From: Deltaproteobacteria bacterium | GTDB lineage: Bacteria > Myxococcota_A > Polyangia > JAAYKL01 | NCBI GenBank assembly: GCA_029565915.1 | Contig: JAKQNG010000296.1 | Span: forward strand, 38 to 64,037 | DNA length: 64,000 bases | Direction of reading: 5' to 3' | Shown here: piece by piece, positions 1 through 64,000 of the stretch | Layout of the letters: each line of letters starts with the position of its first letter | Position numbering within the stretch: the stretch's first letter is position 1 | Made by a program: the position numbers and the translations under genes | The notes under the pieces: generated by a model | Told to the model about the DNA's origin: nothing | Databases searched by the model: none | The model's input: only the letters and a program-made list of their open reading frames with translations

Positions 1-114
1 CCTTTCTTTTCTCGGCTACCTGTTTGAAGTAGACCCCAGGGGAGAACAATCGCTCGATCAAGCTCTGGCCGCCGCCTGAAACCGGACTTTTTCAGGGACG
101 ACTATCCAGTCTGC

Positions 115-1263
115 ATGCCGATCTTTCCACGCACCCTCAATCCCCTGACCACCGGTGTTTCGGCCTTCCTCTTCGGCCCCCGGATGACCGGAAAGACCAC
201 CCTGCTCCGGGGCATTCCGGCAGATGCCTGGTTCGATCTCCTCGATCCCGCACTGGAACTGCAATACCGGGCCAATCCCGGCCTGTTCTGGGAGCAGCTG
301 TCCGCCATCCGGGAAGAGGCGGTAATCGTCGTTGACGAAGTGCAGCGAGCGCCGGAGCTGCTGAATGTGGTGCAGATGGGCATCGATCGGCGCCGGCAGG
401 TGTTTCTGTTGTCCGGATCGAGTGCGCGGAAGCTCCGTCGCGGCGGTGCGAACCTCCTCGGCGGACGGGCGCTGGATCTGCGACTTCATCCCCTGTGCGC
501 GGACGAACTCGGAAAAGACTTTCGAATGGACCGGGCACTGTCGTTCGGCACCCTGCCCCAGATTGCCACACTCGTCACAGAAAAGCGGGAGGATGTGGCC
601 CGGCAGCTCCTCGCGAGTTACGTCACCACCTATCTGCGCGAAGAAATTCAGGCCGAAGCCCTGACGCGGAATGTGGGGGCGTTCGCCCGCTTCCTGCAGA
701 TCGCGGCGCAGCATCACGGCCAGGTCATCGAGTTCGCGTCCATTTCCAGGGACTGTGCCGTGCCGGCGAGCACCGTGAAAGAGTACTTCCAGATTCTGGA
801 AGATACGCTCATCGGCTTTCTGCTGTGGCCCTTCGACCGCAGTGAGCGGAAAAAGAGCCGACCCAGGTTCTACCTGTTCGACTGCGGCGTTATCCGTGCG
901 CTGCAGCAGAGACTCGAAGACCCGCCGACACCTGCCGAGACGGGATTCCTCTTTGAAAACTGGGTGGTGAACGAACTGCGACGGATTCGCGACTATGAAA
1001 GAAAGCCCCACGAGTTCGCCTTCTGGCGGGAAAGGGATCGGGTAGTGGATCTGCTGGTGACGAAAGGCAACCGGGTCATTCACGCATTCAAATGCAAGAG
1101 TGGACGCACGGACCTGCGCCCGGGTGTCGCTGGTCGTTTTCGGGAGATCTTCCCCGGGGTTCCCCTGGCGGTCATTTCCATGAGCGACGCGCGTCCCCGG
1201 ATGGCCGACGGCGTGGAGATCCTGCCGGTGAAAGAGGCCCTGCAGCGCTATCGCGCGCTGTAG
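115..1263 (+). CDS. AAA_14/DUF4143 family ATPase
   Basis: Walker A GPRMTGKT, Walker B VVDEVQ, LSGSS and LLGGRA motifs, YLFDCG, FENWV; C-terminal restriction-like motif reads VDLLV..FKCK. Confidence 0.9.
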   Translation: MPIFPRTLNPLTTGVSAFLFGPRMTGKTTLLRGIPADAWFDLLDPALELQYRANPGLFWEQLSAIREEAVIVVDEVQRAPELLNVVQMGIDRRRQVFLLSGSSARKLRRGGANLLGGRALDLRLHPLCADELGKDFRMDRALSFGTLPQIATLVTEKREDVARQLLASYVTTYLREEIQAEALTRNVGAFARFLQIAAQHHGQVIEFASISRDCAVPASTVKEYFQILEDTLIGFLLWPFDRSERKKSRPRFYLFDCGVIRALQQRLEDPPTPAETGFLFENWVVNELRRIRDYERKPHEFAFWRERDRVVDLLVTKGNRVIHAFKCKSGRTDLRPGVAGRFREIFPGVPLAVISMSDARPRMADGVEILPVKEALQRYRAL

Positions 1264-1308
1264 GATTGCTCCTCCGTACCACTCTGGTCCCGTTTGAAAG
1301 GGTTTGTT

Positions 1309-1722
1309 ATGAAGGCAGAAAATTCATACCGGGCATGGAAAAGGACGATGCGGATTGTCTGCCGGGTCTTGCTGATTGTCCACGCATGGTATTCCTTCAT
1401 CTATGTTGCAGGGATCGTGATGAGCGCATTCCGTATGGTCGGGGAACTCGTCGATCCCATTGGTACAATCGTGTTCTCGGTCATTTTTCCTTTTTCCCTT
1501 CTTTGTTCAATTTGTTGTTTCAATGTGCTGCGGGAGAGTCGACATGCGCGCATTTATGGGAAAATTGTCGCAATCATTCAATTGCCCTTGTTTCCATTGG
1601 GAACACTGTTGGGGGCACTATTGCTCATTTGCCTTGTAAAACTCGCCGGTTTTCCAGCCGAAGCATATTCTGAACAACACGCGGATAGCAGCCGAACGCC
1701 AGACCATCATGTGGGGATGTGA
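1309..1722 (+). CDS. small hypothetical membrane protein (3-4 TM), AT-richer than flanks
   Basis: Hydrophobic ORF with FPLGTLLG motif; ATG at 1309 (ORF track uses TTG 1294). Confidence 0.6.
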   Translation: MKAENSYRAWKRTMRIVCRVLLIVHAWYSFIYVAGIVMSAFRMVGELVDPIGTIVFSVIFPFSLLCSICCFNVLRESRHARIYGKIVAIIQLPLFPLGTLLGALLLICLVKLAGFPAEAYSEQHADSSRTPDHHVGM

Positions 1723-1784
1723 CATCATGGGCCATCTGGAACATGCTCATCAGAATAATTCGCCCTGGCAGTGAGGAGATACAA

Positions 1785-1950
1785 ATGCCCCAATTATCTG
1801 CATTTACTCACCCCGGTCGGGCACCCCGGTCGGGAATATGAAATCATTGGGGAATTCGAAAATGGGGGCGGCGGATCACTTCACGGGGAATGGGTCCTGC
1901 TCGATGACGGCGTAGAATTCGTTCACGGCAAGTCCGGCGCCGCCGGATGA
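1785..1950 (+). pseudogene. 50-aa ORF frameshifted by a 13-bp tandem duplication
   Basis: GAGGAG RBS before ATG 1785; CACCCCGGTCGGG occurs twice (1809-1821, 1822-1834); removing one copy gives an open frame to TGA 1948-1950. Confidence 0.4.
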
Positions 1951-2009
1951 CCGGGGTGGTCCAGTTGGTGCCCACGAAGCGCACGAATGCCTTTCCGCGG
2001 AAGGTTATC

Positions 2010-2432
2010 TCATCCTCCGGAATCGAAAAGATCCAGCGGTTCAGTGAAAACCTGCGACAGGGGCAGTGCGATGATCTTTTCGCCCATGGCGAAGCGCTCG
2101 CGGCCGGGGTAGACCACGCGGAGGGATTCGAGGTTCAGATCCGCAAGAGCCGAGTGCATCGACCAGGTTGTCTTCGGCGCCAGGGTCATCTTGATCTCGA
2201 AGCCATACCGCCGGTTGCCCCGTACGATCAGAAAATCGAGCTCCGCACCGGTGTGGGTGCGCCAGAAGAAACACTCTTCGGGCGTTGCGCGGTATCGCGT
2301 CGCAAGGGTCGAAATCACCATCCCTTCAAAAGACGCGCCGGCTTTCGGGTGGCCATCCAGGTCGTCTTGCGTGGCAATGCCGAGGAGCGCGTGCAGGATT
2401 CCGGAGTCGGCGAGGTATACTCTGGGTGATTT
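2010..2432 (-). pseudogene. C-terminal fragment of AAA_14/DUF4143 ATPase
   Basis: KSPRVYLADSG, FEGMV, FFWRTHTGAELDF, FEIK motifs present; no Walker A/B region upstream. Confidence 0.8.
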
Positions 2433-2494
2433 CTGAGATGCGGACAATGTGATAGAATCCGGACATACAGAATTTTTTGTCGAAGGAGAAAGCC

Positions 2495-3712
2495 ATGAAA
2501 CGCGCATTGATGATTGTCGCCGCCCTGTCCCTTCTTCCGGGATGCCCCGGCAATGAAGAACAGGACAACCGGCTGGGAGAAGACGGATATCCCTGTGGGG
2601 AGGTGACCTGGGAGAGTGTGTCCTGGGATCATGTCCTGGAGGACGGCAGCACCCCGGCGGAACTGCTGGGGACCGTGGAAGGGGAGTGTTCCGCCCCCAT
2701 GACCTGGGACGCTTTCAACAGCGACTGCGACATCGTCCCCGCCACCGGGGAGACCTCGATGGCGGTGACTGTTACGCTGGATCACACGCAGGTGCGCCTG
2801 GGACACTACGAAAACCCGGACACCGAAAGAATGGCGGATGAGGAGGTCGAGTGTGCCGCATTCCTTCTGGAGGTTCCGGCCCGGATTCACCTGGAAACCG
2901 CGGACGGCATGTTTGTGGAAACCACCGACACCCTGCTGATGGGCTATGCCGGGGCCACCGGTTCCCCTGTCCTGTCGTTCGAAAAGGAGCTGGGCGAACA
3001 GGGAGGTGCCCTGCAGATCGACCCCGATGACGCCACCTCGGTGCTCCTGCGCTACCGGCTGGGCGGTGCCACGGCGGCGTGCGCCGGGAATGTGGAGCTT
3101 ACGACCAGCCATAGTGAAGGAGATGGAATTTCTTCCACAGGCAGCGGCGAACTGGGCAGCTGGTCGGCCACCTCCTGCCCCCTGGGAGAGACCGAAGTGG
3201 ACGTGACCGCCATCCTTCCGGACGGCACCACCGTGGTCGAGCGGGTGGCCGAATACTGGGACGCGGCCGTTTACACGGGCACCTGGACGAACGGGGGCGA
3301 AGCGGACCTGCTGCTCCACGTGGCGGCGGCCGCAGACACCGCGTGCCGGATGGACGGCGGCTACGGCGCCAGTCTGCCAGCCACCATCACTTACAGCACC
3401 AGCGACGGCGTCATCGCAGAAACGGTGGTGGCCGGCGAGCTGAGTGTGACCTTTGACGAAGCGGGCAATGTACGGGGGATGTCTGTCGATCTCAACGATG
3501 AGCTGGTCTGCACTTCGGCAGAGGACACCATTCCCTACGGGGACTGCGCCACGCTCACGGCGGCGACCATCCAGCTGAGAGTCCACGAGACCCCGGAAGG
3601 GACCAGCTTCACCGACGAGGGACTCTGGATCTACGAGTACCACACCGGCAGCACGTCCACCGATCGGGAACCCGATGCCGTTGTGGGGCTGGAATTCCCC
3701 ATCGGCGGGTAA
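2495..3712 (+). CDS. acidic lipoprotein of unknown function
   Basis: AAGGAG RBS, MKRALMIVAALSLLPGC lipobox, acidic Thr/Gly-rich body. Confidence 0.8.
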   Translation: MKRALMIVAALSLLPGCPGNEEQDNRLGEDGYPCGEVTWESVSWDHVLEDGSTPAELLGTVEGECSAPMTWDAFNSDCDIVPATGETSMAVTVTLDHTQVRLGHYENPDTERMADEEVECAAFLLEVPARIHLETADGMFVETTDTLLMGYAGATGSPVLSFEKELGEQGGALQIDPDDATSVLLRYRLGGATAACAGNVELTTSHSEGDGISSTGSGELGSWSATSCPLGETEVDVTAILPDGTTVVERVAEYWDAAVYTGTWTNGGEADLLLHVAAAADTACRMDGGYGASLPATITYSTSDGVIAETVVAGELSVTFDEAGNVRGMSVDLNDELVCTSAEDTIPYGDCATLTAATIQLRVHETPEGTSFTDEGLWIYEYHTGSTSTDREPDAVVGLEFPIGG

Positions 3713-3748
3713 CCGCCTCTCTGGCGCTGAACGAAGGAACTGTGACAC

Positions 3749-4618
3749 TCAGCAGTTTATCTGTTCAAAGAGGGCGCGGAATGCCTCCTGCAACGGCGGC
3801 GCGGTCAACGGATGGTCAAGGGGCGTGAGACGCCGCATTGATGCGGCGGGGATGTCCCGGCAGAACGGAATGCGCCCGAGGAAGGGAATGTGCCGTTCTT
3901 CACAGAGTCGTTCCACCGCCGGCGGGTGTTCCCATCCGGGCATGGAGCGGTTCAGCAGCACCACCGCGGGAATGCCGCGGAGGTCGCACAGGTCGAGGAG
4001 CCGCTGCAGGTCGCTGAACCCCGACACGGTGGGTTCCGTCACCGCCAGCACCTGATCCGTCAAGGAGAGGCAGGCCTGCACGGGACAGCCGATGCCCGGC
4101 GGACCATCCACCACCACGAACGGCGCTCCCCGTTCAGCGGCGATCTGCCGGGCCCGGTCCACGACGGCCGTGACCATCCGCCCGGAGTTGTCCTGCGCGG
4201 GCAGCAGCTCGCCCTCCACCAGGATGCCGCTGTCGCATTCCCGCACCCGAAGGACGCCGGTCTGTCGGGGCATCGTGTCAATGGCGCCGGGGGCGCAGAC
4301 GATGAGGCATGCGCGACAGCCCTCGCAGCGCATCGGATCCACCCGGGCGGTTTCCGCGGTTATCCGCACCGCATCGAACCGGCATACCCGCGCGCATTCG
4401 CCGCAGCCGTTGCACAGGGCGTCGTCCACAGCGGCGTACTGCCCGGCGTTGAGGGCCTCCTCGGATACCGTCCGGCCGGAGAGGAACAACCCGAGATTCG
4501 CGGCTTCCACATCGGCGTCCACAGCCACCGCGTCGTTCTTCAGGAAACGGACAAGAGATGCGGCGATGAGCGTCTTGCCGGTGCCGCCCTTGCCGCTCAG
4601 CACGGCGATCTGTTTCAC
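3749..4618 (-). CDS. MinD-superfamily P-loop ATPase with inserted 2x[4Fe-4S] ferredoxin (COG1149-like)
   Basis: SGKGGTGKT, DADVEA, CNGCGECARVC and CEGCRACLIVC, DGPPGIGCP, TEPT; GTGA overlap with upstream stop. Confidence 0.9.
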   Translation of the reverse strand: MKQIAVLSGKGGTGKTLIAASLVRFLKNDAVAVDADVEAANLGLFLSGRTVSEEALNAGQYAAVDDALCNGCGECARVCRFDAVRITAETARVDPMRCEGCRACLIVCAPGAIDTMPRQTGVLRVRECDSGILVEGELLPAQDNSGRMVTAVVDRARQIAAERGAPFVVVDGPPGIGCPVQACLSLTDQVLAVTEPTVSGFSDLQRLLDLCDLRGIPAVVLLNRSMPGWEHPPAVERLCEERHIPFLGRIPFCRDIPAASMRRLTPLDHPLTAPPLQEAFRALFEQINC

Positions 4619-5475
4619 GGCGGACCTCCTTGCGCCAGCAACTCCCGGGCGATGGAGCGCGCCGTTTCGAGGAGTGCCGGACATTCCCCGGGGACGAGGG
4701 TTCCTTCCGCGCCGGCCCGGGCGATGGCCGCAGAAAAGGGAATGCGACCGACGATCCGCAGCCGGTGCGCTTTCGCGAAGCCATCCACATCCGCATCGCA
4801 CAGGTCGCACCGGTTGATCACGACAAGGGGTGTGCGTCCCAGTGCCGCGCACAGGTTGACGGCTGCGGCCAGATCGTGGAGCCCGGACGGCGTGGGCTCG
4901 GTGATCAGGATGACCCGCTCGACCGCCTCCACCACCGCGGCCACCGGACAACCGGTTCCCGGCGGCGCATCCACGACGAGGAGCGCATCCGGTGACTGTC
5001 GCACGACCGTGGCCAGCAGGTCTTCAATCAGCGGCTTCGCCCGGGCTTCGCCCACGTCCAGTCGACCGGCAAAAAATCGCAGCTCCTGCGCCGTGCCTTC
5101 TTCGATGACGCCGATCCGACGGCGGTGTTCGACGAGGGCGTGTTCGCTGCAGACCAGCAGGCAGGCGCCGCAGCCGTGGCAGAGACGATCAAAGACGTGC
5201 ACGGTCTGATCGAAGACGGTGATGGCGGAAAAGGCGCAGATGGACTGGCAGTTGCCGCAGCCCGAGCAGGACACCCCCACCGGGGCGGGGATGGACACGT
5301 GGGACGATGTGAGCTCATCGATCCGGGGGTGGAGGAACAGGTCGCCGTCCGGTGCTTCCACGTCCGCATCGACATAGGCCACCGTGTGCCCTTCGTCGGC
5401 GAACACGCCGGCCAGGGTGGTGGCGAGCAGCGTTTTTCCGGCACCACCCTTGCCGCTGGCGACGGCTACTTTCAT
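4615..5475 (-). CDS. MinD-superfamily P-loop ATPase with inserted ferredoxin (COG1149-like), paralog
   Basis: SGKGGAGKT, CSGCGNCQSIC, CHGCGACLLVC, DAPPGTGCP, TEPTPSGLHDL; ATGA overlap. Confidence 0.9.
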   Translation of the reverse strand: MKVAVASGKGGAGKTLLATTLAGVFADEGHTVAYVDADVEAPDGDLFLHPRIDELTSSHVSIPAPVGVSCSGCGNCQSICAFSAITVFDQTVHVFDRLCHGCGACLLVCSEHALVEHRRRIGVIEEGTAQELRFFAGRLDVGEARAKPLIEDLLATVVRQSPDALLVVDAPPGTGCPVAAVVEAVERVILITEPTPSGLHDLAAAVNLCAALGRTPLVVINRCDLCDADVDGFAKAHRLRIVGRIPFSAAIARAGAEGTLVPGECPALLETARSIARELLAQGGPP

Positions 5476-6233
5476 CGGGGAATTTTCAGGGTGACCCGCC
5501 GCAGCCCGCCGGAACGGTATTCTTCGAGGGCCTTTGCCGCGGTGAGCCCCGGCGGCGCAGACCACATGGCGATGTGCATGCCTTCAAGGGCCATGGACGC
5601 GTCCGGTCCGAAGCGCCCCGAGATCACTGCACGCACGCCCTGCCGGTGCAGGAGGGATGCGGCGCCGGTACCCGCTCCATGGGCGGCCAGGGCGGCCTCG
5701 TTCTTCAGAGTCCGCACGCCATTGCTGTCCACAATCAGAAAGGCGGGGGCCCGGCCGAATCGCTCGTCCATGGCCGCCCCCAGTCCCTTGTCGTCACAGA
5801 CCGCCACAGCCACGGCGCCTTCTTCCAGTGCGAGCCCGGAGGCCTGATGGTGACCACCGCAGCTGTCCGCGTGGTCGTGGGCGCAGGGCACGATTCCCTG
5901 CAGGTGACCTTTCATCCATGCGTCCAGCGCATCGCCGACGCGGCCGGATGCGCCGGTGGCGACCTCAATGCCCGACTGGTTGAACATGGCCACCGCCCGG
6001 GGCCCCATCCCGCCGGCAATAATGACGTTGGCGCCGGTGGAAGCGATGAACGCGGGTACCGCACCCGGGGTATGGGCGGCGAAGTGGGGATTGTCGACCA
6101 CCTGATGAGAAACAATCCGATCCCCGTCTGCTTCGACGAGAACAAACGCGGGACAGCGGCCGAAGTGGGCGGATACAGCACCTTCGAGACCGCGTCGATC
6201 ATCTGCGGCAATGGCAATCCGTCGCACCGTCAT
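5472..6233 (-). CDS. tandem NifB/NifX-family cofactor-binding domain protein
   Basis: Two domains (HFGRCPAF..GGMGPRA; RFGRAPAF..GRFGP) joined by His/Cys linker CAHDHADSCGGHH. Confidence 0.88.
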   Translation of the reverse strand: MTVRRIAIAADDRRGLEGAVSAHFGRCPAFVLVEADGDRIVSHQVVDNPHFAAHTPGAVPAFIASTGANVIIAGGMGPRAVAMFNQSGIEVATGASGRVGDALDAWMKGHLQGIVPCAHDHADSCGGHHQASGLALEEGAVAVAVCDDKGLGAAMDERFGRAPAFLIVDSNGVRTLKNEAALAAHGAGTGAASLLHRQGVRAVISGRFGPDASMALEGMHIAMWSAPPGLTAAKALEEYRSGGLRRVTLKIPR

Positions 6234-6469
6234 CCGCGTCCACCCCGTCCTCTCCCGCCGCCGTTTCCGCCACCGCCGCCGTTTCCTCTCCCACCGCCGT
6301 TTCCGCGACCGCCGTGGCAGCGTCCCCGTCCGCCGCCCCGGGGCTGTCCACCCCTTCCGACGCCCATCCCCGCGCCATCACCGTTGTCGTCTGTCGGGTT
6401 GCAGCCGCCGAAGCCGCCTCCCGTGCGAGGGCCCTTTCCCTCCGGGCCGGTTCCATTTCTTCCGGGCAT
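6230..6469 (-). CDS. Gly/Arg-rich DUF5320-like protein
   Basis: MPGRNGTGPEGKGPRTGGGFGGC N-terminus, GGAGG RBS, RGG-rich tail. Confidence 0.8.
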   Translation of the reverse strand: MPGRNGTGPEGKGPRTGGGFGGCNPTDDNGDGAGMGVGRGGQPRGGGRGRCHGGRGNGGGRGNGGGGGNGGGRGRGGRG

Positions 6470-6472
6470 CTT

Positions 6473-6853
6473 CTACCTCCTCCGTTGAAGCCGGCCGCAT
6501 CGCCGCCGGTTCTGCATGCCGCGCCCGGGACAGCCGCCGATGGTAACGACGTCGCCGCCCTGCGCGATGGTTTCAATGGCTTCTTTCGCCCCGCTGATCG
6601 CACCCGCAATCACGCGGATGCCCATCTCCAGGGCCAGGGGTTCAAACCGTCTCGGGAACCCGCCGCAGATCAGCACGACCACGCCGTGCTGCCGCAGCAG
6701 CGCCAGTCGCTCCAGCAGGGTGGACTCCGGCGCCATGGCCACAATGGACCACTCCACCACCGCGCCGTCCCTGGCCTGTCCCACCAGCACCCGGTCGGCA
6801 AAACCGAACCGGGGAGCGACCTCCATCTCAAATAGCGGCGCGGCGATGTTCAC
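6473..6853 (-). CDS. NifB/NifX-family protein
   Basis: VAPRFGFA, VLICGGF motifs; AGGAGG RBS before GTG 6853. Confidence 0.8.
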   Translation of the reverse strand: MNIAAPLFEMEVAPRFGFADRVLVGQARDGAVVEWSIVAMAPESTLLERLALLRQHGVVVLICGGFPRRFEPLALEMGIRVIAGAISGAKEAIETIAQGGDVVTIGGCPGRGMQNRRRCGRLQRRR

Positions 6854-6878
6854 CGGAACCTCCTGTTCACCGGCATAA

Positions 6879-6895
6879 AGCAAGAACCCTGCCAA
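6879..6895 (-). promoter_or_regulatory. sigma-54 -24/-12 promoter
   Basis: Minus strand TTGGCAGGGTTCTTGCT = GG-N10-GC, close to consensus TGGCAC-N5-TTGCW, just upstream of the NifX operon. Confidence 0.8.
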
Positions 6896-6905
6896 TGTGC
6901 CGATG

Positions 6906-8237
6906 TCAGGCGAGGCCCAGGTCCTTCATGCGGCGCCAGAGGGTGGTGCGGCTGATGCCCAGGATCCGGGCGGCGCGGGAGCGGTTCCACAATACCTTGT
7001 CGAGCACGGCCCGCAGCTGTCCGGCCTCCGTCGTTTCGTCCGGCGTTTCCGCTGAACGGATGGCCGACACGGGGCGACCGGCCGCGGACAGCACCTCCGG
7101 CGGCAGGCAGGTCGTGTCAAAGGTCGCGCCCCGGCACAGGACCGCCGCCCGCTCCAGGATATTGCGCAGCTCCCGCACGTTGCCCGGATAGTCGTAGTCG
7201 TACAGCAGGCGCATGGTGCGGGAAGCGAAGGCCGGAACCGGTCGGCCGATGCGTGCGCAGATCCGCTTCATCAGGTGTTCCACCAGCAGAGGGATGTCCT
7301 CCCGTCGCTCCCGCAGGGGCGGGATGTCCATCGTCACCACGCGGATGCGGTAGTAGAGGTCTTCCCGGAATTCACCGTCCTGCACCATCTTTTCGAGGTT
7401 CCGGTTGGTGGCGCACACCAGGCGCACATCCGCCACGTGGAGTCGCGAATCCCCGAGGGGCTGGTATTCCCCTTCTTCCAGCACCCGCAGCAGCTTCACC
7501 TGGAACGCGGGGGAGATGTCGCCGATTTCATCGAGGAAGAGGGTGCCCCGGTCCGCCTGGGCGAATCGCCCCACCCGGCTCGCCACCGCGCCGGTGAACG
7601 CGCCCTTCGCGTGGCCGAACAGCTCCGACTCCAGCAGCGTGTCCGGCAGGGCGCCGCAGTTCACCCGGATGAACGGGCCGCTCCTGCGCAAGGACAGGTT
7701 GTGGATGGCGCCGGCCACCAGCTCCTTGCCGGTTCCGCTGGGCCCGCGCACGAGCACCGGGGCGTCGGACTGGGCCACCTGGGGAATGGTGGCGAAGATC
7801 TCCTGCATGGCCCCGCTCGCGCCGACCATGTCCTCAAAAATGTGGCGGTTGGACAGCTCGCTGCGCAGCAGCTCCACGTCGCTCACATCCCGGAATATCT
7901 CCACGCCGCCCACCATGCGCCCCTCCTTGTCCCGCAGGATGGCCGTGGACACTTCGATGGGCACCGCGTCCATGTCCGCATTGAGCACATCCACCCGCAC
8001 GTCCCGCAGGGGAATGCCCGTTTCCAGGGTGTGGCGCAGGGCGCACCGGTTCTGGCAGATATCCGCCCGGAAGACCTCGTGGCACCGCCGTCCCAGAGCG
8101 TCCTGTACCGGAATGCCGGTAATCCGCGCCGCCGCCGCGTTGAACGAGGTGATGCGGAAGTGCTCGTCCACCGTGAACACCCCGTCGTTGATGCTGTCGA
8201 AAATCAGTGGAAAAAGCTGCGTCGTATTCTCACCCAT
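6906..8237 (-). CDS. PAS-domain sigma-54-dependent activator (bEBP, Fis HTH)
   Basis: N-terminal PAS, GPSGTGKE, GAFTGA, LFLDEIG, FREDLYYR, YPGNVREL, C-terminal HTH AARILGISRTTLWRR. Confidence 0.95.
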   Translation of the reverse strand: MGENTTQLFPLIFDSINDGVFTVDEHFRITSFNAAAARITGIPVQDALGRRCHEVFRADICQNRCALRHTLETGIPLRDVRVDVLNADMDAVPIEVSTAILRDKEGRMVGGVEIFRDVSDVELLRSELSNRHIFEDMVGASGAMQEIFATIPQVAQSDAPVLVRGPSGTGKELVAGAIHNLSLRRSGPFIRVNCGALPDTLLESELFGHAKGAFTGAVASRVGRFAQADRGTLFLDEIGDISPAFQVKLLRVLEEGEYQPLGDSRLHVADVRLVCATNRNLEKMVQDGEFREDLYYRIRVVTMDIPPLRERREDIPLLVEHLMKRICARIGRPVPAFASRTMRLLYDYDYPGNVRELRNILERAAVLCRGATFDTTCLPPEVLSAAGRPVSAIRSAETPDETTEAGQLRAVLDKVLWNRSRAARILGISRTTLWRRMKDLGLA

Positions 8238-8271
8238 GGTTCACTGTTCCATCTGCCGCCCCTGAGCAGGT

Positions 8272-8286
8272 TGTTTAACTGAAACA
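8272..8286. promoter_or_regulatory. candidate bEBP upstream activator site
   Basis: Dyad TGTT-TAACTGA-AACA in AT-rich intergenic region, about 60-75 bp upstream of the sigma-54 site. Confidence 0.45.
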
Positions 8287-8346
8287 TACTGTAACACAAT
8301 TTGAAACGGTTTGTTCCAATCGATTCTGCTGCATCTTCCTGCGTGC

Positions 8347-8362
8347 GGGCATGGTATTTGCT
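8347..8362 (+). promoter_or_regulatory. sigma-54 -24/-12 promoter
   Basis: GGGCATGGTATTTGCT = GG-N10-GC with TTGCT, upstream of the VKOR-DsbA gene. Confidence 0.65.
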
Positions 8363-8379
8363 TTTTCGAAAAGTCAGCC

Positions 8380-9573
8380 ATGAATGATATCCACATGAAT
8401 TCCATATCCGTCCCTGTGCCGCGCCGCCGGATCGCCATCATGATTCTGCTGTGCGTCGCGGGCCTTGTCGTGTCCGGCGAGCTGCTCCTTGTCCACTACC
8501 GCACCCACACGGATCCCGCATTCCATTCCCTGTGCGCGGTCAACGACGCGGTGAACTGCGAAACCGTCGCCCTGTCTCCCTGGTCCGTCGCCCTGGGCAT
8601 TCCCGTGTGCATCTGGGGCCTCATCGGATACAGCACGCTGCTGGCGCTGCTCCTGTGGAGCATCCGTCAGCCGGAGGAACGGTCGATGCCCGCCGCAACG
8701 CTGGCCGTTACACTGGCCTTTCTGGCCGTGTCCGCCGCCCTCGCGTGGATATCGTTCACCATCATCGATTCCCTGTGCCTGCTGTGCATGACCACCTACG
8801 CCGTCAACCTGGCCATGACCGGCATTTCCGTCTCCCGGGTGGCGCTCAGGGACGACGGACTGTGGACGCTGGTGCGGCGCGATCTGGGCGTTGTGCGCAG
8901 CGGGCCGCTGTTCTGGACGATCCTGGCGGTGACGGCCGTTGCCGCGCTGGTGACCGTGCGCGTGTCCCTGCCCACCTGGTGGGATTCATCCGGGGATCAG
9001 GCCACCGGGCAGGCGGACGCCGTGCGCGAAGGAGAAACCGCCCATTTCGTCGGCGCGGCGGATGCGCTGCTCACGATTGTCGAATACAGCGACTACCAGT
9101 GCCCGTTCTGCCGGATCGCCCACCGCCGGGTGCGCAGGCTGCTGGAGTCCCATGGGGATCGGGTGAAGCTGATCCACCGCCAGTTTCCCCTGGACGACGC
9201 CTGCAATCCTCTGGTGAAGCGGCGCTTCCATCCCTTTGCGTGCCATTTCGCCCTGGCCGCGGAGTGCGCCGGGGAACAGGGCCGCTTCTGGCAGATGAAC
9301 GACGCCCTGTTTGGTGCCCACGACACGCACAAATCCGAAGACATCGACGTCTTTGCCATGGCCGCGGACATCGGCGTGGACGTGGAACGGTTCCGCACCT
9401 GCATGCAGGATCCGGCCACCCGGGCCCGGTTGCGGGAAGATATCGACAAGGGCCTCGCCCTGGGCCTGACCGGAACGCCGACATTTGTGGTGGACGATAA
9501 ACCGCTGCGCAAAGCCCTGTCTGCGGAGCTCATCGAATCGCTGCTTTCTGAACGAAGCCGAAAAGCGCCCTGA
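8380..9573 (+). CDS. VKOR domain fused to DsbA-like thioredoxin domain
   Basis: VKOR loop C..NCETVALSPWS and CLLC; DsbA EYSDYQCPFC, FPLD, GTPTF; start 8380 or 8395. Confidence 0.9.
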   Translation: MNDIHMNSISVPVPRRRIAIMILLCVAGLVVSGELLLVHYRTHTDPAFHSLCAVNDAVNCETVALSPWSVALGIPVCIWGLIGYSTLLALLLWSIRQPEERSMPAATLAVTLAFLAVSAALAWISFTIIDSLCLLCMTTYAVNLAMTGISVSRVALRDDGLWTLVRRDLGVVRSGPLFWTILAVTAVAALVTVRVSLPTWWDSSGDQATGQADAVREGETAHFVGAADALLTIVEYSDYQCPFCRIAHRRVRRLLESHGDRVKLIHRQFPLDDACNPLVKRRFHPFACHFALAAECAGEQGRFWQMNDALFGAHDTHKSEDIDVFAMAADIGVDVERFRTCMQDPATRARLREDIDKGLALGLTGTPTFVVDDKPLRKALSAELIESLLSERSRKAP

Positions 9574-9599
9574 AAAGGACTGGCCAGCGGGATCAGTCG

Positions 9600-9938
9600 C
9601 TACTGATTTCTGAGTGCGTCGAGTTGCATTCTGAGCAGCGGGAGGCTCTCAACGACAATCTGCCAGATGATTTCTATATCGATACCGGAATAGTCATGGA
9701 CAATCCGATTGCGCATACCAGCCATCTGATGCCAGGGAAGAGATGCATGCCGGCTGATAAAATCCGATGGCATCTGACGGGCCGCCTCTCCGATAATTTC
9801 GATATTCCGGACCACCGCGTCGACGGTCCTGTCATCCGCCAGGAACTGCTCCCGGGTCATCCCCTCGCAGTAGCGACCAATCCGTTCCATCGCGATGTTC
9901 ATGTCGTCGATGAGAATATGCGGATCCCGCTCAGACAT
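9600..9938 (-). CDS. HepT-like HEPN ribonuclease toxin (DUF86)
   Basis: DAVVRNIEIIGEA, MRNRIVHDY (RX4HxY). Confidence 0.92.
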   Translation of the reverse strand: MSERDPHILIDDMNIAMERIGRYCEGMTREQFLADDRTVDAVVRNIEIIGEAARQMPSDFISRHASLPWHQMAGMRNRIVHDYSGIDIEIIWQIVVESLPLLRMQLDALRNQ

Positions 9939-10230
9939 CCTGCCGCTCCAGTTCAATCTGCCTGAGCAGACGGCCGCGAAGGGCCCGGGTTGAAACCAGA
10001 TCGACCGGATGTCCGAGCAAGGCCTCGAGTTCATCACCCAGTTCCACCATGCGAAGACCGATTTCGGGTTTCACATCAACGAGTATGTCAATGTCGCTGT
10101 GTTCCCCTGCCTCGCCGCGAACGACGGAACCGAACAGCCACATGGCGCGCAGCGGAAACTGTTTCTGCAGTCGCGGTTTTTCACTGCGGAGTACTCTCAG
10201 CACATCTTCTGTGTTCATGGAAACCGGCAT
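9931..10230 (-). CDS. minimal nucleotidyltransferase (MntA-like antitoxin)
   Basis: FGSVVRGEAGEHSDIDILV (GSX10DXD), VDLV; overlaps the HEPN gene. Confidence 0.92.
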   Translation of the reverse strand: MPVSMNTEDVLRVLRSEKPRLQKQFPLRAMWLFGSVVRGEAGEHSDIDILVDVKPEIGLRMVELGDELEALLGHPVDLVSTRALRGRLLRQIELERQDV

Positions 10231-10401
10231 GAAGCATGCATATCATTCCCGCCTCTGAAACTCAATGACCCGGTCCCGCGACGCCGACAGACCGGTCTGT
10301 TCCCGCCTGCCAGAAAACCTGAACCGCAGGGGTTCCTGTACGACACCCGGAGGCATCCACGATGATTCAGGTGTTGAAACCGATGTCGAACGGTCAGCGG
10401 G

Positions 10402-11694
10402 TCAGGCGTGGTCGAGTTCGGCGGTGGCCGCAATGGCGGCAATGGTGCCGTCCGCCACGGCGGTGGTGATCTGGCGGTACTTCTTGTGCACGATGTCGCC
10501 GGCGGCAAATACGTGGGGAATACCGGTGTGCATCGATTCGTCCACGACGAGATATCCCCATTCATCCGTGGTCAGTTCATCGCCGAACCGATCGAGGTTG
10601 GGCTTCATGCCCACAAAGACAAATACGCCATCGCAGGCAATGTCGTGCCGCTCCTGCGTCTTCAGGTTTTCCACGCGCACGGCGTTTACGGTTTCCGCGG
10701 ATGCGAGGAAGGCCCGGGGTTCGTGGGACCAGAGCACCTGTATGCCGGGATGGTCGAGGACCTTCTGCGCGGAGACGGCATTGGCCTGAAACCGGTCGAA
10801 CTGGTGGACCATGGTGATGCGCGTGGCGAACCGGGCGATGAACAGGGCTTCCTCCACGGCGGAGTTGCCGCCGCCGATGACCACCGCGTGCTTTCCTTCA
10901 AAATACTTGGCGTCGCAGGTGGCGCAGTACGACACGCCCTTTCCCCGGAACTCCCGCTCCCCCGGGATGTTGAGCAGCCGCGGGGAGGTGCCCGTGGCCA
11001 GGATGATTTTTTCTGCGAGGATGGTTTCAAGGCCGTCCACGACGATTTCCCGTCGGTGGAGGTCGACGCGGGTGACATCGACGGCGGAGCGGAACTGCGC
11101 GCCGGCGGCCTTTGCCTGTTCGGCCATGTAGTGGGCCAGCAGGTACCCCGGCTGGGGCGTCACGAACCCGGGGTAGTTGGACACCTGGTGGGTGATGCTG
11201 ACATTGCCGCCGGGCAGGGCGGTGTCGATGACCAGGGTATCGCGCTTCGCCTGGGCCGCATAGATCGCCGCGGCCAGCCCCGCCGGTCCACCGCCGATGA
11301 TGGCCACATCCACCCGGGTGTCCGTCGAAGGTGCAGCGGCAGCCAGCTCCGCCGCCCGCTGGTCGGGCAGCAGCGCGTGGAGGTTGCGGGTGAGGTCGGC
11401 CCGCCGGATGCCCCCCGTCAGCGTGTCACCGGTCCGTTCGCCGTTGCGGAAAAAAATAACGGTGGGTGAGCCGGTAATGCCAAGGGAAGTGGCCAGCTCC
11501 CGGTTTTCCTGCCGGAAAATTTTAATAAAGGTCACGTCGTTGCCGTAGATGCGGGCCAGGGATTCGTACTTGGCGGCCAGGGCTTCGCAGGGCGGGCATT
11601 CGGTGGAATAAAAATCCACCACAACGGGGCGCCCGGATTCCAGCACTTCCTTCTGCCAGTCGGCCTGACCGATGGTCAAAATGATATCTGACAT
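10402..11694 (-). CDS. thioredoxin - thioredoxin reductase fusion
   Basis: N-terminal Trx CPPC; TrxB motifs GGGPAG, GVSYCATCD, GGGNSA, FAAGD. Confidence 0.92.
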   Translation of the reverse strand: MSDIILTIGQADWQKEVLESGRPVVVDFYSTECPPCEALAAKYESLARIYGNDVTFIKIFRQENRELATSLGITGSPTVIFFRNGERTGDTLTGGIRRADLTRNLHALLPDQRAAELAAAAPSTDTRVDVAIIGGGPAGLAAAIYAAQAKRDTLVIDTALPGGNVSITHQVSNYPGFVTPQPGYLLAHYMAEQAKAAGAQFRSAVDVTRVDLHRREIVVDGLETILAEKIILATGTSPRLLNIPGEREFRGKGVSYCATCDAKYFEGKHAVVIGGGNSAVEEALFIARFATRITMVHQFDRFQANAVSAQKVLDHPGIQVLWSHEPRAFLASAETVNAVRVENLKTQERHDIACDGVFVFVGMKPNLDRFGDELTTDEWGYLVVDESMHTGIPHVFAAGDIVHKKYRQITTAVADGTIAAIAATAELDHA

Positions 11695-11697
11695 GGC

Positions 11698-13011
11698 TCA
11701 ATCCTCTTCCTTCTTGCCGCGCACGCGGCCGTCTTCTTCAAAGTAAACGGGAAACCCGGCTGCGGCGATGTCCGCCACGGGCCGGCAGTCCGGAGAATGC
11801 AGGTGGCCGTGGGTGTTTCTGGCCACCGCTCCGCAGCCGCCGCCGCAGACGAGCGCCGCGGCACAGCTGCGACAGGACTCGATGGCGAGGACGTCCCGGT
11901 CCTGCCAGAGGGCGATGGCCGCTTCGTCCCGCTGCACCACCGGGAAAAATGTGCCCAGCTCTTCGCCGGGCTTTCCCACCGTGGCTGTGCAGGAGAAGAT
12001 GCGGCCCAGGTGGTCGAAGGCCCATTCGGTTTTGCAGCCCGGGCAGCTGTCGAAGACGGGGTCCGGCAGCTCACCGGTCCGGGCCAGCGTGCGGACGAAA
12101 TGAAACGACGGCGCGTGGAACGCCATCACGTGGGGGTGCGCCGCGATGATGTCGGCCAACTCCCTGGCCAGCTCCAGCCTCGACAGGATGGCCGTTGCGC
12201 GGTGCTGGCAGGCGTGGAGCTCGTAGTTGCGCCCCAGCTGGGTTTTGAACAGGGGGTCCGCGGTCCATCCCCGGTCAATGGCGAACCGCGCCAGGTCGGG
12301 CAGGTTGTCGAGGTTGTCCCGGTCCACCACCATCCGCAGGTTGACGGGAATCCTTGCCGCGAGCAGCTGGTCCACGCCGCGGACGATCTTTTCAAAGGTG
12401 GGCCCGCCGTCCTTGCGCGGCCGCCGTCGGTTGTGGAGGTCCTCGGTGCCGTCCAGGGTAACCTGCACCTCCCGGATGAAACTGTCTTGCAGCACGTCCA
12501 GGTATTCTTCGACAAAGTAGCCGTTGGTCACCACCGCGGTGGTGGTGTGCCGGCGGGTCGCGCCCGCAAGGAAAAAGGTCACCGCATCCCTTGCGGATGC
12601 GCCGGGCAGCAGGGGCTCTCCGCCAAAAAGGGTGAAGTACCGGCGGCGTCCCGCAAAGGCGTGTTCCACGTAGTCGAACAGGGCGTCGATGACCGGCCGC
12701 TGATCACCACCGCCGCCCTGCAGGTAGTCCGCCTGGTAGCAGTAGTCGCAGTCGAAGTTGCACGCGTAGCCGGGCACGTAGAAGAGCTGCACCTCGTCGG
12801 TGTCGCGGGCATCAAGGAATTCGAGATATCGGCGGCGGAACTGGGCTTCCTCCTCCGGTCCGAAGGACGGGTCGTCGCTGGACGCGCGCCACGTTTCCAT
12901 CTCCGCGGCGCTGAGCAGGTGGGCGGTTCCCGTGAGGGCATTGGCAATCAGGCAGGACCCGTCGTTGCCCACGGGCGCCACCATGTCGTACTTCGACCGG
13001 CGCAGCGGCAT
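11698..13011 (-). CDS. radical SAM/SPASM peptide-maturase-like enzyme
   Basis: CNFDCDYC, FGGEPL, TNG, SPASM CPGC..FSC..CRSC..CGGGC..C; possible N-terminal RRE-like region. Confidence 0.92.
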   Translation of the reverse strand: MPLRRSKYDMVAPVGNDGSCLIANALTGTAHLLSAAEMETWRASSDDPSFGPEEEAQFRRRYLEFLDARDTDEVQLFYVPGYACNFDCDYCYQADYLQGGGGDQRPVIDALFDYVEHAFAGRRRYFTLFGGEPLLPGASARDAVTFFLAGATRRHTTTAVVTNGYFVEEYLDVLQDSFIREVQVTLDGTEDLHNRRRPRKDGGPTFEKIVRGVDQLLAARIPVNLRMVVDRDNLDNLPDLARFAIDRGWTADPLFKTQLGRNYELHACQHRATAILSRLELARELADIIAAHPHVMAFHAPSFHFVRTLARTGELPDPVFDSCPGCKTEWAFDHLGRIFSCTATVGKPGEELGTFFPVVQRDEAAIALWQDRDVLAIESCRSCAAALVCGGGCGAVARNTHGHLHSPDCRPVADIAAAGFPVYFEEDGRVRGKKEED

Positions 13012-13068
13012 TTCTGCATCCTTTCGCAAAAAAATCTCGGTGAAACCGGCGCGGGGCCTCCGGCGGCG

Positions 13069-13218
13069 TCAGTCGTGGCAGCCGGCGACGATTTTTGAAT
13101 TCTTGGCGCAGCACTGGGCGCGGGAACCGGCCTTGTCCGCTTTGCCCGACGGGGTCTTGTCGCGTTCGCGCTGGTTGCGGGCCGTTTTGTCGGTTGGTTC
13201 CTTCGTGAGTTTTTTCAT
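13069..13218 (-). CDS. 49-aa Cys-containing peptide, putative RiPP precursor
   Basis: Translated by hand: MKKLTKEPTDKTARNQRERDKTPSGKADKAGSRAQCCAKNSKIVAGCHD; AGGAG RBS; ATGA overlap with methyltransferase stop; lies directly before the rSAM gene. Confidence 0.85.
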   Translation of the reverse strand: MKKLTKEPTDKTARNQRERDKTPSGKADKAGSRAQCCAKNSKIVAGCHD

Positions 13219-13898
13219 CGGTTGTTCTCCTGTGGGTCAGAGGGTCGGCAGCCGCAGCCACAGCCGGGCCGCACGCCGCAGACGGTAAAACTGGACACTT
13301 CAATTTTTCCCTTCGGGTAGGGGTCGCTTTCTTCGAGGATGCGGATGTCGGCAAACCCGGCGAGTTCCAGGGTGGCGAGGTATTCGTTGCGGGTCACTGC
13401 CCCGGCCCAGCATTCGGCCACGGCCGCCGGGTCGTTGCGGTACTCCTGCGGCACGGGCGCGGACGAATAAATGTCGCTCACCGCAAATCGGCCACCGGGT
13501 TTCAGGATGCGTCGGATTTCGCGCCACACGGCGGGTTTGTCCGTGGCGTGGTTGATGGTGCAGTTGGAAATCACGAGATCGGCCACACCGTCGGGGAGGG
13601 GCAGTTTTTCGATGGAGGAAGCGATGAACTCCACGTTGGATGCGCCCGTTTTCTGTGCGGTGCGGCGGGCGACCGCGAGCATGCCGTCCGCCGTGTCGAT
13701 GCCGAAGACCTTTCCGGTGGGGCCCACGGCTTGCGCCATGCGCAGCACGTCGGTGCCCCGGCCGCTGCCGATGTCCACGCAGGTTTCGCCCTCCTGCGCC
13801 TTTGCGAAATTCAGCGCACCGCCGCAGGAGAGGCAGCAGGATGACGCGGCCAGGCCGCTGTAGCGCTCGTCAATTTTCTGTCGGATGGATTCGTTCAT
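13215..13898 (-). CDS. arsenite methyltransferase (ArsM/AS3MT)-like SAM-dependent methyltransferase
   Basis: CCLSCGG, DIGSGRGTD, ISNCTINH, LKPGGRFAVSDI, ECWAGA; CGCGC tail. Confidence 0.85.
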   Translation of the reverse strand: MNESIRQKIDERYSGLAASSCCLSCGGALNFAKAQEGETCVDIGSGRGTDVLRMAQAVGPTGKVFGIDTADGMLAVARRTAQKTGASNVEFIASSIEKLPLPDGVADLVISNCTINHATDKPAVWREIRRILKPGGRFAVSDIYSSAPVPQEYRNDPAAVAECWAGAVTRNEYLATLELAGFADIRILEESDPYPKGKIEVSSFTVCGVRPGCGCGCRPSDPQENNR

Positions 13899-13973
13899 GG
13901 GACCTTCCTTCGCCCGGCTGCCGGACGAGTGTACCACAGGGAGCCGCCGGCCCAATCACCGGTGTCAAAAAAG

Positions 13974-14921
13974 TTATTCGATAATGATGGATTCGAAACA
14001 GGCGATGTTGGTTTCGATGCGGAAATTGGACTGGCTGGTATGGCGCTCCGCGTGGAACACGTCCATGGGGTAGGAATTGCCCGGTTCGATGCCCAGCTCG
14101 CCGGCCTTGGCGTCGAAGTCGATGGTTCCCTCGTAGGGCCAGTGGAGACCGCCCAGATCGAGGGCGATGCGGTTGTTGACGAAAATCCACAGGTCGTCGT
14201 CGCCCCGGAAGGTGAACACCTGGCCTTCTTCGTACTGGAACTCCAGATGGATTTCGGTGGTGAACAGGAAGTTGCGCAGCTCGCCGTCGTCGTCCACCTG
14301 GCCGGACTCGGCGCCGAACCCTTCGCTGTTGCCGATGGGGAAGAAGGTGCTGTCGTCATAGACAAAGGAACCGCTGCCGCTGTCTTCGAGGGTGAGCGTA
14401 TCCTCGATGCGGACGTTCACGCCGTCCACGTCCGTGTACCACTGGGCAAAGCTGGAAGCGCTGTCCCACATGGGGATACTGCCCCAGGCAGGGCCCGTGG
14501 GGGTGCTGGTGGCGTTTTCGAGAAAACCGCCGTTGGGACAGGTTTCGCCGCAGGCGGGGTCCGTGGTCTGGTACTCTCCCTGCAACTGGTTGAATTCGGG
14601 CTTGCGGCTCGCGCCGAGGACCGGTCGCACCATGCCCTGGCATGGGCCCCAGCCGAGGTCCGCCCGCTCGAAGTCCACGTGGTCCGAGGTGAAGTCCCGG
14701 TAGACCACCTGCAGGGTGCTCTCGCAGTCGCCGTCCGAATCGCTGTCCGAGTCCGAATCGCTGTCCGAGTCGGAGTCGGAATCCGAATCGGAGTCGCTGT
14801 CCGCATCCCCGGGGCCGTCGTCGCCCGGCCGCTCGGTGCCGCCGGTTTCGCAGGACGTGCCGGCCAGGCAGAGGAGTGCGCACGCAAGCGCGATCAGATG
14901 AAATGAGTGGTTGGTTGTCAT
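13974..14921 (-). CDS. fibro-slime domain lipoprotein
   Basis: Signal ending AGTSC, DS linker, [45 protein letters not shown]. Confidence 0.9.
   Translation of the reverse strand: MTTNHSFHLIALACALLCLAGTSCETGGTERPGDDGPGDADSDSDSDSDSDSDSDSDSDSDSDGDCESTLQVVYRDFTSDHVDFERADLGWGPCQGMVRPVLGASRKPEFNQLQGEYQTTDPACGETCPNGGFLENATSTPTGPAWGSIPMWDSASSFAQWYTDVDGVNVRIEDTLTLEDSGSGSFVYDDSTFFPIGNSEGFGAESGQVDDDGELRNFLFTTEIHLEFQYEEGQVFTFRGDDDLWIFVNNRIALDLGGLHWPYEGTIDFDAKAGELGIEPGNSYPMDVFHAERHTSQSNFRIETNIACFESIIIE
14727..14807 (-). repeat. Asp-Ser dipeptide coding repeat
   Basis: 6-bp period encoding DA(DS)nDGD with synonymous codon variation. Confidence 0.9.
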
Positions 14922-14940
14922 GAGAACTCCTGATGGCCGG

Positions 14941-15828
14941 TTATTCCACCGGCGGGACAAAGCATTCGATGGTGGTCTCGATGCGGAAGTTGGATTCGAG
15001 GGTGTGGCGCTCCGCGTGGAACACGTCAAAATCGTAGGTGTTGCCGGGCGTGATGCCCAGGGTGTTGGCCATGTCGTCAAAGTCGATGATGCCTTCCTTC
15101 GGTTCGTGGGTGCCGCCGAGGTCGAGGGCCAGCACGCCGTTCACGAAGATCCACAGGTCGTCGTCGCCTCTGAAGGTGAAGGTTTCGCCACCCACATATT
15201 CGAAGGCGGAGTGGATTTCGGTGGTGAACAGGAAATTGCGCTGTTCGTCATCATTGTCGAGCTGGCCGTCCTCTGCGCCGAAGCCTTCGTCGAGACCCAG
15301 CGGAAAGAAGCTGCTGTCGGAAAAGACATACAGGCCGTTGTCCTGTTCTTCGAGGATGATGCCCTTTTCGATGGCGATGTTGGTGCCGTCCACATCCCGG
15401 TACCAGTCGTTGAAATTGTCCGGTGTGGGGTCGCCCAAGTCAGCGGGCCAGTCGTTAATGTCGTAGCAGGTGTCGTTGGGGTGGACCCAGCAGGCGTCGT
15501 CATCGTCGTAGACCGGATTCTTGTCGCTGTCGAGCTGGGGTCCGAGCAGTCCGCGGATGACCGCGTTTCCGGGGTTCTCGATTTCGAAGTCGCTGTGACT
15601 CGCCTTGAAATCCCGGAAGGTGACGGGGAGGATGCCGCAGTCTGAGTTGATCAGTTCCGGATCGTCCACGATGCCGTTGCCGTCCGGGTCAATGTCGCCG
15701 TCGCTGTCAGAATCGCTGTCCGCATCGCTGTCGCCGTCGCCGCCGGGGGGTGGATTGGCATTGTCCGTATTTGAACAGGCCATCAGCAGGGCGCAGATGA
15801 AAAACGCGAAGAATGGTTTTTGTGTCAT
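14941..15828 (-). CDS. fibro-slime domain lipoprotein, paralog
   Basis: LLMAC lipobox, DS linker, [28 protein letters not shown]. Confidence 0.9.
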
Positions 15829-15999
15829 GGCATGTCTCCTTGGGGTAATCAATCGGTACAAAGTTAATCCATTTTTATTATATCTGCATTGAATTCCAGC
15901 CGGGGATTCTGTTCGAAAAGATGCGCGAAATGAGCAGAAATGGCAACCGGGGACGGGTTTCGTTCGAGTTTCACAATGACCGCATCCGGGCGGACTGGG

Positions 16000-17415
16000 C
16001 TACCTTGCGAAGGTGTCGAACAGTTCGTTGAACGCAGACCGTTGCGGGATATCGGTCATGGGAGCGAGGGTTGCATCCGGCGTCACGGTGCCTTCCACAT
16101 CGTCCACCCGGCAGACCACCGCGTCCCCGCCTGCACCGAGCTGCAGTTCTTCAAATGCGGTCATGTAGAAATCGTGGGTGAACACGGCGCCGTCCGCGGA
16201 ACGGTAGGACAGGGTCAGGGTCTTTTCCCCGGCGGGCCCCGGCGGCGCGATACCGTAGTACCGGGCATGGACATCGTCCGCCGTGGGGGTATCGATGCTC
16301 TCCGCATAGTCCGCGTAAATGAAGGCCAGGAAGGTTCCGGGATGGTCGTCGTGGTCCGCCCGCGCGGTCACGATTTCCGTGTCCTGCGGGATAACCAGGA
16401 TCAGCCGATCGGTGCCGGGATCCCCGAAGATTGCATCTCCCCATCCGCCGCCGCCGAAGAAATTGGGACCGAGCCAGCGATCGTCCAGAACCTCGTCCAC
16501 ATACCACACCACCACATCGTTTCCGTAGCCGCCGTACACCCGGAAGTCCCGCATGTTCCCCTGCAGGATGACCATGTCGTCTCCGTCGGCCAGGTCCGTC
16601 GTATCCGTCCGCCCGGCGAGGCCGTTGCCCAGGTCGATAGCCGCCGGCCCGAAGTTCCGGATGAACACCAGATCCGAGCCGGGGCCCGTGTGGACCGTGG
16701 TGCCGCTGATGTCGTAGGTGTTGAGGGGAAGGACATTGTCGGAGCCGAGGATGACCAGGTCGTTGTCGAACAGGGCGCCCCGGGTGTCCGAACCGGTCCG
16801 CAGGTCCACGCTGGCGCCGGTGGCATAGCGCAGCATGTCCGGGCCCTCCCCGGGATTGATCCCGGCCGTGGAGGACAGGTCGCCCCCCGGTGCCAGATCG
16901 AAGATATCCACGCCGGGGCAGCCTTCCCAGTTGTCCGCCCGGTGATCCATCTCGACAGCGCTGCCGTCGAGGCTGATCATCCGCCAGCCGAACACGCGGC
17001 CTTCGCCGTCCGCCAGCGCTTCGAAATCCACACCCCGATCCACGAACTCGTTTTCGTAGATGGCCAGTCCCTCGTCGCCGGGGCAGTCGCATTCATTGTC
17101 CCATCCCCATGTGCCCGGGGGCAGGGTTGGATGGGTTTCGTCGAACATGCCGTCGATGGGAAACTCCGACGGTGCGGGATTCCAGCTGCCGTCCCAGGAA
17201 TACGCATTGGCGAAAGACGGATCCGCCGGGGGCAGGCCGGTACTGTGGAAGGGCGGCACCTGGTATTCCGGTGTCTCCTCGTCCGACGCGTCGTCCCCGC
17301 CGCCGCAGCCGGCCGTCCCGAGGCACCACCCCAGGCACAGGAGAAACGGCCATCGGCTGTACGACAGCTTCGTCCGATGAACGCGTGAAATCATCGCGGG
17401 CATCCCTTTCGCCAC
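16000..17415 (-). CDS. acidic lipoprotein with RTX-like GxGxD motifs
   Basis: LGTAGC lipobox; GPGSDLVF, GGYGNDVVV, GDPGTDRLIL; start uncertain. Confidence 0.75.
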   Translation of the reverse strand: MAKGMPAMISRVHRTKLSYSRWPFLLCLGWCLGTAGCGGGDDASDEETPEYQVPPFHSTGLPPADPSFANAYSWDGSWNPAPSEFPIDGMFDETHPTLPPGTWGWDNECDCPGDEGLAIYENEFVDRGVDFEALADGEGRVFGWRMISLDGSAVEMDHRADNWEGCPGVDIFDLAPGGDLSSTAGINPGEGPDMLRYATGASVDLRTGSDTRGALFDNDLVILGSDNVLPLNTYDISGTTVHTGPGSDLVFIRNFGPAAIDLGNGLAGRTDTTDLADGDDMVILQGNMRDFRVYGGYGNDVVVWYVDEVLDDRWLGPNFFGGGGWGDAIFGDPGTDRLILVIPQDTEIVTARADHDDHPGTFLAFIYADYAESIDTPTADDVHARYYGIAPPGPAGEKTLTLSYRSADGAVFTHDFYMTAFEELQLGAGGDAVVCRVDDVEGTVTPDATLAPMTDIPQRSAFNELFDTFAR

Positions 17416-17452
17416 AGGTCGCTTTCCCGCCCTTGTCTGACCATCCCGCCAA

Positions 17453-18442
17453 TCAGTTGGCAGCGCAGTCGGTGACGCAGGCCGCTTCGTCGGCGCTGCA
17501 GGCCTGCCGGCAGGAAATATAGCCGGCCATGTCGCCGGGCCAGGTGTCTTCGCATTCCCATTCGCAGGTTGCGCGCGCGGCCGAACAGCTGCTGCTGCAG
17601 AGGTAGATGGAATCGTAGCCGGCGCAGCCGTAGTAGCTGTCGCTGCAGTCCGTGGTGCAGGCGGCGTCGGTGCCGTCGCAGCCCTGCTGACAGGTGGTCA
17701 CACCGGTCAGGCACGGGCAGGCGCTCATGCACAGGCTGAAATCGCTCTGACACGAATACCCGGCCGTTTCGCAGTCCCACACGCAGGACGAATCGTCCGG
17801 GCCCGTGCAACCGGCAAGGCAGGTGGCGATCTGCTCTTCACAACCGGGCAGGGACGCGGCGAATCCGGCGGCGCAGGTGCGTTCGCAGTCTTCGTTGGCC
17901 GGATCTTCCACGTGCTCCGCGGCGGTGTCCCAGGTGCCCGTGCATTCGTCGAGGCAGGGCACCTCGTCGGCGCTGCAGGCCGTCCGGCAGTTGGTGTACT
18001 GCGTCATGTCCGCAGCGGTTTCGCAGTCGTAGAAACACATGCTTTTTACGCTCTGGCAACCGAGGGCGCAGTTGTAAGGGGAGAGATTTTCCGTGCAGGA
18101 CAGATAGCCGTTATTGCAGTCCATGAGACAGGCAGTGTCACTCTGCGGACAGTTCCGCGCGCAGGATACCACCCGGTCCGCGCAGGGACAGTCGGCGATG
18201 CACCGCGTGAAGTCCATCTGACAGTTTCCGGCCAGATCCTCGCAGTCCCACACGCAATCGTAATCGTCGAAGGAGGTACAGGAAGACAGGCACTCGTTCA
18301 TCCGATCGTCGCAGTCGGCCACCCGCGACGCATAGTGTTCCACGCAGCTCTCTTCGCAGGTGAGATTGTCGGTGCCGTCGCCGCGACATCCGGTCAGCAG
18401 GACGACAATCGCGCAACTGATGAGTGGATGACGGTTGCTCAT
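17453..18442 (-). CDS. Cys-rich lipoprotein with two internal ~140-aa repeats
   Basis: LLTGC lipobox; two aligned repeats of 24 Cys each, mostly CX3C. Confidence 0.85.
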   Translation of the reverse strand: MSNRHPLISCAIVVLLTGCRGDGTDNLTCEESCVEHYASRVADCDDRMNECLSSCTSFDDYDCVWDCEDLAGNCQMDFTRCIADCPCADRVVSCARNCPQSDTACLMDCNNGYLSCTENLSPYNCALGCQSVKSMCFYDCETAADMTQYTNCRTACSADEVPCLDECTGTWDTAAEHVEDPANEDCERTCAAGFAASLPGCEEQIATCLAGCTGPDDSSCVWDCETAGYSCQSDFSLCMSACPCLTGVTTCQQGCDGTDAACTTDCSDSYYGCAGYDSIYLCSSSCSAARATCEWECEDTWPGDMAGYISCRQACSADEAACVTDCAAN

Positions 18443-19407
18443 GGTTTGTCCTCTGCTGTCTCAGCGGACGCCTGGGAAGCCCGATCCAGGGACGTGGCAC
18501 TCAGACCGTAGCATTCCTTTTCTTCGGTGTTTCCCTCGGGCTCCACGTGGACGAGCACGTCGTACACCCGGTCCACGGCGCCGCGGATGCCCTCTTCCAC
18601 CTGCCGGGCGATGCCGTGGGCGTCGAGCACGGTCATGTCGCCGCGCACCTCGATATCGAGGTCGATGACATACTGCCCGCCCATGCGGCGCACCCGCGTG
18701 CGGTGGGGATGGGAAGCGCCCGGAACGCTTTCGACGGCTTTGAAGATGCGCCGGTACACGTCCTGATCGGGCGTACCGTCCATGATTTCGGCAGATGTCT
18801 CAAAGAAGATGCCGAAGGCCACCTTCATGATCCACACGCTGACAATCAGGGCGACGATGGGGTCGATGAGGGGCATGTGCAGCGCGAAGGTGGCAAAGAG
18901 ACCCACGAGGACAGAGGCGGAAATGACCACGTCGTTGCGCATGTTTTTCGCATCCGCAATGAGCATGTCGCAGTTTGTCGCGCGGCCCGCCCGGAACTTG
19001 TACAGCGCCAGGGCCAGTTTGGCGGCAATGGAAATGCCGGTTACCCAGAGGGCGGCGGTGGTGGGCATGGTGGCGGTTTCGTGGAAGAACAGTTTTTTAC
19101 CCGCGGCCAGAGCCAGCTGGGCACCCGCGAAGAAGATGATGATGGACAGCAGCTTGGTGGCGATGGTCTCCGCCCGGGCATGGCCCCACGGGTGCTCCCG
19201 GTCCGGCGGCTTTTCGCTGATGCGTACCGTGAAGACCGTGACGAGGGACGTGATGACGTCCGTGGCGGAATCGATGCCGTCGCTGACCACCGAAAAACTG
19301 CCGGACAGGAGACCCACGGCGATTTTCATGGCGGACAGGATGGCGTTGCCAAAGGTGCCGATCCATCCGGCCCGGATGATGATTGCGCTGCGCTGGGCGG
19401 TGGGCAT
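18439..19407 (-). CDS. cation diffusion facilitator transporter (FieF-like)
   Basis: SDGIDSATD, PPDREHPWGHARAE, ADAKNMRND, C-terminal LVHVEP; alternative start 19518. Confidence 0.9.
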   Translation of the reverse strand: MPTAQRSAIIIRAGWIGTFGNAILSAMKIAVGLLSGSFSVVSDGIDSATDVITSLVTVFTVRISEKPPDREHPWGHARAETIATKLLSIIIFFAGAQLALAAGKKLFFHETATMPTTAALWVTGISIAAKLALALYKFRAGRATNCDMLIADAKNMRNDVVISASVLVGLFATFALHMPLIDPIVALIVSVWIMKVAFGIFFETSAEIMDGTPDQDVYRRIFKAVESVPGASHPHRTRVRRMGGQYVIDLDIEVRGDMTVLDAHGIARQVEEGIRGAVDRVYDVLVHVEPEGNTEEKECYGLSATSLDRASQASAETAEDKP

Positions 19408-19514
19408 GAGTGCGTTCACAATGTCCGGGTTGTACACGTTTCGCGGCGTTGATTCAAGCCGACCCGCGGCGAACCCGCGCTGGTCTGCACGGTGTTCCCG
19501 GCGCGGGTGATTCG

Positions 19515-20084
19515 TCATCGTCCGGCCGCTGCCAGCACTTTTTCTGCCGTGATTCGCGTGCCGGGTTGAATCAGTTTCCAGACGAGAACAAAGGAGCCCG
19601 CGTGAACCTCCTTCTGTCCAACGACGACAGGCAGCATCTCCAGAAACCGCCGCCGGAACAACCCGGGCCGGAATGCGGGCAGCGCCACCAGCTTTTCGAT
19701 GTCCTGCAGATCCTTTACACGGCAGCGGAACGTCTTCATCAGAACCAGGTCTTCGGGGCACAGGGTATATACCTTCAGCCGGATGCCGGAAAACGAACCG
19801 GCATGAACTGCCAGCCTGCGCCAGTCATCGGGCAGATGGGATTCAAAGGTATGAATGGCACCGTTGAGGTTGAGGGCGATGGTTTCCGGGGCTTCCGCGC
19901 TCGTTTTTAGCAGATCCCGGTTGTTCCCGTCGATGAACGCATCCACGTCCTTTGTTGCCCGGGTGCCGGGAACCAGTATCAGCATGGCGGTCCCTCCTCC
20001 GAGGTAGAGCCCGGTTTCCTGCCGGAGGCGGGCATCCAGCCAGCGCAGAAAACGTTTCAGCGATGGGGCAGTCACCAGGTTCAC
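19515..20084 (-). CDS. AbiEii-like/DUF6036 nucleotidyltransferase
   Basis: LGGGTAM, RATKDVD, PEDLVLMK, RVKDLQDI. Confidence 0.8.
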   Translation of the reverse strand: MNLVTAPSLKRFLRWLDARLRQETGLYLGGGTAMLILVPGTRATKDVDAFIDGNNRDLLKTSAEAPETIALNLNGAIHTFESHLPDDWRRLAVHAGSFSGIRLKVYTLCPEDLVLMKTFRCRVKDLQDIEKLVALPAFRPGLFRRRFLEMLPVVVGQKEVHAGSFVLVWKLIQPGTRITAEKVLAAAGR

Positions 20085-20647
20085 GCCATGTGCCTTCTGA
20101 AATCACCGAGGTCAAAGGCGCCGTAAACGCCGCGCTCCTTCATCGGCCGGGGAGTCCGGGAAATAATCTGTTCCGCCGACATGTACCGGCGGCCGAAAAA
20201 GAATGCGCTGCCATCATCCGGCATGCAGGTGTCCGCCAGAGAGCGAAAGGTCGACTGCCTGGAAATCGCGAAGGCAATCTGGGATGCCGCCGAAAGGAGC
20301 CTGCGCTGGGTCGTCGTAAGGGCAACCCGGGACGCCTCCGCAAGGTCGGAGGCGCGAAGGACGGCGGGCAATACTTCAAAACTCCGGGCGTCTCCATTCT
20401 CGGATTGCTGCAGAAGGGTGCGCAGCTCTGTGGCCCGTTCATCGACGCCGGCCAGCAGTTCCAGAGGATTCACGCCGAGCACACCGGCCAGGGCGACAAC
20501 GCCCCTGGCGACAGGCTGGTAGTCCGCTTTGAACATGTCATAGAACCCCTGACGGGAGAGACCGGATGCGACGATCAGGGAGGAGGCATTGAAGTCTCCT
20601 TGTTGCATGAGCGCTTCCACCTTCTGTTTGTCGATACGAAGACGCAT
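20081..20647 (-). CDS. HTH-domain putative antitoxin
   Basis: N-terminal XRE-like HTH (SGLSRQGFYDM..LAGVLGVNPLEL); GTGA coupling to the NTase gene. Confidence 0.7.
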   Translation of the reverse strand: MRLRIDKQKVEALMQQGDFNASSLIVASGLSRQGFYDMFKADYQPVARGVVALAGVLGVNPLELLAGVDERATELRTLLQQSENGDARSFEVLPAVLRASDLAEASRVALTTTQRRLLSAASQIAFAISRQSTFRSLADTCMPDDGSAFFFGRRYMSAEQIISRTPRPMKERGVYGAFDLGDFRRHMA

Positions 20648-20682
20648 GGAAGGGCTCCTTCCTTTCCTCTGCAGACACAGAC

Positions 20683-20744
20683 AGCGTAGTGCGGGTTCCG
20701 GCGACAGTCAATAATTTTTGACAATTCCTATAATTTTTGACAAT
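20683..20744 (-). promoter_or_regulatory. sigma-70 promoter with adjacent repeated operator-like sites
   Basis: Minus strand TTGACT-17-TACGCT (20711-20683); ATAATTTTTGACAAT twice (20711-20725, 20730-20744). Confidence 0.55.
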
Positions 20745-20860
20745 CGGAGAAATGCGCGGAAGAAACCGAAAGGAAGGGTGCAGCTGGTCGGTGTGAAAAC
20801 CAGCGGTACACTTTTTATGGTTGGGTATGAACGATTCTTTGAAGACCTTGGAGGTGTGCC

Positions 20861-21043
20861 ATGCCCGAATGCCGGATGTGCGGCGATGAAGTGGAAAAAG
20901 AAGATCTGGTGACGGTGCGCAGCGGAGGAAGGAAAATCCGCGTGTGCGGCGACTGCGCGGAGCGCGCGGCGGAGGAAGCCCTGGTGGCACAGGAGAGCGA
21001 AGCCGCCGTGCAGCAGATGATGGGGTTCAAGGGGCGGCGCTAG
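20861..21043 (+). CDS. small zinc-ribbon protein
   Basis: GGAGG RBS, CRMC..CGDC. Confidence 0.75.
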   Translation: MPECRMCGDEVEKEDLVTVRSGGRKIRVCGDCAERAAEEALVAQESEAAVQQMMGFKGRR

Positions 21044-23208
21044 AGATTGCGTTCGATGAACGCGGTCATCCGCGAAAAAAGGTGGGTGAGCACTTCCGGG
21101 TCGTCGATGCGGTGACCGGCGCCGGGATAGAACAGGATTTCGGGGGTTTTACGCGCGTCAATAAAGGCGCGCATCAGTTTCTGCGTGTGCAGTGGCAGCA
21201 CGTTGTCGTCTGCCAGCCCGTGGATGACCAGGGTGGGAACGGTGAGTTTCTTGACGCGACTTGAAAGGTCCGTGGCCGTGTATCCCTCCGGGTTGTCCTG
21301 CGGTCGCTGCATGTAGCGCTCCGTGTAGGCCGAATCGTACAGGGACCAGTTGGTCACCGGCGCCACCGCCACGGCAAAGCGGAAGGTCTGTTCCGCCTCC
21401 AGGGCCGCCGACAGCGCCATGGTGCCGCCGAAGGACCAGCCGACAATGCCCACGCGTCGGCGATCCACCCAGCTGTTTTTCAAAAACTCGCGCAGGGCGG
21501 CGAGCTGGTCGTCGAGGGGCACCCGCGTCAGGTTGCGGTGAACGGCGGCCTCGAATTCCCGTCCACGGCCGGCGGAACCCCGGTTGTCCACCGTGAAGAC
21601 GACGATGCCGCGCCGCGCCAGCAGGTCCCGCCAGGGGCCGAAGGTGGTATGGAACGATTCGGTCACCGCCTGGACGCCGGGTCCGCCGTATACGTAGACC
21701 AGCACCGGATAGCGCCGGGTGCTGGACAGCACCGCCGGACGGGTGATGTGGGCATGGAGGGCGTTGCCGTTCACTTCGATGGTCACAAGTTCGTTGCGCA
21801 CGTCGTCGGGGGACGTGTAGATGTCTCCGCCGCGCACGTCCACGGAAGCAATCTGCCGCCCACCCGCATCCATCAGGGTGGTGACCGGCGATGAGGTCAG
21901 GGTGGAAGTGGTGACGGCGAAGAGCTTTCCGTCCGGCGACGCCACCGCGTCGTGGACAAACCCGTCTGCCGACAGACGGCGGATTTCTCCGGACGTTGGC
22001 GACAGTACGAATACGGCCGACGACAAGGGACCTTCCCGATCGCCGATGAACAGGATCTGCCCGGTGGCCGGGTCGGCGGTCAGGACTTTTTCTGCGTTCC
22101 AGTTTCCGTCGGTCAGCTGGCGGAGGGGCTGATCGTCGCCGCCCGAGAGATAGAGGTGAAAGAATCCATTCCGCCGGGACACGCGCACGGCACTGCCGTC
22201 ATCGCGGAACAGGGGCAGTCCGGCCCAGTCGACCCAGCGGGGATCGATTTCCTCGTCGACAACAGCGCAGGTGCCGTTTCGCGTATCGCAGCGGAGGATT
22301 TCGAGGGTGGTCTGCAGGCGGTCGAGGCGGGCCACGGCCAGGTGGGTGTCCCCGGGCATGAAGGCGGCACCGGGCAGGTAGACGTCGGCCTCGCTGGAGA
22401 GGTTCATCCATACGGGCGCAGCGCCGGCGGTGGCGTCCATGACGCCGATGTCGACAATGGGATTGTCGGCGCCGGCCAGGGGATAGCGCAGGGCGCGCAC
22501 GGGACCCGGTTCTTCCGCCTCCACCCAATGGAGGGGAATGTGGCGCTCGTCCACCAGGGTGAACCACAGGCGCAGGCTGTCAGCGGCCCAGCCGAACCCG
22601 CGGGTAGTGGAAAATTCCTCTTCGTACAGCCAGGGCACGCATCCGGCGCAGAGGCCGTCTTCGGCCAGATCGGTCAGCACCGTCTCCTGCAGGGTGGCGA
22701 GATCGAGGACGGACAGGTTGTCATCGCGCAGCACGGCGAGCTTTGTGCCGTCCGGGGAGACGGCCATTCTGTGCGGAACCCGGTCGCCCTGCAGCAGCAC
22801 CCGTTCTGTGCCGTCCAGATGAACGGCGATGAGCGCGTCTCCGCAGCGAACGAGCAGTTCTTCTTCGTTGCGCCAGGCCGCATCCGTCACGGGACAGTCC
22901 CTCTCCGCGAGCAGCGGGCGCTCCTTTTTTCCGTCCACCTCGTACAGCCACAGGGCCGGTGGTGCGCCGGGCCGGGTTGTTGCGATAAAGGCGAAGCGGG
23001 CGGAATCCGCTGACCAGATGATGCTGGACACGGGGCGCTTGACGGCGGAGGGGCGATGAAAGAGGGTGACGATATCCGGGTCTGCTTCCAGCGCGACCCG
23101 GGGGCTGGAGTCGGCCGCATGGGGCGCTACCGTGGGGCAGGCGGGACGCTTTGTACATCCTGTCAGAACGACCAGAACCGATAGAACCGCGTAAAATTTC
23201 CAGTGCAT
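21040..23208 (-). CDS. S9B dipeptidyl peptidase IV-like lipoprotein
   Basis: LTGC lipobox, YEEE, VYGGPG, DNRGS, GWSFGG, HGLADDNV, YPGAGH. Confidence 0.93.
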   Translation of the reverse strand: MHWKFYAVLSVLVVLTGCTKRPACPTVAPHAADSSPRVALEADPDIVTLFHRPSAVKRPVSSIIWSADSARFAFIATTRPGAPPALWLYEVDGKKERPLLAERDCPVTDAAWRNEEELLVRCGDALIAVHLDGTERVLLQGDRVPHRMAVSPDGTKLAVLRDDNLSVLDLATLQETVLTDLAEDGLCAGCVPWLYEEEFSTTRGFGWAADSLRLWFTLVDERHIPLHWVEAEEPGPVRALRYPLAGADNPIVDIGVMDATAGAAPVWMNLSSEADVYLPGAAFMPGDTHLAVARLDRLQTTLEILRCDTRNGTCAVVDEEIDPRWVDWAGLPLFRDDGSAVRVSRRNGFFHLYLSGGDDQPLRQLTDGNWNAEKVLTADPATGQILFIGDREGPLSSAVFVLSPTSGEIRRLSADGFVHDAVASPDGKLFAVTTSTLTSSPVTTLMDAGGRQIASVDVRGGDIYTSPDDVRNELVTIEVNGNALHAHITRPAVLSSTRRYPVLVYVYGGPGVQAVTESFHTTFGPWRDLLARRGIVVFTVDNRGSAGRGREFEAAVHRNLTRVPLDDQLAALREFLKNSWVDRRRVGIVGWSFGGTMALSAALEAEQTFRFAVAVAPVTNWSLYDSAYTERYMQRPQDNPEGYTATDLSSRVKKLTVPTLVIHGLADDNVLPLHTQKLMRAFIDARKTPEILFYPGAGHRIDDPEVLTHLFSRMTAFIERNL

Positions 23209-23276
23209 GGCGGCAGCTTATCCCATCGGGTCTGCAGGACAAGCGGAATTGCCGAGCCGGGGGAGGCGATTCCCGC

Positions 23277-25439
23277 TCAATACCGCCGTATTGGTGACGA
23301 TTTCGGGTGGTTCAGGCGTCCATGAAGCGCCGTCATCACGGCGAACACGTCCGCTTCGATGTCTTCGGGAACATGGCGGAGCATGGCGGCAATGAGGGTC
23401 TCCACCGCCAGCCGCGGGCTGACCCGGAAGGAGGCGATTTCGCCGGGCTCGCGCAATTCAAAGATGTTGGTAAAGCTGTGGTCCTCGTTGAAGCCCGCCA
23501 GCAGTTGTCGCAGAGAGACCGCACCGGCAAGGCGACGATACTCCCGCAGCATCTCGTTGGCGACCTGCAGTGCGGTCGGATCTTTCTCGCTGGCCTCCAT
23601 CAGATCAACGCCGATGGTGAGTTGGCCGATCCGCTGCAGAAAGGAATCCACAGTTTCGCCGGTGATGATGCTGCCGTGCTGCGGGGCGATGATACGCACC
23701 TCGGGGGAGAGGCGATGGACCGCCAGCAGGGCGCGATCCAGCGCGCGCCGACTCGGCATGTAAATCTCGTGAAACATGGCCACGCCGCCAAAGCTGTTGT
23801 CGATCGCCACCATGCCCGGACCTGAAGTGGTTCCCCCGAACAGGTCTCCGGAAAACAGCACGCCGCTGCCCGGATCATGGACCATCACCGCACCCCGGAA
23901 ATGGCAGAACGGCGTGGGAACAAACCGCAGATGCTGGTCATCTCCGAAACTCAGGTGGCTGCCGGGGATGCTCTCGGTGGAGATGTACAAGCCCGGGTCG
24001 AATCCGTAGTGGCGGACCAGTCGCCAGGTGTCTTCGCTGCAGACGATGAAGGCACGGGGCGCCAGACGCTGGATCGCCGCCGCATTGCCGCACACATCCG
24101 GATCCTGGTGATTGAGGAAGATGTAGTTGAGGTTTTCGATGTTGCCGATGATGGACACCACCTTTGACACAACCGTGTCCATGTCCCGGGGCGGTCCGGG
24201 ATCCATCAGCACGGAAATCGTGCGACCGGCCGCGGAAAAGACCCGCAGATAGGCGTTGCACTCCAGCTGTGTGCCGTGACGCCGTCCCACCCAGTACGCA
24301 CCCGGCGCCAGCTCCACCACCTCGTCGTCGGTCCCGGAGCTGTGGAGGAGTGACACCCTGCGGATTGCGGGCAACGGCGGCGGGGTCGGGACCGCCGCAG
24401 CACGCGGGGATGTAACCGCTCGGGAGGATGCGGGATGCCGTCCGGCATGGCGCAGCCGGCTGAGCAGCGACGAGATGTCCCGTTGCAGCTCCACCATGGA
24501 TTCCTGTCGATCCGCCGGATTCTTGGCAATGGCGCGGAGCACCACGGCGCGCGTTTCGTCGGGAAGCCCCAGCTCCACGGCGCGTGCCTGGTCCCAGGGG
24601 GGCGTGTCATAGATGTGCTGCATGAAAACCCTGAAGTAGGATTCGTCATCAAAGGGCACCCGGGCAAACAGCAGCTCATACAACACGATGCCCAGAGAAT
24701 AGATGTCCGACTGCGCCGTCATCTCCCGGCCCTGACACTGTTCGGGCGACATGTAGGCCGGCGTGCCGAAGACACTTCCGGCCATCGTCAGACCCTTCTT
24801 CAACGTGCCGGCCGTCGGAATGACGGCATTCGCGATCAGTTTGCCGATTCCCAGATCCAGGATTTTCAGCACCGGTTCTCCGGTGGATTCCGGCTGGTGG
24901 AGAAAGAGGTTGTCGGGTTTCAGGTCGCGGTGGATCACCCCGCGCTCGTGGGCGGCAGCCATGCCTTCGCAGGCCTGCAGCAGGAAGGAGAACGCGTCAT
25001 GGGGAGAGATGCTCTTTTGTGCCACCATCTGACCGAGGGTGCGTCCGGTCAGTTTTTCCATGACCATGAAGTGGGCGAAGCCCGAAAGGACGCCGAAATC
25101 GAGTATCGCCACCACGTTGCGATGGGCGATGAGCGAGATGAGCATGGCTTCCTGCCGGAACCGATCGTTCACCTGGTCGTCGGTCGCGTGTTCGGCCTTC
25201 AGCACTTTCAACGCCAGTCGCCTGCCCGTGTCGGTGTGCTCCACTTCGTAGACATCGGCCATGCCGCCGGAGCCGAGCAGGCCCAGAACGCGATATCGGT
25301 CTTTTACAACGGTGCCGATCAGCGGATCGGAACGCCCGGAAACCGGACGGACGATGGCGCCGTCCACCGGGCAGTACCGCACATCGGGATTCGCGCCCTC
25401 CTGGCCGCACAACGGGCAGAACCAGATATTTACTGTCAT
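23277..25439 (-). CDS. Ser/Thr kinase fused to ODP-like (MBL-fold di-iron) domain
   Basis: GSGGMADV, ALKVL, HRDLKPDN, DLG, GTPAYMSPEQ; C-terminal HQDPDVCG, TPFCHFRGA, FSGDLFG, IAPQHG. Confidence 0.88.
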   Translation of the reverse strand: MTVNIWFCPLCGQEGANPDVRYCPVDGAIVRPVSGRSDPLIGTVVKDRYRVLGLLGSGGMADVYEVEHTDTGRRLALKVLKAEHATDDQVNDRFRQEAMLISLIAHRNVVAILDFGVLSGFAHFMVMEKLTGRTLGQMVAQKSISPHDAFSFLLQACEGMAAAHERGVIHRDLKPDNLFLHQPESTGEPVLKILDLGIGKLIANAVIPTAGTLKKGLTMAGSVFGTPAYMSPEQCQGREMTAQSDIYSLGIVLYELLFARVPFDDESYFRVFMQHIYDTPPWDQARAVELGLPDETRAVVLRAIAKNPADRQESMVELQRDISSLLSRLRHAGRHPASSRAVTSPRAAAVPTPPPLPAIRRVSLLHSSGTDDEVVELAPGAYWVGRRHGTQLECNAYLRVFSAAGRTISVLMDPGPPRDMDTVVSKVVSIIGNIENLNYIFLNHQDPDVCGNAAAIQRLAPRAFIVCSEDTWRLVRHYGFDPGLYISTESIPGSHLSFGDDQHLRFVPTPFCHFRGAVMVHDPGSGVLFSGDLFGGTTSGPGMVAIDNSFGGVAMFHEIYMPSRRALDRALLAVHRLSPEVRIIAPQHGSIITGETVDSFLQRIGQLTIGVDLMEASEKDPTALQVANEMLREYRRLAGAVSLRQLLAGFNEDHSFTNIFELREPGEIASFRVSPRLAVETLIAAMLRHVPEDIEADVFAVMTALHGRLNHPKSSPIRRY

Positions 25440-25540
25440 GGATGCGACCACCGCGTGTCTGTCCACATGGCCTGCATCCTACCGCGTTCTGATACCGAAA
25501 AGGCGGAATCTTTTATTGGAGGAGGCCCGCCCATGAGGGC

Positions 25541-26732
25541 TCAGCCGGCTTTGATGCAGATGAGGCCCTTCAGGTAGGCGCCTTCGGGAAAGTGGACGGA
25601 GACCGGATGATCGGGCCCCTGGGTCAGGCGGGCCACCGTGCGCATGTCCGCTCCGGCGTCCAGTGCCGCGCCGGCGACGATTTTTGAAAACAGCTCCGCG
25701 TCGATGCCCCCCGAACACGAGAACGTGGCGAGGATGCCCCCCGGCCGCAGCAACCCCATGGCCAGCAGGTTGATGTCCTTGTATCCCCGGGCCGCCTTTT
25801 CGGCAGCGGCGGGGGTCGGCGCGAACTTCGGGGGATCGAGAATCACCACGTCGAACCGACGTCCTTCATTGCGGAACCGGCGCAGCAGGGCAAACACGTC
25901 TTCCTCCACCCACTCGAACAGGTTTTCGTCAAACCCGTTGCGCGCGGCGTTGTCCTTCGCGAGAGAGAGGGCCTCCCTGCTTGTGTCCACGGATACGATG
26001 CCCCGGGCCCCGGCGGCGGCCGCGTGGATGCTGAACCCCCCCCGTGTAGCAGAAGCAGTTGAGGACGTCCTTTCCCGCGCACAGGTCGCCCACCAGCCGG
26101 CGATTGGCCCGCTGGTCCAGGTAGAATCCCGTCTTGTGACCCGTGTCCACCCGCACCCCGAAGACATGGCCGTATTCGCGGATATCGAGGGTGGCGGAGG
26201 AAACGGTGCCCCGGAGGAGTCCGCTGCGCTCCGGCAGTCCCTCCAGCTTCCGCACGTCCGCGTCCGACCGCTCGTACACGGCCGCGCAGCCGGTTTCCTG
26301 CGCCAGCACGTCAACGATGACGTCGAGGAAGTGCTCCACCCCGGCGGACAGGCACTGGAGGACGACCACGTCGCCGTAACGATCCGCGATGAGTCCCGGC
26401 AGACCGTCCGATTCTCCGTGAATGAGCCGCAGGGCATCCGTGTCATCTGTCAGCCGCAGGCCCTGTCGCAGGCCGATGGCGCTGCGGATCCGGCGGACAA
26501 AAAAATCCCGATCCACCGTCTCGCCTTCGGTAAAGGTCCACACCCGGGCGCGGATCTGCGATGCGGGCGACAGCGCCGCCGTTGCCAGGAAGGCGCCTTT
26601 CTGATCGCGGACGGTGACGGTCTGTCCGGTGGCCGGCGTGCCGGTCACCCTGTCCACAGCGCCGGAAAAAATCCACGGATGACGCCGCAGAAGGGATTTC
26701 TCGCGTCCCTTTTTCAGGATCAGATCGCTCAT
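25541..26732 (-). pseudogene. rlmI: 23S rRNA m5C1962 methyltransferase, frameshifted at C8 run 26036-26043
   Basis: RRHPWIFSGA, HGESDGLPG, GHKTGFYLDQR, LNCFCYTGG in one frame; FSIHAA, LDPPKF, TFSCSG, YLKG in another; may be a sequencing error. Confidence 0.85.
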
Positions 26733-26751
26733 GGAATGCGGGACACCACGG

Positions 26752-29220
26752 CTAGAGCTCGCTGCCGATGGCGGACTTGATATCGTTGCGGGAGGCCTCC
26801 ACGAATTCCCGCAGGCGCCGCTGCACCCGATCATTGATGCTGTCCCTCTCCCAGCTGCCATCCGCGTTCTTTGCGCCGGCGGGCACACCGGTCAGCACCT
26901 CGATGCCCTCGTCGATGGTGGACACGGCGAAGATGTTGAACTTTCCGGCCCTCACCGCCTCCACCACCTCCGCCCGCAGCATGAGGTTGCGCACGTTGGG
27001 CACGGGAATCAGCACCCCTTCTTCGCCGGTCAGTCCCCGCCGCTCGCACACCTTGAAGATGCCTTCGATCTTTTCGTTCACGCCGCCGATGGGCTGCAGC
27101 TCGCCCAGCTGGTTCACCGAACCCGTCACCGCGATGCCCTGTTTGATGGGGCAGGTGGACAGGGACGAGAGCAGGGCGAACAGCTCCGCGGCGGACGCGG
27201 AATCCCCGTCGATTTCGTCATAGGACTGTTCAAAGGTGACGGATGCCGAAAATCCCAGGGGCTCCTCCTGGGCATAGCGGCCGCCCATGTAGCCGATCAT
27301 GATCAGCGCACCCTTGTCGTGGATGGCGCCCGAGAGCTGGACTTCCCGGTCGATGTTCACCACGCCCCGGCGGCCCACGTAGGTCCGCGCCGTGATGCGG
27401 ACCGGCGTGCCGAAGGCGAACCCTCCCACGTCATAGATGGCGATGCCGTTCAGCTGGCCCACCCGGGCGCCGGCCGTGCGGATGAGGATACCGCCCGAAT
27501 CGATTTCCCGTCCCACGGCCTCGCTGACGGAGCCGTGCATGTATTCCCGCGCGGCGATGGCCTGCTCCACGTCCTGCCGGCGGATGGCCTTTGCTTTTGC
27601 CTTTCGTGCGAAGCGGTTGGCCTCCGCCAGCAGATCCAGGAGCCCCGCCTGCCGCGTGGAGAGCATCTCCCGGCTGCGGGCCTTGCGGGAAGCCGCTTCC
27701 AGCACCCGCGCCACGCCGCCCCGGTGGACGGGCAGATAGCCTTCTTCCTTGCAGACCTGCCCGATGAAGCGGGCCAGCTTGGTCACGTTGGCGCGGTTGT
27801 TGGGCATGGTGGGTTCGAAGTCGGCGAGCACTTTGAACAGGCGGCCGAAATTCTCGTCCTCCGTGTTCAGCAGGTAATACATCTCGTAGTTGCCCACGAG
27901 GACCACCTTCATCTTCAGGGGAATCGTGCCGGGCTTCAGGGCCCCGGCCAGCTTGGGCGCCCCGCTTCCGTGGGGCACGCCTTCGTCGATGCGGATTTCT
28001 TTGTGCCGCAGGGCCCGCTTCAGGCTGTTCCAGGCATTTTCGTGGGAGAGCAGCTCCTGGGCCTGGATGAGCAGGTAGCCGCCGTTGGCCTGGTGCAGGG
28101 CCCCGGGCCGCAGCAGGGTGTGGTCCGTGGAGAGGCCGCCGGGGGTTTCGCGGTATTCGAAGGCACCGCAGAGGGCCGCCGCCGTGGGCATCCGCTCCAC
28201 CACTACCGGTGCGCCGATTTGAGAGGAGCGGTCGACGAATACATTCACCCGGTAGAGGATTTCCGGATTGTCGCTGGCGGGCAGATCCCGGTCCAGAAAA
28301 GGCAGCAGGGCGTCTTCCGGACTCTGGCCGGAACCGGGTGGGCCGGATGGTCCTTCCCGATGGTCGTCCGGGGTGAAGATTTCGTAGTTTTCGATGCAGT
28401 GCTTCTGCACGTTGCGCAGGTAGGCGGTGACTTCGCCGCCGAGGGACCGGTACTGGTCGATCACCTCGCCGATGCGCTCGCCGATGATGGGGGTGATGGC
28501 CCGGATTTCGGCAGCACGCACCCGTTCATCGTGGTCGATTTCGAGCTGTCGCCGGGCATAGGCGAAGGACTCGGCCTTTTCCTGAAACTGGATAATCCGC
28601 TTTTCGATGCGGCGGCGGGTGTTGTCGGGCAGCTTTTCCATGTCCGCTTCCGTGAGCGGCCGGTTCCGGTACAGGGGCATCACGTGCAGAGCGTTTTCAC
28701 TTTCCCGGATGACCAGTCCCAACTCCTTTGCCACCCGGGAGGCCTTGGCCGTCAGGGCATCGGCCCGGGCCTTGGTCTCCGCCACGATGCCCGCGCGGAT
28801 GTGGCCCGAGGCCCCTTCGAGCAGAATGCGGGGAATCATCTTTTTCAGCTCCCGGACGAGGCGTTCCATCTCCCGGGCGAACACCCGTCCGCGGCCCGCG
28901 GGCAGAAGGATGGGCCGGGGGCGGTCGGGGGCGTCGAAATCATGCACGTAGCAGATGTCTTCGGGTACGGGTTCCTGCTGGGCCCGGGTGGCGAGAATGC
29001 GCTTCAGAATCGAGGTCTTGCCAGAGCCCGGATCGCCCACCGCAAAGATGTTGTAGCCCCGGGTGGTGATTTCGAGACCCGTTTCCACCGATTCCATGGC
29101 CCGCTCCTGGCCGATGATGTCGTGGCAGGCGGACAGCTCCGCGGTGGTCCGGAAATCCAGCCAGTCCGATGGAATACTGCCGGAGAGCTGGGCGGGTTTG
29201 AGTCTGTGATTTTTCTTCAT
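26752..29220 (-). CDS. Lon-like ATP-dependent protease (LonB/LonC type)
   Basis: IIGQERA, GDPGSGKT, PGALHQANGG, FEQSY, DGDSAS (Ser), GGVNEKIEG (Lys). Confidence 0.93.
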   Translation of the reverse strand: MKKNHRLKPAQLSGSIPSDWLDFRTTAELSACHDIIGQERAMESVETGLEITTRGYNIFAVGDPGSGKTSILKRILATRAQQEPVPEDICYVHDFDAPDRPRPILLPAGRGRVFAREMERLVRELKKMIPRILLEGASGHIRAGIVAETKARADALTAKASRVAKELGLVIRESENALHVMPLYRNRPLTEADMEKLPDNTRRRIEKRIIQFQEKAESFAYARRQLEIDHDERVRAAEIRAITPIIGERIGEVIDQYRSLGGEVTAYLRNVQKHCIENYEIFTPDDHREGPSGPPGSGQSPEDALLPFLDRDLPASDNPEILYRVNVFVDRSSQIGAPVVVERMPTAAALCGAFEYRETPGGLSTDHTLLRPGALHQANGGYLLIQAQELLSHENAWNSLKRALRHKEIRIDEGVPHGSGAPKLAGALKPGTIPLKMKVVLVGNYEMYYLLNTEDENFGRLFKVLADFEPTMPNNRANVTKLARFIGQVCKEEGYLPVHRGGVARVLEAASRKARSREMLSTRQAGLLDLLAEANRFARKAKAKAIRRQDVEQAIAAREYMHGSVSEAVGREIDSGGILIRTAGARVGQLNGIAIYDVGGFAFGTPVRITARTYVGRRGVVNIDREVQLSGAIHDKGALIMIGYMGGRYAQEEPLGFSASVTFEQSYDEIDGDSASAAELFALLSSLSTCPIKQGIAVTGSVNQLGELQPIGGVNEKIEGIFKVCERRGLTGEEGVLIPVPNVRNLMLRAEVVEAVRAGKFNIFAVSTIDEGIEVLTGVPAGAKNADGSWERDSINDRVQRRLREFVEASRNDIKSAIGSEL

Positions 29221-29404
29221 GGATATTGAAAATCCTTACTGTCGACGGCAACCGTCGGGTTGCGCAAAAAAGCGGACGGGTTGTAGCACAAACAAAAAAA
29301 AGAGGCATCGCGCTTTTGGGGTGCACTTTTTTGGCACAATTTGCCCCTCTGCGGCCGAAAGAGGAGATGGAAACCCCAAAACCCGACTGCCAAGGAGTCC
29401 ATCC

Positions 29405-30638
29405 ATGAAACGAACGATCATTCCATCCCTGCTGTTTGTCGTGTTCTGCGTTCTGCCGTCGATGCGCGCTGATGCGGACGCCGGGCCACCTGCGACCGAT
29501 GGGGCGGACCTGCTGCTGGTTGCCGGCGAACAGCAGATCATCGAAGCGGACGATATTGCCAGCTTTTCGGAAAGCACGGCGGGCGTCATCGAGGTGAAGG
29601 TGCCCAGAAGCGGCCGCCAGCTCGTCGTTACCGCCCTGCGCCCCGGGGACACTTCGCTGCTGCTGCTGCGCCACGACGGCACCTCCCGCCACATCGCCAT
29701 CACCGTGTTCGCCCGGCATCCGGCGGCGATCATCGAGGAGCTGCGCACATTGGTAGCCATTCCGGGCATCACCTACCTGCGCATGGGACCCCGGGTGTTC
29801 ATCGACGGGGAAGTCCGCACGGAAGCGGAGCTCGCCCGGATCGAAAAGGTGAAGGCCCTGTACCCGGGGCAGGTGCAGTCCCTGGTGCAGGTGGGAAATC
29901 CCGTGCGGGCAAGGACGAACATCCGGCTGGACCTGACCTTCATCGAGCTGAGCGCGGCAAAGACCATGGAAGCCGGGGTGCGCTGGCCCGCCGAGCTGGG
30001 GGCCGGAGGGGCCGTGGAGATGAGCTACGACCTGATGACGGGCATGCCGGCGGCGTCTTTCCGGGTGGTGGATCAGGCAGCGCCGTCCCTGGCGGCGGCA
30101 GAGGCGTCCGGTGCGGTGCGGATCCGCAAAAAGGCCTACCTGGTGACGACCAGCGGGAGCCCGGCGAGCTACCACGCGGGGGGGCGAGGTCAACGTGAAG
30201 GTGGCCGGCTCCCAGGCGGCAGAGCTGCGGACCGTGCCCTGGGGCTGCAGCCTGAAGGTGCTGCCGCGGTTGGACCGGGAGGCGGGGGTCATCGATCTCG
30301 AAGTGGAAGCGGAGGTCGCGGACCTGAAAGAGACGGATCAGGATGCTCCCGGGCGGACCATCTCAAAGGTGCAGACCCTGGTCCACCTGGGGCTCGGCCA
30401 GTCCATCGTCCTTTCGGGGCTCGATGCCCGGTCCGAGAGCCGCACGACGTCGGGTGTGCCGTTTCTGTCGCGTATTCCCATTCTGGGCATGCTGTTCGGC
30501 GTCCACCGCAAACGGGAGGACACGGTGAACGGACTGGTGGCCATCACGCCCGTGGTGCTCGATCACCCGGACCGGGACAGCCGCCGCCTCATCGATGCGG
30601 CCCTCGAAAAGTTCAATCGCTGGAAGGGAAAGAATTGA
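29405..30638 (+). pseudogene. CpaC/RcpA-like pilus secretin, frameshifted at G7 run 30178-30184
   Basis: Signal peptide, N-terminal pilus-formation domain, ASYHAGG|EV junction, GQSIVLSGL, GVPFLSRIPILGMLF, ITP; may be a sequencing error. Confidence 0.8.
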
Positions 30639-30745
30639 TGTGACACTGCCCCCGTCCACCGGCTCCGGATATCCTTGGACACCGGGCGCACTTCTGGTAG
30701 CGTTCCGCACGTTGATCGCACCCTTGCGTTTCAGAGGAAATCCGC

Positions 30746-31300
30746 ATGACATCCGCTCTTGTACCCATCGCCGACGGTTTTGAAGAAATCGAAGCATTGA
30801 CCATTGTCGATGTGCTGCGACGGGCCGGTGTGGCCGTCACGGTGGCCTCCCTGTCCGGTGGACCGGTCAGAGGGCGCTCGGCGGTCACGGTGACCCCCGA
30901 TGCCGGACTTGACGAGGCATTGCGGCGCGGTCCCGTTGACCTGATTGTACTGCCGGGGGGCATGTCCAACGCTGCTCATCTGCGGGACGACCCGCGGGTG
31001 GTGAACGCCGTTCGCCTGGCCCATGCAGATGGCCGTGTGGTAGCTGCCATCTGCGCCGCACCCATGGTCCTCGAAAAAGCCGGTCTGTTGCACGGCGTCG
31101 ACGCCACCATCTATCCCGGCATGGAGAGTGAAATTCCCTCCTCCCGCATTGTTGAAAAAGATGTGGTGGAGGCTGGCTCCATCATCACCGGTCGCGGTCC
31201 CGCGGCAGCCATGGCATTCGCCCTCACCCTGGTCCGCGTCCTGTGCGGACCGGAAACGTCGCGGCAGGTGGCGAAGGCACTCCTCGCCGCCGGGCGATAG
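30746..31300 (+). CDS. DJ-1/PfpI family protein (YajL/ThiJ-like)
   Basis: GFEEIEA, LPGG, AAICAAP, TGRGP. Confidence 0.93.
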   Translation: MTSALVPIADGFEEIEALTIVDVLRRAGVAVTVASLSGGPVRGRSAVTVTPDAGLDEALRRGPVDLIVLPGGMSNAAHLRDDPRVVNAVRLAHADGRVVAAICAAPMVLEKAGLLHGVDATIYPGMESEIPSSRIVEKDVVEAGSIITGRGPAAAMAFALTLVRVLCGPETSRQVAKALLAAGR

Positions 31301-31310
31301 CGCTTTTTTC

Positions 31311-32996
31311 ATGCTGCGGGAACTGCAGATCCGCAATCTGGTGCTCATCGAAGACGCGAGCCTGACGTTCTCGCCTCGATTCAACGTTCTCACGGGCGAA
31401 ACCGGCGCCGGAAAATCCCTCATCGCCACATCCCTTGATTTGTTGCTGGGAGACCGCGCCACCAGCGCCCTCGTGCGGAAGGAAGCAAGGGAAGCGGAAG
31501 TGGAAGGCATCTTCGATATCGGCGACGAGCCCCTTGTCCGCGCCGCCCTCGAAGAAGCCGGCCTGCCCGTAGACGACGAACTGCTCATCCGGCGGATCAT
31601 CCCGGCGGACGGGCGGCACCGATGCTTCATCAACGGCCGGGTCGCCTCCCTCGGCGTACTGGGCACCCTCGCCGCGGGCCTCGCCACATCCATGAGCCAG
31701 CACGCCCACCAGGAGCTGTTCGAGCCCGAACGCCAGCTGGCGCTCCTCGACGGATTTGCAGGAAGCGGCACCCTCCTCGAAAAGGTCAGCGCATTGTTCG
31801 GCACTCTGCAGCGGCAACAGGACGATCTGTCGCAGCTCCTGTCACAGGATCGGGACAGGGCGGCCCGGATGGACTATCTCGCTTATCAACTCGACGAATT
31901 CGATCGCGTCTCGCCGCAGGACGGCGAAATGGCGTTACTTGAAAAGGAACTCTCTGTTCTGCGCCACCAGACGACGCTCCTCGAAGGGACCAATGCCTGT
32001 GCCGGCGAACTCTACGAAACGGACGGCTCCATCTTTGAGCGGCTGGGAAACCTGTCGAAATCGCTGCAGCAACTCACCCGGTTCGATCCGTCCCTGGAAG
32101 ACGATGCACGCCAGCTGCAGGAGGCCTCCATCCTGGTGGAGGAGGCTGCCCGTTCCATCGGCCGGTACAGCCGCCGACTGGAGGCGGACCCCGCGCGACT
32201 CGAAACGCTGGAAGAGCGGAGAGACACGCTGGTGCGGCTGGCGCGCAAGCACGGCGTCGACGCCGATGAACTGGCTGCGAAGGCTGCGGCCCTGCGCCAC
32301 GAGCTGGCATCCCTGCAGACCTTCGAAGATGCGGCGAAGTCCCTGCAGGCGGGACTGGATAAGGCCCGTGCCGATGCGCTGGCGGCTGCACAGGAGTTGA
32401 GCCGGACGCGACACCAGGCCGCCGGGAAATTCTCTGCCGCCGTCACGGGGGAACTCACCGCTTTGTCCTTTGACCGGGCCGCGTTTCACGCGGACATCAC
32501 CACGGACGATTCGCTCCTTCGTTCCACCGGCATCGATCGGGTCGAGTTCACGGTGGAGCTGAATCCGGGCGAAGGCGCCCATCCACTTCGGAAAGTGGCC
32601 TCCGGCGGCGAACTCTCCCGCATGATGCTGGCCCTGAAGAAAACGGCGGCCGGCGTGGGGCCGGTGGGAACGTACGTATTCGACGAGGTGGATGCGGGCA
32701 TCGGCGGCAACACGGCCCGGGCGGTGGCGGCCAGTCTCGCCGATGTAGCGGCCCATCACCAGCTCATCTGCATCACCCATCTGGCGCCCATCGCAGCGCG
32801 GGCAGATGCCCACTTTCACATCCGCAAGGAGCAGGAAGACGGCCGGACTGTCACTCGCGTTACGCCCCTCACCGAAGCGCAACGGGTCGAAGAAATTGCC
32901 CGCATGCTGGGCGGCAGCGCCGATGCCGGCATGGTGTCGGCGGCAAAGGAACTGCTGAAGGCCGGTCGACTACCCAAAAAGAGAGGTGCCCCATGA
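31311..32996 (+). CDS. recN: DNA repair protein RecN
   Basis: LTGETGAGKS, ASGGELSR, FDEVDAGIGG, CITHL, EEIARML. Confidence 0.96.
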   Translation: MLRELQIRNLVLIEDASLTFSPRFNVLTGETGAGKSLIATSLDLLLGDRATSALVRKEAREAEVEGIFDIGDEPLVRAALEEAGLPVDDELLIRRIIPADGRHRCFINGRVASLGVLGTLAAGLATSMSQHAHQELFEPERQLALLDGFAGSGTLLEKVSALFGTLQRQQDDLSQLLSQDRDRAARMDYLAYQLDEFDRVSPQDGEMALLEKELSVLRHQTTLLEGTNACAGELYETDGSIFERLGNLSKSLQQLTRFDPSLEDDARQLQEASILVEEAARSIGRYSRRLEADPARLETLEERRDTLVRLARKHGVDADELAAKAAALRHELASLQTFEDAAKSLQAGLDKARADALAAAQELSRTRHQAAGKFSAAVTGELTALSFDRAAFHADITTDDSLLRSTGIDRVEFTVELNPGEGAHPLRKVASGGELSRMMLALKKTAAGVGPVGTYVFDEVDAGIGGNTARAVAASLADVAAHHQLICITHLAPIAARADAHFHIRKEQEDGRTVTRVTPLTEAQRVEEIARMLGGSADAGMVSAAKELLKAGRLPKKRGAP

Positions 32997-33478
32997 CCAT
33001 GCACTGGAAAGTGCGACGGGAGTTTCTCTCCCGCGTGGAGATATTCAGTGACCTGAGCAGCGGCGATCTGAAGGCCGTGGCCAAATCGTGTTCGGAGAGC
33101 GAATTCGCGGACGGCCAGTTTCTGTGTCGTCAGGGAGATCGCGGCGTGGCAGCGTTCCTCATCGTGTCAGGTCGGGTGGACGTGGTGGAGGAATTCGCGG
33201 ACGGCACCTCGATGGTCATTGCCACCCTCGGGCAGGGCGCCTTCGTGGGGGAACTGTCCATCATCGACGGTGCGGCGCGGGTGGCGTCCATCCGGGCCAA
33301 CGGCGATGTGAATGTCCTGGTGCTCACCCAGTGGGCCATGCTGGGGCTGATGAAGAGCAAGCCCTCCATCGCGGCGGCCATGTTGCCCGTCATTGTCAAG
33401 CGCTTCCGCCAGACAACGGACGAATTGCGCCGCCACAACGCCCAGTCCGACGAAGGCCGCAAATCCATTTACGGGTAA
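32993..33478 (+). CDS. cyclic nucleotide-binding domain protein
   Basis: QGDRG..IVSGRV..FVGELS..RVAS phosphate-binding cassette; no HTH. Confidence 0.88.
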   Translation: MTMHWKVRREFLSRVEIFSDLSSGDLKAVAKSCSESEFADGQFLCRQGDRGVAAFLIVSGRVDVVEEFADGTSMVIATLGQGAFVGELSIIDGAARVASIRANGDVNVLVLTQWAMLGLMKSKPSIAAAMLPVIVKRFRQTTDELRRHNAQSDEGRKSIYG

Positions 33479-33514
33479 AATCTTCGGCGGCGTGCCACGA
33501 CCCCGAATGTCCGG

Positions 33515-34639
33515 TCAATCCCAGGGAAAGCGACAGGCGAGCTGCCAGCGGTTGCGCAGCTCCGTCATTTCCTTCTGCAGCACCGGCGGAACCGGGCATC
33601 CGTGAACCCGGCGGAACCGCCACGCCTCATATTCCTTCTCGCCCGCCGTGTAGATCCGTTCCTCGCCGTCCGCCTTCTTCGAATGGCGCAGATCGCGCAT
33701 GATCTGGCCGGCAATCCGCGCAAACAGGTTGAGGCCGAGAAAATGGTCGATGTCGATGGCGATGAAAAAATGGCCCAGGGGATAGGACACTTTCTGTCCA
33801 TCTGCCGCAAACCCGTTGAGGGCTTTCAGAAACGCGCCGCCCTGCAGGGCCGCAGACAGGACCTCCACAACCGTGGCATATCCGTACCCTTTGTACCCGC
33901 CCCCATCTTCGCCCATTCCACCCAGGGGAGTCAGGGCTGCCCGGCCCTTTGTCAGGTCGACGAGGACCTGTTTTGTGTCGGTGCGGCTTTCGCCGTTTTC
34001 GCCGATGACCCATCCGGCGGGCAGGGGTTTGCCGGCGCGTCCGTACACCTCGATTTTGCCGCGCTGGGTAACGGACGTGGCGCAATCGATGAGAAATTCG
34101 AACTCTTCGTCGGTGGGAAACCCGATGGTCAGCGGGTTGGTGCCCAGCATGTTTTCAACGCCGAATGTGGGCGCAATGGAAGGACGCGCGTTGGTGCCGG
34201 TGATGCCGATCATTCCTTCCCTGATGGCCATCAGGCTGTAGTAGCCCGCAATGCCGTAATGGGTGGAGTTCCGCACGGCGGTCATCCCCATGCCCAGGGC
34301 CCTTGCCTTTTCGATGGCCATTTCCATGGCCCGTCTGGCAACCACGTGACCCATGCCGTTGTTGCCGTCGAGCACCGCCGTCGTGGGGGTTTCCTTTATC
34401 ACATCGATTTTCGTGACGGGGTTCAGGATGCCCGCGTCGATGCGGTCGATGTAAATCGGTTTGAACCGGCCGATGCCGTGGGAATCGATGCCCCGCTTGT
34501 CCGACGTGATGAGCACGTCCGCGCAGATTTCCGCATCCCCGGGCGGCACCCCGGCCGCGCGGAATCCGTCCGCCATGAACTGCTCCAGCAGGTCGAAATC
34601 AAGCCAGGCGCAGTCCGCATACTGATTGCTGTCATTCAT
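33515..34639 (-). CDS. Ldh_2 family (type 2 malate/L-lactate dehydrogenase-like) oxidoreductase
   Basis: RGIDSHG, NSTHYGIAG, LGTNP, DCATS, GYKGYG. Confidence 0.92.
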   Translation of the reverse strand: MNDSNQYADCAWLDFDLLEQFMADGFRAAGVPPGDAEICADVLITSDKRGIDSHGIGRFKPIYIDRIDAGILNPVTKIDVIKETPTTAVLDGNNGMGHVVARRAMEMAIEKARALGMGMTAVRNSTHYGIAGYYSLMAIREGMIGITGTNARPSIAPTFGVENMLGTNPLTIGFPTDEEFEFLIDCATSVTQRGKIEVYGRAGKPLPAGWVIGENGESRTDTKQVLVDLTKGRAALTPLGGMGEDGGGYKGYGYATVVEVLSAALQGGAFLKALNGFAADGQKVSYPLGHFFIAIDIDHFLGLNLFARIAGQIMRDLRHSKKADGEERIYTAGEKEYEAWRFRRVHGCPVPPVLQKEMTELRNRWQLACRFPWD

Positions 34640-34656
34640 ATCCGCAACTCCTTGCT

Positions 34657-36009
34657 TTATCTGTCCAGGGACTGCGGGAGGCTCTTCACGCAGACAATGC
34701 GACAGGTGTCATTCTTGCTTTCGTACGTCATCAACTGGCCGTCGGAAAAATGGATGGTAACTCCTTCCGCGTCCACCGGATCGGAAGTGGCGGTCCAATA
34801 GCAGGTGTTCCGGAAACCGGGAAACACCGTTTCGTTTACCGCCGGTTGAAGAAATCGAGTATCTACGATGCTGCGCAACTCCGTGGCGTTGGGCAGGCGC
34901 CAGTTGGTCGTTCCGTTCCACACCAGCCCTTCGCAGTAGTCCAGTCCCTGGCTCCACGATCGCGATATGGTTGTTCCGCTGGTGCATGCCGAGCCGGTGA
35001 GACCGGCAGTGCACCCCTGCCAGACCAATGATGTGATCTGATCGGTAACTTCCGGATTTGTTGAGGAGGTTCTCGAAAAGCGTTCGGTTGGGGCAACGCC
35101 GCCGCGCACGCATCGCACCCGGGCGCTTTCCGTGTGGCGCAGGACATTCACTGCCGGCCGACTGAACTGGACGATCCATCCATCGCGGGCATCGTCCACC
35201 GCTGATGTGGACGTCCAGAACCGATCCGGCGGCGTGGCGGGAAACGCCGTTGGTGCAATGGACGGCGCTGTTTGGTCGAAATCGACGATGGAAACAAGGG
35301 CATGGTCGTCCGGCAGGCGCCAGTCCGTGTCTCCGGCCCAGTCGAGCGCCTCACAGAGCGCCAGGGCGTCAAACCAGTTCATGGACGTTGCCGTACCGTT
35401 TTCGCAGGAATTTCCCGACAGACCCGCCGCACAGCCCTGCCACACGAGACCGGTGACCATGTCCGTCACAGTGGGTTCCTCCGACGCGTCTGTGTCACGG
35501 ACAAATCGTTCGTCGGCGGTATGCAGAACATCCCAACCGTACTGGGCATCCTGGCCGTATGCAAATTCGGCGAGCGCAGGACACGTGATGGTGGTCATCA
35601 GGTTCCAGCAGGACCGCTGATTCGTGTCCGGCAGGGGAAACAGCGGTCCGGGCACGTTGCAGGAGGCATCTCCGCAGCCCGGGGATACACAGATTTGATT
35701 GACGCAGATATCCCATGAACGATCCGGAAGAGTGTCGATGACGCAGGAAAAGCCATCCGCGCGATCCCGGCACTGGGTGTCTGAGTCCGCGTCTGTATCA
35801 CTGTGTGTTTCCGTATCTTCCGGCAGGGTTGTGTCCGTTTCCGGGTCCGGATCCGTCGCCGTTTCCGTATCATTTCCAGTGTGGGTATCGGCGGAGGTGG
35901 ATGTGGCCGTATCGAATGATCGGGCGTCCGGCAGAGTCAAATCACCACAGCCCGTGGCAAGACAGAAATAGAAAGCAATGAAAAATGCAGGTCGTCCCTT
36001 TTTCATCAC
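34657..36009 (-). CDS. DUF1566 (Lcl C-terminal) tandem-domain lipoprotein
   Basis: LATGC lipobox, DT linker, two copies of D..TGLVWQ..WRLP..FWTS..RCVR. Confidence 0.88.
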   Translation of the reverse strand: MMKKGRPAFFIAFYFCLATGCGDLTLPDARSFDTATSTSADTHTGNDTETATDPDPETDTTLPEDTETHSDTDADSDTQCRDRADGFSCVIDTLPDRSWDICVNQICVSPGCGDASCNVPGPLFPLPDTNQRSCWNLMTTITCPALAEFAYGQDAQYGWDVLHTADERFVRDTDASEEPTVTDMVTGLVWQGCAAGLSGNSCENGTATSMNWFDALALCEALDWAGDTDWRLPDDHALVSIVDFDQTAPSIAPTAFPATPPDRFWTSTSAVDDARDGWIVQFSRPAVNVLRHTESARVRCVRGGVAPTERFSRTSSTNPEVTDQITSLVWQGCTAGLTGSACTSGTTISRSWSQGLDYCEGLVWNGTTNWRLPNATELRSIVDTRFLQPAVNETVFPGFRNTCYWTATSDPVDAEGVTIHFSDGQLMTYESKNDTCRIVCVKSLPQSLDR

Positions 36010-37340
36010 AGGTCATCCCGGACGCAGCGGATGGCCCCGTCGGCGGACTTGTCCCGCAGGGTCCGATGCCCGGAGGAAAAGTCCACAATCCACCCTTCTT
36101 CATACGGAAAAAGAGCGCGCGCCGTGGAGGTCCAGAAGGGCAACGGCGGGGTCTGTGGAAACAGGTCCGACTGAATGGACGGATCGTTGAAGCGGTAATC
36201 CACAATGCTCGCCAGCTCCACTGCATCAGGCAGTCGCCAGTCCGTATGTCCCGCGAAGTCGAGCGTTGCGCAATACAGGAGCGCCCCTTCCCAGTTGGCT
36301 TCCAGAATCGTTCCCTGTGCGCAGTCCTCCGCCGCGAGGCCCGCCGCACATCCCTGCCAGGTGAGCTGATTGGTGCTGTCCGTGACGATTCGTTCTCCGG
36401 ACACATTGGAACCTGTGAGGGTGCGCCCGGACGTCGGCATGCTCCGGACGCAGACGGCATACACGTCGTAGTAGGTATTGGATTTGGCCAGGGGCACGAC
36501 ATGGCCGTACTGGAAATTCACGGTCCATGCAAAGTCCGATTGGCCCGACTGAGTGGTGGAGGTCCAGAAGCGGTCGGCCCGGAACGTGGTGAATACATAT
36601 GCCGCATCAAACATGTACACATAGGAAGGCCTGCCCAGATTGACAATGGACATGAGCTCGTACACATCGGGCAGGCGCCAGTCGTTGTATCCGGCGTGAT
36701 ACAGATCACTGCAACGGTTGCGCGCATCTTCCCAGAATACCCAGGGTTCATACCAGATGCCGGTAGTCTGCCACATGAGCCCGGTTACCAGATCCGTCAC
36801 CGTGGCAGGAGCGGCCGTTTCCGTATCGCCTGTGTCCGTGTCCACAGGAAACCGCTGGTCGATGGTGTGAGTCACATCCCAACCATGCTGCGCATCCTGA
36901 CCGGCAAATGGGCTGTCGTCCAGCGGGCAGGAAATGGATTCCACATCGCTGTAACAGACTCGCATGTACGTGTCGGCCAGCGGAAAGTGAGGTCCGGGCG
37001 GATTGCACGAAGCGTCGTCGCATCCCGGCGACACACAGTGGCCATCCACGCATATGTCGAGGGGATATTCCGGCGTCGTTGTCAGCGCGCAGGGCGAAAA
37101 ATCCGCGAGTCCCCGGCACTGGGTATCCGTTTCCGTATCGTCCTGCGTCGCCGTATCCATCCCGGTGTCGCTCTGCGTGTCCGTGCTGTCCTGCGTCGCC
37201 GTGTCTGTTTCCGTGTCATCCGTGTTCGAAACGTTCGTATCATCCGTCGAGGTGTCCGTATCAAAGGCTTGCGCGTCCGGCAGGTGCAAATCGGCGCAAC
37301 CACATACAATCACCATCAGGACAAAATGAATGCGCATCAT
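36006..37340 (-). CDS. DUF1566 tandem-domain lipoprotein
   Basis: VCGC lipobox, DT linker, TGLMWQ, DWRLPD, FWTS, RCVR. Confidence 0.88.
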   Translation of the reverse strand: MMRIHFVLMVIVCGCADLHLPDAQAFDTDTSTDDTNVSNTDDTETDTATQDSTDTQSDTGMDTATQDDTETDTQCRGLADFSPCALTTTPEYPLDICVDGHCVSPGCDDASCNPPGPHFPLADTYMRVCYSDVESISCPLDDSPFAGQDAQHGWDVTHTIDQRFPVDTDTGDTETAAPATVTDLVTGLMWQTTGIWYEPWVFWEDARNRCSDLYHAGYNDWRLPDVYELMSIVNLGRPSYVYMFDAAYVFTTFRADRFWTSTTQSGQSDFAWTVNFQYGHVVPLAKSNTYYDVYAVCVRSMPTSGRTLTGSNVSGERIVTDSTNQLTWQGCAAGLAAEDCAQGTILEANWEGALLYCATLDFAGHTDWRLPDAVELASIVDYRFNDPSIQSDLFPQTPPLPFWTSTARALFPYEEGWIVDFSSGHRTLRDKSADGAIRCVRDDL

Positions 37341-38797
37341 TTTCCTCCACCTGCACAGCGTCCGTCGGAAACATTGCAGACGCCACTGATGCAGACCGGG
37401 TCATCCATGCAGAGAAATCCCTCTTCCAGGCCGCCGCGCACACAGCGGACAAATGCGTAGGCAAAGACCTTGAGCTTGGCGGACTCAACCCCGTCAGCAA
37501 AATCAATTCCGCGGGCATATTGGGGTAATGCGGCGTTGGTGGTGGACGACCAGAACATCGATTCGGTGGGTGTGGCCGGAAACAGCGTTTCATCCAGCCC
37601 GGCGTCCCTTCGACTGTGGTGGACAATGCTCCGCAGCTCGGTCACGTCGGGCAGTCGCCAGTCGGAAAATCCCCCGTGGGACAGGTCCGCGCAGTAATGA
37701 ATGGCGCCTTCATGGTCGAACGTGGCCGATGTGCCGGTGCATGCGGCGCCGGAGCGCCCGGCAACACATCCCTGCCACGAAAGGCCCGTCGCGCTGTCCT
37801 CCACCACCCGTCCCTCGGGCGGCGACAGCACGGTCCAGTGTCTGGCCGAGGCGGGCAGGCCGCTGATGCAGAGAATTTTTTTCAGTTGGGATTTCGGTGT
37901 GGAACCGGTTGTTCCGGTCGCCAGCGCCAGGCTCCACGCCGCGTTGACGGAAGCAACCGTTGTGGAAGACGACCAGTAGTACCCGCTGGACGATGCGGTG
38001 GGAAACGCGTCCGGGTTTACGGCCGGGTTGCTCACGCCCGGATTCACAAGGGAGTGCAGCTCGAACTCATCGGGCAATCGCCAGTCTGACCGTCCGCCCC
38101 ATTCCAGATCGGCACAATACATTACCGCGTCGCCCCATGTCCGGGTGTCGTCCATGCCGTTCGCACAGAGGCTTCCCGTACGCCCTGCCGGGCAACCCTG
38201 CCAGACCAGGCGGGTGACCGTGTCTTCCACTATCGGTTCTTCCGGCTCTGTTTCACTCCTCAGAAAGCGGGTTGCTGCTCCGTGCACAACGTCCCATCCC
38301 CATTCCGCGTCCTGTCCGGTAAGAATATCTCCGGGCGTCGCGCACGATATCGTCGAAGCATCGTTGTAGCAGATGCGCTGTCCCGTGTCCGGGAGCCGGA
38401 AATGAGGGCCCGGTGCGTTGCAAAGGGACGTGCCGCAACCAGGCGACTGACAGGTGCCGTCAATGCAGATGTCGTAGTCCCGGTCGGGAGCGGTGATGAT
38501 CCGGCACGGAGCGAAGTCGTCGATGTCGCTGCACTGCGTGTCCGTGTCCGCCGGTTCGTTGGAATCGGTATCCGTATCCAATCCGGTATCCGAATCTGAA
38601 TCGGTGTCCGCATCGGCATCTGTATCCGCGTCGGCGGCTGGTTCCGAATCACTGTCTGTGTCGGCGTCTGTGTCGGCGTCAGCCTCCGATGGCGTGTCCG
38701 TATCAAACGTCCGCATATCGGGCAGTTTCAGGTTTCCGCAGGCGGCAAAGAAGCAGCCCGCCGTCAATATCGTCCATGTGGCCGTTGTGTGCTGCAT
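37337..38797 (-). CDS. DUF1566 tandem-domain lipoprotein with C-terminal Cys motif
   Basis: FAAC lipobox, DADTD linker, two DWRLPD domains, CMDDPVCISGVC tail. Confidence 0.88.
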   Translation of the reverse strand: MQHTTATWTILTAGCFFAACGNLKLPDMRTFDTDTPSEADADTDADTDSDSEPAADADTDADADTDSDSDTGLDTDTDSNEPADTDTQCSDIDDFAPCRIITAPDRDYDICIDGTCQSPGCGTSLCNAPGPHFRLPDTGQRICYNDASTISCATPGDILTGQDAEWGWDVVHGAATRFLRSETEPEEPIVEDTVTRLVWQGCPAGRTGSLCANGMDDTRTWGDAVMYCADLEWGGRSDWRLPDEFELHSLVNPGVSNPAVNPDAFPTASSSGYYWSSSTTVASVNAAWSLALATGTTGSTPKSQLKKILCISGLPASARHWTVLSPPEGRVVEDSATGLSWQGCVAGRSGAACTGTSATFDHEGAIHYCADLSHGGFSDWRLPDVTELRSIVHHSRRDAGLDETLFPATPTESMFWSSTTNAALPQYARGIDFADGVESAKLKVFAYAFVRCVRGGLEEGFLCMDDPVCISGVCNVSDGRCAGGGK

Positions 38798-39897
38798 CAG
38801 AATGAAATTGTCACGCCTCCGGGAGCGGGAACGACGCGTGTCGCCGCATCCGGTTGTTCCTTCTTGTTGCGCGAGGCCACAAACAGGGCTGCCGCCGTCA
38901 CGGCGAAGGCGCTCGCCGCAATGCCCGAAACGAGTCCCACCGTGCGATTTCGATCATAGTGACTGAGGGCGGTCTGCATGTCCGACCATGCGGCATCGTA
39001 CCGGGCAACAAGATCCGGTTGCGGCGCATCCGGATTGATATCTTCTTCCACAGAGACGAACGTCTTGTTCGCCTCATTGAAATCCGTCCGGTTGCGTCCC
39101 GCCAGACCGTAAAACACCCCGCAGCCGATTCCTGCCACCACCGCCACTCCCGCGCTCACCCACGCGGCGATGCGCATTTTTTTCTGCTTTTCGACAGTCG
39201 CTCGTTGCTTTGCGGAATCCTGCGTGATCGTCGGCGCGGATGAAAAATCCGTGTTCTCCTGGGGCGGTGTCTGTGTCTGCGCAACCGGCAGCGGAGCTTC
39301 CTGCGCCGGCAGGGTCAGCACCACGGCAACTGTTTCCCGGGAAAGCACCTGCACCGTTTTCTCGATGTGCCGATCATCAATCGTCGCGGTTACCGTATGG
39401 CTTCCCGGATCCACCATGATTCGCAAAGGAAGCGGACTGTGTCCGGCTTCGCGACCGTCCACGGAAATCATCGCGCCGCCCGGATCCGAGGTCACTTCCA
39501 GAATCGCTACCAGATTGTTGATCTCCGCGCGCATCTTCTGCGCCGCGTCCTTCATCGCGTTATCGAGGACGTCGCCGAAATCCGCTTCCAGCCGATCGAG
39601 AGTTGTCAGGGCCTCGTTGTAGCGGGAGGTCACCTTGTACACGTTGGCCAGATTGAACACGCAGGTCTTTGTGGGATACAGGCGGTCGGAGGCTTCGAAT
39701 TCCATGGCCGCCGCGTCGTATTTTTCGGCTTTGAACAAGGACAGAGCAGCCTTGAAGTGTTTCTGGGATTCGTCTTTTACGGCGCTTGAATCTGCCGTCG
39801 CAAGGGAAGTTTCCTGACAGATACCCGCAGCGCCACAAAGCAGACACAGCAGCGCGACCGTCGCGCCGATCCGTCGTGACCAGGTGTTTTGTTTCAT
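38797..39897 (-). CDS. TPR + PEGA domain membrane protein
   Basis: Signal peptide, TPR (HFKAALSLFKAEKYDAA..FNLA), PEGA (VTSDPGGAMISVDG..PGSHTV), C-terminal TM segments. Confidence 0.85.
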   Translation of the reverse strand: MKQNTWSRRIGATVALLCLLCGAAGICQETSLATADSSAVKDESQKHFKAALSLFKAEKYDAAAMEFEASDRLYPTKTCVFNLANVYKVTSRYNEALTTLDRLEADFGDVLDNAMKDAAQKMRAEINNLVAILEVTSDPGGAMISVDGREAGHSPLPLRIMVDPGSHTVTATIDDRHIEKTVQVLSRETVAVVLTLPAQEAPLPVAQTQTPPQENTDFSSAPTITQDSAKQRATVEKQKKMRIAAWVSAGVAVVAGIGCGVFYGLAGRNRTDFNEANKTFVSVEEDINPDAPQPDLVARYDAAWSDMQTALSHYDRNRTVGLVSGIAASAFAVTAAALFVASRNKKEQPDAATRVVPAPGGVTISF

Positions 39898-41420
39898 TCG
39901 AACTCCTCGGAAATCATGGCGCCGCGGCGATCTTCCCGAATCGTCGATCCGGTGGCGGCTTTTTTCCCTCCGTCCGCGCGGGTCGGACGGGAGGGCTTGC
40001 GCACGGGTTGCACGGCCGGATCCGCAGAAACGGGCTCCTCGTTCAGGAGCGGCTTCCACACGGCTTCCACAGTCAGGTTCTTTTCGGGAATCACGGAGAT
40101 GACAAACGGTTCCATGCCATCCGCTTCCACGCGCAGAGGAACGATGGTGGCTCCCTTTTTCACGCGGAATGGATTCATCGGCACCGGCGCGCCATCATAC
40201 AGAATGCGTCCGCCTTCGGGTACATGGCGCACGTCGATCTGCACGCCTTCTGTCTCCGGAGATGGAGAAACGGCTGGCATGGGAACGACGGCCGGTTCCA
40301 TCCGATCGCCCCCGACCCCCATGAGCGCAAATGCCACCGCACCGCCGATGAGCACTGCCGCTGCAATGCTGATGAGGATGGGTTTGCGGACACGGGTGAT
40401 TTTTGTGCCGGTCCATTCACCGGAGCGGGACTTGATCAGGTCCGCCAGAACGCTCGATGCGGACGATCCTTCGCTCGGTTTTTCAGATCCGCCGATGTCG
40501 CCACCGGCCACTTCTGTCCGGATCTGCGTGGCGAGCATGAACATGCCCGACTCCCGGTTGTTGAACGCCTGGAGTTTTTTCAGCTCATTGAGCATCTCCT
40601 GCGCGCTCTGACAGCGATCCGCCGGATCCTTGGAGAGCTGGCGACGAACCAGGGCATCCACCTCCGGCGGTACCCCGGGATGGGTCTGCCGCAGGGATTG
40701 CGGCTCATCGTGCATGATGCTGACAAGCAGCATGTTGTAGTTATCGCCCCGGAACGGCAGATAGCCGGTGAGCATCTCGTAGAGAATGACCCCCATGGCG
40801 TAAATGTCCGTTCGGTGATCCACACTCATTCCCTTTGCCTGTTCCGGCGACATGTACGCCGGCGTGCCCAGCAGGGTTCCCGTGCGGGTGAGCCGGGTGC
40901 TGTCCTTCGGCTGTGCCATCTTGGAAATGCCGAAATCGATGAGCTTCACCGTTGGAGGGCCCGATTCGTTGCGCACAAGAAAAATATTCGCGGGCTTCAG
41001 ATCCCGGTGAACGACGCCCTTTTCGTGGGCCGCACCGAGGGCCAGCAGGGCCGGCTCCAGAACGCCGCAGGCGGTTTCGATGCTGACAGGTCCCGTGCGT
41101 GTGAGCATGCTGTCAAGATCTTCACCTTCGAGATACTCCATCACCATGTAGGGCTCGTTGCGCGAAGTGACCCCCACATCCATGATGTCGATGATATTCC
41201 GATGGCCGATGGCGGCCGCGGTCTGGGCCTCCCGGTAGAAGCGTTTCAGCACGTCCCCGTCCGTGGCGAATTCCGCGTGCAGCAGCTTGACGGCCACGCG
41301 TTTTCCCACCACCAGATGACGACCTTCGTAAACGGCACCCATCCCGCCACGCCCGAGCAGACGGACAAGGACATATCTCTCGTCAAGTGTTTCGCCCGAA
41401 TAATCGACGTCGTTTGTCAT
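39894..41420 (-). CDS. membrane Ser/Thr protein kinase
   Basis: GRGGMGAV, AVKLL, HRDLKPAN, DFG, GTPAYMSPEQ, TM, PEGA-like extracytoplasmic part. Confidence 0.93.
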   Translation of the reverse strand: MTNDVDYSGETLDERYVLVRLLGRGGMGAVYEGRHLVVGKRVAVKLLHAEFATDGDVLKRFYREAQTAAAIGHRNIIDIMDVGVTSRNEPYMVMEYLEGEDLDSMLTRTGPVSIETACGVLEPALLALGAAHEKGVVHRDLKPANIFLVRNESGPPTVKLIDFGISKMAQPKDSTRLTRTGTLLGTPAYMSPEQAKGMSVDHRTDIYAMGVILYEMLTGYLPFRGDNYNMLLVSIMHDEPQSLRQTHPGVPPEVDALVRRQLSKDPADRCQSAQEMLNELKKLQAFNNRESGMFMLATQIRTEVAGGDIGGSEKPSEGSSASSVLADLIKSRSGEWTGTKITRVRKPILISIAAAVLIGGAVAFALMGVGGDRMEPAVVPMPAVSPSPETEGVQIDVRHVPEGGRILYDGAPVPMNPFRVKKGATIVPLRVEADGMEPFVISVIPEKNLTVEAVWKPLLNEEPVSADPAVQPVRKPSRPTRADGGKKAATGSTIREDRRGAMISEEFE

Positions 41421-41563
41421 TGAACAGGCCCTTCGCGCATGCAACCGCACATCAATGGGTTTAACGGGACATGCAAAAAGTGTACTTCCTGTGATGGCAA
41501 TGTCAAACGGCTGACGACAATTCCAGCCTCGCATGTGAACGGTCTCCGTGATATGTGTTCGAC

Positions 41564-44191
41564 ATGTTTCACCGAGGAATCCTTCTGATCCTGCTCTGTA
41601 TTGTCGCCTTGCCCGCCGCGGCACAGGAACCGGACCCGAACGCGACACCTTCTTCCCCGGACGATCTGGTTCCTCCTTCGCTCATCGAATATGTGGAGGC
41701 CACCTATCCCGAAGAGGCGCGCAAAAAGGGTGTGCAGGCGCAGGTGCTCGCGCAGATCAGCGTGGATGAAACGGGCGTGGTCACGGGCGTGGCGGTGGTG
41801 GAGTCGGCGGGAAAATCCTTTGACGACGCGGCGAAGGAGGCGATGTACCAGTTCCTGTTTACGCCGGCCACAAAGGGCGGCGAACCGGTTCCTTCAAAAG
41901 TTCTTTACCGCTACACGTTTTTTCTGACACCGGAGGCCGTCCCTCCGGACGAAGTGACGGAACCGCTGCCCGCGGTACTGAAGGGCGTTGTCCGGGACAT
42001 GGATGGACAGCCGGTGCCCGGAAGTGTCGTTTTACTCGTGGCAGCGGATGGCAGCGCACAGGAAAACTCCGCCGGCCTTCGCGCGGTGGCAGATGACAGC
42101 GGCGCCTTCGCGTTTGACAGCCTGCCTGCCGGCGCCTGGCAGCTCGACATCGTCGCACCCGGCTACCAGCCCCTTTCTTCGCAGGAAATCCTCGAAGAAG
42201 GGGAGTTGCGCGAAGTGCTGCTGCGCCTCGACGAAGAGACGAGCGACTACGAAACCGTCGTGCGGGCGCGCAAGCCGCCGAGGGAAGTGACCCGGCGCGA
42301 AATTACCCGGCGCGAAATCACCCGCATTCCGGGCACCGGTGGCGACGCCCTGCGCTCCGTGCAGAATCTGCCCGGCATGTCCCGGGCACCGGCCTTCAGC
42401 GGACAGCTCCTCGTCCGGGGCAGCGCGCCCGAAGACTCAAAATATTTCTTCGACCAGATGCCCATTCCCATGCTGTACCACTTCGGCGGGCTCACCTCGG
42501 TCATCAATTCGGACCTGCTCGACCGCATCGATTTTTATCCGGGCAACTACTCCGTGCGGTACGGCGGCGCCACGGGCGGCATCGTGGATGTCTATCCCCG
42601 CGCACCGGCCACCGATCGATTTCACGGCTATGTGGACGCGGACCTGTGGGATGCCTCCGTCCTCGTTGAAACCCCCATCGGCGACAAATGGTCCATCGCC
42701 GTGTCCGCGAGGCGCAGTTACATCGACGCCATCCTGAACGCCGTCATGCCCGAGGAGGGCGGCTTTCAGTTCACCGTGGCGCCCCGCTACTGGGACTATC
42801 AGCTGGTGGCGGACTACCATCCCCATCACCGCGACAACCTGCGCCTGTTCGTCTTCGGATCGGACGACAAGGCCATCTTCCTGTTCGGCAATCAGGTGGT
42901 CGGCAATCCCACCTTTACCGGCGGCATCACTTTCCACACCCTGTTCCATCAGGCCCAGCTGCGCTGGGAGCATCGCTTCAACCGCCATCTGACCAATGAG
43001 GCGAATATCGGCTTCGGCTACCAGGAAAGCGACAGTGCCGTGGGTGACCTGTTCCGGTTTGACACATGGGGTGTGCCGGTGTTTGTGCGCGACGAGTTCG
43101 AGTGGACGGCGGCCCGGCAGTTCATCCTGCGCATCGGCGTAGACACGCAGATGTACGGCTCGAAGTGGAACATCGTCTCCGCCACGGCCCTGCCCACGGA
43201 GGGCCAGCCCATGGATCCCATTGTGGCCGGCGGTGAACCGTTCACCTCCGACGGGAGCGGCTGGTTCATGTGGCCCGCCCTGTACGCGGAAGGTGAAGTG
43301 ATTCCCCTGCCCGACCTGCGGATCATCCCCGGCCTGCGGCTCGCCTGGTTCGATCAGATCCATCGCTTCGGCTTCGATCCGCGGCTCGTCGTGCGCTGGA
43401 AACTCCTTCGCCACACCACCGCCAAGGCGGGCGTCGGCCTGTTTCACCAGGCCCCCAACACCGCCGTGTCCGACCCCGAATTCGGCAATCCGGACCTGAA
43501 GCTGACAAAGGCCGTGCATTACAGTGCGGGCCTGGAACACGAAATTTCTCCCGTCATCGACATCGGCATGGAGGGTTTCTACAAGCAGATTTTCGATCTG
43601 GTGGTGCCCGGCGAAAGCGGCGACAGCCAGATCCTCGGCGGCGGCGCGCTGCAGGGACCGCGCTATACCAACGAAGGGAAAGGCACCGTGTACGGGTTTG
43701 AGCTGCTGCTGCGCCATCGACCCACGGACCGATTCTTCGGCTGGGTCAGTTACACGTTCATGCAGAGCACCCGCATCGATCGGGCGGGCGAACCGCGGCG
43801 GCCCTTCGATTTCGATCAGACCCACATCCTCACCGTGGTGGCGAACCTGGTGCTGGGCCGCGGCTGGGAGGCCGGGGTGCGCTTCCGACTGGTGACCGGC
43901 AATCCCGACACGCCCGTTACGGGCGCCGTGTTTGACGCGGACTCGGATTCCTACTGGCCCGTGTACGGACCCGTCAACTCGGACCGGTTGCCGGCCTTCC
44001 ACCAGCTCGATGTAAGGGTGGACAAAATCTGGACATTCAAACACCTGCAGTACTCGGTCTATGTGGACGTGCAGAACGTGTACAACCACAAAAACGTGGA
44101 AGGCTACGACTACGCCTACGACTACTCGGACAAGGTGTATTTCTACGGACTGCCCATTCTGCCCAGCGTGGGAATGAAACTCGAATATTGA
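41564..44191 (+). CDS. TonB-dependent receptor with N-terminal TonB_C and carboxypeptidase-regulatory-like domains
   Basis: YPEEARKKG..FDDAA..FTPA; plug IPGTGGDALRSVQNLPG, YGGATGG; barrel FDQTH, LDVRVDK, NVYN. Confidence 0.92.
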   Translation: MFHRGILLILLCIVALPAAAQEPDPNATPSSPDDLVPPSLIEYVEATYPEEARKKGVQAQVLAQISVDETGVVTGVAVVESAGKSFDDAAKEAMYQFLFTPATKGGEPVPSKVLYRYTFFLTPEAVPPDEVTEPLPAVLKGVVRDMDGQPVPGSVVLLVAADGSAQENSAGLRAVADDSGAFAFDSLPAGAWQLDIVAPGYQPLSSQEILEEGELREVLLRLDEETSDYETVVRARKPPREVTRREITRREITRIPGTGGDALRSVQNLPGMSRAPAFSGQLLVRGSAPEDSKYFFDQMPIPMLYHFGGLTSVINSDLLDRIDFYPGNYSVRYGGATGGIVDVYPRAPATDRFHGYVDADLWDASVLVETPIGDKWSIAVSARRSYIDAILNAVMPEEGGFQFTVAPRYWDYQLVADYHPHHRDNLRLFVFGSDDKAIFLFGNQVVGNPTFTGGITFHTLFHQAQLRWEHRFNRHLTNEANIGFGYQESDSAVGDLFRFDTWGVPVFVRDEFEWTAARQFILRIGVDTQMYGSKWNIVSATALPTEGQPMDPIVAGGEPFTSDGSGWFMWPALYAEGEVIPLPDLRIIPGLRLAWFDQIHRFGFDPRLVVRWKLLRHTTAKAGVGLFHQAPNTAVSDPEFGNPDLKLTKAVHYSAGLEHEISPVIDIGMEGFYKQIFDLVVPGESGDSQILGGGALQGPRYTNEGKGTVYGFELLLRHRPTDRFFGWVSYTFMQSTRIDRAGEPRRPFDFDQTHILTVVANLVLGRGWEAGVRFRLVTGNPDTPVTGAVFDADSDSYWPVYGPVNSDRLPAFHQLDVRVDKIWTFKHLQYSVYVDVQNVYNHKNVEGYDYAYDYSDKVYFYGLPILPSVGMKLEY

Positions 44192-44201
44192 AAGGACTGC
44201 C

Positions 44202-45497
44202 ATGACCACCATCCTGATCCGCAACGGCCGGGTCATCGATCCGTCCTGTGGAAAGGACGCCATCGCCGATCTGTTCATTGAAGACGGGCAGATCGTCGGC
44301 ACACCTTCCCTGTCCCCTTCCACCATCATCGATGCAGCGGGCCTCTGGGTGGTTCCGGGCCTCATCGACGTCCACGTGCACCTGCGGGAGCCGGGCGCTG
44401 AACACAAGGAGACCATCGAGACCGGCACCGCCGCTGCGGCCGCCGGCGGCTTCACCACGGTCATTGCCATGCCCAATACGACCCCCTGCGCGGACAACCC
44501 CGACGTGTTGAAAATGGTCATGGAAAAGGCGGCCTCTCTTGGCGGCACGCGGGTGATTCAATCCTGCGCCATCACCGTGGGACGTCGCGGCGAGCAGGTG
44601 GTCGACATGGCCGCCATCAAAAAGGAGACGGGCGTTTTCGTTTTTACCGACGACGGCGACGGCGTGGAGAGCGACGCCGTCATGGAAGACGCGCTGTGCA
44701 GGGCGGTGCCGCTTTGCGCAATTCTCAGCCAGCATTCCGAATTCGCACGCATTTCAAAAAAGGCGGCACTCCATGAAGGCGAAGTGTCTGCCGTGTTGAA
44801 GCTCGCCGGCCAGCCCGTGGCCTCGGAATATGAGATGGTGGCGCGGGACATCGCTCTGGTAAAGAAGACCGGTGGACGCCTGCACGTCAGCCATATCTCC
44901 AGCGCTGAGGCCATCGATGCGGTCCGGCGGGCCAGGGAGGAGGGCCTGCCCGTCACCGCGGAAGTCACCCCCCATCATCTGCACCTGACGGACGACACCG
45001 TGGGCGAGGCCGGCACCATGGCCAAGGTCGCCCCACCCCTGCGGCCACTCCACCACGTGGAAGCCTGTCGCGCGGCTCTGGCGGACGGCACCATTGACGT
45101 CATTGCCACGGATCACGCGCCCCACACCATTGCAGACAAGGCGGGCAGCATGGAGAAGGCGTCCTTCGGCATGGTGGGGCTCGAAATCGCGGTTCCCATG
45201 ATTCTCGCGCTGGTCAAAGACAATGTCCTTACGCCATCGCGGATGATCGACGCCATGAGCTGTGCGCCGGCCCGGATCTTCGGTATTCCCGGCGGCACGC
45301 TGGCGCCCGGCGCCGCAGCGGACATTACGCTCATCGATCCGGACGATCCGTTTGACATCGATCCGCGCACCTTCCGGTCCAAGGGAATCAACACGCCGTT
45401 TGCGGGATATCACGCAACCGGTCGCGCCGTCTGCACCATCGTGGGCGGGCGGATCATCTACCGGACCGGCCGGGCTGCGCAGACACCCGGAAGTTGA
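44202..45497 (+). CDS. pyrC: dihydroorotase (type I)
   Basis: DVHVHLREPG, MPNT, EVTPHH, PPLR, ATDHAPH. Confidence 0.93.
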   Translation: MTTILIRNGRVIDPSCGKDAIADLFIEDGQIVGTPSLSPSTIIDAAGLWVVPGLIDVHVHLREPGAEHKETIETGTAAAAAGGFTTVIAMPNTTPCADNPDVLKMVMEKAASLGGTRVIQSCAITVGRRGEQVVDMAAIKKETGVFVFTDDGDGVESDAVMEDALCRAVPLCAILSQHSEFARISKKAALHEGEVSAVLKLAGQPVASEYEMVARDIALVKKTGGRLHVSHISSAEAIDAVRRAREEGLPVTAEVTPHHLHLTDDTVGEAGTMAKVAPPLRPLHHVEACRAALADGTIDVIATDHAPHTIADKAGSMEKASFGMVGLEIAVPMILALVKDNVLTPSRMIDAMSCAPARIFGIPGGTLAPGAAADITLIDPDDPFDIDPRTFRSKGINTPFAGYHATGRAVCTIVGGRIIYRTGRAAQTPGS

Positions 45498-45572
45498 AAT
45501 CGCTCCTGTCGCATGGGAATCGACCCTGTTGCGGCAATTGACGTTTCGAGGCATTCCCACTAAATTGTCCCT

Positions 45573-45821
45573 GTGGCCATTATCGCAGATCAGCTTTCTC
45601 CCCTTCTGTTCTGGGACGTTGCCCCGGAGTCCTTTTACTGGGAGCAGCATCGTCGCTGGTTGGTGCAGCGCGTGCTGGAACGAGGCAGATGGGAAGACTG
45701 GTTGCTGGTCAGTTCCGAACTCTCCTCAGATGAAATTCGAAAACTGGAACCCTCCTTGAAACTGGCACCCCGGGAGCGCCGGTTCCTGTCGATCTGGTTG
45801 CAACGCAACAATGCACACTGA
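45573..45821 (+). CDS. DUF6922-like small protein
   Basis: LFWDV..VQRVLERG.WEDW motif. Confidence 0.75.
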   Translation: MAIIADQLSPLLFWDVAPESFYWEQHRRWLVQRVLERGRWEDWLLVSSELSSDEIRKLEPSLKLAPRERRFLSIWLQRNNAH

Positions 45822-45909
45822 ACCGGTCACGAAGGATGAGATGGAGATTCTGGCAACGGAACTTATTCAGAGAGCTTGAGGTCCGGCCTGTCACGGATGC
45901 CGGGGCCAG

Positions 45910-47577
45910 CTACGGCTGCGAGGGAATGGAAACCGGCAGCAGATTCAGATGCAGTTCGTTATTCTGGTTCTGAGACGGCGTGCAACCGTGTTTGTGAAAA
46001 ATGGTCTTATGCTCTTCGTCATATTCGAAGGGGTGGCGGGTGTAGGGATTGCGAAGGTTCCCGGGAGATTTCGAAAGGAAGCTTTCAATATCTGCCGGAG
46101 GGACTGTTTCAGTAATGTATCTGATTTTCAAGATGACAAGCCGACGTACAATCTCTGCAGTGACCACCCTGTGGTAGTACTTCTGCAATGCTGGAAGAGA
46201 CACTTTCAGCGAAATCACGCCAATGAAATTCTGCGCCGTATCCATAACCCCGAAGTCCAGTTCGGACATTACGCAATTGCCGTTGTCGTCAAACTCGGCC
46301 AGTGGCATCTGGCTGACACTTCCCAATTTTTTGAAGAAGGGGAAACTGAGTTCCGTTGCATGATTCGGCTTGAAAAGAATCTGCCTGGCAGGCAACACCG
46401 GGTTTTTCAATGCTTTCATTTCTTCAATCACACCGACATGCATGGCGTGGTACAGGGCAGCGAATTCCTGCCTGAACGATTTTTTCATCGACAATTCATC
46501 AGGCGAAAATGGGCGAAGCAGGTAGTGGAATCCGGAAATATGGGAATGGAACTCCGGGTTATCCAGAAAGCGGGATAACTGGTAAACGCTCGCTGCCCAG
46601 GTGGCTACTGCGATCATTTTCAGCATGAGGGTGTCTGCCATTGACAGCAGACGGCGACTGAATCCCAGTTGTCGTTTCAATAGAGCAACTGCCTCTTCGA
46701 CCTTTCCATCATGCAACAGCGTTTCAGCGTAGAACAACAGAAGTTTGTTGCCGGATATCAGTGGCGACAGCCGCAGGTCTTCCATTTCAGGAAGCAGCGG
46801 AAACGGCGTATGCCAGCGCGAAAACCTCTGGAGAGATAGATACCGTTCGATTGCGTCCTGATTCTGCTGGAAGAGACTGCGTATTTTTTCCTGTTCTTTC
46901 GGGCACAGAAAAGAGGCGCGATTTGTATCGAGGCGATTCAGAAAATCCTGATCTCGTTTTTTGAAATTCCCGAAAACCGGAAAGTCAGAATCGAAAATCT
47001 CAGTCTGGTATGCCTCCAGACCACTCCAATCTCCACGCCGGATGAAATCTCTGGATATTTGGGACACTTGAACTCCATATTCCGCATCTCCTGTCGTCGA
47101 ATCTGTCTGTCCGAATCCCATCACCGCATACAGCATATTGCTCGCGGGTTCCTTATCCTCCGCTATCTGCATGAAGGATTCAGCATCCCGGGAAAGCGCG
47201 CGGTCCGGGAATATCCAGTTCCACCAGGTGGCACAGAAGAATCCAACCATCACCGAGTTCGCAAGAACACGCAGATATGGCGCTTTCATCCTCTTGCGGA
47301 TTGCAGCATAGCCGACACCAGCTGCCGCAACAGCGGCAACGGCTGCAATGTAGTTGAGATAAGGCTGTTGTTCCGCTGTCCTGTTGAGAATGAACAGCGC
47401 AAGATAGCCGGTGCCGGACAGAGAAAAGACCGTTACAATTGCACTCTTCATCGAAACGGCATCCCGGGGCGGCACGAGCCTGGATATGAGTACAACCAAC
47501 GAAGGACCAACGATGAAGAGCCACGTGACAATCAGTCCGCCGTGCAGTCCCACCGCCATCTCGAAGGTTTCTGTCAT
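45910..47577 (-). CDS. hypothetical membrane protein, lower GC
   Basis: Long ORF, ~4 N-terminal TM, C-terminal NPYT.PFEY motif; AT-richer codons. Confidence 0.75.
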   Translation of the reverse strand: MTETFEMAVGLHGGLIVTWLFIVGPSLVVLISRLVPPRDAVSMKSAIVTVFSLSGTGYLALFILNRTAEQQPYLNYIAAVAAVAAAGVGYAAIRKRMKAPYLRVLANSVMVGFFCATWWNWIFPDRALSRDAESFMQIAEDKEPASNMLYAVMGFGQTDSTTGDAEYGVQVSQISRDFIRRGDWSGLEAYQTEIFDSDFPVFGNFKKRDQDFLNRLDTNRASFLCPKEQEKIRSLFQQNQDAIERYLSLQRFSRWHTPFPLLPEMEDLRLSPLISGNKLLLFYAETLLHDGKVEEAVALLKRQLGFSRRLLSMADTLMLKMIAVATWAASVYQLSRFLDNPEFHSHISGFHYLLRPFSPDELSMKKSFRQEFAALYHAMHVGVIEEMKALKNPVLPARQILFKPNHATELSFPFFKKLGSVSQMPLAEFDDNGNCVMSELDFGVMDTAQNFIGVISLKVSLPALQKYYHRVVTAEIVRRLVILKIRYITETVPPADIESFLSKSPGNLRNPYTRHPFEYDEEHKTIFHKHGCTPSQNQNNELHLNLLPVSIPSQP

Positions 47578-47579
47578 TT

Positions 47580-48704
47580 TCACGCCATGGGTAGACCGGC
47601 GAGCCAGGATGCCGCGCGGCGCACTTCGACGCCCTTGTTCGTGGTTTCCGTGCGCAGGTGCTGCACGAGCTGGGTGGCGGGAAATCCGTACCTGGCAGCG
47701 AACGAGATCAGGTTTCGATCCGGTGTCGACTCCGAGGTCTTGCATTCGATGATCCGTTCAATGGATTTTTTTTTCACGAGCGCGAAGTCCACCTCCGCAC
47801 CGTCTTTCGTGCGCAGATAGTGAAGCTGGCGGGATTCGCCCCGCTGGTCCTCCTGGTACCAGGTGTACTTGAGCAGCGACAGGGCCGTGAGGTTTTCAAA
47901 CCGCGCCCCGCCCGGTGCGTTCACGAGACCGGTGTCGAAGAAATAGATTTTCGGCTCCTTGAGCAGGGAGCGGGCGATGTTGCGCGACCACGGTGTGATG
48001 CGGAAGACGAGGAACAGCGCTTCGAGGATCTGGACGTACTTCGTTACCGTGGTGGGCGAAACGCCGATATCCCGCGCCATGGACGCAAAGGAGCAGGGCG
48101 AGCCGACCCGCTCGCGCAGGAGTTCGAAGGTGAGCTGGAGCGCCTTGAAATCGATCATCCGTTGAAAATCGAGAACGTCATAGCGGATCATCGCGTCCGC
48201 GTACTGGTTGCGCCATCGTTCCGCATCTGTCGCCGTATCGCCGAGCAGCGGCTCGGGAAAGCCACCGCGGCTCATCAATCGCTCCAGATCGCCGTCCAGC
48301 GGCGTTTTCGCGATTTCCGCCGGGCAGAAGGGCAGCAACCGGTGCCGGAAATACCGTCCGGCCAGCGACTCCCCACCGCGGGAGAGGACGTCCATCCGTG
48401 CGCTGCCGGTGACGAGAATGCGAAGACCCGGCGGGCGCGTGTCGAAGATCCCCTTCAGGTACCGCTGCCAGTCCTTCATCTTGTGGATTTCGTCGAGAAT
48501 GAGCAGCCCGGTACCGGGCAGCCAGGCTTCTTTTGCAATGACGTCGCGATCCGCGCGGTTGTCGTAGTTGAGATAGACAGTGCGCTCGTACCGGGTGCCG
48601 ATCTCCCTGGCGAGCCAGGTTTTTCCCACCTGCCGCGGACCCACGAGAAAAACCATTTTCTTTTCGAGATCGCGAAGGAGCGATGCCGTCTGAAGTCGAT
48701 CCAT
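47580..48704 (-). CDS. AAA_14/DUF4143 family ATPase
   Basis: GPRQVGKT, LDEIH, VTGS, SLAGR, GGFPE, KIYFFDTG, EVDF..IECK. Confidence 0.92.
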   Translation of the reverse strand: MDRLQTASLLRDLEKKMVFLVGPRQVGKTWLAREIGTRYERTVYLNYDNRADRDVIAKEAWLPGTGLLILDEIHKMKDWQRYLKGIFDTRPPGLRILVTGSARMDVLSRGGESLAGRYFRHRLLPFCPAEIAKTPLDGDLERLMSRGGFPEPLLGDTATDAERWRNQYADAMIRYDVLDFQRMIDFKALQLTFELLRERVGSPCSFASMARDIGVSPTTVTKYVQILEALFLVFRITPWSRNIARSLLKEPKIYFFDTGLVNAPGGARFENLTALSLLKYTWYQEDQRGESRQLHYLRTKDGAEVDFALVKKKSIERIIECKTSESTPDRNLISFAARYGFPATQLVQHLRTETTNKGVEVRRAASWLAGLPMA

Positions 48705-48869
48705 GTCCGACTATTTACCACGCAAATGAAAAATAGTCGCGACTTTTTTCCACTCCAGTATCAGATTGCCAGCCCGGACGGGCGAGGTCAGATCCGGCCT
48801 GTCACCTCTCCTGACCGCTGTCCGTCACGGGAAACCGGGCGGTCGACACAGGAAAAGGGCGATCTCCGA

Positions 48870-49778
48870 TTACTCCTGCTTCTGCGGTGGTGTGCTGTCC
48901 TTTGCCCAGTGCAGGGTGCGCTGGGGGAACGGGATTTGGATGCCCCGCGCGTCAAAGAGCTGCTTCAGGCGACGGCGGTATTCACGGCCCACGGCCCACT
49001 GCTGGCTGGGCACGGTCTTCAGGCGGGCCTTGATGATCACGGCGCTGTCGCCGAAACCGTCCACCCCGAACACCTCCATGGGCTCCAGGATGAAGCTTTT
49101 CCACTGATCGTCCGCCCGCAGGGACTCGGCCGCTTCCTTCATTGCCTCGATGACCCGATCCGTACTCTCGCGGTAAGCAACAGCGACATCGAACACCATG
49201 GCGGACCAGCCCTTGGTCATGTTGGCCAGCGTATTCACCTTGCCGTTCTGGAACACGTGCACGGTGCCCGACTGGTCCCGCAGCACGATGGTGCGCAGGC
49301 CCACCTGCTCCACCAGACCAGAGACGCCGTTCACCACCGCGATATCGCCGGCGCGCACCTGGTTTTCCATGAGCATGAAGAATCCGGAGATCACGTCACG
49401 CACCAGTTCCTGGGCGCCGAACCCGACCGCCAGGCCCGCGATGCCCGCACCGGCGATGAGGGGCGCAATATCCACGCCCATCCGCCGCAGCAGCAGCATG
49501 ACCACCATGGCCCAGAGGACCACCCGCAGGGCCGAACGCAGGATGCCCAGCAGTGTCTCCAGCCGCTTTTCCGATTCCTGGGTTTCAATGGCATCTCCGG
49601 TGGGCAGGCGGCCTGCGATGTTCCTGCGGATTCGATCCAGTATCACATCCACCAGCTTGAACCCCATCAGGCCGATGGCGGCGATGAGCAGAATGGCGGG
49701 CAGCGAACTCAAGGACCACGCGATGGTCCGATCGAGCAGGGTTTCCCAGAACTGTGCGGTCATCCATTCTTTCATCAT
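48870..49778 (-). CDS. small-conductance mechanosensitive channel (MscS/YbiO-like)
   Basis: AGAGIAGLAVGFGAQ, GLVEQVGLRT, IPFPQR; AGGAG RBS. Confidence 0.93.
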   Translation of the reverse strand: MMKEWMTAQFWETLLDRTIAWSLSSLPAILLIAAIGLMGFKLVDVILDRIRRNIAGRLPTGDAIETQESEKRLETLLGILRSALRVVLWAMVVMLLLRRMGVDIAPLIAGAGIAGLAVGFGAQELVRDVISGFFMLMENQVRAGDIAVVNGVSGLVEQVGLRTIVLRDQSGTVHVFQNGKVNTLANMTKGWSAMVFDVAVAYRESTDRVIEAMKEAAESLRADDQWKSFILEPMEVFGVDGFGDSAVIIKARLKTVPSQQWAVGREYRRRLKQLFDARGIQIPFPQRTLHWAKDSTPPQKQE

Positions 49779-49848
49779 CAGAATTCTCCTCGTGCGCGTT
49801 TCACAAAAAAACCATACGGCGGACAGAATGTACAGACAGGAAGAGCGG

Positions 49849-52800
49849 TCAGCGGACAATCACCTTGTCCGTTGCGCTGCGGCCGAAGGTCTCCGGCGTA
49901 TACATTTCTTCTGCCTTCGCGGGGGGCGCGAGAAATTCGCCCGGTGTGGTGGCCTTTGCGACATACGTGTATTCCACCACGCCCTCCCACAGGCCGGACG
50001 CAAACGCTTCCGCCCGCTCATCGCGCAGGTTCTGGTGCTCGAACCAGTTGCGATGGTAGAACCACCCGGGACCGTTGCCGGTCATGGACGGCGCCGCCTC
50101 CACCGCCACGTCCGGATTGACCGCTTCAAATCCCGCGGGCAGCGGATCGACAAGAGCCACGTGATATCGCCGGACCGTTGTTTCCATGGTTACCCTTACG
50201 CGCACGCGGCAGCCCGCCCGGATCAGCCAGCTGCCATCCTTCTGGCGCCGCACGTCCTCGTCGTCGTCCACGGGTTCATACACCCGCGAAACGGCAAAGC
50301 CGTGATCCGAAGCGGGCAGCATCAGATCCGACGGCGAATAGTTGAGTGCAATGCGGTAATACATCCGGCCCGCGCCGTCCTTCTGCAGGATGAGTGACTG
50401 CATGTCCGTTCCCGCGAGGACCTGTTTCATGGGCACCTGCGCCACCGCCTGATCCGTCGTGCGACCGCGGAATGTGTGTTCCGCATAGTTCTTCCCCAGC
50501 CACAGCCGCGCCACGAAGTCGGGCGATACCTTTTCAAAAGTTGCAAAATAGCGGTCGAGGGCCAGCAGGACAAACGCGTTTTCCTGGGTGGACTGCCAGC
50601 GTCCCTGCACCTGCCCGGCCAGCAGGCCCCGGACGAGCATGGGAATCAGCTCGTCTGTGGGAGTCACTTCGATGAGCGCGTGGAGCCAGATACCGTCCAC
50701 CCGGCGATCCGAATGAAACAGCACGCGCGCGCCATCGGGATAGGCGGTGGTAAAATGGGCCGCCGACGCCGTCAGGGTGGCGCTGTTGGCCCCGCGCCGC
50801 AGAATCTGTTCAGTCAGTCCCGCGTTGTTTTTCACCACCGGCAGCAGCCAGCCCAGGGATTCCATGGGCATCTTTTCCACGCCGACGTCGGAAAGCAGCC
50901 GCGCGGCGCCGTCCATGTCCGTGTCGCCCATGCGATGGCGCACGTGAAGGGCAAAGGCGCGCAGGGACTGACGGCTCTCCGCCGAATACTCGCCCGGAAT
51001 GTGGGAATCGATGTTCTTCAGATACCAGCTGACCCGCGAAAGGGTGTCGTCGCTGACCTTGAAACCCTTGTCCTTTGCCGTCTGCAGCGCCATCGCAACA
51101 TAAATGGACACGTAGGGCCAGGGGCTTTCGTTGGCTCGCCACAATCCGAACCCGTTGTCCCATCCCTGCCGCCCCGCCAGTGTGGCAATGGCGCCGTTCA
51201 CCATGGTTTCCAGTTCCGCCGGCGTCGGCATCCCGGGAACATCGAAGGCGGTCAGCACGTCTTTCAAGGCCGCGATGGACAGGATTTTCGATGCGAGCTG
51301 CTCGCTGCATTCGTAGGGATACTCAACAAGGTACAGGAAGGCGTCCGTCAGAGCCTGCAGCTGGGTGGATGACGTGGTCACTTCGAGCCCGCCGAACTCC
51401 GGATGAACGTCCCCGGGCATCTGCAGGGCCGCCGCCGTGGCGCCCTGATCCACCTGTCCGTAGGTGGCAAAGGCCTCCGTGGTACCGGGTGTCCATACGG
51501 GAATCACCACATTCACCGCATCGGCAAATCCCTCCGTGGCGGCCATGATCTGGACAGTGGCCCTGCCTGCTTTCTGCGACGCCGCAGGGAAACGGACCTC
51601 CAGCCGATCGCCGGCCGGCACCCGCACCCGACGGCCCGGTGCATCGAGGAATGCCTTCTTTGACAGCTCCGGCAGCGTCCGTGCAAAGCGCAGGTTGTCC
51701 GCACGCACCGCCACGTCCACCCACATGTCCTCTTCGGTCTGGTTCTGCAGCACAACGGGCAGGAGGAAGCGATCACCGCAGTGGAGGAAGCGGGGCGCAG
51801 AGGGCCGCACCATGAGGGGCAGCTTCGCGGTCACGGCGGACTCGGCCCGTCCGAATCGATTCTTCCCATCGGCGACCACCGCCATGATGCGATAGCGGGT
51901 GAGGGAATCGGGCAGGGTCATCTCCACCTGCGCCGTGCCGTCCGCGGCGGTCATCACCCGGGGTGCGAACAGGGCGAGGGGCGAAAAATTTGATCGAACG
52001 GCGACCGGGGTTGTTGCCGCGCTGCCCGTACCAGTGGCATTGGCCAGTGGCAACGCCATCGAGAGTTCCTGCTTGTCGCGCGCCCCGCCGTTGCGCCCAC
52101 CGGGGGACGACTTCTGCACGCGCAGGTTGCCGCGAAAACTCCCGTCTCCGTCCGCCCAGTCGCCGACGCGTTCTACGGTCTGACGGGTCATCTGCGCCTT
52201 TGCCGCGGCCAGGGCTGCATCGTCCGCGAGGCGCAACCATGCCCTCGAGTGAACATCCTGCACGCCGTCTTCCACGTTCCGGTAAAACGTTTCCACGGGA
52301 TCCTTCAGGGTATAGCCCGTCAGGGCGAGCACCGCCTCGTCCACCGCGAACACTGTCACCTCGCCGTCCTTTACCGGACGCCCCGCCGGATCAGTCACCG
52401 TCACGTGTACGTCAGTGGTGCTGCCCGGGCGCAGAACCTTCTCTGCGGCGGATACCTCCACTTCCAGGCGCCGGTGCGTCGCGGGCACTGACAGGGCGAT
52501 GGTGCCCGATGCCGCGGCGGGTGCACTGTCGCCTCCATCCCTGCCGACAGCGGCGCCCACCAGATCCACCTGCAGGGTCACCTGGGGCACGTGGCGTTCG
52601 ACGATGTTGATGGAAACAATGGTATCGCGGGTCAGGCGCAGCACCCGGCGGTGCAGCAGTCCGCCCCGGCGCAGAGTCAGTACGCCATCGGAGGGATAAA
52701 ATGGCGACTGCACCAGTACCTTTGCCACATCCCCGGGTGCCCACTCTTCCTTCTGAGGGACAAGGACAACCCGATCCGTTTCCAGCATTCGATCCACCGG

Positions 52801-55800
52801 CGCGCCGCCGGTCACAAAGAACCGCATTTCGCTGCGATTGGGCCGCCCGGCACGGTCCTTCACGGTGGCCGTCGCCACGTAGAGGCCGCCGCGATCCGGC
52901 GAAAAGCGGCATTCTGTCAGATATTCCCGACCAAGGGCACAGCGGGCGACTTCGATGGCGTCGCCGTTCCATCCCCGTCCTTCCACGCGGGTGAGCCGCA
53001 CTTCTCCCTGTGCTGCCGTCACCCGGTTGCCATCGATGTCCACCACGGCGGTTTCCAGGGCCACCTGATCGCCCACCTCGATGAAGTTGCGGCTGAGTCG
53101 CAGCCCTGCATACAGCCGCGACGGGTGCACGAGGATCTGCGAGGAACTGCTCCACATCTGGCGGTTCACGTCCTGCACCGTGGCCCGGGCCGTCACCAGC
53201 ATGGGCCGCACGGGATCGAGGGAGCGGAACCGGATATCCAGGCCGTGGGTGCCCGTTGCGTCCGTCGTTCCCGTTTTTTCAACGGTGGCCGACGGCGACG
53301 GTGGCGGCTCCCAGCACCGCCAGAAGGGCAGATATGGGCCAAAGTGCCAGTCCGACCAGCCCGGCGGTGAATAGTCCGCCACCACGGACTGGAGATGCCA
53401 TGTTACCGGCGCATTCAGAAGAGGCCCGCCGGCATAGTAGGACGCAGCCACAGAAGCGGTGGCCCGACCGCCGAGGATGTGGACACCCTCGTCAAACCCG
53501 GTGCTCACCGCGAATTCGGGGGTGCGGAACTCCGCAATCTGGAAGGCGTGGGTATCCCGTCGCAGTTGGGTGTCCAGTGTCGGGTCGTCGACCTCCACCT
53601 CTACCCGGGCATTCCCCGTGTGGACATCGTCGGGCAGGGCGGTTTTCAGATGGAAGCCGCCATTCTCGCTGATGGGTGCGCTGCCTTTTGAAAGGGGATT
53701 GCCCCGTGGGTCAGAAACTGTCCAGTTCACGCGTTCGGCCACCTTTGTCTGCGCATCGGGGACGTCCCCTTCATCGCCGCGCAGTTTTCGCACGTAGCCC
53801 TTGATCCACACGGTTTCGCCGGGCCGGTAGATGCCCCGATCATCGAAGAGATGCACCCCGAATCGATTCTGACGCGCAAACGCCTGCCAGCCGCCGGGAA
53901 CCAGCACCGCGTCGCTTCCCGTTCGAGCCACCAGCACATCCCCTCCAGGGATGCCCGGAAGGGCCAGTACGCCAAGCCCCTGCGCATCCGAGGTCATTTC
54001 CGCCACAGCCGCACCATCGTTCAGAAGTTGAATGCGGGCGCCATCCACCGGCGCGCCGTCCTTCAGGCGGGTGACAAAGGCAACCAGTTCTTTTCCATCG
54101 GCGAAGGCAGACAAGCCCAGCGAAGTTACCTGTATCCAGCAGCTCACTTCCTGGCGATTCCACGATTCTTTTGCCTGTACGACGGGTTCCACTTTCAGCA
54201 CGAAATGACCGGTGCCGTCTTTCAGGTACGGTTGCAGATCGATGGCCACGGGGGTAATGGCATCCGGTAATCCGTCGGGACGGACGGTTTTGTCAAACAG
54301 GCGGCGGCCCGGCAGCGGCTGGTGGCGGGATTCTTCGTTCCAGCGCTGGTCTGCCCAGTTGCGCCACGCGGGATAATCGGTGGGCGTCACCGCGTGGAGC
54401 GTCACCTTCAGGCTGTTGTGGTTGACCGAATAAACGGTCATTCGCGGCGTTGCCGAAGGAGACAGGGTCAGCAGCTCACCTTCGGGACCGAAGAGATTTT
54501 TTCCAATGCTGCCGGTTTTGAACTGGACCCGGACCGGTTTGGACAGTTTCTGTCCATGCACATCCCGCAGGGAGGCGGGGATCTCCACCTTGTAAGTCGT
54601 CCGGCCGTTCTTCAGGCCATCCAGGGATATGGTTTGACCCGACGCGTCGATGACCAGTTCGGCCACCGGGGGCGTGACAATGATGTTGTCCTTGGAAAAG
54701 GATGCAAGGTCGATTTCGTTGGAAAAATCCACCGTCCAGGCAGCGTCCGGCGCGCACGTGTCATCAAAGCCGCACTGGTGGTGGGTGACCCGGAACGGAC
54801 CGAAGGTGGAAAACGAAAACGTCTGCGCCACTCTGGTCCGACCGGGGCCTTCGGCCGAGGGCGCACCGGCATCCACAAACACCACCACTTCCGTGGCCGC
54901 CGGCAGGGGGCGTTCGACCCGGAGCGCCAACCATTGCCCTTCTTGCGCGTGATCCACCAGGGTGTGCACCGGACTGTTTTCGATTTCCGCTTCTGTGGCC
55001 GGCCGCAGGGGAACCTGCTGTCCGCGGAAGCCGAGCTTCACGTAGCGGCCCATGGCCGCCGGATCGATGCGCTGGTCGAAGGCGATGAAAATGACCTCGT
55101 CCAGACCTCGTCCGTCTCCCGTGGGGTACATCTGTGTCATGGTCGGAGGCGGTGTGGAAAACGAAAATCGAAATTTCTCCTTCAGCCGCTCGCCGTCGAC
55201 GCCGGCGATTCCCGCCGGAATGATGGCCTCGTAATCCGTCGCCATGGGAAACCGGTCCGTCGGTCGAAATGTGATCGTCCGCGTGCCCAGCCACTGCCAC
55301 TGTCCCGGCGGCTGCGGCGTCAGCTGCACGGGGAGGTTCTGCTCGACCTGTGCCTGGGTGCCCACGGCCACCATGGGTTGCGAAAAGGTCACGCGCAGGT
55401 CCGGCGCCTCGTTCACACGGTCCCGGGGGGCCGCCTGTACAACGGTGAGGGGACCATTTGTTGCGGACGGCGGCGGACGGCGGATTGTCGACACCGACAG
55501 TTCCACCCGTTGGCCGGGAGCAGGCGGTCGGCGGGACGATTCCCGCATGGCCCATGGCGCTTGCGCGGTTTCGGGGAGCGTCGTCGCCGCGCGGTCCAGC
55601 AGAGCCCGGGATGCTTCGTCTGAGAGCCACTCGCCTTCTTCCACGCGATCAGTCGCGATGGATGGCGGGCCGCTCCATGAAGTCACGTCCATGACCAGGC
55701 CCGCGCCTTCCTCTCCTTCTTCAAATTCGGCGACCTCTGGCACCGGCGCTTCCACTGCCGGAGATGCGGTCACCACCTGCTGAGAAGGAGCGGCTGTGCC

Positions 55801-55872
55801 ACCCCCGCAGTTATTCAGAACCGGAAGGGTCGCCATGGCGACGACCATCCACACAGCATTGCGACAGGTCAT
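49849..55872 (-). CDS. alpha-2-macroglobulin family lipoprotein
   Basis: Signal with Cys (LNNC), DRGIYRPGE, AVDEAVL, LPDSLT, thioester YPYECSEQ, WQSTQEN, DPLPAGFE, EEMY. Confidence 0.95.
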   Translation of the reverse strand: MTCRNAVWMVVAMATLPVLNNCGGGTAAPSQQVVTASPAVEAPVPEVAEFEEGEEGAGLVMDVTSWSGPPSIATDRVEEGEWLSDEASRALLDRAATTLPETAQAPWAMRESSRRPPAPGQRVELSVSTIRRPPPSATNGPLTVVQAAPRDRVNEAPDLRVTFSQPMVAVGTQAQVEQNLPVQLTPQPPGQWQWLGTRTITFRPTDRFPMATDYEAIIPAGIAGVDGERLKEKFRFSFSTPPPTMTQMYPTGDGRGLDEVIFIAFDQRIDPAAMGRYVKLGFRGQQVPLRPATEAEIENSPVHTLVDHAQEGQWLALRVERPLPAATEVVVFVDAGAPSAEGPGRTRVAQTFSFSTFGPFRVTHHQCGFDDTCAPDAAWTVDFSNEIDLASFSKDNIIVTPPVAELVIDASGQTISLDGLKNGRTTYKVEIPASLRDVHGQKLSKPVRVQFKTGSIGKNLFGPEGELLTLSPSATPRMTVYSVNHNSLKVTLHAVTPTDYPAWRNWADQRWNEESRHQPLPGRRLFDKTVRPDGLPDAITPVAIDLQPYLKDGTGHFVLKVEPVVQAKESWNRQEVSCWIQVTSLGLSAFADGKELVAFVTRLKDGAPVDGARIQLLNDGAAVAEMTSDAQGLGVLALPGIPGGDVLVARTGSDAVLVPGGWQAFARQNRFGVHLFDDRGIYRPGETVWIKGYVRKLRGDEGDVPDAQTKVAERVNWTVSDPRGNPLSKGSAPISENGGFHLKTALPDDVHTGNARVEVEVDDPTLDTQLRRDTHAFQIAEFRTPEFAVSTGFDEGVHILGGRATASVAASYYAGGPLLNAPVTWHLQSVVADYSPPGWSDWHFGPYLPFWRCWEPPPSPSATVEKTGTTDATGTHGLDIRFRSLDPVRPMLVTARATVQDVNRQMWSSSSQILVHPSRLYAGLRLSRNFIEVGDQVALETAVVDIDGNRVTAAQGEVRLTRVEGRGWNGDAIEVARCALGREYLTECRFSPDRGGLYVATATVKDRAGRPNRSEMRFFVTGGAPVDRMLETDRVVLVPQKEEWAPGDVAKVLVQSPFYPSDGVLTLRRGGLLHRRVLRLTRDTIVSINIVERHVPQVTLQVDLVGAAVGRDGGDSAPAAASGTIALSVPATHRRLEVEVSAAEKVLRPGSTTDVHVTVTDPAGRPVKDGEVTVFAVDEAVLALTGYTLKDPVETFYRNVEDGVQDVHSRAWLRLADDAALAAAKAQMTRQTVERVGDWADGDGSFRGNLRVQKSSPGGRNGGARDKQELSMALPLANATGTGSAATTPVAVRSNFSPLALFAPRVMTAADGTAQVEMTLPDSLTRYRIMAVVADGKNRFGRAESAVTAKLPLMVRPSAPRFLHCGDRFLLPVVLQNQTEEDMWVDVAVRADNLRFARTLPELSKKAFLDAPGRRVRVPAGDRLEVRFPAASQKAGRATVQIMAATEGFADAVNVVIPVWTPGTTEAFATYGQVDQGATAAALQMPGDVHPEFGGLEVTTSSTQLQALTDAFLYLVEYPYECSEQLASKILSIAALKDVLTAFDVPGMPTPAELETMVNGAIATLAGRQGWDNGFGLWRANESPWPYVSIYVAMALQTAKDKGFKVSDDTLSRVSWYLKNIDSHIPGEYSAESRQSLRAFALHVRHRMGDTDMDGAARLLSDVGVEKMPMESLGWLLPVVKNNAGLTEQILRRGANSATLTASAAHFTTAYPDGARVLFHSDRRVDGIWLHALIEVTPTDELIPMLVRGLLAGQVQGRWQSTQENAFVLLALDRYFATFEKVSPDFVARLWLGKNYAEHTFRGRTTDQAVAQVPMKQVLAGTDMQSLILQKDGAGRMYYRIALNYSPSDLMLPASDHGFAVSRVYEPVDDDEDVRRQKDGSWLIRAGCRVRVRVTMETTVRRYHVALVDPLPAGFEAVNPDVAVEAAPSMTGNGPGWFYHRNWFEHQNLRDERAEAFASGLWEGVVEYTYVAKATTPGEFLAPPAKAEEMYTPETFGRSATDKVIVR

Positions 55873-55903
55873 GGATGCTTCTCTTTCTTCTGGGTGCGTT
55901 TCG

Positions 55904-57559
55904 TTACAGCAGCAGCCGGTTGTGTTCCGAACGGGATTCTCCGGCACTGGATACCCGGATGGCCGCCTGATCGTGTACGGGACAGGCGAATTCGCAGGCG
56001 CCGCAGCCGCTGCACCGATCGGGCACGACAAACGGACGTTTCAGGACAATGCTTCGACCATCGACGGTCACCGTGACCTCCTCCAGTCGGATGGCTTTTG
56101 GCGAAATGGGACAGAACTCCTCGCAGACCGTGCAGGGCGTGGCCATGCCAAAGGGCAGGCAGCGCCCCTGATCGATGAACGCGGTGCCGATGCGCACCAG
56201 CGCCGCACCCCGCGCGCCGGTTTTTTCGTTTTCGCTGACGCGCAAGATGGCCGCCGTGGGACAGACCTGCGTGCAGAGCGTGCAGGTGGGCTCGCAGTAC
56301 CCCACCCGGGGCACCAGCACGGGTGTCCACAGGCCTTCGACGCCGGCTTCATCCAGCGCCGGATGCAGCGCGTTGTTGGGACAGATCTTCATGCACTGAC
56401 CGCACCGGATGCAGCGGGCCAGAAAATCTTCTTCTGCCACCGCGCCGGGAGGCCGGATGCAGGCGGGATCGGGCCGTCCTTCCGGTCCCGTCACACCGCC
56501 CCGTCGCAGCACGGGAACCAGCAGAGCGCCCGCCGCCAGACCCGTGGCCAGATGCCGCTTGCGCAGATCGGGCCCGTCCGCCACCTGTTCGCCCAGACCG
56601 CCCACCGCGGCAAAATGCAGCGCGTCGTCTTCGCACACAGCCACGCAGTTCATGCACAGGTCGCACTCCGCACGCTGCCAGTCCGTTCCGGGCAGAGGAG
56701 ATGCCGCCCCCGAACAGGCCTTTTCGCACTTGCCGCAGTTGGTGCATTTTGATTCGTCCTTGCGCAGCACCAGCAGCGAACGCTGCCCGGACAGTCCCAG
56801 CAGGGCACCCAGGGGGCAGAGATAGCGACACCAGAACCTTGGATGGAACCGGTTGGCAATCAATACGGCGACAAAGAAGAGGGACACCAGCAGGCCGCCG
56901 GACACCAGCAGCCCGTTGTGATGCACGAGCAGGCCCGCAGCGCCGTCGTACAGGCGATCGGATATCTGCTGCACGGCCGTGGAATCCGCCGCCGACATCC
57001 GCCCGATGAAACCACCGGCAACGAAATCGATGACCGGCAGGACCGTCAGCGCGATGCCCCGCGTCACAAGGGACAACGGATCGAACAGCCCGGCAATGGC
57101 CGAGCCGCAGAGGGCCGCCAGCAGGCTTCCCGCCAGCAGATAGTATTTGATTCGATGGCCGGGCTTCGGCCGGTTCGCGCGGATGCGCGCCGCTGTGGAC
57201 AGGGTGGGACGGAACGCGGAACAGGCGTGGTTCAGCGTGCCCATGGGGCACACCCACCCGCAGAAGAAACGGCCCAGAAAGACGGCCGTCCCCAGCACGA
57301 TGAGGCTCCACAGCAGGGTGGATGGCACGGTCCAGGTGGACAGGAACACCAGCAGCAGGGCCAGCGGATCGATGTCGAGGAACGCTTCCACGGGCCACGG
57401 AACGCGGGTGACGTTTCCTGCGTCGTAACCCGCGCCCGTCAGATCGGCCGTTGCAAAGATGAGCAGCAGAAAAACGGCCAGAAACGCTATCTGGGAGATG
57501 CGGCGACCTGCGCGCCAACGGGCCCAGAAGATCCTGCGTCGGTCCCGGTCCCCGGCCAT
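55904..57559 (-). CDS. membrane polyferredoxin (NapH/MauN + NapG/MauM-like fusion)
   Basis: GRFFCGWVCPMG, RFWCRYLCPLG, IRPPGA, multiple CxxCxxCxxxCP motifs. Confidence 0.9.
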   Translation of the reverse strand: MAGDRDRRRIFWARWRAGRRISQIAFLAVFLLLIFATADLTGAGYDAGNVTRVPWPVEAFLDIDPLALLLVFLSTWTVPSTLLWSLIVLGTAVFLGRFFCGWVCPMGTLNHACSAFRPTLSTAARIRANRPKPGHRIKYYLLAGSLLAALCGSAIAGLFDPLSLVTRGIALTVLPVIDFVAGGFIGRMSAADSTAVQQISDRLYDGAAGLLVHHNGLLVSGGLLVSLFFVAVLIANRFHPRFWCRYLCPLGALLGLSGQRSLLVLRKDESKCTNCGKCEKACSGAASPLPGTDWQRAECDLCMNCVAVCEDDALHFAAVGGLGEQVADGPDLRKRHLATGLAAGALLVPVLRRGGVTGPEGRPDPACIRPPGAVAEEDFLARCIRCGQCMKICPNNALHPALDEAGVEGLWTPVLVPRVGYCEPTCTLCTQVCPTAAILRVSENEKTGARGAALVRIGTAFIDQGRCLPFGMATPCTVCEEFCPISPKAIRLEEVTVTVDGRSIVLKRPFVVPDRCSGCGACEFACPVHDQAAIRVSSAGESRSEHNRLLL

Positions 57560-58524
57560 CAGAGTTCTGTCACTTTGACCCGCGACAGATCGGCTGTCCC
57601 CAGTCCCCGCTGTTGCGCGAGGGCGAGGTATGGCAGGTCCGCCGGTGTCAGTCCGATGAGGCGGCAGGACCAAGCGTCCACCGCCACCTGATCCGTCGAT
57701 GCGATGACCTTGCCCACTTCCTGCGTGTCCGCCAGGTTTCCGCCCTGGGGACCGTTGCGCAGCAGCACGCGGGTGGCATCCATGACCGTGAGGGTGGGCC
57801 GGATGAACTCCGCGAGATCGGCAATGGAGTCGTCAATGCGCTGGTGGAGGCGGTTTCTGCGGCCGCCGAGGATGCCGTAGAGGTTTTTCATGGCGCCCGT
57901 AAACTTCGACAGCCCGTGATGCTTGGCAATGGGCACGTTGATGAACCGATCCGCGGACACGGCGGGCACCAGCACCGGCATCCGTCCCAGGATGATGCCG
58001 CCCATGTCGTAGTCGCGGAACCGGTGTTCTGCCGGCAGGATGACTTCTGCCCCGGCTGCCTGTGCCGCTTTCCAGATGCCCGAACGAGTGAAGCACCGCT
58101 CCGGATCATTGCAGGTGTTGTCGGTCACCACCACCGCCCCGGCCCCGGCTTCGAAACACAGCCGGACCAGTGTTGCCACCACCTCCGGATTCGTGTTCGC
58201 CGCCTGCACGGGGGTGCGGTCCCATCCGATGTTGGGCTTGATGACCACCCGGTCGCCCTTTTTGACAAACGCCCCGATGCCGCCCAGCTCCTTTACGGCG
58301 GCCCTCACCGCGCGGTCCGGATCGCCGCCGGCCACCACCAGCCGGGGGCGGTCCTCCTGTTGTGGGGCGCGGAAATCCCGCACCTGCCGCACGGCTGCCC
58401 GTTTTACCGGCTCGTCGCGCCCCCTGTCGCTCGACAGACAGGCACCGCCCACGCAGGCCGAGACCCCGGCGCAACCCAATGCCGCGCGCTTGAGAAACTC
58501 CCTGCGGTTCCAGGCATCGGTCAT
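57559..58524 (-). CDS. Tat-exported DUF362 domain protein
   Basis: NRREFLK Tat motif, IKPNIGW, TNPEVV, NVPIAKHH, AMKNLYG. Confidence 0.9.
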   Translation of the reverse strand: MTDAWNRREFLKRAALGCAGVSACVGGACLSSDRGRDEPVKRAAVRQVRDFRAPQQEDRPRLVVAGGDPDRAVRAAVKELGGIGAFVKKGDRVVIKPNIGWDRTPVQAANTNPEVVATLVRLCFEAGAGAVVVTDNTCNDPERCFTRSGIWKAAQAAGAEVILPAEHRFRDYDMGGIILGRMPVLVPAVSADRFINVPIAKHHGLSKFTGAMKNLYGILGGRRNRLHQRIDDSIADLAEFIRPTLTVMDATRVLLRNGPQGGNLADTQEVGKVIASTDQVAVDAWSCRLIGLTPADLPYLALAQQRGLGTADLSRVKVTEL

Positions 58525-58536
58525 GAAAACACCTCG

Positions 58537-59847
58537 CTATCGACGGGCTTTTTTCGGCGCGGGTTTTTTCGGTGCCGGCTTTTTCGGGGCAACCTTGGCC
58601 GGTGCCTTTTTAGGTTCCGGCTTTTTGGGAGCGGCCTTCACCGGCGGTTTTTTCGGTGCCGGCTTCTTCGGGGCCACCTTGGCCGGCGCCTTTTTGGGTT
58701 CCGGTTTTTTGGGAGCGGCCTTCACCGGCGGCTTCTTCGGTTCGGGCTTCTTCGGGGCCGCCTTCACCGGGGCCTTCTTCGGTTCGGGCTTCTTCGGGGC
58801 CGCCTTCACCGGGGCCTTCTTCGGTTCCGGCTTCTTCGGGGCCGCCTTCGCCGGGGCCTTCTTCGGTTCCGGCTTCTTCGGGGCCGCCTTCACGGGTGCC
58901 TTCTTCAGCTCGGACTTCTTCGGTGGTTCGGATTTCCGCGCCGCCGCGTCCTTTGCCGCCTGCTTCCTGGCCTCAATTTTCTTCAACTCGGCCACCCGGT
59001 CCTCTTCTGCCCGTCGCACGGCCCGTTCCTTCGCCCGCCGCGCCTCTTCCTCTTCTTCCCGGCGCGCCCGCTCTTCCTCTTCCTTCATCCGCTTCTCCTG
59101 CTCGAGCCGCGCCTGCAGGGCCAGCTTCTTGTGGTCCACGGAATTTTCAATTTTTGCCACCATGCGTCCGCAGGCGGGACAGAAGTCGATGATATCTTCC
59201 TGTACCAGCCTGGCCCGGATGCCCGTCGGCAGTTCCATGCGGCACACCCGGCAGATGCCGTCGTGCAGCACGGTGAGGCCCACGCCCGAACGGGACTGGC
59301 GCAGTCGATCGTATTTGCGCAGCAGCGATGACGGAATACCGACCACCGCCTTACGCCGCTTTGCCTCCAGATCGTCGATCTGGTTTTTCAGCTTTTTCAG
59401 CTGGGCCTCCGGTGCCTGCTGGGACTTCTGCACTTCTTCGGACCGCTTCGCGATCTGCTCGTCCACCTTTGTCAGGTTTTTCTGCAGGGTCGCAAGCTGA
59501 TCGTCCGTTTCCACCAGCAGGACGGCGAGCTTGTCCTCTTCGGTGCGCAGGGCCTCCGTGGAGGAGCGGTTGCGGGGCTTGAAGGCCCGCGTGCGGTTGG
59601 CGATGAGCTGCTTGATCGCCGTGCGGATGTCCTCCAGGGTATTCTGGTACATGTCCCGCTGGGCCCTGGTGGCGGTCTGGCTGCGCAGGAGCTCCGTCTG
59701 TTCCGCTTTCAGCTCGTTGAGCCGTGCGTCTTCGCGCATACAGCGTGCCTGTAATTCCCGCGCTTCATCCACCAGATCCCGGATTTTCAGATCGATATCC
59801 TGAACGGAGAGAAGCGCTTCCAATGATTTACTTTCCCGCAGTTGCAT
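58537..59847 (-). CDS. coiled-coil C4 zinc-ribbon protein (DUF164/CT398-like) with histone-H1-like tail
   Basis: Coiled coil, YDRLR, CRVC..CPACGR, then Lys/Ala/Pro repeats. Confidence 0.88.
   Translation of the reverse strand: MQLRESKSLEALLSVQDIDLKIRDLVDEARELQARCMREDARLNELKAEQTELLRSQTATRAQRDMYQNTLEDIRTAIKQLIANRTRAFKPRNRSSTEALRTEEDKLAVLLVETDDQLATLQKNLTKVDEQIAKRSEEVQKSQQAPEAQLKKLKNQIDDLEAKRRKAVVGIPSSLLRKYDRLRQSRSGVGLTVLHDGICRVCRMELPTGIRARLVQEDIIDFCPACGRMVAKIENSVDHKKLALQARLEQEKRMKEEEERARREEEEEARRAKERAVRRAEEDRVAELKKIEARKQAAKDAAARKSEPPKKSELKKAPVKAAPKKPEPKKAPAKAAPKKPEPKKAPVKAAPKKPEPKKAPVKAAPKKPEPKKPPVKAAPKKPEPKKAPAKVAPKKPAPKKPPVKAAPKKPEPKKAPAKVAPKKPAPKKPAPKKARR
58545..58906 (-). repeat. 42-bp coding tandem repeat (KKAPVKAAPKKPEP x8 + partial)
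   Basis: Eight 14-aa units visible in DNA and protein. Confidence 0.92.
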
Positions 59848-59958
59848 CCTGTTCACCTCTGGTATCGAAATTATTAAACGATCTGGTACATTATGTCAAA
59901 GCGCCCCGAACCCGGGAAGCGCGGAAACACCGGACCGCCATCGACGAAACACAGACCC

Positions 59959-61851
59959 ATGACTTTGACCCGATTGCCTTTTGATGTTGTTGTCATCGGC
60001 GGTGGCCACGCCGGCTGCGAGGCCTTTGCCGCGGCCTGTCGCGTCGGCGTCCGGGCCGCCCTGGTCACGCCTTCCCGTCAGGCAGTGGGCACCCAGCCCT
60101 GCAACCCGGCCGTGGGCGGACCCGGCAAGGGCCACCTGGTGCGCGAAGTGGTCGCCCTCGGCGGCATCATGGGTGAGGTGACGGATCGCAGCGGCATCCA
60201 GTTCCGCACTCTGAATCGCACAAGGGGTCCGGCGGTGCGGGCCACCCGCGTACAGACCGATTCGGCCGTGTACGTGCTGGAGATGATGGTCCGGCTCGAA
60301 CAATTCCTCGACCGGGGCACCCTGCTGGAGGACACCGCCACCGCCCTGCACTGGAAAGGGGATGGTCCGTCCCGTCGGATCACGGGCGTGCAGCTGGAGC
60401 GGTCGGGGTTCATTCCGACCCGCAGTGTGGTCATCACCACCGGCACCTTCCTGCGGGGCATGCTCTTCATCGGCGACGAAATGACCCCCGGCGGTCGGCG
60501 GAACACACCCCCTTCCGTGGATCTCGCCCTCTCCCTCGAACGCACGGGACTGCCCCTCATCCGCCTGAAGACCGGCACCTGCCCGCGCCTCTCCGGGGAC
60601 AGCATCGACGTCTCCTCCCTGGAACCTCAGCCCGGCGACGATCCGCCGCCGTTCTTCAGTCCGGATACCCGGTCCTGTGCACTGCCCCAGCGCACCTGCC
60701 ACCTCACCTGGACCGGTGAGCACACCCACGCGATCATCCGCGAGAACATGCACCGCTCGGCCATGTACAGCGGGCTCATTTCGGGCACGGGCCCCAGGTA
60801 CTGCCCGTCCATCGAGGCCAAGATCAACCGCTTTGCCGACAAGGACCGCCACCAGATCTTCCTGGAGCCCGAAGACCGGGACGGGCGGATCATCTATCCC
60901 TCCGGGCTGTCCACCAGTTTTCCGCGGGACGTGCAGGAGGCGATGGTCCACTCCATCCCCGGACTGGAACGGGCCCGCATCGTGCGCTTCGGCTACGCGG
61001 TGGAGTACGACGCGGTCCAGCCCCGGTGCCTTTCGCCCCACCTGGAAGTGGACGGTTTCGCGGGCCTCTTCCTCGCGGGCCAGATCCTGGGCACCTCCGG
61101 CTACGAAGAAGCCGCGGCCCTGGGGCTCATCGCGGGCGCCAATGCGGCCCTTCTCGCGCGGGGCGACGCGCCCATCGTGCTGCGGCGGGATCAGGCCTAC
61201 GCGGGCGTGATGATCGACGACCTGACGGGCACCGGCGTGGATGAACCCTATCGCATGTTCACCTCCCGGGCGGAGTACCGGCTGCTGCTGCGGGAAGACA
61301 ACGCGGATGAGCGACTGCTGGCGGAGGGCCTGCGCGCGGGACTGATCGACGAGACGGCGGCCCGGCGGGTGCGGCAGGTGACGGATGCGGTGAAAGCCGC
61401 GGGGGACCGGTTGCGGGAGACCGTCGTCACCCCTTCGTCGGCGAACAACGCCACCCTGCGGGAGGCGGGTCTCGACGAGGTGAAGAAGCCGTCGTCGCTG
61501 CTCGATCTGGCGAGGCGGGAGGGCTGCGCGCTGGCGCGACTGTTGCCCCTGGCGCCCTGGCTGGGTGAGCTCGATGATCGGACCCGCACGCGGCTCGAAG
61601 TGGATATCCGCTACGAGGGATATCTGGGACGTCAGGAAGCGCAGGCCAAACGGCTGGGCGAAATGGACACGGTGAAGTTTCCGCCGCAGATGGTGTTCCG
61701 GGGCATTTCCGGGCTGCGGGGTGAGGTGGTCGAAAAGCTCGAACAACTGCGTCCCGCCACCCTCGGCCAGGCGAGCCGGATTCCGGGCATCACCCCCGCC
61801 GCCATCGAAATCCTGCGGGTGTACGCGAAACGCCAGTCCGCGACACCGTGA
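59959..61851 (+). CDS. mnmG: tRNA uridine 5-carboxymethylaminomethyl modification enzyme
   Basis: GGGHAGCEA, CNPAVGG, GPAV, RLKTGT, GPRYCPSIE, SGYEEAAA, EPYRMFTSRAEYRL. Confidence 0.96.
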   Translation: MTLTRLPFDVVVIGGGHAGCEAFAAACRVGVRAALVTPSRQAVGTQPCNPAVGGPGKGHLVREVVALGGIMGEVTDRSGIQFRTLNRTRGPAVRATRVQTDSAVYVLEMMVRLEQFLDRGTLLEDTATALHWKGDGPSRRITGVQLERSGFIPTRSVVITTGTFLRGMLFIGDEMTPGGRRNTPPSVDLALSLERTGLPLIRLKTGTCPRLSGDSIDVSSLEPQPGDDPPPFFSPDTRSCALPQRTCHLTWTGEHTHAIIRENMHRSAMYSGLISGTGPRYCPSIEAKINRFADKDRHQIFLEPEDRDGRIIYPSGLSTSFPRDVQEAMVHSIPGLERARIVRFGYAVEYDAVQPRCLSPHLEVDGFAGLFLAGQILGTSGYEEAAALGLIAGANAALLARGDAPIVLRRDQAYAGVMIDDLTGTGVDEPYRMFTSRAEYRLLLREDNADERLLAEGLRAGLIDETAARRVRQVTDAVKAAGDRLRETVVTPSSANNATLREAGLDEVKKPSSLLDLARREGCALARLLPLAPWLGELDDRTRTRLEVDIRYEGYLGRQEAQAKRLGEMDTVKFPPQMVFRGISGLRGEVVEKLEQLRPATLGQASRIPGITPAAIEILRVYAKRQSATP

Positions 61852-62028
61852 AATCGGAGATCCACCAGCAGCATTCCGATGACCCGGTGAGGTCCGGCCA
61901 GTTCATTCTGACGGGGTCACAACAGCTCGGCATGATGGAAAGCATCACCCAGAGTCTCGCGGGCCGCATCGGCAGCGACTGCGGCATCAATCACGGCACT
62001 GTGAGCAGCTGGCTCAGCGTTCTGGATT
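61848..62028 (+). pseudogene. internally deleted AAA_14/DUF4143 remnant
   Basis: [19 protein letters not shown] joined directly to [18 protein letters not shown], motifs far apart in intact copies. Confidence 0.7.
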
Positions 62029-62044
62029 GTGCTATACCATACAA

Positions 62045-64000
62045 ATGTATTGTTTGGGCAGCTATATTCCCCTGTGGTGCCTCAGCCATTTTTCGTTCCT
62101 GGAGGGCGCCAGCCATCCCGAAGAACTGGTGGAAGAAGCCCACCGAATGGGGCTGCGTGCCATCGCGATCACCGATCGGGACGGCGTATACGGCATGGTG
62201 AAGGCCCACATGAAGGCGCTGGAGCTGGGCATCCAGCTCATCGCCGGTGCGCAGATGACCCTCGCCGGCGGCGGTTGCGTGGTGCTGCTTGTCAAAGACG
62301 AGGCGGGATGGAAGAACCTGTGCACACTCATCTCAAAGGGTCGCCTCGCGGCGCCCAAGGGACACTGCGCATCGTCTCTCTCATCCGTCTGCGCCCACAG
62401 TGAGGGATTGATCGCCCTGCTGCCCGACACCGCCTTTGCCGCGGAAGAACCCCTGCGACGGGCCCTCGCATCCCTCCACCTCGCTTTTCAAAAAGACTGT
62501 TTTGCCCTGATCACGCGCCACCAGGAGCCGGCGGATCGTCCGCGCAACCACCGGATGTGCCGCCTGGCGCAGGAAGAAGGCGTCCCCGTCGCGGCCACCA
62601 CCCGGGTGCTCTATCATACGAAGGCCCGCCGCCCCCTGCAGGACGTCCTCACCTGCATCCGCCACGGCGTCACCCTTTCCGGGGCCGCTCCTTTCACCCA
62701 TCAAAACGACGAACACCACCTCCATGCGCCCGCTTCGTTTGCCATGTGCTTTGCCGACCTGCCGCAGGCGGTGGCGATGACCGGCGCCATCGCGTCCCGC
62801 TGCCGGTTCTCCCTCGGCGCGCTCCGCTATCGATATCCGTCGGAAACCGGAGACGACGGCGTGTCCTCCTCGCAGCGGTTGCGTCAGCTCACCTTCGAAG
62901 GCGCAGCGGCGCGCTATGGCGGTGCCATCCCCGACCGGATCGCCCGGCAGCTCGAAACGGAGCTCGCCCTCATCGATGAACTCAACTATCCCGGATATTT
63001 TCTCACCATGTACGAGGTGGTGCAGTTCTGCCGGCAGCAGAACATCCTGTGCCAGGGGCGGGGCTCCGCGGCCAATTCGGCCGTCTGCTACTGCCTTGGC
63101 ATCACGGCCGTGGACCCCATGCAGATGGACCTGCTCTTTGAGCGCTTTATCTCCAGGGAGCGGGCCGAGCCGCCGGACATCGATCTGGACATCGAGCACC
63201 GCCGCAGGGAAGAAGTCATCGCTTTTATCTACCAGAGGTACGGCCGCTCCCATGCGGCCATGGTGGCCGTGGTGGTGCGCTACCGGCCCCGCTCCGCCGT
63301 GAGGGATGCGGGGCGCGCCCTCGGGGTGGGCGAAGCGGCACTCGCCCGTCTTTCAAAGCTGCTGTCCCGGTGGGGCGCGGTGGAGGCGGACGCCTTTGTC
63401 AGCGCGGGTCTGTCACCGGATGTTCCCCTCTACGGCCACCTGCTGCAGATGGCTTCCCTGCTGGTGGATGTCCCCCGTCACCTGTCCATCCATCCGGGAG
63501 GATTCCTGCTGGGCAGCGAACCCGTCCACCACCTGGTGCCCGTGGAAAACGGCGCCATGCCGGGGCGCACGGTCATCCAGTGGGACAAGGACGACGTGGA
63601 GGCCATGGGCCTCTTCAAGGTGGACCTGCTGGCCCTCGGCGCCCTGACCCACCTGCACCTGTGCTTCGACCTGCTGAAGGAAACCCGCGGTCTGGCGGTG
63701 GATCTGGCGTCCATTCCCGCGGACGATGCGGACACCTGGGAGCTGATTTCCAGGGGCGACACGGTGGGCGTCTTCCAGATCGAAAGCCGCGCCCAGATGG
63801 CCATGCTGCCAAGGCTGCGCCCCCGCCATTTCTACGATCTGGTCATCGAGGTGAGCATTGTGCGGCCCGGCCCCATCACCGGCGGCATGGTCCATCCTTA
63901 CCTGCGGCGCCGCCGCGGCGAAGAGGAAGTGACCTTTCCCCATCCCTGCCTCGAACCGATCCTGAAAAAAACCCTGGGCGTGCCCCTCTTTCAGGAACAG
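62045..64000 (+). CDS. dnaE2: error-prone DNA polymerase III alpha subunit (partial, runs off window)
   Basis: Translated by hand: [70 protein letters not shown]. Confidence 0.93.

Follow-up and report, generated by a model that had tools for sequence, protein, structure and literature searches.

Results

Gene organization of the locus

Four tightly spaced minus-strand genes occupy positions 10402-13898 of the 64-kb stretch of DNA analysed here (the window), as proposed in a first-pass annotation with which both the list of open reading frames and the junction letters agree (Table 1). Checked letter by letter, the junctions include an ATGA overlap of the methyltransferase stop with the peptide start and a 3-nt gap between the stop of the radical SAM (rSAM) gene and the ATG of the thioredoxin-thioredoxin reductase (Trx-TrxR) fusion, both claimed by that annotation. 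The peptide stop lies 57 nt from the rSAM ATG at 13011, 8 nt upstream of which is AAAGGA. Alternative TTG starts at 13955 (ORF 13215-13955) and 13029 (ORF 11698-13029) would give a methyltransferase of 246 aa and an rSAM enzyme of 443 aa. RNA-library contigs match all four genes at identities of at least 99%, and one of them spans 13023-13272 and covers the peptide gene, with DNA carry-over a possible source in each case.

Table 1. Features of the four-gene locus, in window positions.
Feature	Position	Strand	Description
Methyltransferase gene	13215..13898	-	Compact ArsM-type SAM methyltransferase, 227 aa from ATG at 13898
Precursor peptide gene	13069..13218	-	49 aa here; 31-32 aa in most relatives
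Peptide N-terminal leader motif	13195..13218	-	Residues 1-8, MKKLTKEP here; consensus elsewhere MKSLIKKK
Peptide C-terminal core	13072..13119	-	Residues 34-49, AQCCAK.S....GCHD; stop codon directly after
rSAM gene	11698..13011	-	Radical SAM/SPASM peptide maturase, 437 aa from ATG at 13011
RRE-like N-terminal domain, rSAM enzyme	12877..13011	-	Residues ~1-45: three beta strands, then helix
Trx-TrxR gene	10402..11694	-	Thioredoxin-thioredoxin reductase fusion, 430 aa
Terminator-like hairpin	10335-10321	-	~70 nt past the Trx-TrxR stop

Conservation of the gene cassette

Synteny was analysed in 80 loci with rSAM homologs, taken from 502 related stretches and carrying at least six phylum labels. 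Among loci with the flank available, the methyltransferase was present in 73/74, the peptide in 78/79, and the Trx-TrxR fusion in 77/78. The order methyltransferase, peptide, rSAM, Trx-TrxR is kept in 69 of the 80 loci, which bears out the conserved synteny that the first-pass annotation had put forward as a check; TrxR comes first in two. Absence of the peptide beside rSAM homologs had been named as evidence against the proposal, and in 78 of the 80 loci a short peptide-type ORF directly precedes the rSAM gene. Because the four genes occur together in nearly all of these 80 loci, which come from other organisms, and the peptide core is under purifying selection (see below), the arrangement goes far beyond what chance would give. 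The data support a conserved, widespread unit common to many anaerobic bacteria.

The precursor peptide

Eleven residues (A34, Q35, C36, C37, A38, K39, S41, G46, C47, H48, and D49) are invariant in 43 aligned peptides. At the DNA level the 80 cores fall into 77 different sequences, every invariant residue being encoded by 2-6 synonymous codons, and the core is under purifying selection. In a profile search with the peptide, 1291 of 1572 candidate proteins matched at E≤0.01, every named one a 'hypothetical protein', and the exact core stands at the C-terminus in 122/122 database peptides among the matches listed. Leader conservation was measured position by position in 110 peptides of 31-33 aa. 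The peptide matches no Pfam or NCBIfam family. These observations support the small ORF as a real, selected peptide gene beside rSAM homologs.

The radical SAM enzyme and leader binding

In Pfam, the rSAM enzyme matches Radical_SAM (73.4 bits) and Fer4_12 (34.7 bits). Comparison with named rSAM/RiPP families, another proposed check, gave none that reached its cutoff: the best NCBIfam match was TIGR04463 (103.3 bits, cutoff 525), and scores were also low against the PapB model (88.7, cutoff 340), the SCIFF maturase model (66.6, cutoff 425), and the mycofactocin maturase (MftC) model TIGR03962 (54.5, cutoff 265). A CX3CX2C motif at C84/C88/C91 and nine further cysteines are invariant in 71 sequences. 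The invariant positions include the motifs C326-X9-G336-X4-C341 and C380-X2-C383-X5-C389-X3-C393, and C409, a set that we take to be the SPASM pattern.

The AlphaFold2 model of the enzyme (pLDDT 90.0, pTM 0.89) places secondary structure in the RRE-like domain at E9-13, E20-24, E29-33, and H35-43; Pfam does not recognise this domain as PqqD/RRE. The best Foldseek matches to the model were CteB structures 5why/5wgg (E 2.5e-16, TM 0.65-0.69, full-length alignment), followed by anSME, SuiB, SkfB, and ChlB, and CteB 5wgg was also the best solved sequence match (E 8.5e-11). Sequence and fold thus support a CteB-like peptide maturase.

Models of the rSAM-peptide complex scored 0.70 (median of three runs) against 0.00 for the best control, passing a mark reached by 58/80 solved complexes and 2/110 mismatched pairs; contact agreement between the runs was at least 29% and partner pLDDT at least 36. 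Peptide residues 1-6 and 8 make the confident contacts, with enzyme residues 21, 28-34, and 37 and further ones at 309, 312-315, 424, and 427-428. Only the leader is placed by the model; where the core lies is uncertain. The prediction supports binding of the peptide N-terminus to the RRE-like domain, although the pass may stem from likeness to solved maturase-leader complexes.

The methyltransferase

The best family of the methyltransferase is the NCBIfam arsenite methyltransferase NF008823, at 204.5 bits (below the cutoff of 263); the match covers profile positions 60-232 of 272, and the first ~60 are missing. Its best relatives in the structural database are the solved ArsM 4kw7/4fr0 (phmmer, ungapped, E 3.6e-27), and it is 43% identical to the canonical ArsM of its own genome over 171 ungapped residues. 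The ArsM cysteine motifs reported in the first-pass annotation are present in the translation as SSCCLSCGG, ISNCT, and AECWAGA. C25, C113, and C163 align with residues 72, 174, and 224 of the solved ArsM chain, and together with C21, C22, and C40 they are conserved in 66-68 of 73 homologs; the enzyme also has a variable Cys-rich tail. In place of the missing N-terminal positions, a CC pair sits three residues before the Cys72 equivalent. ArsMs are described as having four conserved cysteines in common (PMC6138428), and the CC pair as counterpart of ArsM Cys44 is unsupported by any alignment. The sequence comparisons support an ArsM-derived enzyme with ArsM cysteines kept.

The Trx-TrxR fusion

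The fusion protein matches Pfam Thioredoxin over residues 7-105 (70.3 bits) and TIGR01292 over residues 129-425 (313.7 bits, below the cutoff of 343.45). It carries CPPC in the N-terminal Trx domain and CATC and GGGNSAVEEA in the TrxR part, with HQFD in the stretch after the latter. These motifs are conserved at 90% or more in 71 homologs. E. coli and NADPH-dependent TrxR have HRRD where the fusion has HQFD.

Genomic neighbourhood and the arsenic link

The ars proteins of the window's own genome were used as tblastn probes (E 1e-3). No homolog of its ArsR, ArsC-containing ORF, ArsP-like permease, ArsF, or ArsG was found in the window, in keeping with an earlier statement that no arsR, acr3, or arsC is nearby, and none was found in the 80 cassette loci. 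The 25 Pfam families seen most often in the 150 nearest ORFs include no ars family, and by the same count the cassette has no accompanying transporter, exporter, or protease. The regulators that recur beside it are MarR, a Zn-ribbon protein, and sigma-54 two-component pairs; an ArsR-type regulator is absent among the recurrent neighbours. The first-pass annotation had argued from the missing ars genes against plain detoxification. That argument holds, but the same absence weakens the arsenic link equally.

A canonical ars locus lies elsewhere in the genome, and its ArsM exceeds the NCBIfam cutoff; an ArsM above cutoff was found in 0/5 cassette-bearing relatives. No glutamate-cysteine ligase of either Pfam type is present in the genome (90% complete), which fits a host needing another thiol donor. 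Several neighbours suggest a tie to sulfur or redox stress in place of arsenic, namely an SQR-like flavoprotein (8 of 80 loci), DUF302 (19), DUF6132 (12), and OsmC (3 of the 150 nearest ORFs); a BLH/DUF442-like protein occurs in 5 of 80 loci. For the SQR-like protein the best NCBIfam match is type III sulfide:quinone reductase (102 bits, cutoff 525).

The cassette had been proposed to make a methylarsenic-modified or thioether-crosslinked peptide. A peptide-maturation unit is supported, whereas arsenic enters only through the ancestry of the methyltransferase. On this sequence evidence an arsenic link is plausible, and a methylarsenic-modified peptide is one among several products that would fit.

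Comparison with known systems

Among the systems closest to the cassette are those of CteB/SCIFF and PapB-type ranthipeptide maturation, in which radical SAM/SPASM enzymes form thioethers on Cys-rich peptides. With these it shares the N-terminal RRE-like domain, CX3CX2C, the full SPASM-type cysteine set, and a small Cys-containing precursor encoded immediately upstream. It differs in that its rSAM enzyme scores far under every named maturase family cutoff and its peptide has three cysteines, belongs to no precursor family, and is nearly invariant across phyla. We know of no such system with an ArsM-type methyltransferase and a Trx-TrxR fusion; the cassette has both. The mycofactocin (MftA/MftC) and PQQ (PqqA/PqqE) systems are similar in pairing a tiny precursor of conserved C-terminal end with an adjacent SPASM maturase and in lacking an exporter, a sign of an intracellular product. 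The cassette, however, has no recurrent excising peptidase, separate RRE protein, or cofactor-dependent dehydrogenase, and its peptide conserves cysteines, in contrast to Gly-Val-Tyr or Glu/Tyr in the precursors of those pathways.

With ArsM/AS3MT the cassette methyltransferase shares the aligned and conserved equivalents of Cys72, Cys174, and Cys224, and the thioredoxin system beside it matches the reductant proposed for the ArsM disulfide cascade (PMC6138428). It differs in its sub-cutoff score, in the CC pair that replaces ~60 N-terminal profile positions, and in its location, never in an ars operon in 80 loci and adjoining a peptide and a peptide maturase. An ArsM-type methyltransferase is likewise encoded beside a radical SAM enzyme in the ArsL (arsinothricin, arsQML) and ArsS (arsenosugar) pathways, and ArsL is established to form C-As bonds through radical SAM chemistry (PMC8552651; 10.1101/2024.02.01.577332). 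These pathways act on SAM-derived small molecules, however, with no ribosomal peptide, and the arsinothricin genes lie in an ars operon according to PMC8552651, unlike the cassette in 80 loci. A dedicated thioredoxin system beside an arsenic-type enzyme is also seen with ArsX (thioredoxin) and ArsT (thioredoxin reductase), reported as auxiliary genes of some actinobacterial ars clusters (PMC6514093). Set against these and other Trx-TrxR fusions, the cassette protein is a fusion with Trx N-terminal, has CPPC and a conserved HQFD, and accompanies a peptide maturase, not an arsenate reductase.

Pfam and NCBIfam hold no model for the peptide or its rSAM subfamily, and no description of the cassette or its product was found in the literature searched. 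The first-pass annotation had counted an already characterised family of this layout as evidence against its reading; none was found in these sources. By the family libraries and literature searched, the cassette is of a kind not yet named, and the product of a widespread unit of peptide, maturase, ArsM-type enzyme, and reductase is undescribed there.

Discussion

A RiPP-like reading of the cassette is well supported. The explanation that we prefer, a self-contained conserved four-gene peptide-maturation cassette with the steps below, is as a whole the best available, although its probability falls somewhat short of an even chance. In the first step, which is very probable, a small ribosomal peptide with an MKSLIKKK-type leader and an invariant 16-residue C-terminal core, bringing three cysteines, a histidine, and a terminal aspartate, would dock through its leader, which would add a strand to the RRE-like domain at the N-terminus of the CteB-like enzyme. 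The rSAM enzyme would then act on the Cys-rich core by radical chemistry, most likely forming at least one cysteine-derived thioether cross-link; by analogy with the nearest relatives, we give this step an even chance.

The third step is tentative and draws on the ArsM mechanism. The methyltransferase may still perform ArsM-type oxidative methylation of a thiol-held soft atom, since it keeps the three metalloid-site cysteines and has an N-terminal CC pair as putative counterpart of the fourth of ArsM. As(III) or Sb(III) would be the most likely substrate. The three peptide thiols would deliver it in a manner resembling the supply of canonical ArsM by As(GS)3, its preferred substrate (PMC6138428). 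Leftover disulfides in enzyme, peptide, or both would then be re-reduced by Trx-TrxR; Trx is reported to reduce the disulfide cascade of ArsM (PMC6138428). This metalloid step is weakened by the absence of ars genes in 80 loci and by the sub-cutoff score and short N-terminus of the methyltransferase. Finally, no exporter, leader protease, or immunity gene is present, and different phyla share an invariant core. An intracellular role is therefore most likely, with the product a thiol peptide that serves as a carrier or resembles a cofactor rather than an antibiotic for secretion. Why a simple carrier of thiols should require a radical SAM enzyme, or an invariant His-Asp end, is not obvious, and both points count against the preferred explanation.

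Ordinary RiPP tailoring with no metalloid is the strongest competitor, though on balance unlikely. The rSAM enzyme would cross-link the core, the methyltransferase, of ArsM descent, would have been recruited to methylate the peptide itself (at cysteine sulfur, histidine, lysine, or C-terminal carboxylates), and Trx-TrxR would do no more than keep the three cysteines in reduced form until they are modified. RiPP tailoring commonly involves methyltransferases, and here the gene overlaps that of the peptide and encodes a protein with a shortened N-terminus that falls below the ArsM cutoff; the lack of ars genes in the 80 loci and the window also agrees. A three-cysteine metalloid site and a reductant are, however, both dispensable for methylating thiol, nitrogen, or oxygen. 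Even so, 66-68/73 homologs retain C25, C113, C163, and the CC pair, 77/78 loci retain Trx-TrxR, and the identity to a genuine ArsM is 43% over 171 ungapped residues.

It is improbable that the product is a covalent organoarsenical peptide, the bold version of the first-pass proposal, in which an rSAM-made carbon radical on the peptide would attack thiol-held As(III) or methylarsenite to form a C-As bond while the methyltransferase puts methyl groups on arsenic. The arsinothricin pathway pairs ArsM with a C-As-forming radical SAM enzyme (PMC8552651; 10.1101/2024.02.01.577332). NCBIfam keeps a separate arsenosugar ArsM model (NF038099), the CC...C triad of the peptide offers the usual ligand number for As(III), and the methyltransferase keeps ArsM cysteines. 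Against this, the rSAM enzyme belongs with the SPASM peptide maturases of CteB type, whereas ArsL and ArsS are of other rSAM lineages and are not known to be SPASM peptide maturases. The 80 loci have no arsenic-responsive regulator or efflux gene, and a product that stays the same across six phylum labels and has no exporter does not resemble a specialised organoarsenical.

Still less probable is a cycle of reactive sulfur or selenium, in which the peptide cysteines would carry a persulfide or selenide, the methyltransferase would methylate the outer S/Se, and Trx-TrxR would free methanethiol or methylselenol and reset the thiols. Such a cycle requires a reductant, and the optional neighbours of sulfur type (SQR-like, DUF302, DUF6132, and BLH/DUF442-like) agree with it; DUF302 genes are reported in sox clusters of sulfur oxidisers (PMC5037610). 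Each of these neighbours, however, is confined to between 5 and 19 of the 80 loci, the window has none of them, and the cycle has no use for a three-cysteine ArsM site. We know of no enzyme of this kind.

A metal-binding peptide (Zn, Fe, Ni, or Cu ligated by C36, C37, C47, and H48), or a core that becomes a redox cofactor like mycofactocin or PQQ, with an unrelated or accessory role for the methyltransferase, is very improbable. An invariant C-terminal core with a variable linker does resemble peptide-derived cofactor precursors, and the weak TIGR03962 match and the lack of exporter and protease point the same way, but no recurrent cofactor-using enzyme or excising peptidase lies beside the cassette, and the peptide is no more tightly linked to the rSAM enzyme than to the methyltransferase and Trx-TrxR. 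That the four genes are adjacent by chance or shared regulation only, with a non-functional small ORF, is barely credible: all that favours it is the general point that neighbouring genes need not share a function, and it is contradicted by the codon variation and purifying selection in the core, by a gene order conserved in 69/80 loci across several phylum labels, and by the predicted leader binding with its clean controls.

Organization and transcription of the cassette

The first-pass annotation had described four packed minus-strand genes, encoding a methyltransferase, a short peptide, a radical SAM (rSAM) enzyme and a fusion of thioredoxin with thioredoxin reductase (Trx-TrxR). All of its details that were checked proved correct, including the ATGA overlap, whose letters are shared by the methyltransferase stop and the peptide start, and the 3-nt gap that parts rSAM from Trx-TrxR. 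Between the end of the peptide gene and the rSAM ATG lie 57 nt. A scan for sigma-70 and terminator consensus sequences returned nothing 5' of the methyltransferase gene.

Features of the window and of related genomes, with positions in nucleotides
Feature	Position	Strand	Remarks
PAS-domain sigma-54 activator	6906-8237	minus	
VKOR membrane domain fused to DsbA/thioredoxin-like domain	8311-9573	plus	Pfam VKOR 84.8 bits, Thioredoxin_4 78.3 bits
HepT-like RNase toxin gene	9600-10037	minus	Pfam HepT-like 104.7 bits
MntA-like nucleotidyltransferase antitoxin gene	9931-10230	minus	52.7 bits, cutoff 60
Terminator-like hairpin	10335-10321		3' of Trx-TrxR, the last cassette gene
Thioredoxin + thioredoxin reductase fusion	10402-11694	minus	430 aa
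Radical SAM enzyme	11698-13011	minus	From ATG; TTG at 13029 likewise open
Peptide gene	13069-13218	minus	49 aa
Methyltransferase	13215-13898	minus	227 aa
Upstream paralog, first	13974-15080	minus	
Upstream paralog, second	14941-15861	minus	
Protein of 471 aa	16000-17415	minus	No Pfam match
Cysteine-rich protein	17453-18442	minus	329 aa, seemingly duplicated internally; no Pfam match
GC drop	46001-48000		0.527; window otherwise 0.58-0.68
AT skew	58001-60000		-0.32 (strong)
Conventional ars locus (L085) of the window's own genome (G000)	contig C34, 33000-47000		ArsR, ORF with thioredoxin-type ArsC domain, ArsM (352 bits), ArsP/SaoE-like permease, ArsF-family protein, ArsG
ArsM-like domain, relative's genome G006	G006:C151:15817-16524		~186 bits, profile positions 4-240
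ArsM-like domain, relative's genome G016	G016:C56:1144-1851		~186 bits, profile positions 4-240
Joined rSAM and Trx-TrxR frames, locus L012	6004-8613	plus	869-aa ORF without a stop

This stretch is found in metagenomes from activated sludge and also in three metatranscriptome runs. RNA-library contigs of at least 99% identity lay on the methyltransferase gene (13301-13914), across the entire peptide gene with both junctions (13023-13272), on the 5' end of the rSAM gene (12770-13027) and on two parts of the Trx-TrxR gene (10560-10797 and 11135-11365); positions 9500-10500, 11500-12670 and 14009-14500 had no RNA contig, which is uninformative because contigs drop thin coverage. The RNA contigs fit a single transcription unit, with DNA carry-over as another possible source.

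Conservation and distribution

One genome per species was scanned (185,579 species), and of the 502 stretches with rSAM relatives the best 80, at 45-57% identity, were kept. By the depositors' labels, these best 80 of 502 belong to Bacteroidota (54), Spirochaetota (8), Myxococcota or ‘delta/proteobacterium’ (7), Ignavibacteriota (6), Bacillota (2), Chloroflexota (1) and Hyphomicrobiales (1), and one is unlabelled. MAGs labelled Paludibacter, Melioribacter or Draconibacterium are among the carriers. Protein collections contained 3,591 rSAM homologs.

Searches of the 80 loci by tblastn with the window's proteins detected Trx-TrxR at 77, the methyltransferase at 73 and the peptide at 68, and a pattern search raised the peptide ORF to 78. 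With contig ends allowed for, the methyltransferase was present at 73 of 74 loci, the peptide at 78 of 79 and Trx-TrxR at 77 of 78. Two loci are genuine exceptions: L066 has neither methyltransferase nor peptide, and L016 has no Trx-TrxR. The methyltransferase and the reductase are linked to the peptide as tightly as the maturase is. Synteny, which the first-pass annotation had named as a check, is well kept: the order methyltransferase-peptide-rSAM-TrxR was found at 69/80 loci (TrxR-methyltransferase-peptide-rSAM at 2/80), and the peptide is indeed conserved beside rSAM homologs, lying upstream of them at 78 of 79.

Within the window's class the rSAM gene was found in 7 of 41 genomes, namely the window's own, 6/20 from the same family and 0/20 from other families. 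In a quick tree the window's rSAM enzyme and three Myxococcota sequences formed one group (support 99), and phylum labels were largely clustered across it, with 11 changes against 19.6 when shuffled; the few cross-phylum placements may be transfers or binning errors. At one of the 80 loci (L012) the rSAM and Trx-TrxR frames are run together, which may be a natural fusion or a long-contig assembly error.

A precursor peptide with an invariant core

The peptide ORF is a genuine gene. When 43 peptides were aligned, residues A34, Q35, C36, C37, A38, K39, S41, G46, C47, H48 and D49 proved invariant, with the stop codon directly after, and these make up the C-terminal 16-residue core AQCCAK.S....GCHD (residues 34-49). 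The cores of 80 peptides were encoded by 77 distinct DNA sequences, with two to six synonymous codons at every invariant residue and all three stop codons in use. Because synonymous codons vary at invariant residues, selection acts on the amino acids and not on the DNA itself or on an RNA structure. Across the loci, identity was ∼50% for the rSAM enzyme and ∼60% for the methyltransferase, and the peptide core was better conserved than both, which points to a housekeeping-like product (a cofactor, for example) and not to a variable antibiotic.

No matching family for the peptide exists in Pfam or NCBIfam, and the ESM Atlas gave no usable match. A single-sequence query with the 49-aa peptide returned only 2 proteins; when a profile was built from the alignment and run against 5.8 billion proteins, 1,291 homologs were recovered at E≤0.01, among 1,572 candidates; those with names were all called ‘hypothetical protein’. 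Among the matches listed, the exact core stood at the C-terminus in 122/122 peptides, and 109/122 had 31 or 32 residues; their first eight residues approximate MKSLIKKK. At 49 aa the window's peptide is unusually long, and it begins MKKLTKEP. In some N-terminal leaders there are additional cysteines in pairs or triplets (e.g. CC, CGC, CCC) a short way before the core (loci L010, L012, L023, L036, L045, L047, L054, L057, L060, L069, L071, L074 and L077), echoing the variable cysteine-rich tail of the methyltransferase.

The radical SAM enzyme as a predicted leader-binding maturase

The rSAM enzyme scored 73.4 bits against Pfam Radical_SAM (cutoff 29.5). Its cluster motif CX3CX2C (C84/C88/C91) was invariant in 71 rSAM sequences, as were C268, C323, C326, G336, C341, C380, C383, C389, C393 and C409. 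The spacing C-X9-G-X4-C ... C-X2-C-X5-C-X3-C ... C is one expected of a SPASM domain, in which seven or eight cysteines serve two auxiliary clusters; the Pfam SPASM model itself gave no match at E≤0.01, and the C-terminal half could be aligned with CteB and anSME. No named maturase family in NCBIfam had its cutoff reached, the scores (bits/cutoff) being 103/525 for TIGR04463, 101/600 for CefB, 92/450 for DynA, 89/340 for PapB and 66.6/425 for the SCIFF maturase (TIGR03974).

An AlphaFold2 model built from the 71-sequence alignment (pLDDT 90.0, pTM 0.89) has an N-terminal domain of three strands followed by a helix (beta-beta-beta-helix). When this model was compared with the PDB by Foldseek, CteB came first (E 2.5e-16, TM 0.65-0.69, full-length alignment), followed by anSME, BlsE (7vob, blasticidin S biosynthesis, rank 7), SuiB, SkfB and ChlB; all top structures listed except BlsE are SPASM or twitch enzymes with peptide substrates.

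Modelled together, the rSAM enzyme and the peptide gave a median complex score of 0.70 over three runs (0.68-0.71), and the highest-scoring of the three controls gave 0.00; a mark of 0.70 was attained by 58/80 solved complexes and by 2/110 mismatched pairs. The runs shared at least 29% of contacts, and the peptide's own fold is uncertain, since its pLDDT was at least 36. Confident contacts joined peptide residues 1-6 and 8 to rSAM residues 21, 28-34 and 37, in the third strand and helix of the N-terminal domain, and also to rSAM residues 309, 312-315, 424 and 427-428. The leader segment in contact coincides exactly with the part of the peptide that is conserved apart from the core. RiPP recognition elements (RREs) bind leaders in this strand/helix manner. 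Solved maturase-leader complexes exist, and the score could partly reflect likeness to them. The model supports binding of the leader by an RRE-like domain of the rSAM enzyme and leaves the core unplaced. Taken with the fold comparison, it predicts a CteB-like peptide maturase that binds its leader.

In its working the cassette would resemble ranthipeptide or sactipeptide-type maturation by CteB or PapB, but it falls below the cutoffs of those families. In ranthipeptides, thioethers tie cysteine sulfur to a beta or gamma carbon. The SCIFF precursor has six cysteines, whereas the cassette peptide has three conserved cysteines and no family match. The MftC model of the mycofactocin system, TIGR03962, gave the rSAM enzyme 54.5 bits against a cutoff of 265, and none of that system's partners (a separate RRE protein, a peptidase and dependent dehydrogenases) is among the cassette's recurrent neighbours.

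An ArsM-like methyltransferase and its putative reductant

The methyltransferase (METHYLTRANSFERASE) retains cysteines of ArsM, three of them by alignment. Its best match was NCBIfam NF008823 (arsenite methyltransferase), at 204.5 bits and E 2.2e-60 over profile positions 60-232 of 272, under the curated cutoff of 263 bits; the cassette copies of five relatives scored 185.9-197.4 bits. The nearest solved structures are those of ArsM (4kw7 and 4fr0, E 3.6e-27), and an ungapped alignment places C25, C113 and C163 at ArsM residues 72, 174 and 224. Among 73 methyltransferase homologs, C21 and C22 were each kept in 66, and C25, C40, C113 and C163 in 68; the CGCGC tail at the C-terminus varies. According to one review, every arsenic methyltransferase shares four cysteines, Cys44, Cys72, Cys174 and Cys224 (CmArsM numbering), As(GS)3 is the preferred ArsM substrate and the disulfide cascade is reduced by thioredoxin (PMC6138428). 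No residue is aligned with Cys44, and the C21/C22 pair could fill its role. By inference the cassette enzyme works like ArsM, but it lies below the family cutoff, is without the N-terminal segment and, at the 80 loci, was never found in an ars operon with ArsR and an efflux gene, the usual setting of ArsM.

The window's own genome also encodes a canonical ArsM, which at 352 bits exceeds the cutoff of 263 and shares 43% identity with the cassette enzyme across 171 ungapped residues. Its gene lies on a different contig, within a conventional ars locus. None of the five cassette-bearing relatives has an ArsM over the cutoff, and so the argument that the cassette enzyme is an extra paralog holds for the window's genome only; in 5/5 relatives the best ArsM-like protein is the cassette enzyme, at about 186-197 bits. 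Two relatives, G006 and G016, have an ArsM-like domain within much longer open frames of 625-671 aa, which suggests a fusion protein of a different kind.

In the Trx-TrxR fusion, residues 7-105 form a thioredoxin domain and residues 129-425 the reductase body, which scored 313.7 bits against TIGR01292 (thioredoxin-disulfide reductase, cutoff 343.45). In 71 homologs the CPPC of thioredoxin was conserved, as were CATC and GGGNSAVEEA of the reductase. Past GGGNSAVEEA the sequence reads HQFD throughout these homologs, where E. coli TrxR has HRRD, an NADPH-binding motif, a difference that bears on the electron donor. Some ars clusters also include thioredoxin-system genes, named ArsX and ArsT (PMC6514093), but these are not known as a fusion or next to a maturase.

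Neighbourhood and regulation

Clustering of all flanking ORFs of the 80 loci revealed no fifth universal gene. The recurrent neighbours were a small Zn-ribbon protein encoded upstream on the other strand (22/80 loci), DUF302 (19/80), a sigma-54 response regulator (17/80; 13 by tblastn), a histidine kinase (17/80), DUF1847 (13/80), DUF6132 (12/80), YceI (12/80), MarR (8/80) and an SQR-like flavoprotein (8/80). DUF1847, which has a cysteine-rich N-terminus and is not mentioned in the papers found by our literature search, appears as an optional fifth cassette gene, either between rSAM and TrxR (L022, L038, L043, L062, L065 and L072) or after TrxR (L004, L011, L037, L059, L064 and L069).

No ars family, transporter or peptidase was among the 25 most frequent of the 87 Pfam families matched by the 150 ORFs nearest the cassette, a ranking in which families of one or two members may not appear. 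The first-pass annotation had noted that ars genes are missing nearby, and this stands: the six ars proteins of the own genome were found at 0/80 loci by tblastn, and they matched nothing else in the 64-kb window.

Upstream of the cassette, sigma-54 response regulators and histidine kinases occur in a Bacteroidales subgroup (13 loci by tblastn), and the window has a sigma-54 activator of its own. Sigma-54 control was considered and dropped, as a strict -24/-12 pattern within 260 nt upstream of the methyltransferase was found at 0/71 loci.

Proposed mechanism and the arsenic question

The first-pass annotation had read the four genes as an arsenic-linked RiPP system; the conserved RiPP-like cassette is supported, but the arsenic chemistry is unproven. 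The safest part of the account, and one that we hold to be very probable, is a RiPP-like maturation system, in which the leader would dock on the RRE-like domain and the SPASM enzyme would act on the invariant core. The absence of any exporter, protease or immunity gene, together with the invariant core, points to an intracellular role. By analogy with the nearest rSAM relatives, one or more thioether links from cysteine may be formed on the core, a step for which the chances appear about even.

The three thiols of the peptide would then offer the ArsM-type enzyme a trivalent metalloid, in place of As(GS)3, and Trx-TrxR would reset the disulfides after oxidative methylation. That a metalloid is the methyltransferase substrate is a tentative proposal, somewhat short of an even chance. 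Hosts may make no glutathione, since no Glu-Cys ligase was found in the window's 90%-complete genome; GSH-S_ATP gave two borderline matches there (24.8 and 23.3 bits), and this model also matches control genomes presumed to lack glutathione. The main argument against arsenic is that no ars regulator or pump occurs at the 80 loci. A sulfur or selenium variant is kept alive by occasional sulfur-type neighbours. The enzyme set could alternatively reflect an ArsM fold turned to peptide tailoring with its arsenic-site cysteines kept. Simple methyl transfer needs no reductant, while ArsM-type oxidative methylation needs both the arsenic-site cysteines and a reductant. All of these cysteines are kept and a dedicated reductant is present, which would be pointless for mere peptide methylation, and the metalloid model is therefore favoured.

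Under the boldest form of the metalloid model, which we consider improbable, the product would be a ribosomal peptide that bears arsenic or another metalloid, the first of its kind; anaerobes from several phyla would share it as a conserved organometalloid peptide inside the cell. As(III) would be held by the three thiols of the core, and a SPASM-made carbon radical on the peptide would capture it as a C-As bond, or the arsenic might instead be locked within a thioether-braced cage; the ArsM-type enzyme would methylate it and the private Trx-TrxR would reset the disulfides.

Novelty and implications

The first-pass annotation had left novelty to a literature check, and no named family or paper with the four-gene layout came to light in NCBIfam, Pfam and the main texts of open papers. 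Neither NCBIfam release 20 nor Pfam models the peptide or this subfamily of rSAM enzymes, and the names given in source annotations go no further than ‘radical SAM protein’, ‘uncharacterized protein’ or ‘hypothetical protein’. The full-text search found the layout undescribed, the supplementary cluster tables of RiPP/rSAM mining papers (e.g. PMC10352776) being outside its scope. A paper on RiPP mining in Bacteroidales has no mention of thioredoxin or arsenic, and the locus in a preprint on organometallic selenoprotein systems differs from the cassette. The arsinothricin and arsenosugar pathways also place ArsM beside radical SAM enzymes, but no ribosomal peptide is used there. Within the limits of this search, we regard the cassette as a RiPP-like family that is new and whose set of enzymes is without precedent.

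The cassette is a large cross-phylum gene unit without a name or a described product, widespread, unusually constrained and directly testable. It would join RiPP radical SAM chemistry to ArsM-type metalloid methylation with a dedicated reductant, two fields that had not been joined before, and it presents either ArsM chemistry with a peptide partner or an arsenic-methyltransferase fold put to new use. Similarity-based environmental arsM surveys may miscount cassette genes as arsenic methylases in Bacteroidota, Ignavibacteriota, Spirochaetota and Myxococcota, because the methyltransferase matches the ArsM model at E 2e-60 and is the best ArsM-like protein in 5/5 relatives examined; arsM counts in anaerobes are probably inflated.

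Other features of the window

Directly upstream of the cassette lie two tandem paralogs with signal-like N-termini, Asp-Ser or Asp-rich linkers and weak PA14 matches (28.1 and 19.4 bits), PA14 being the sole family matched. Directly downstream, overlapping MntA-like and HepT-like genes look like a type VII toxin-antitoxin pair, judged by family matches; no such pair stands beside the cassette at the 80 other loci. The VKOR-DsbA fusion is another thiol-redox protein near the cassette, with homologs by only 2/80 loci.
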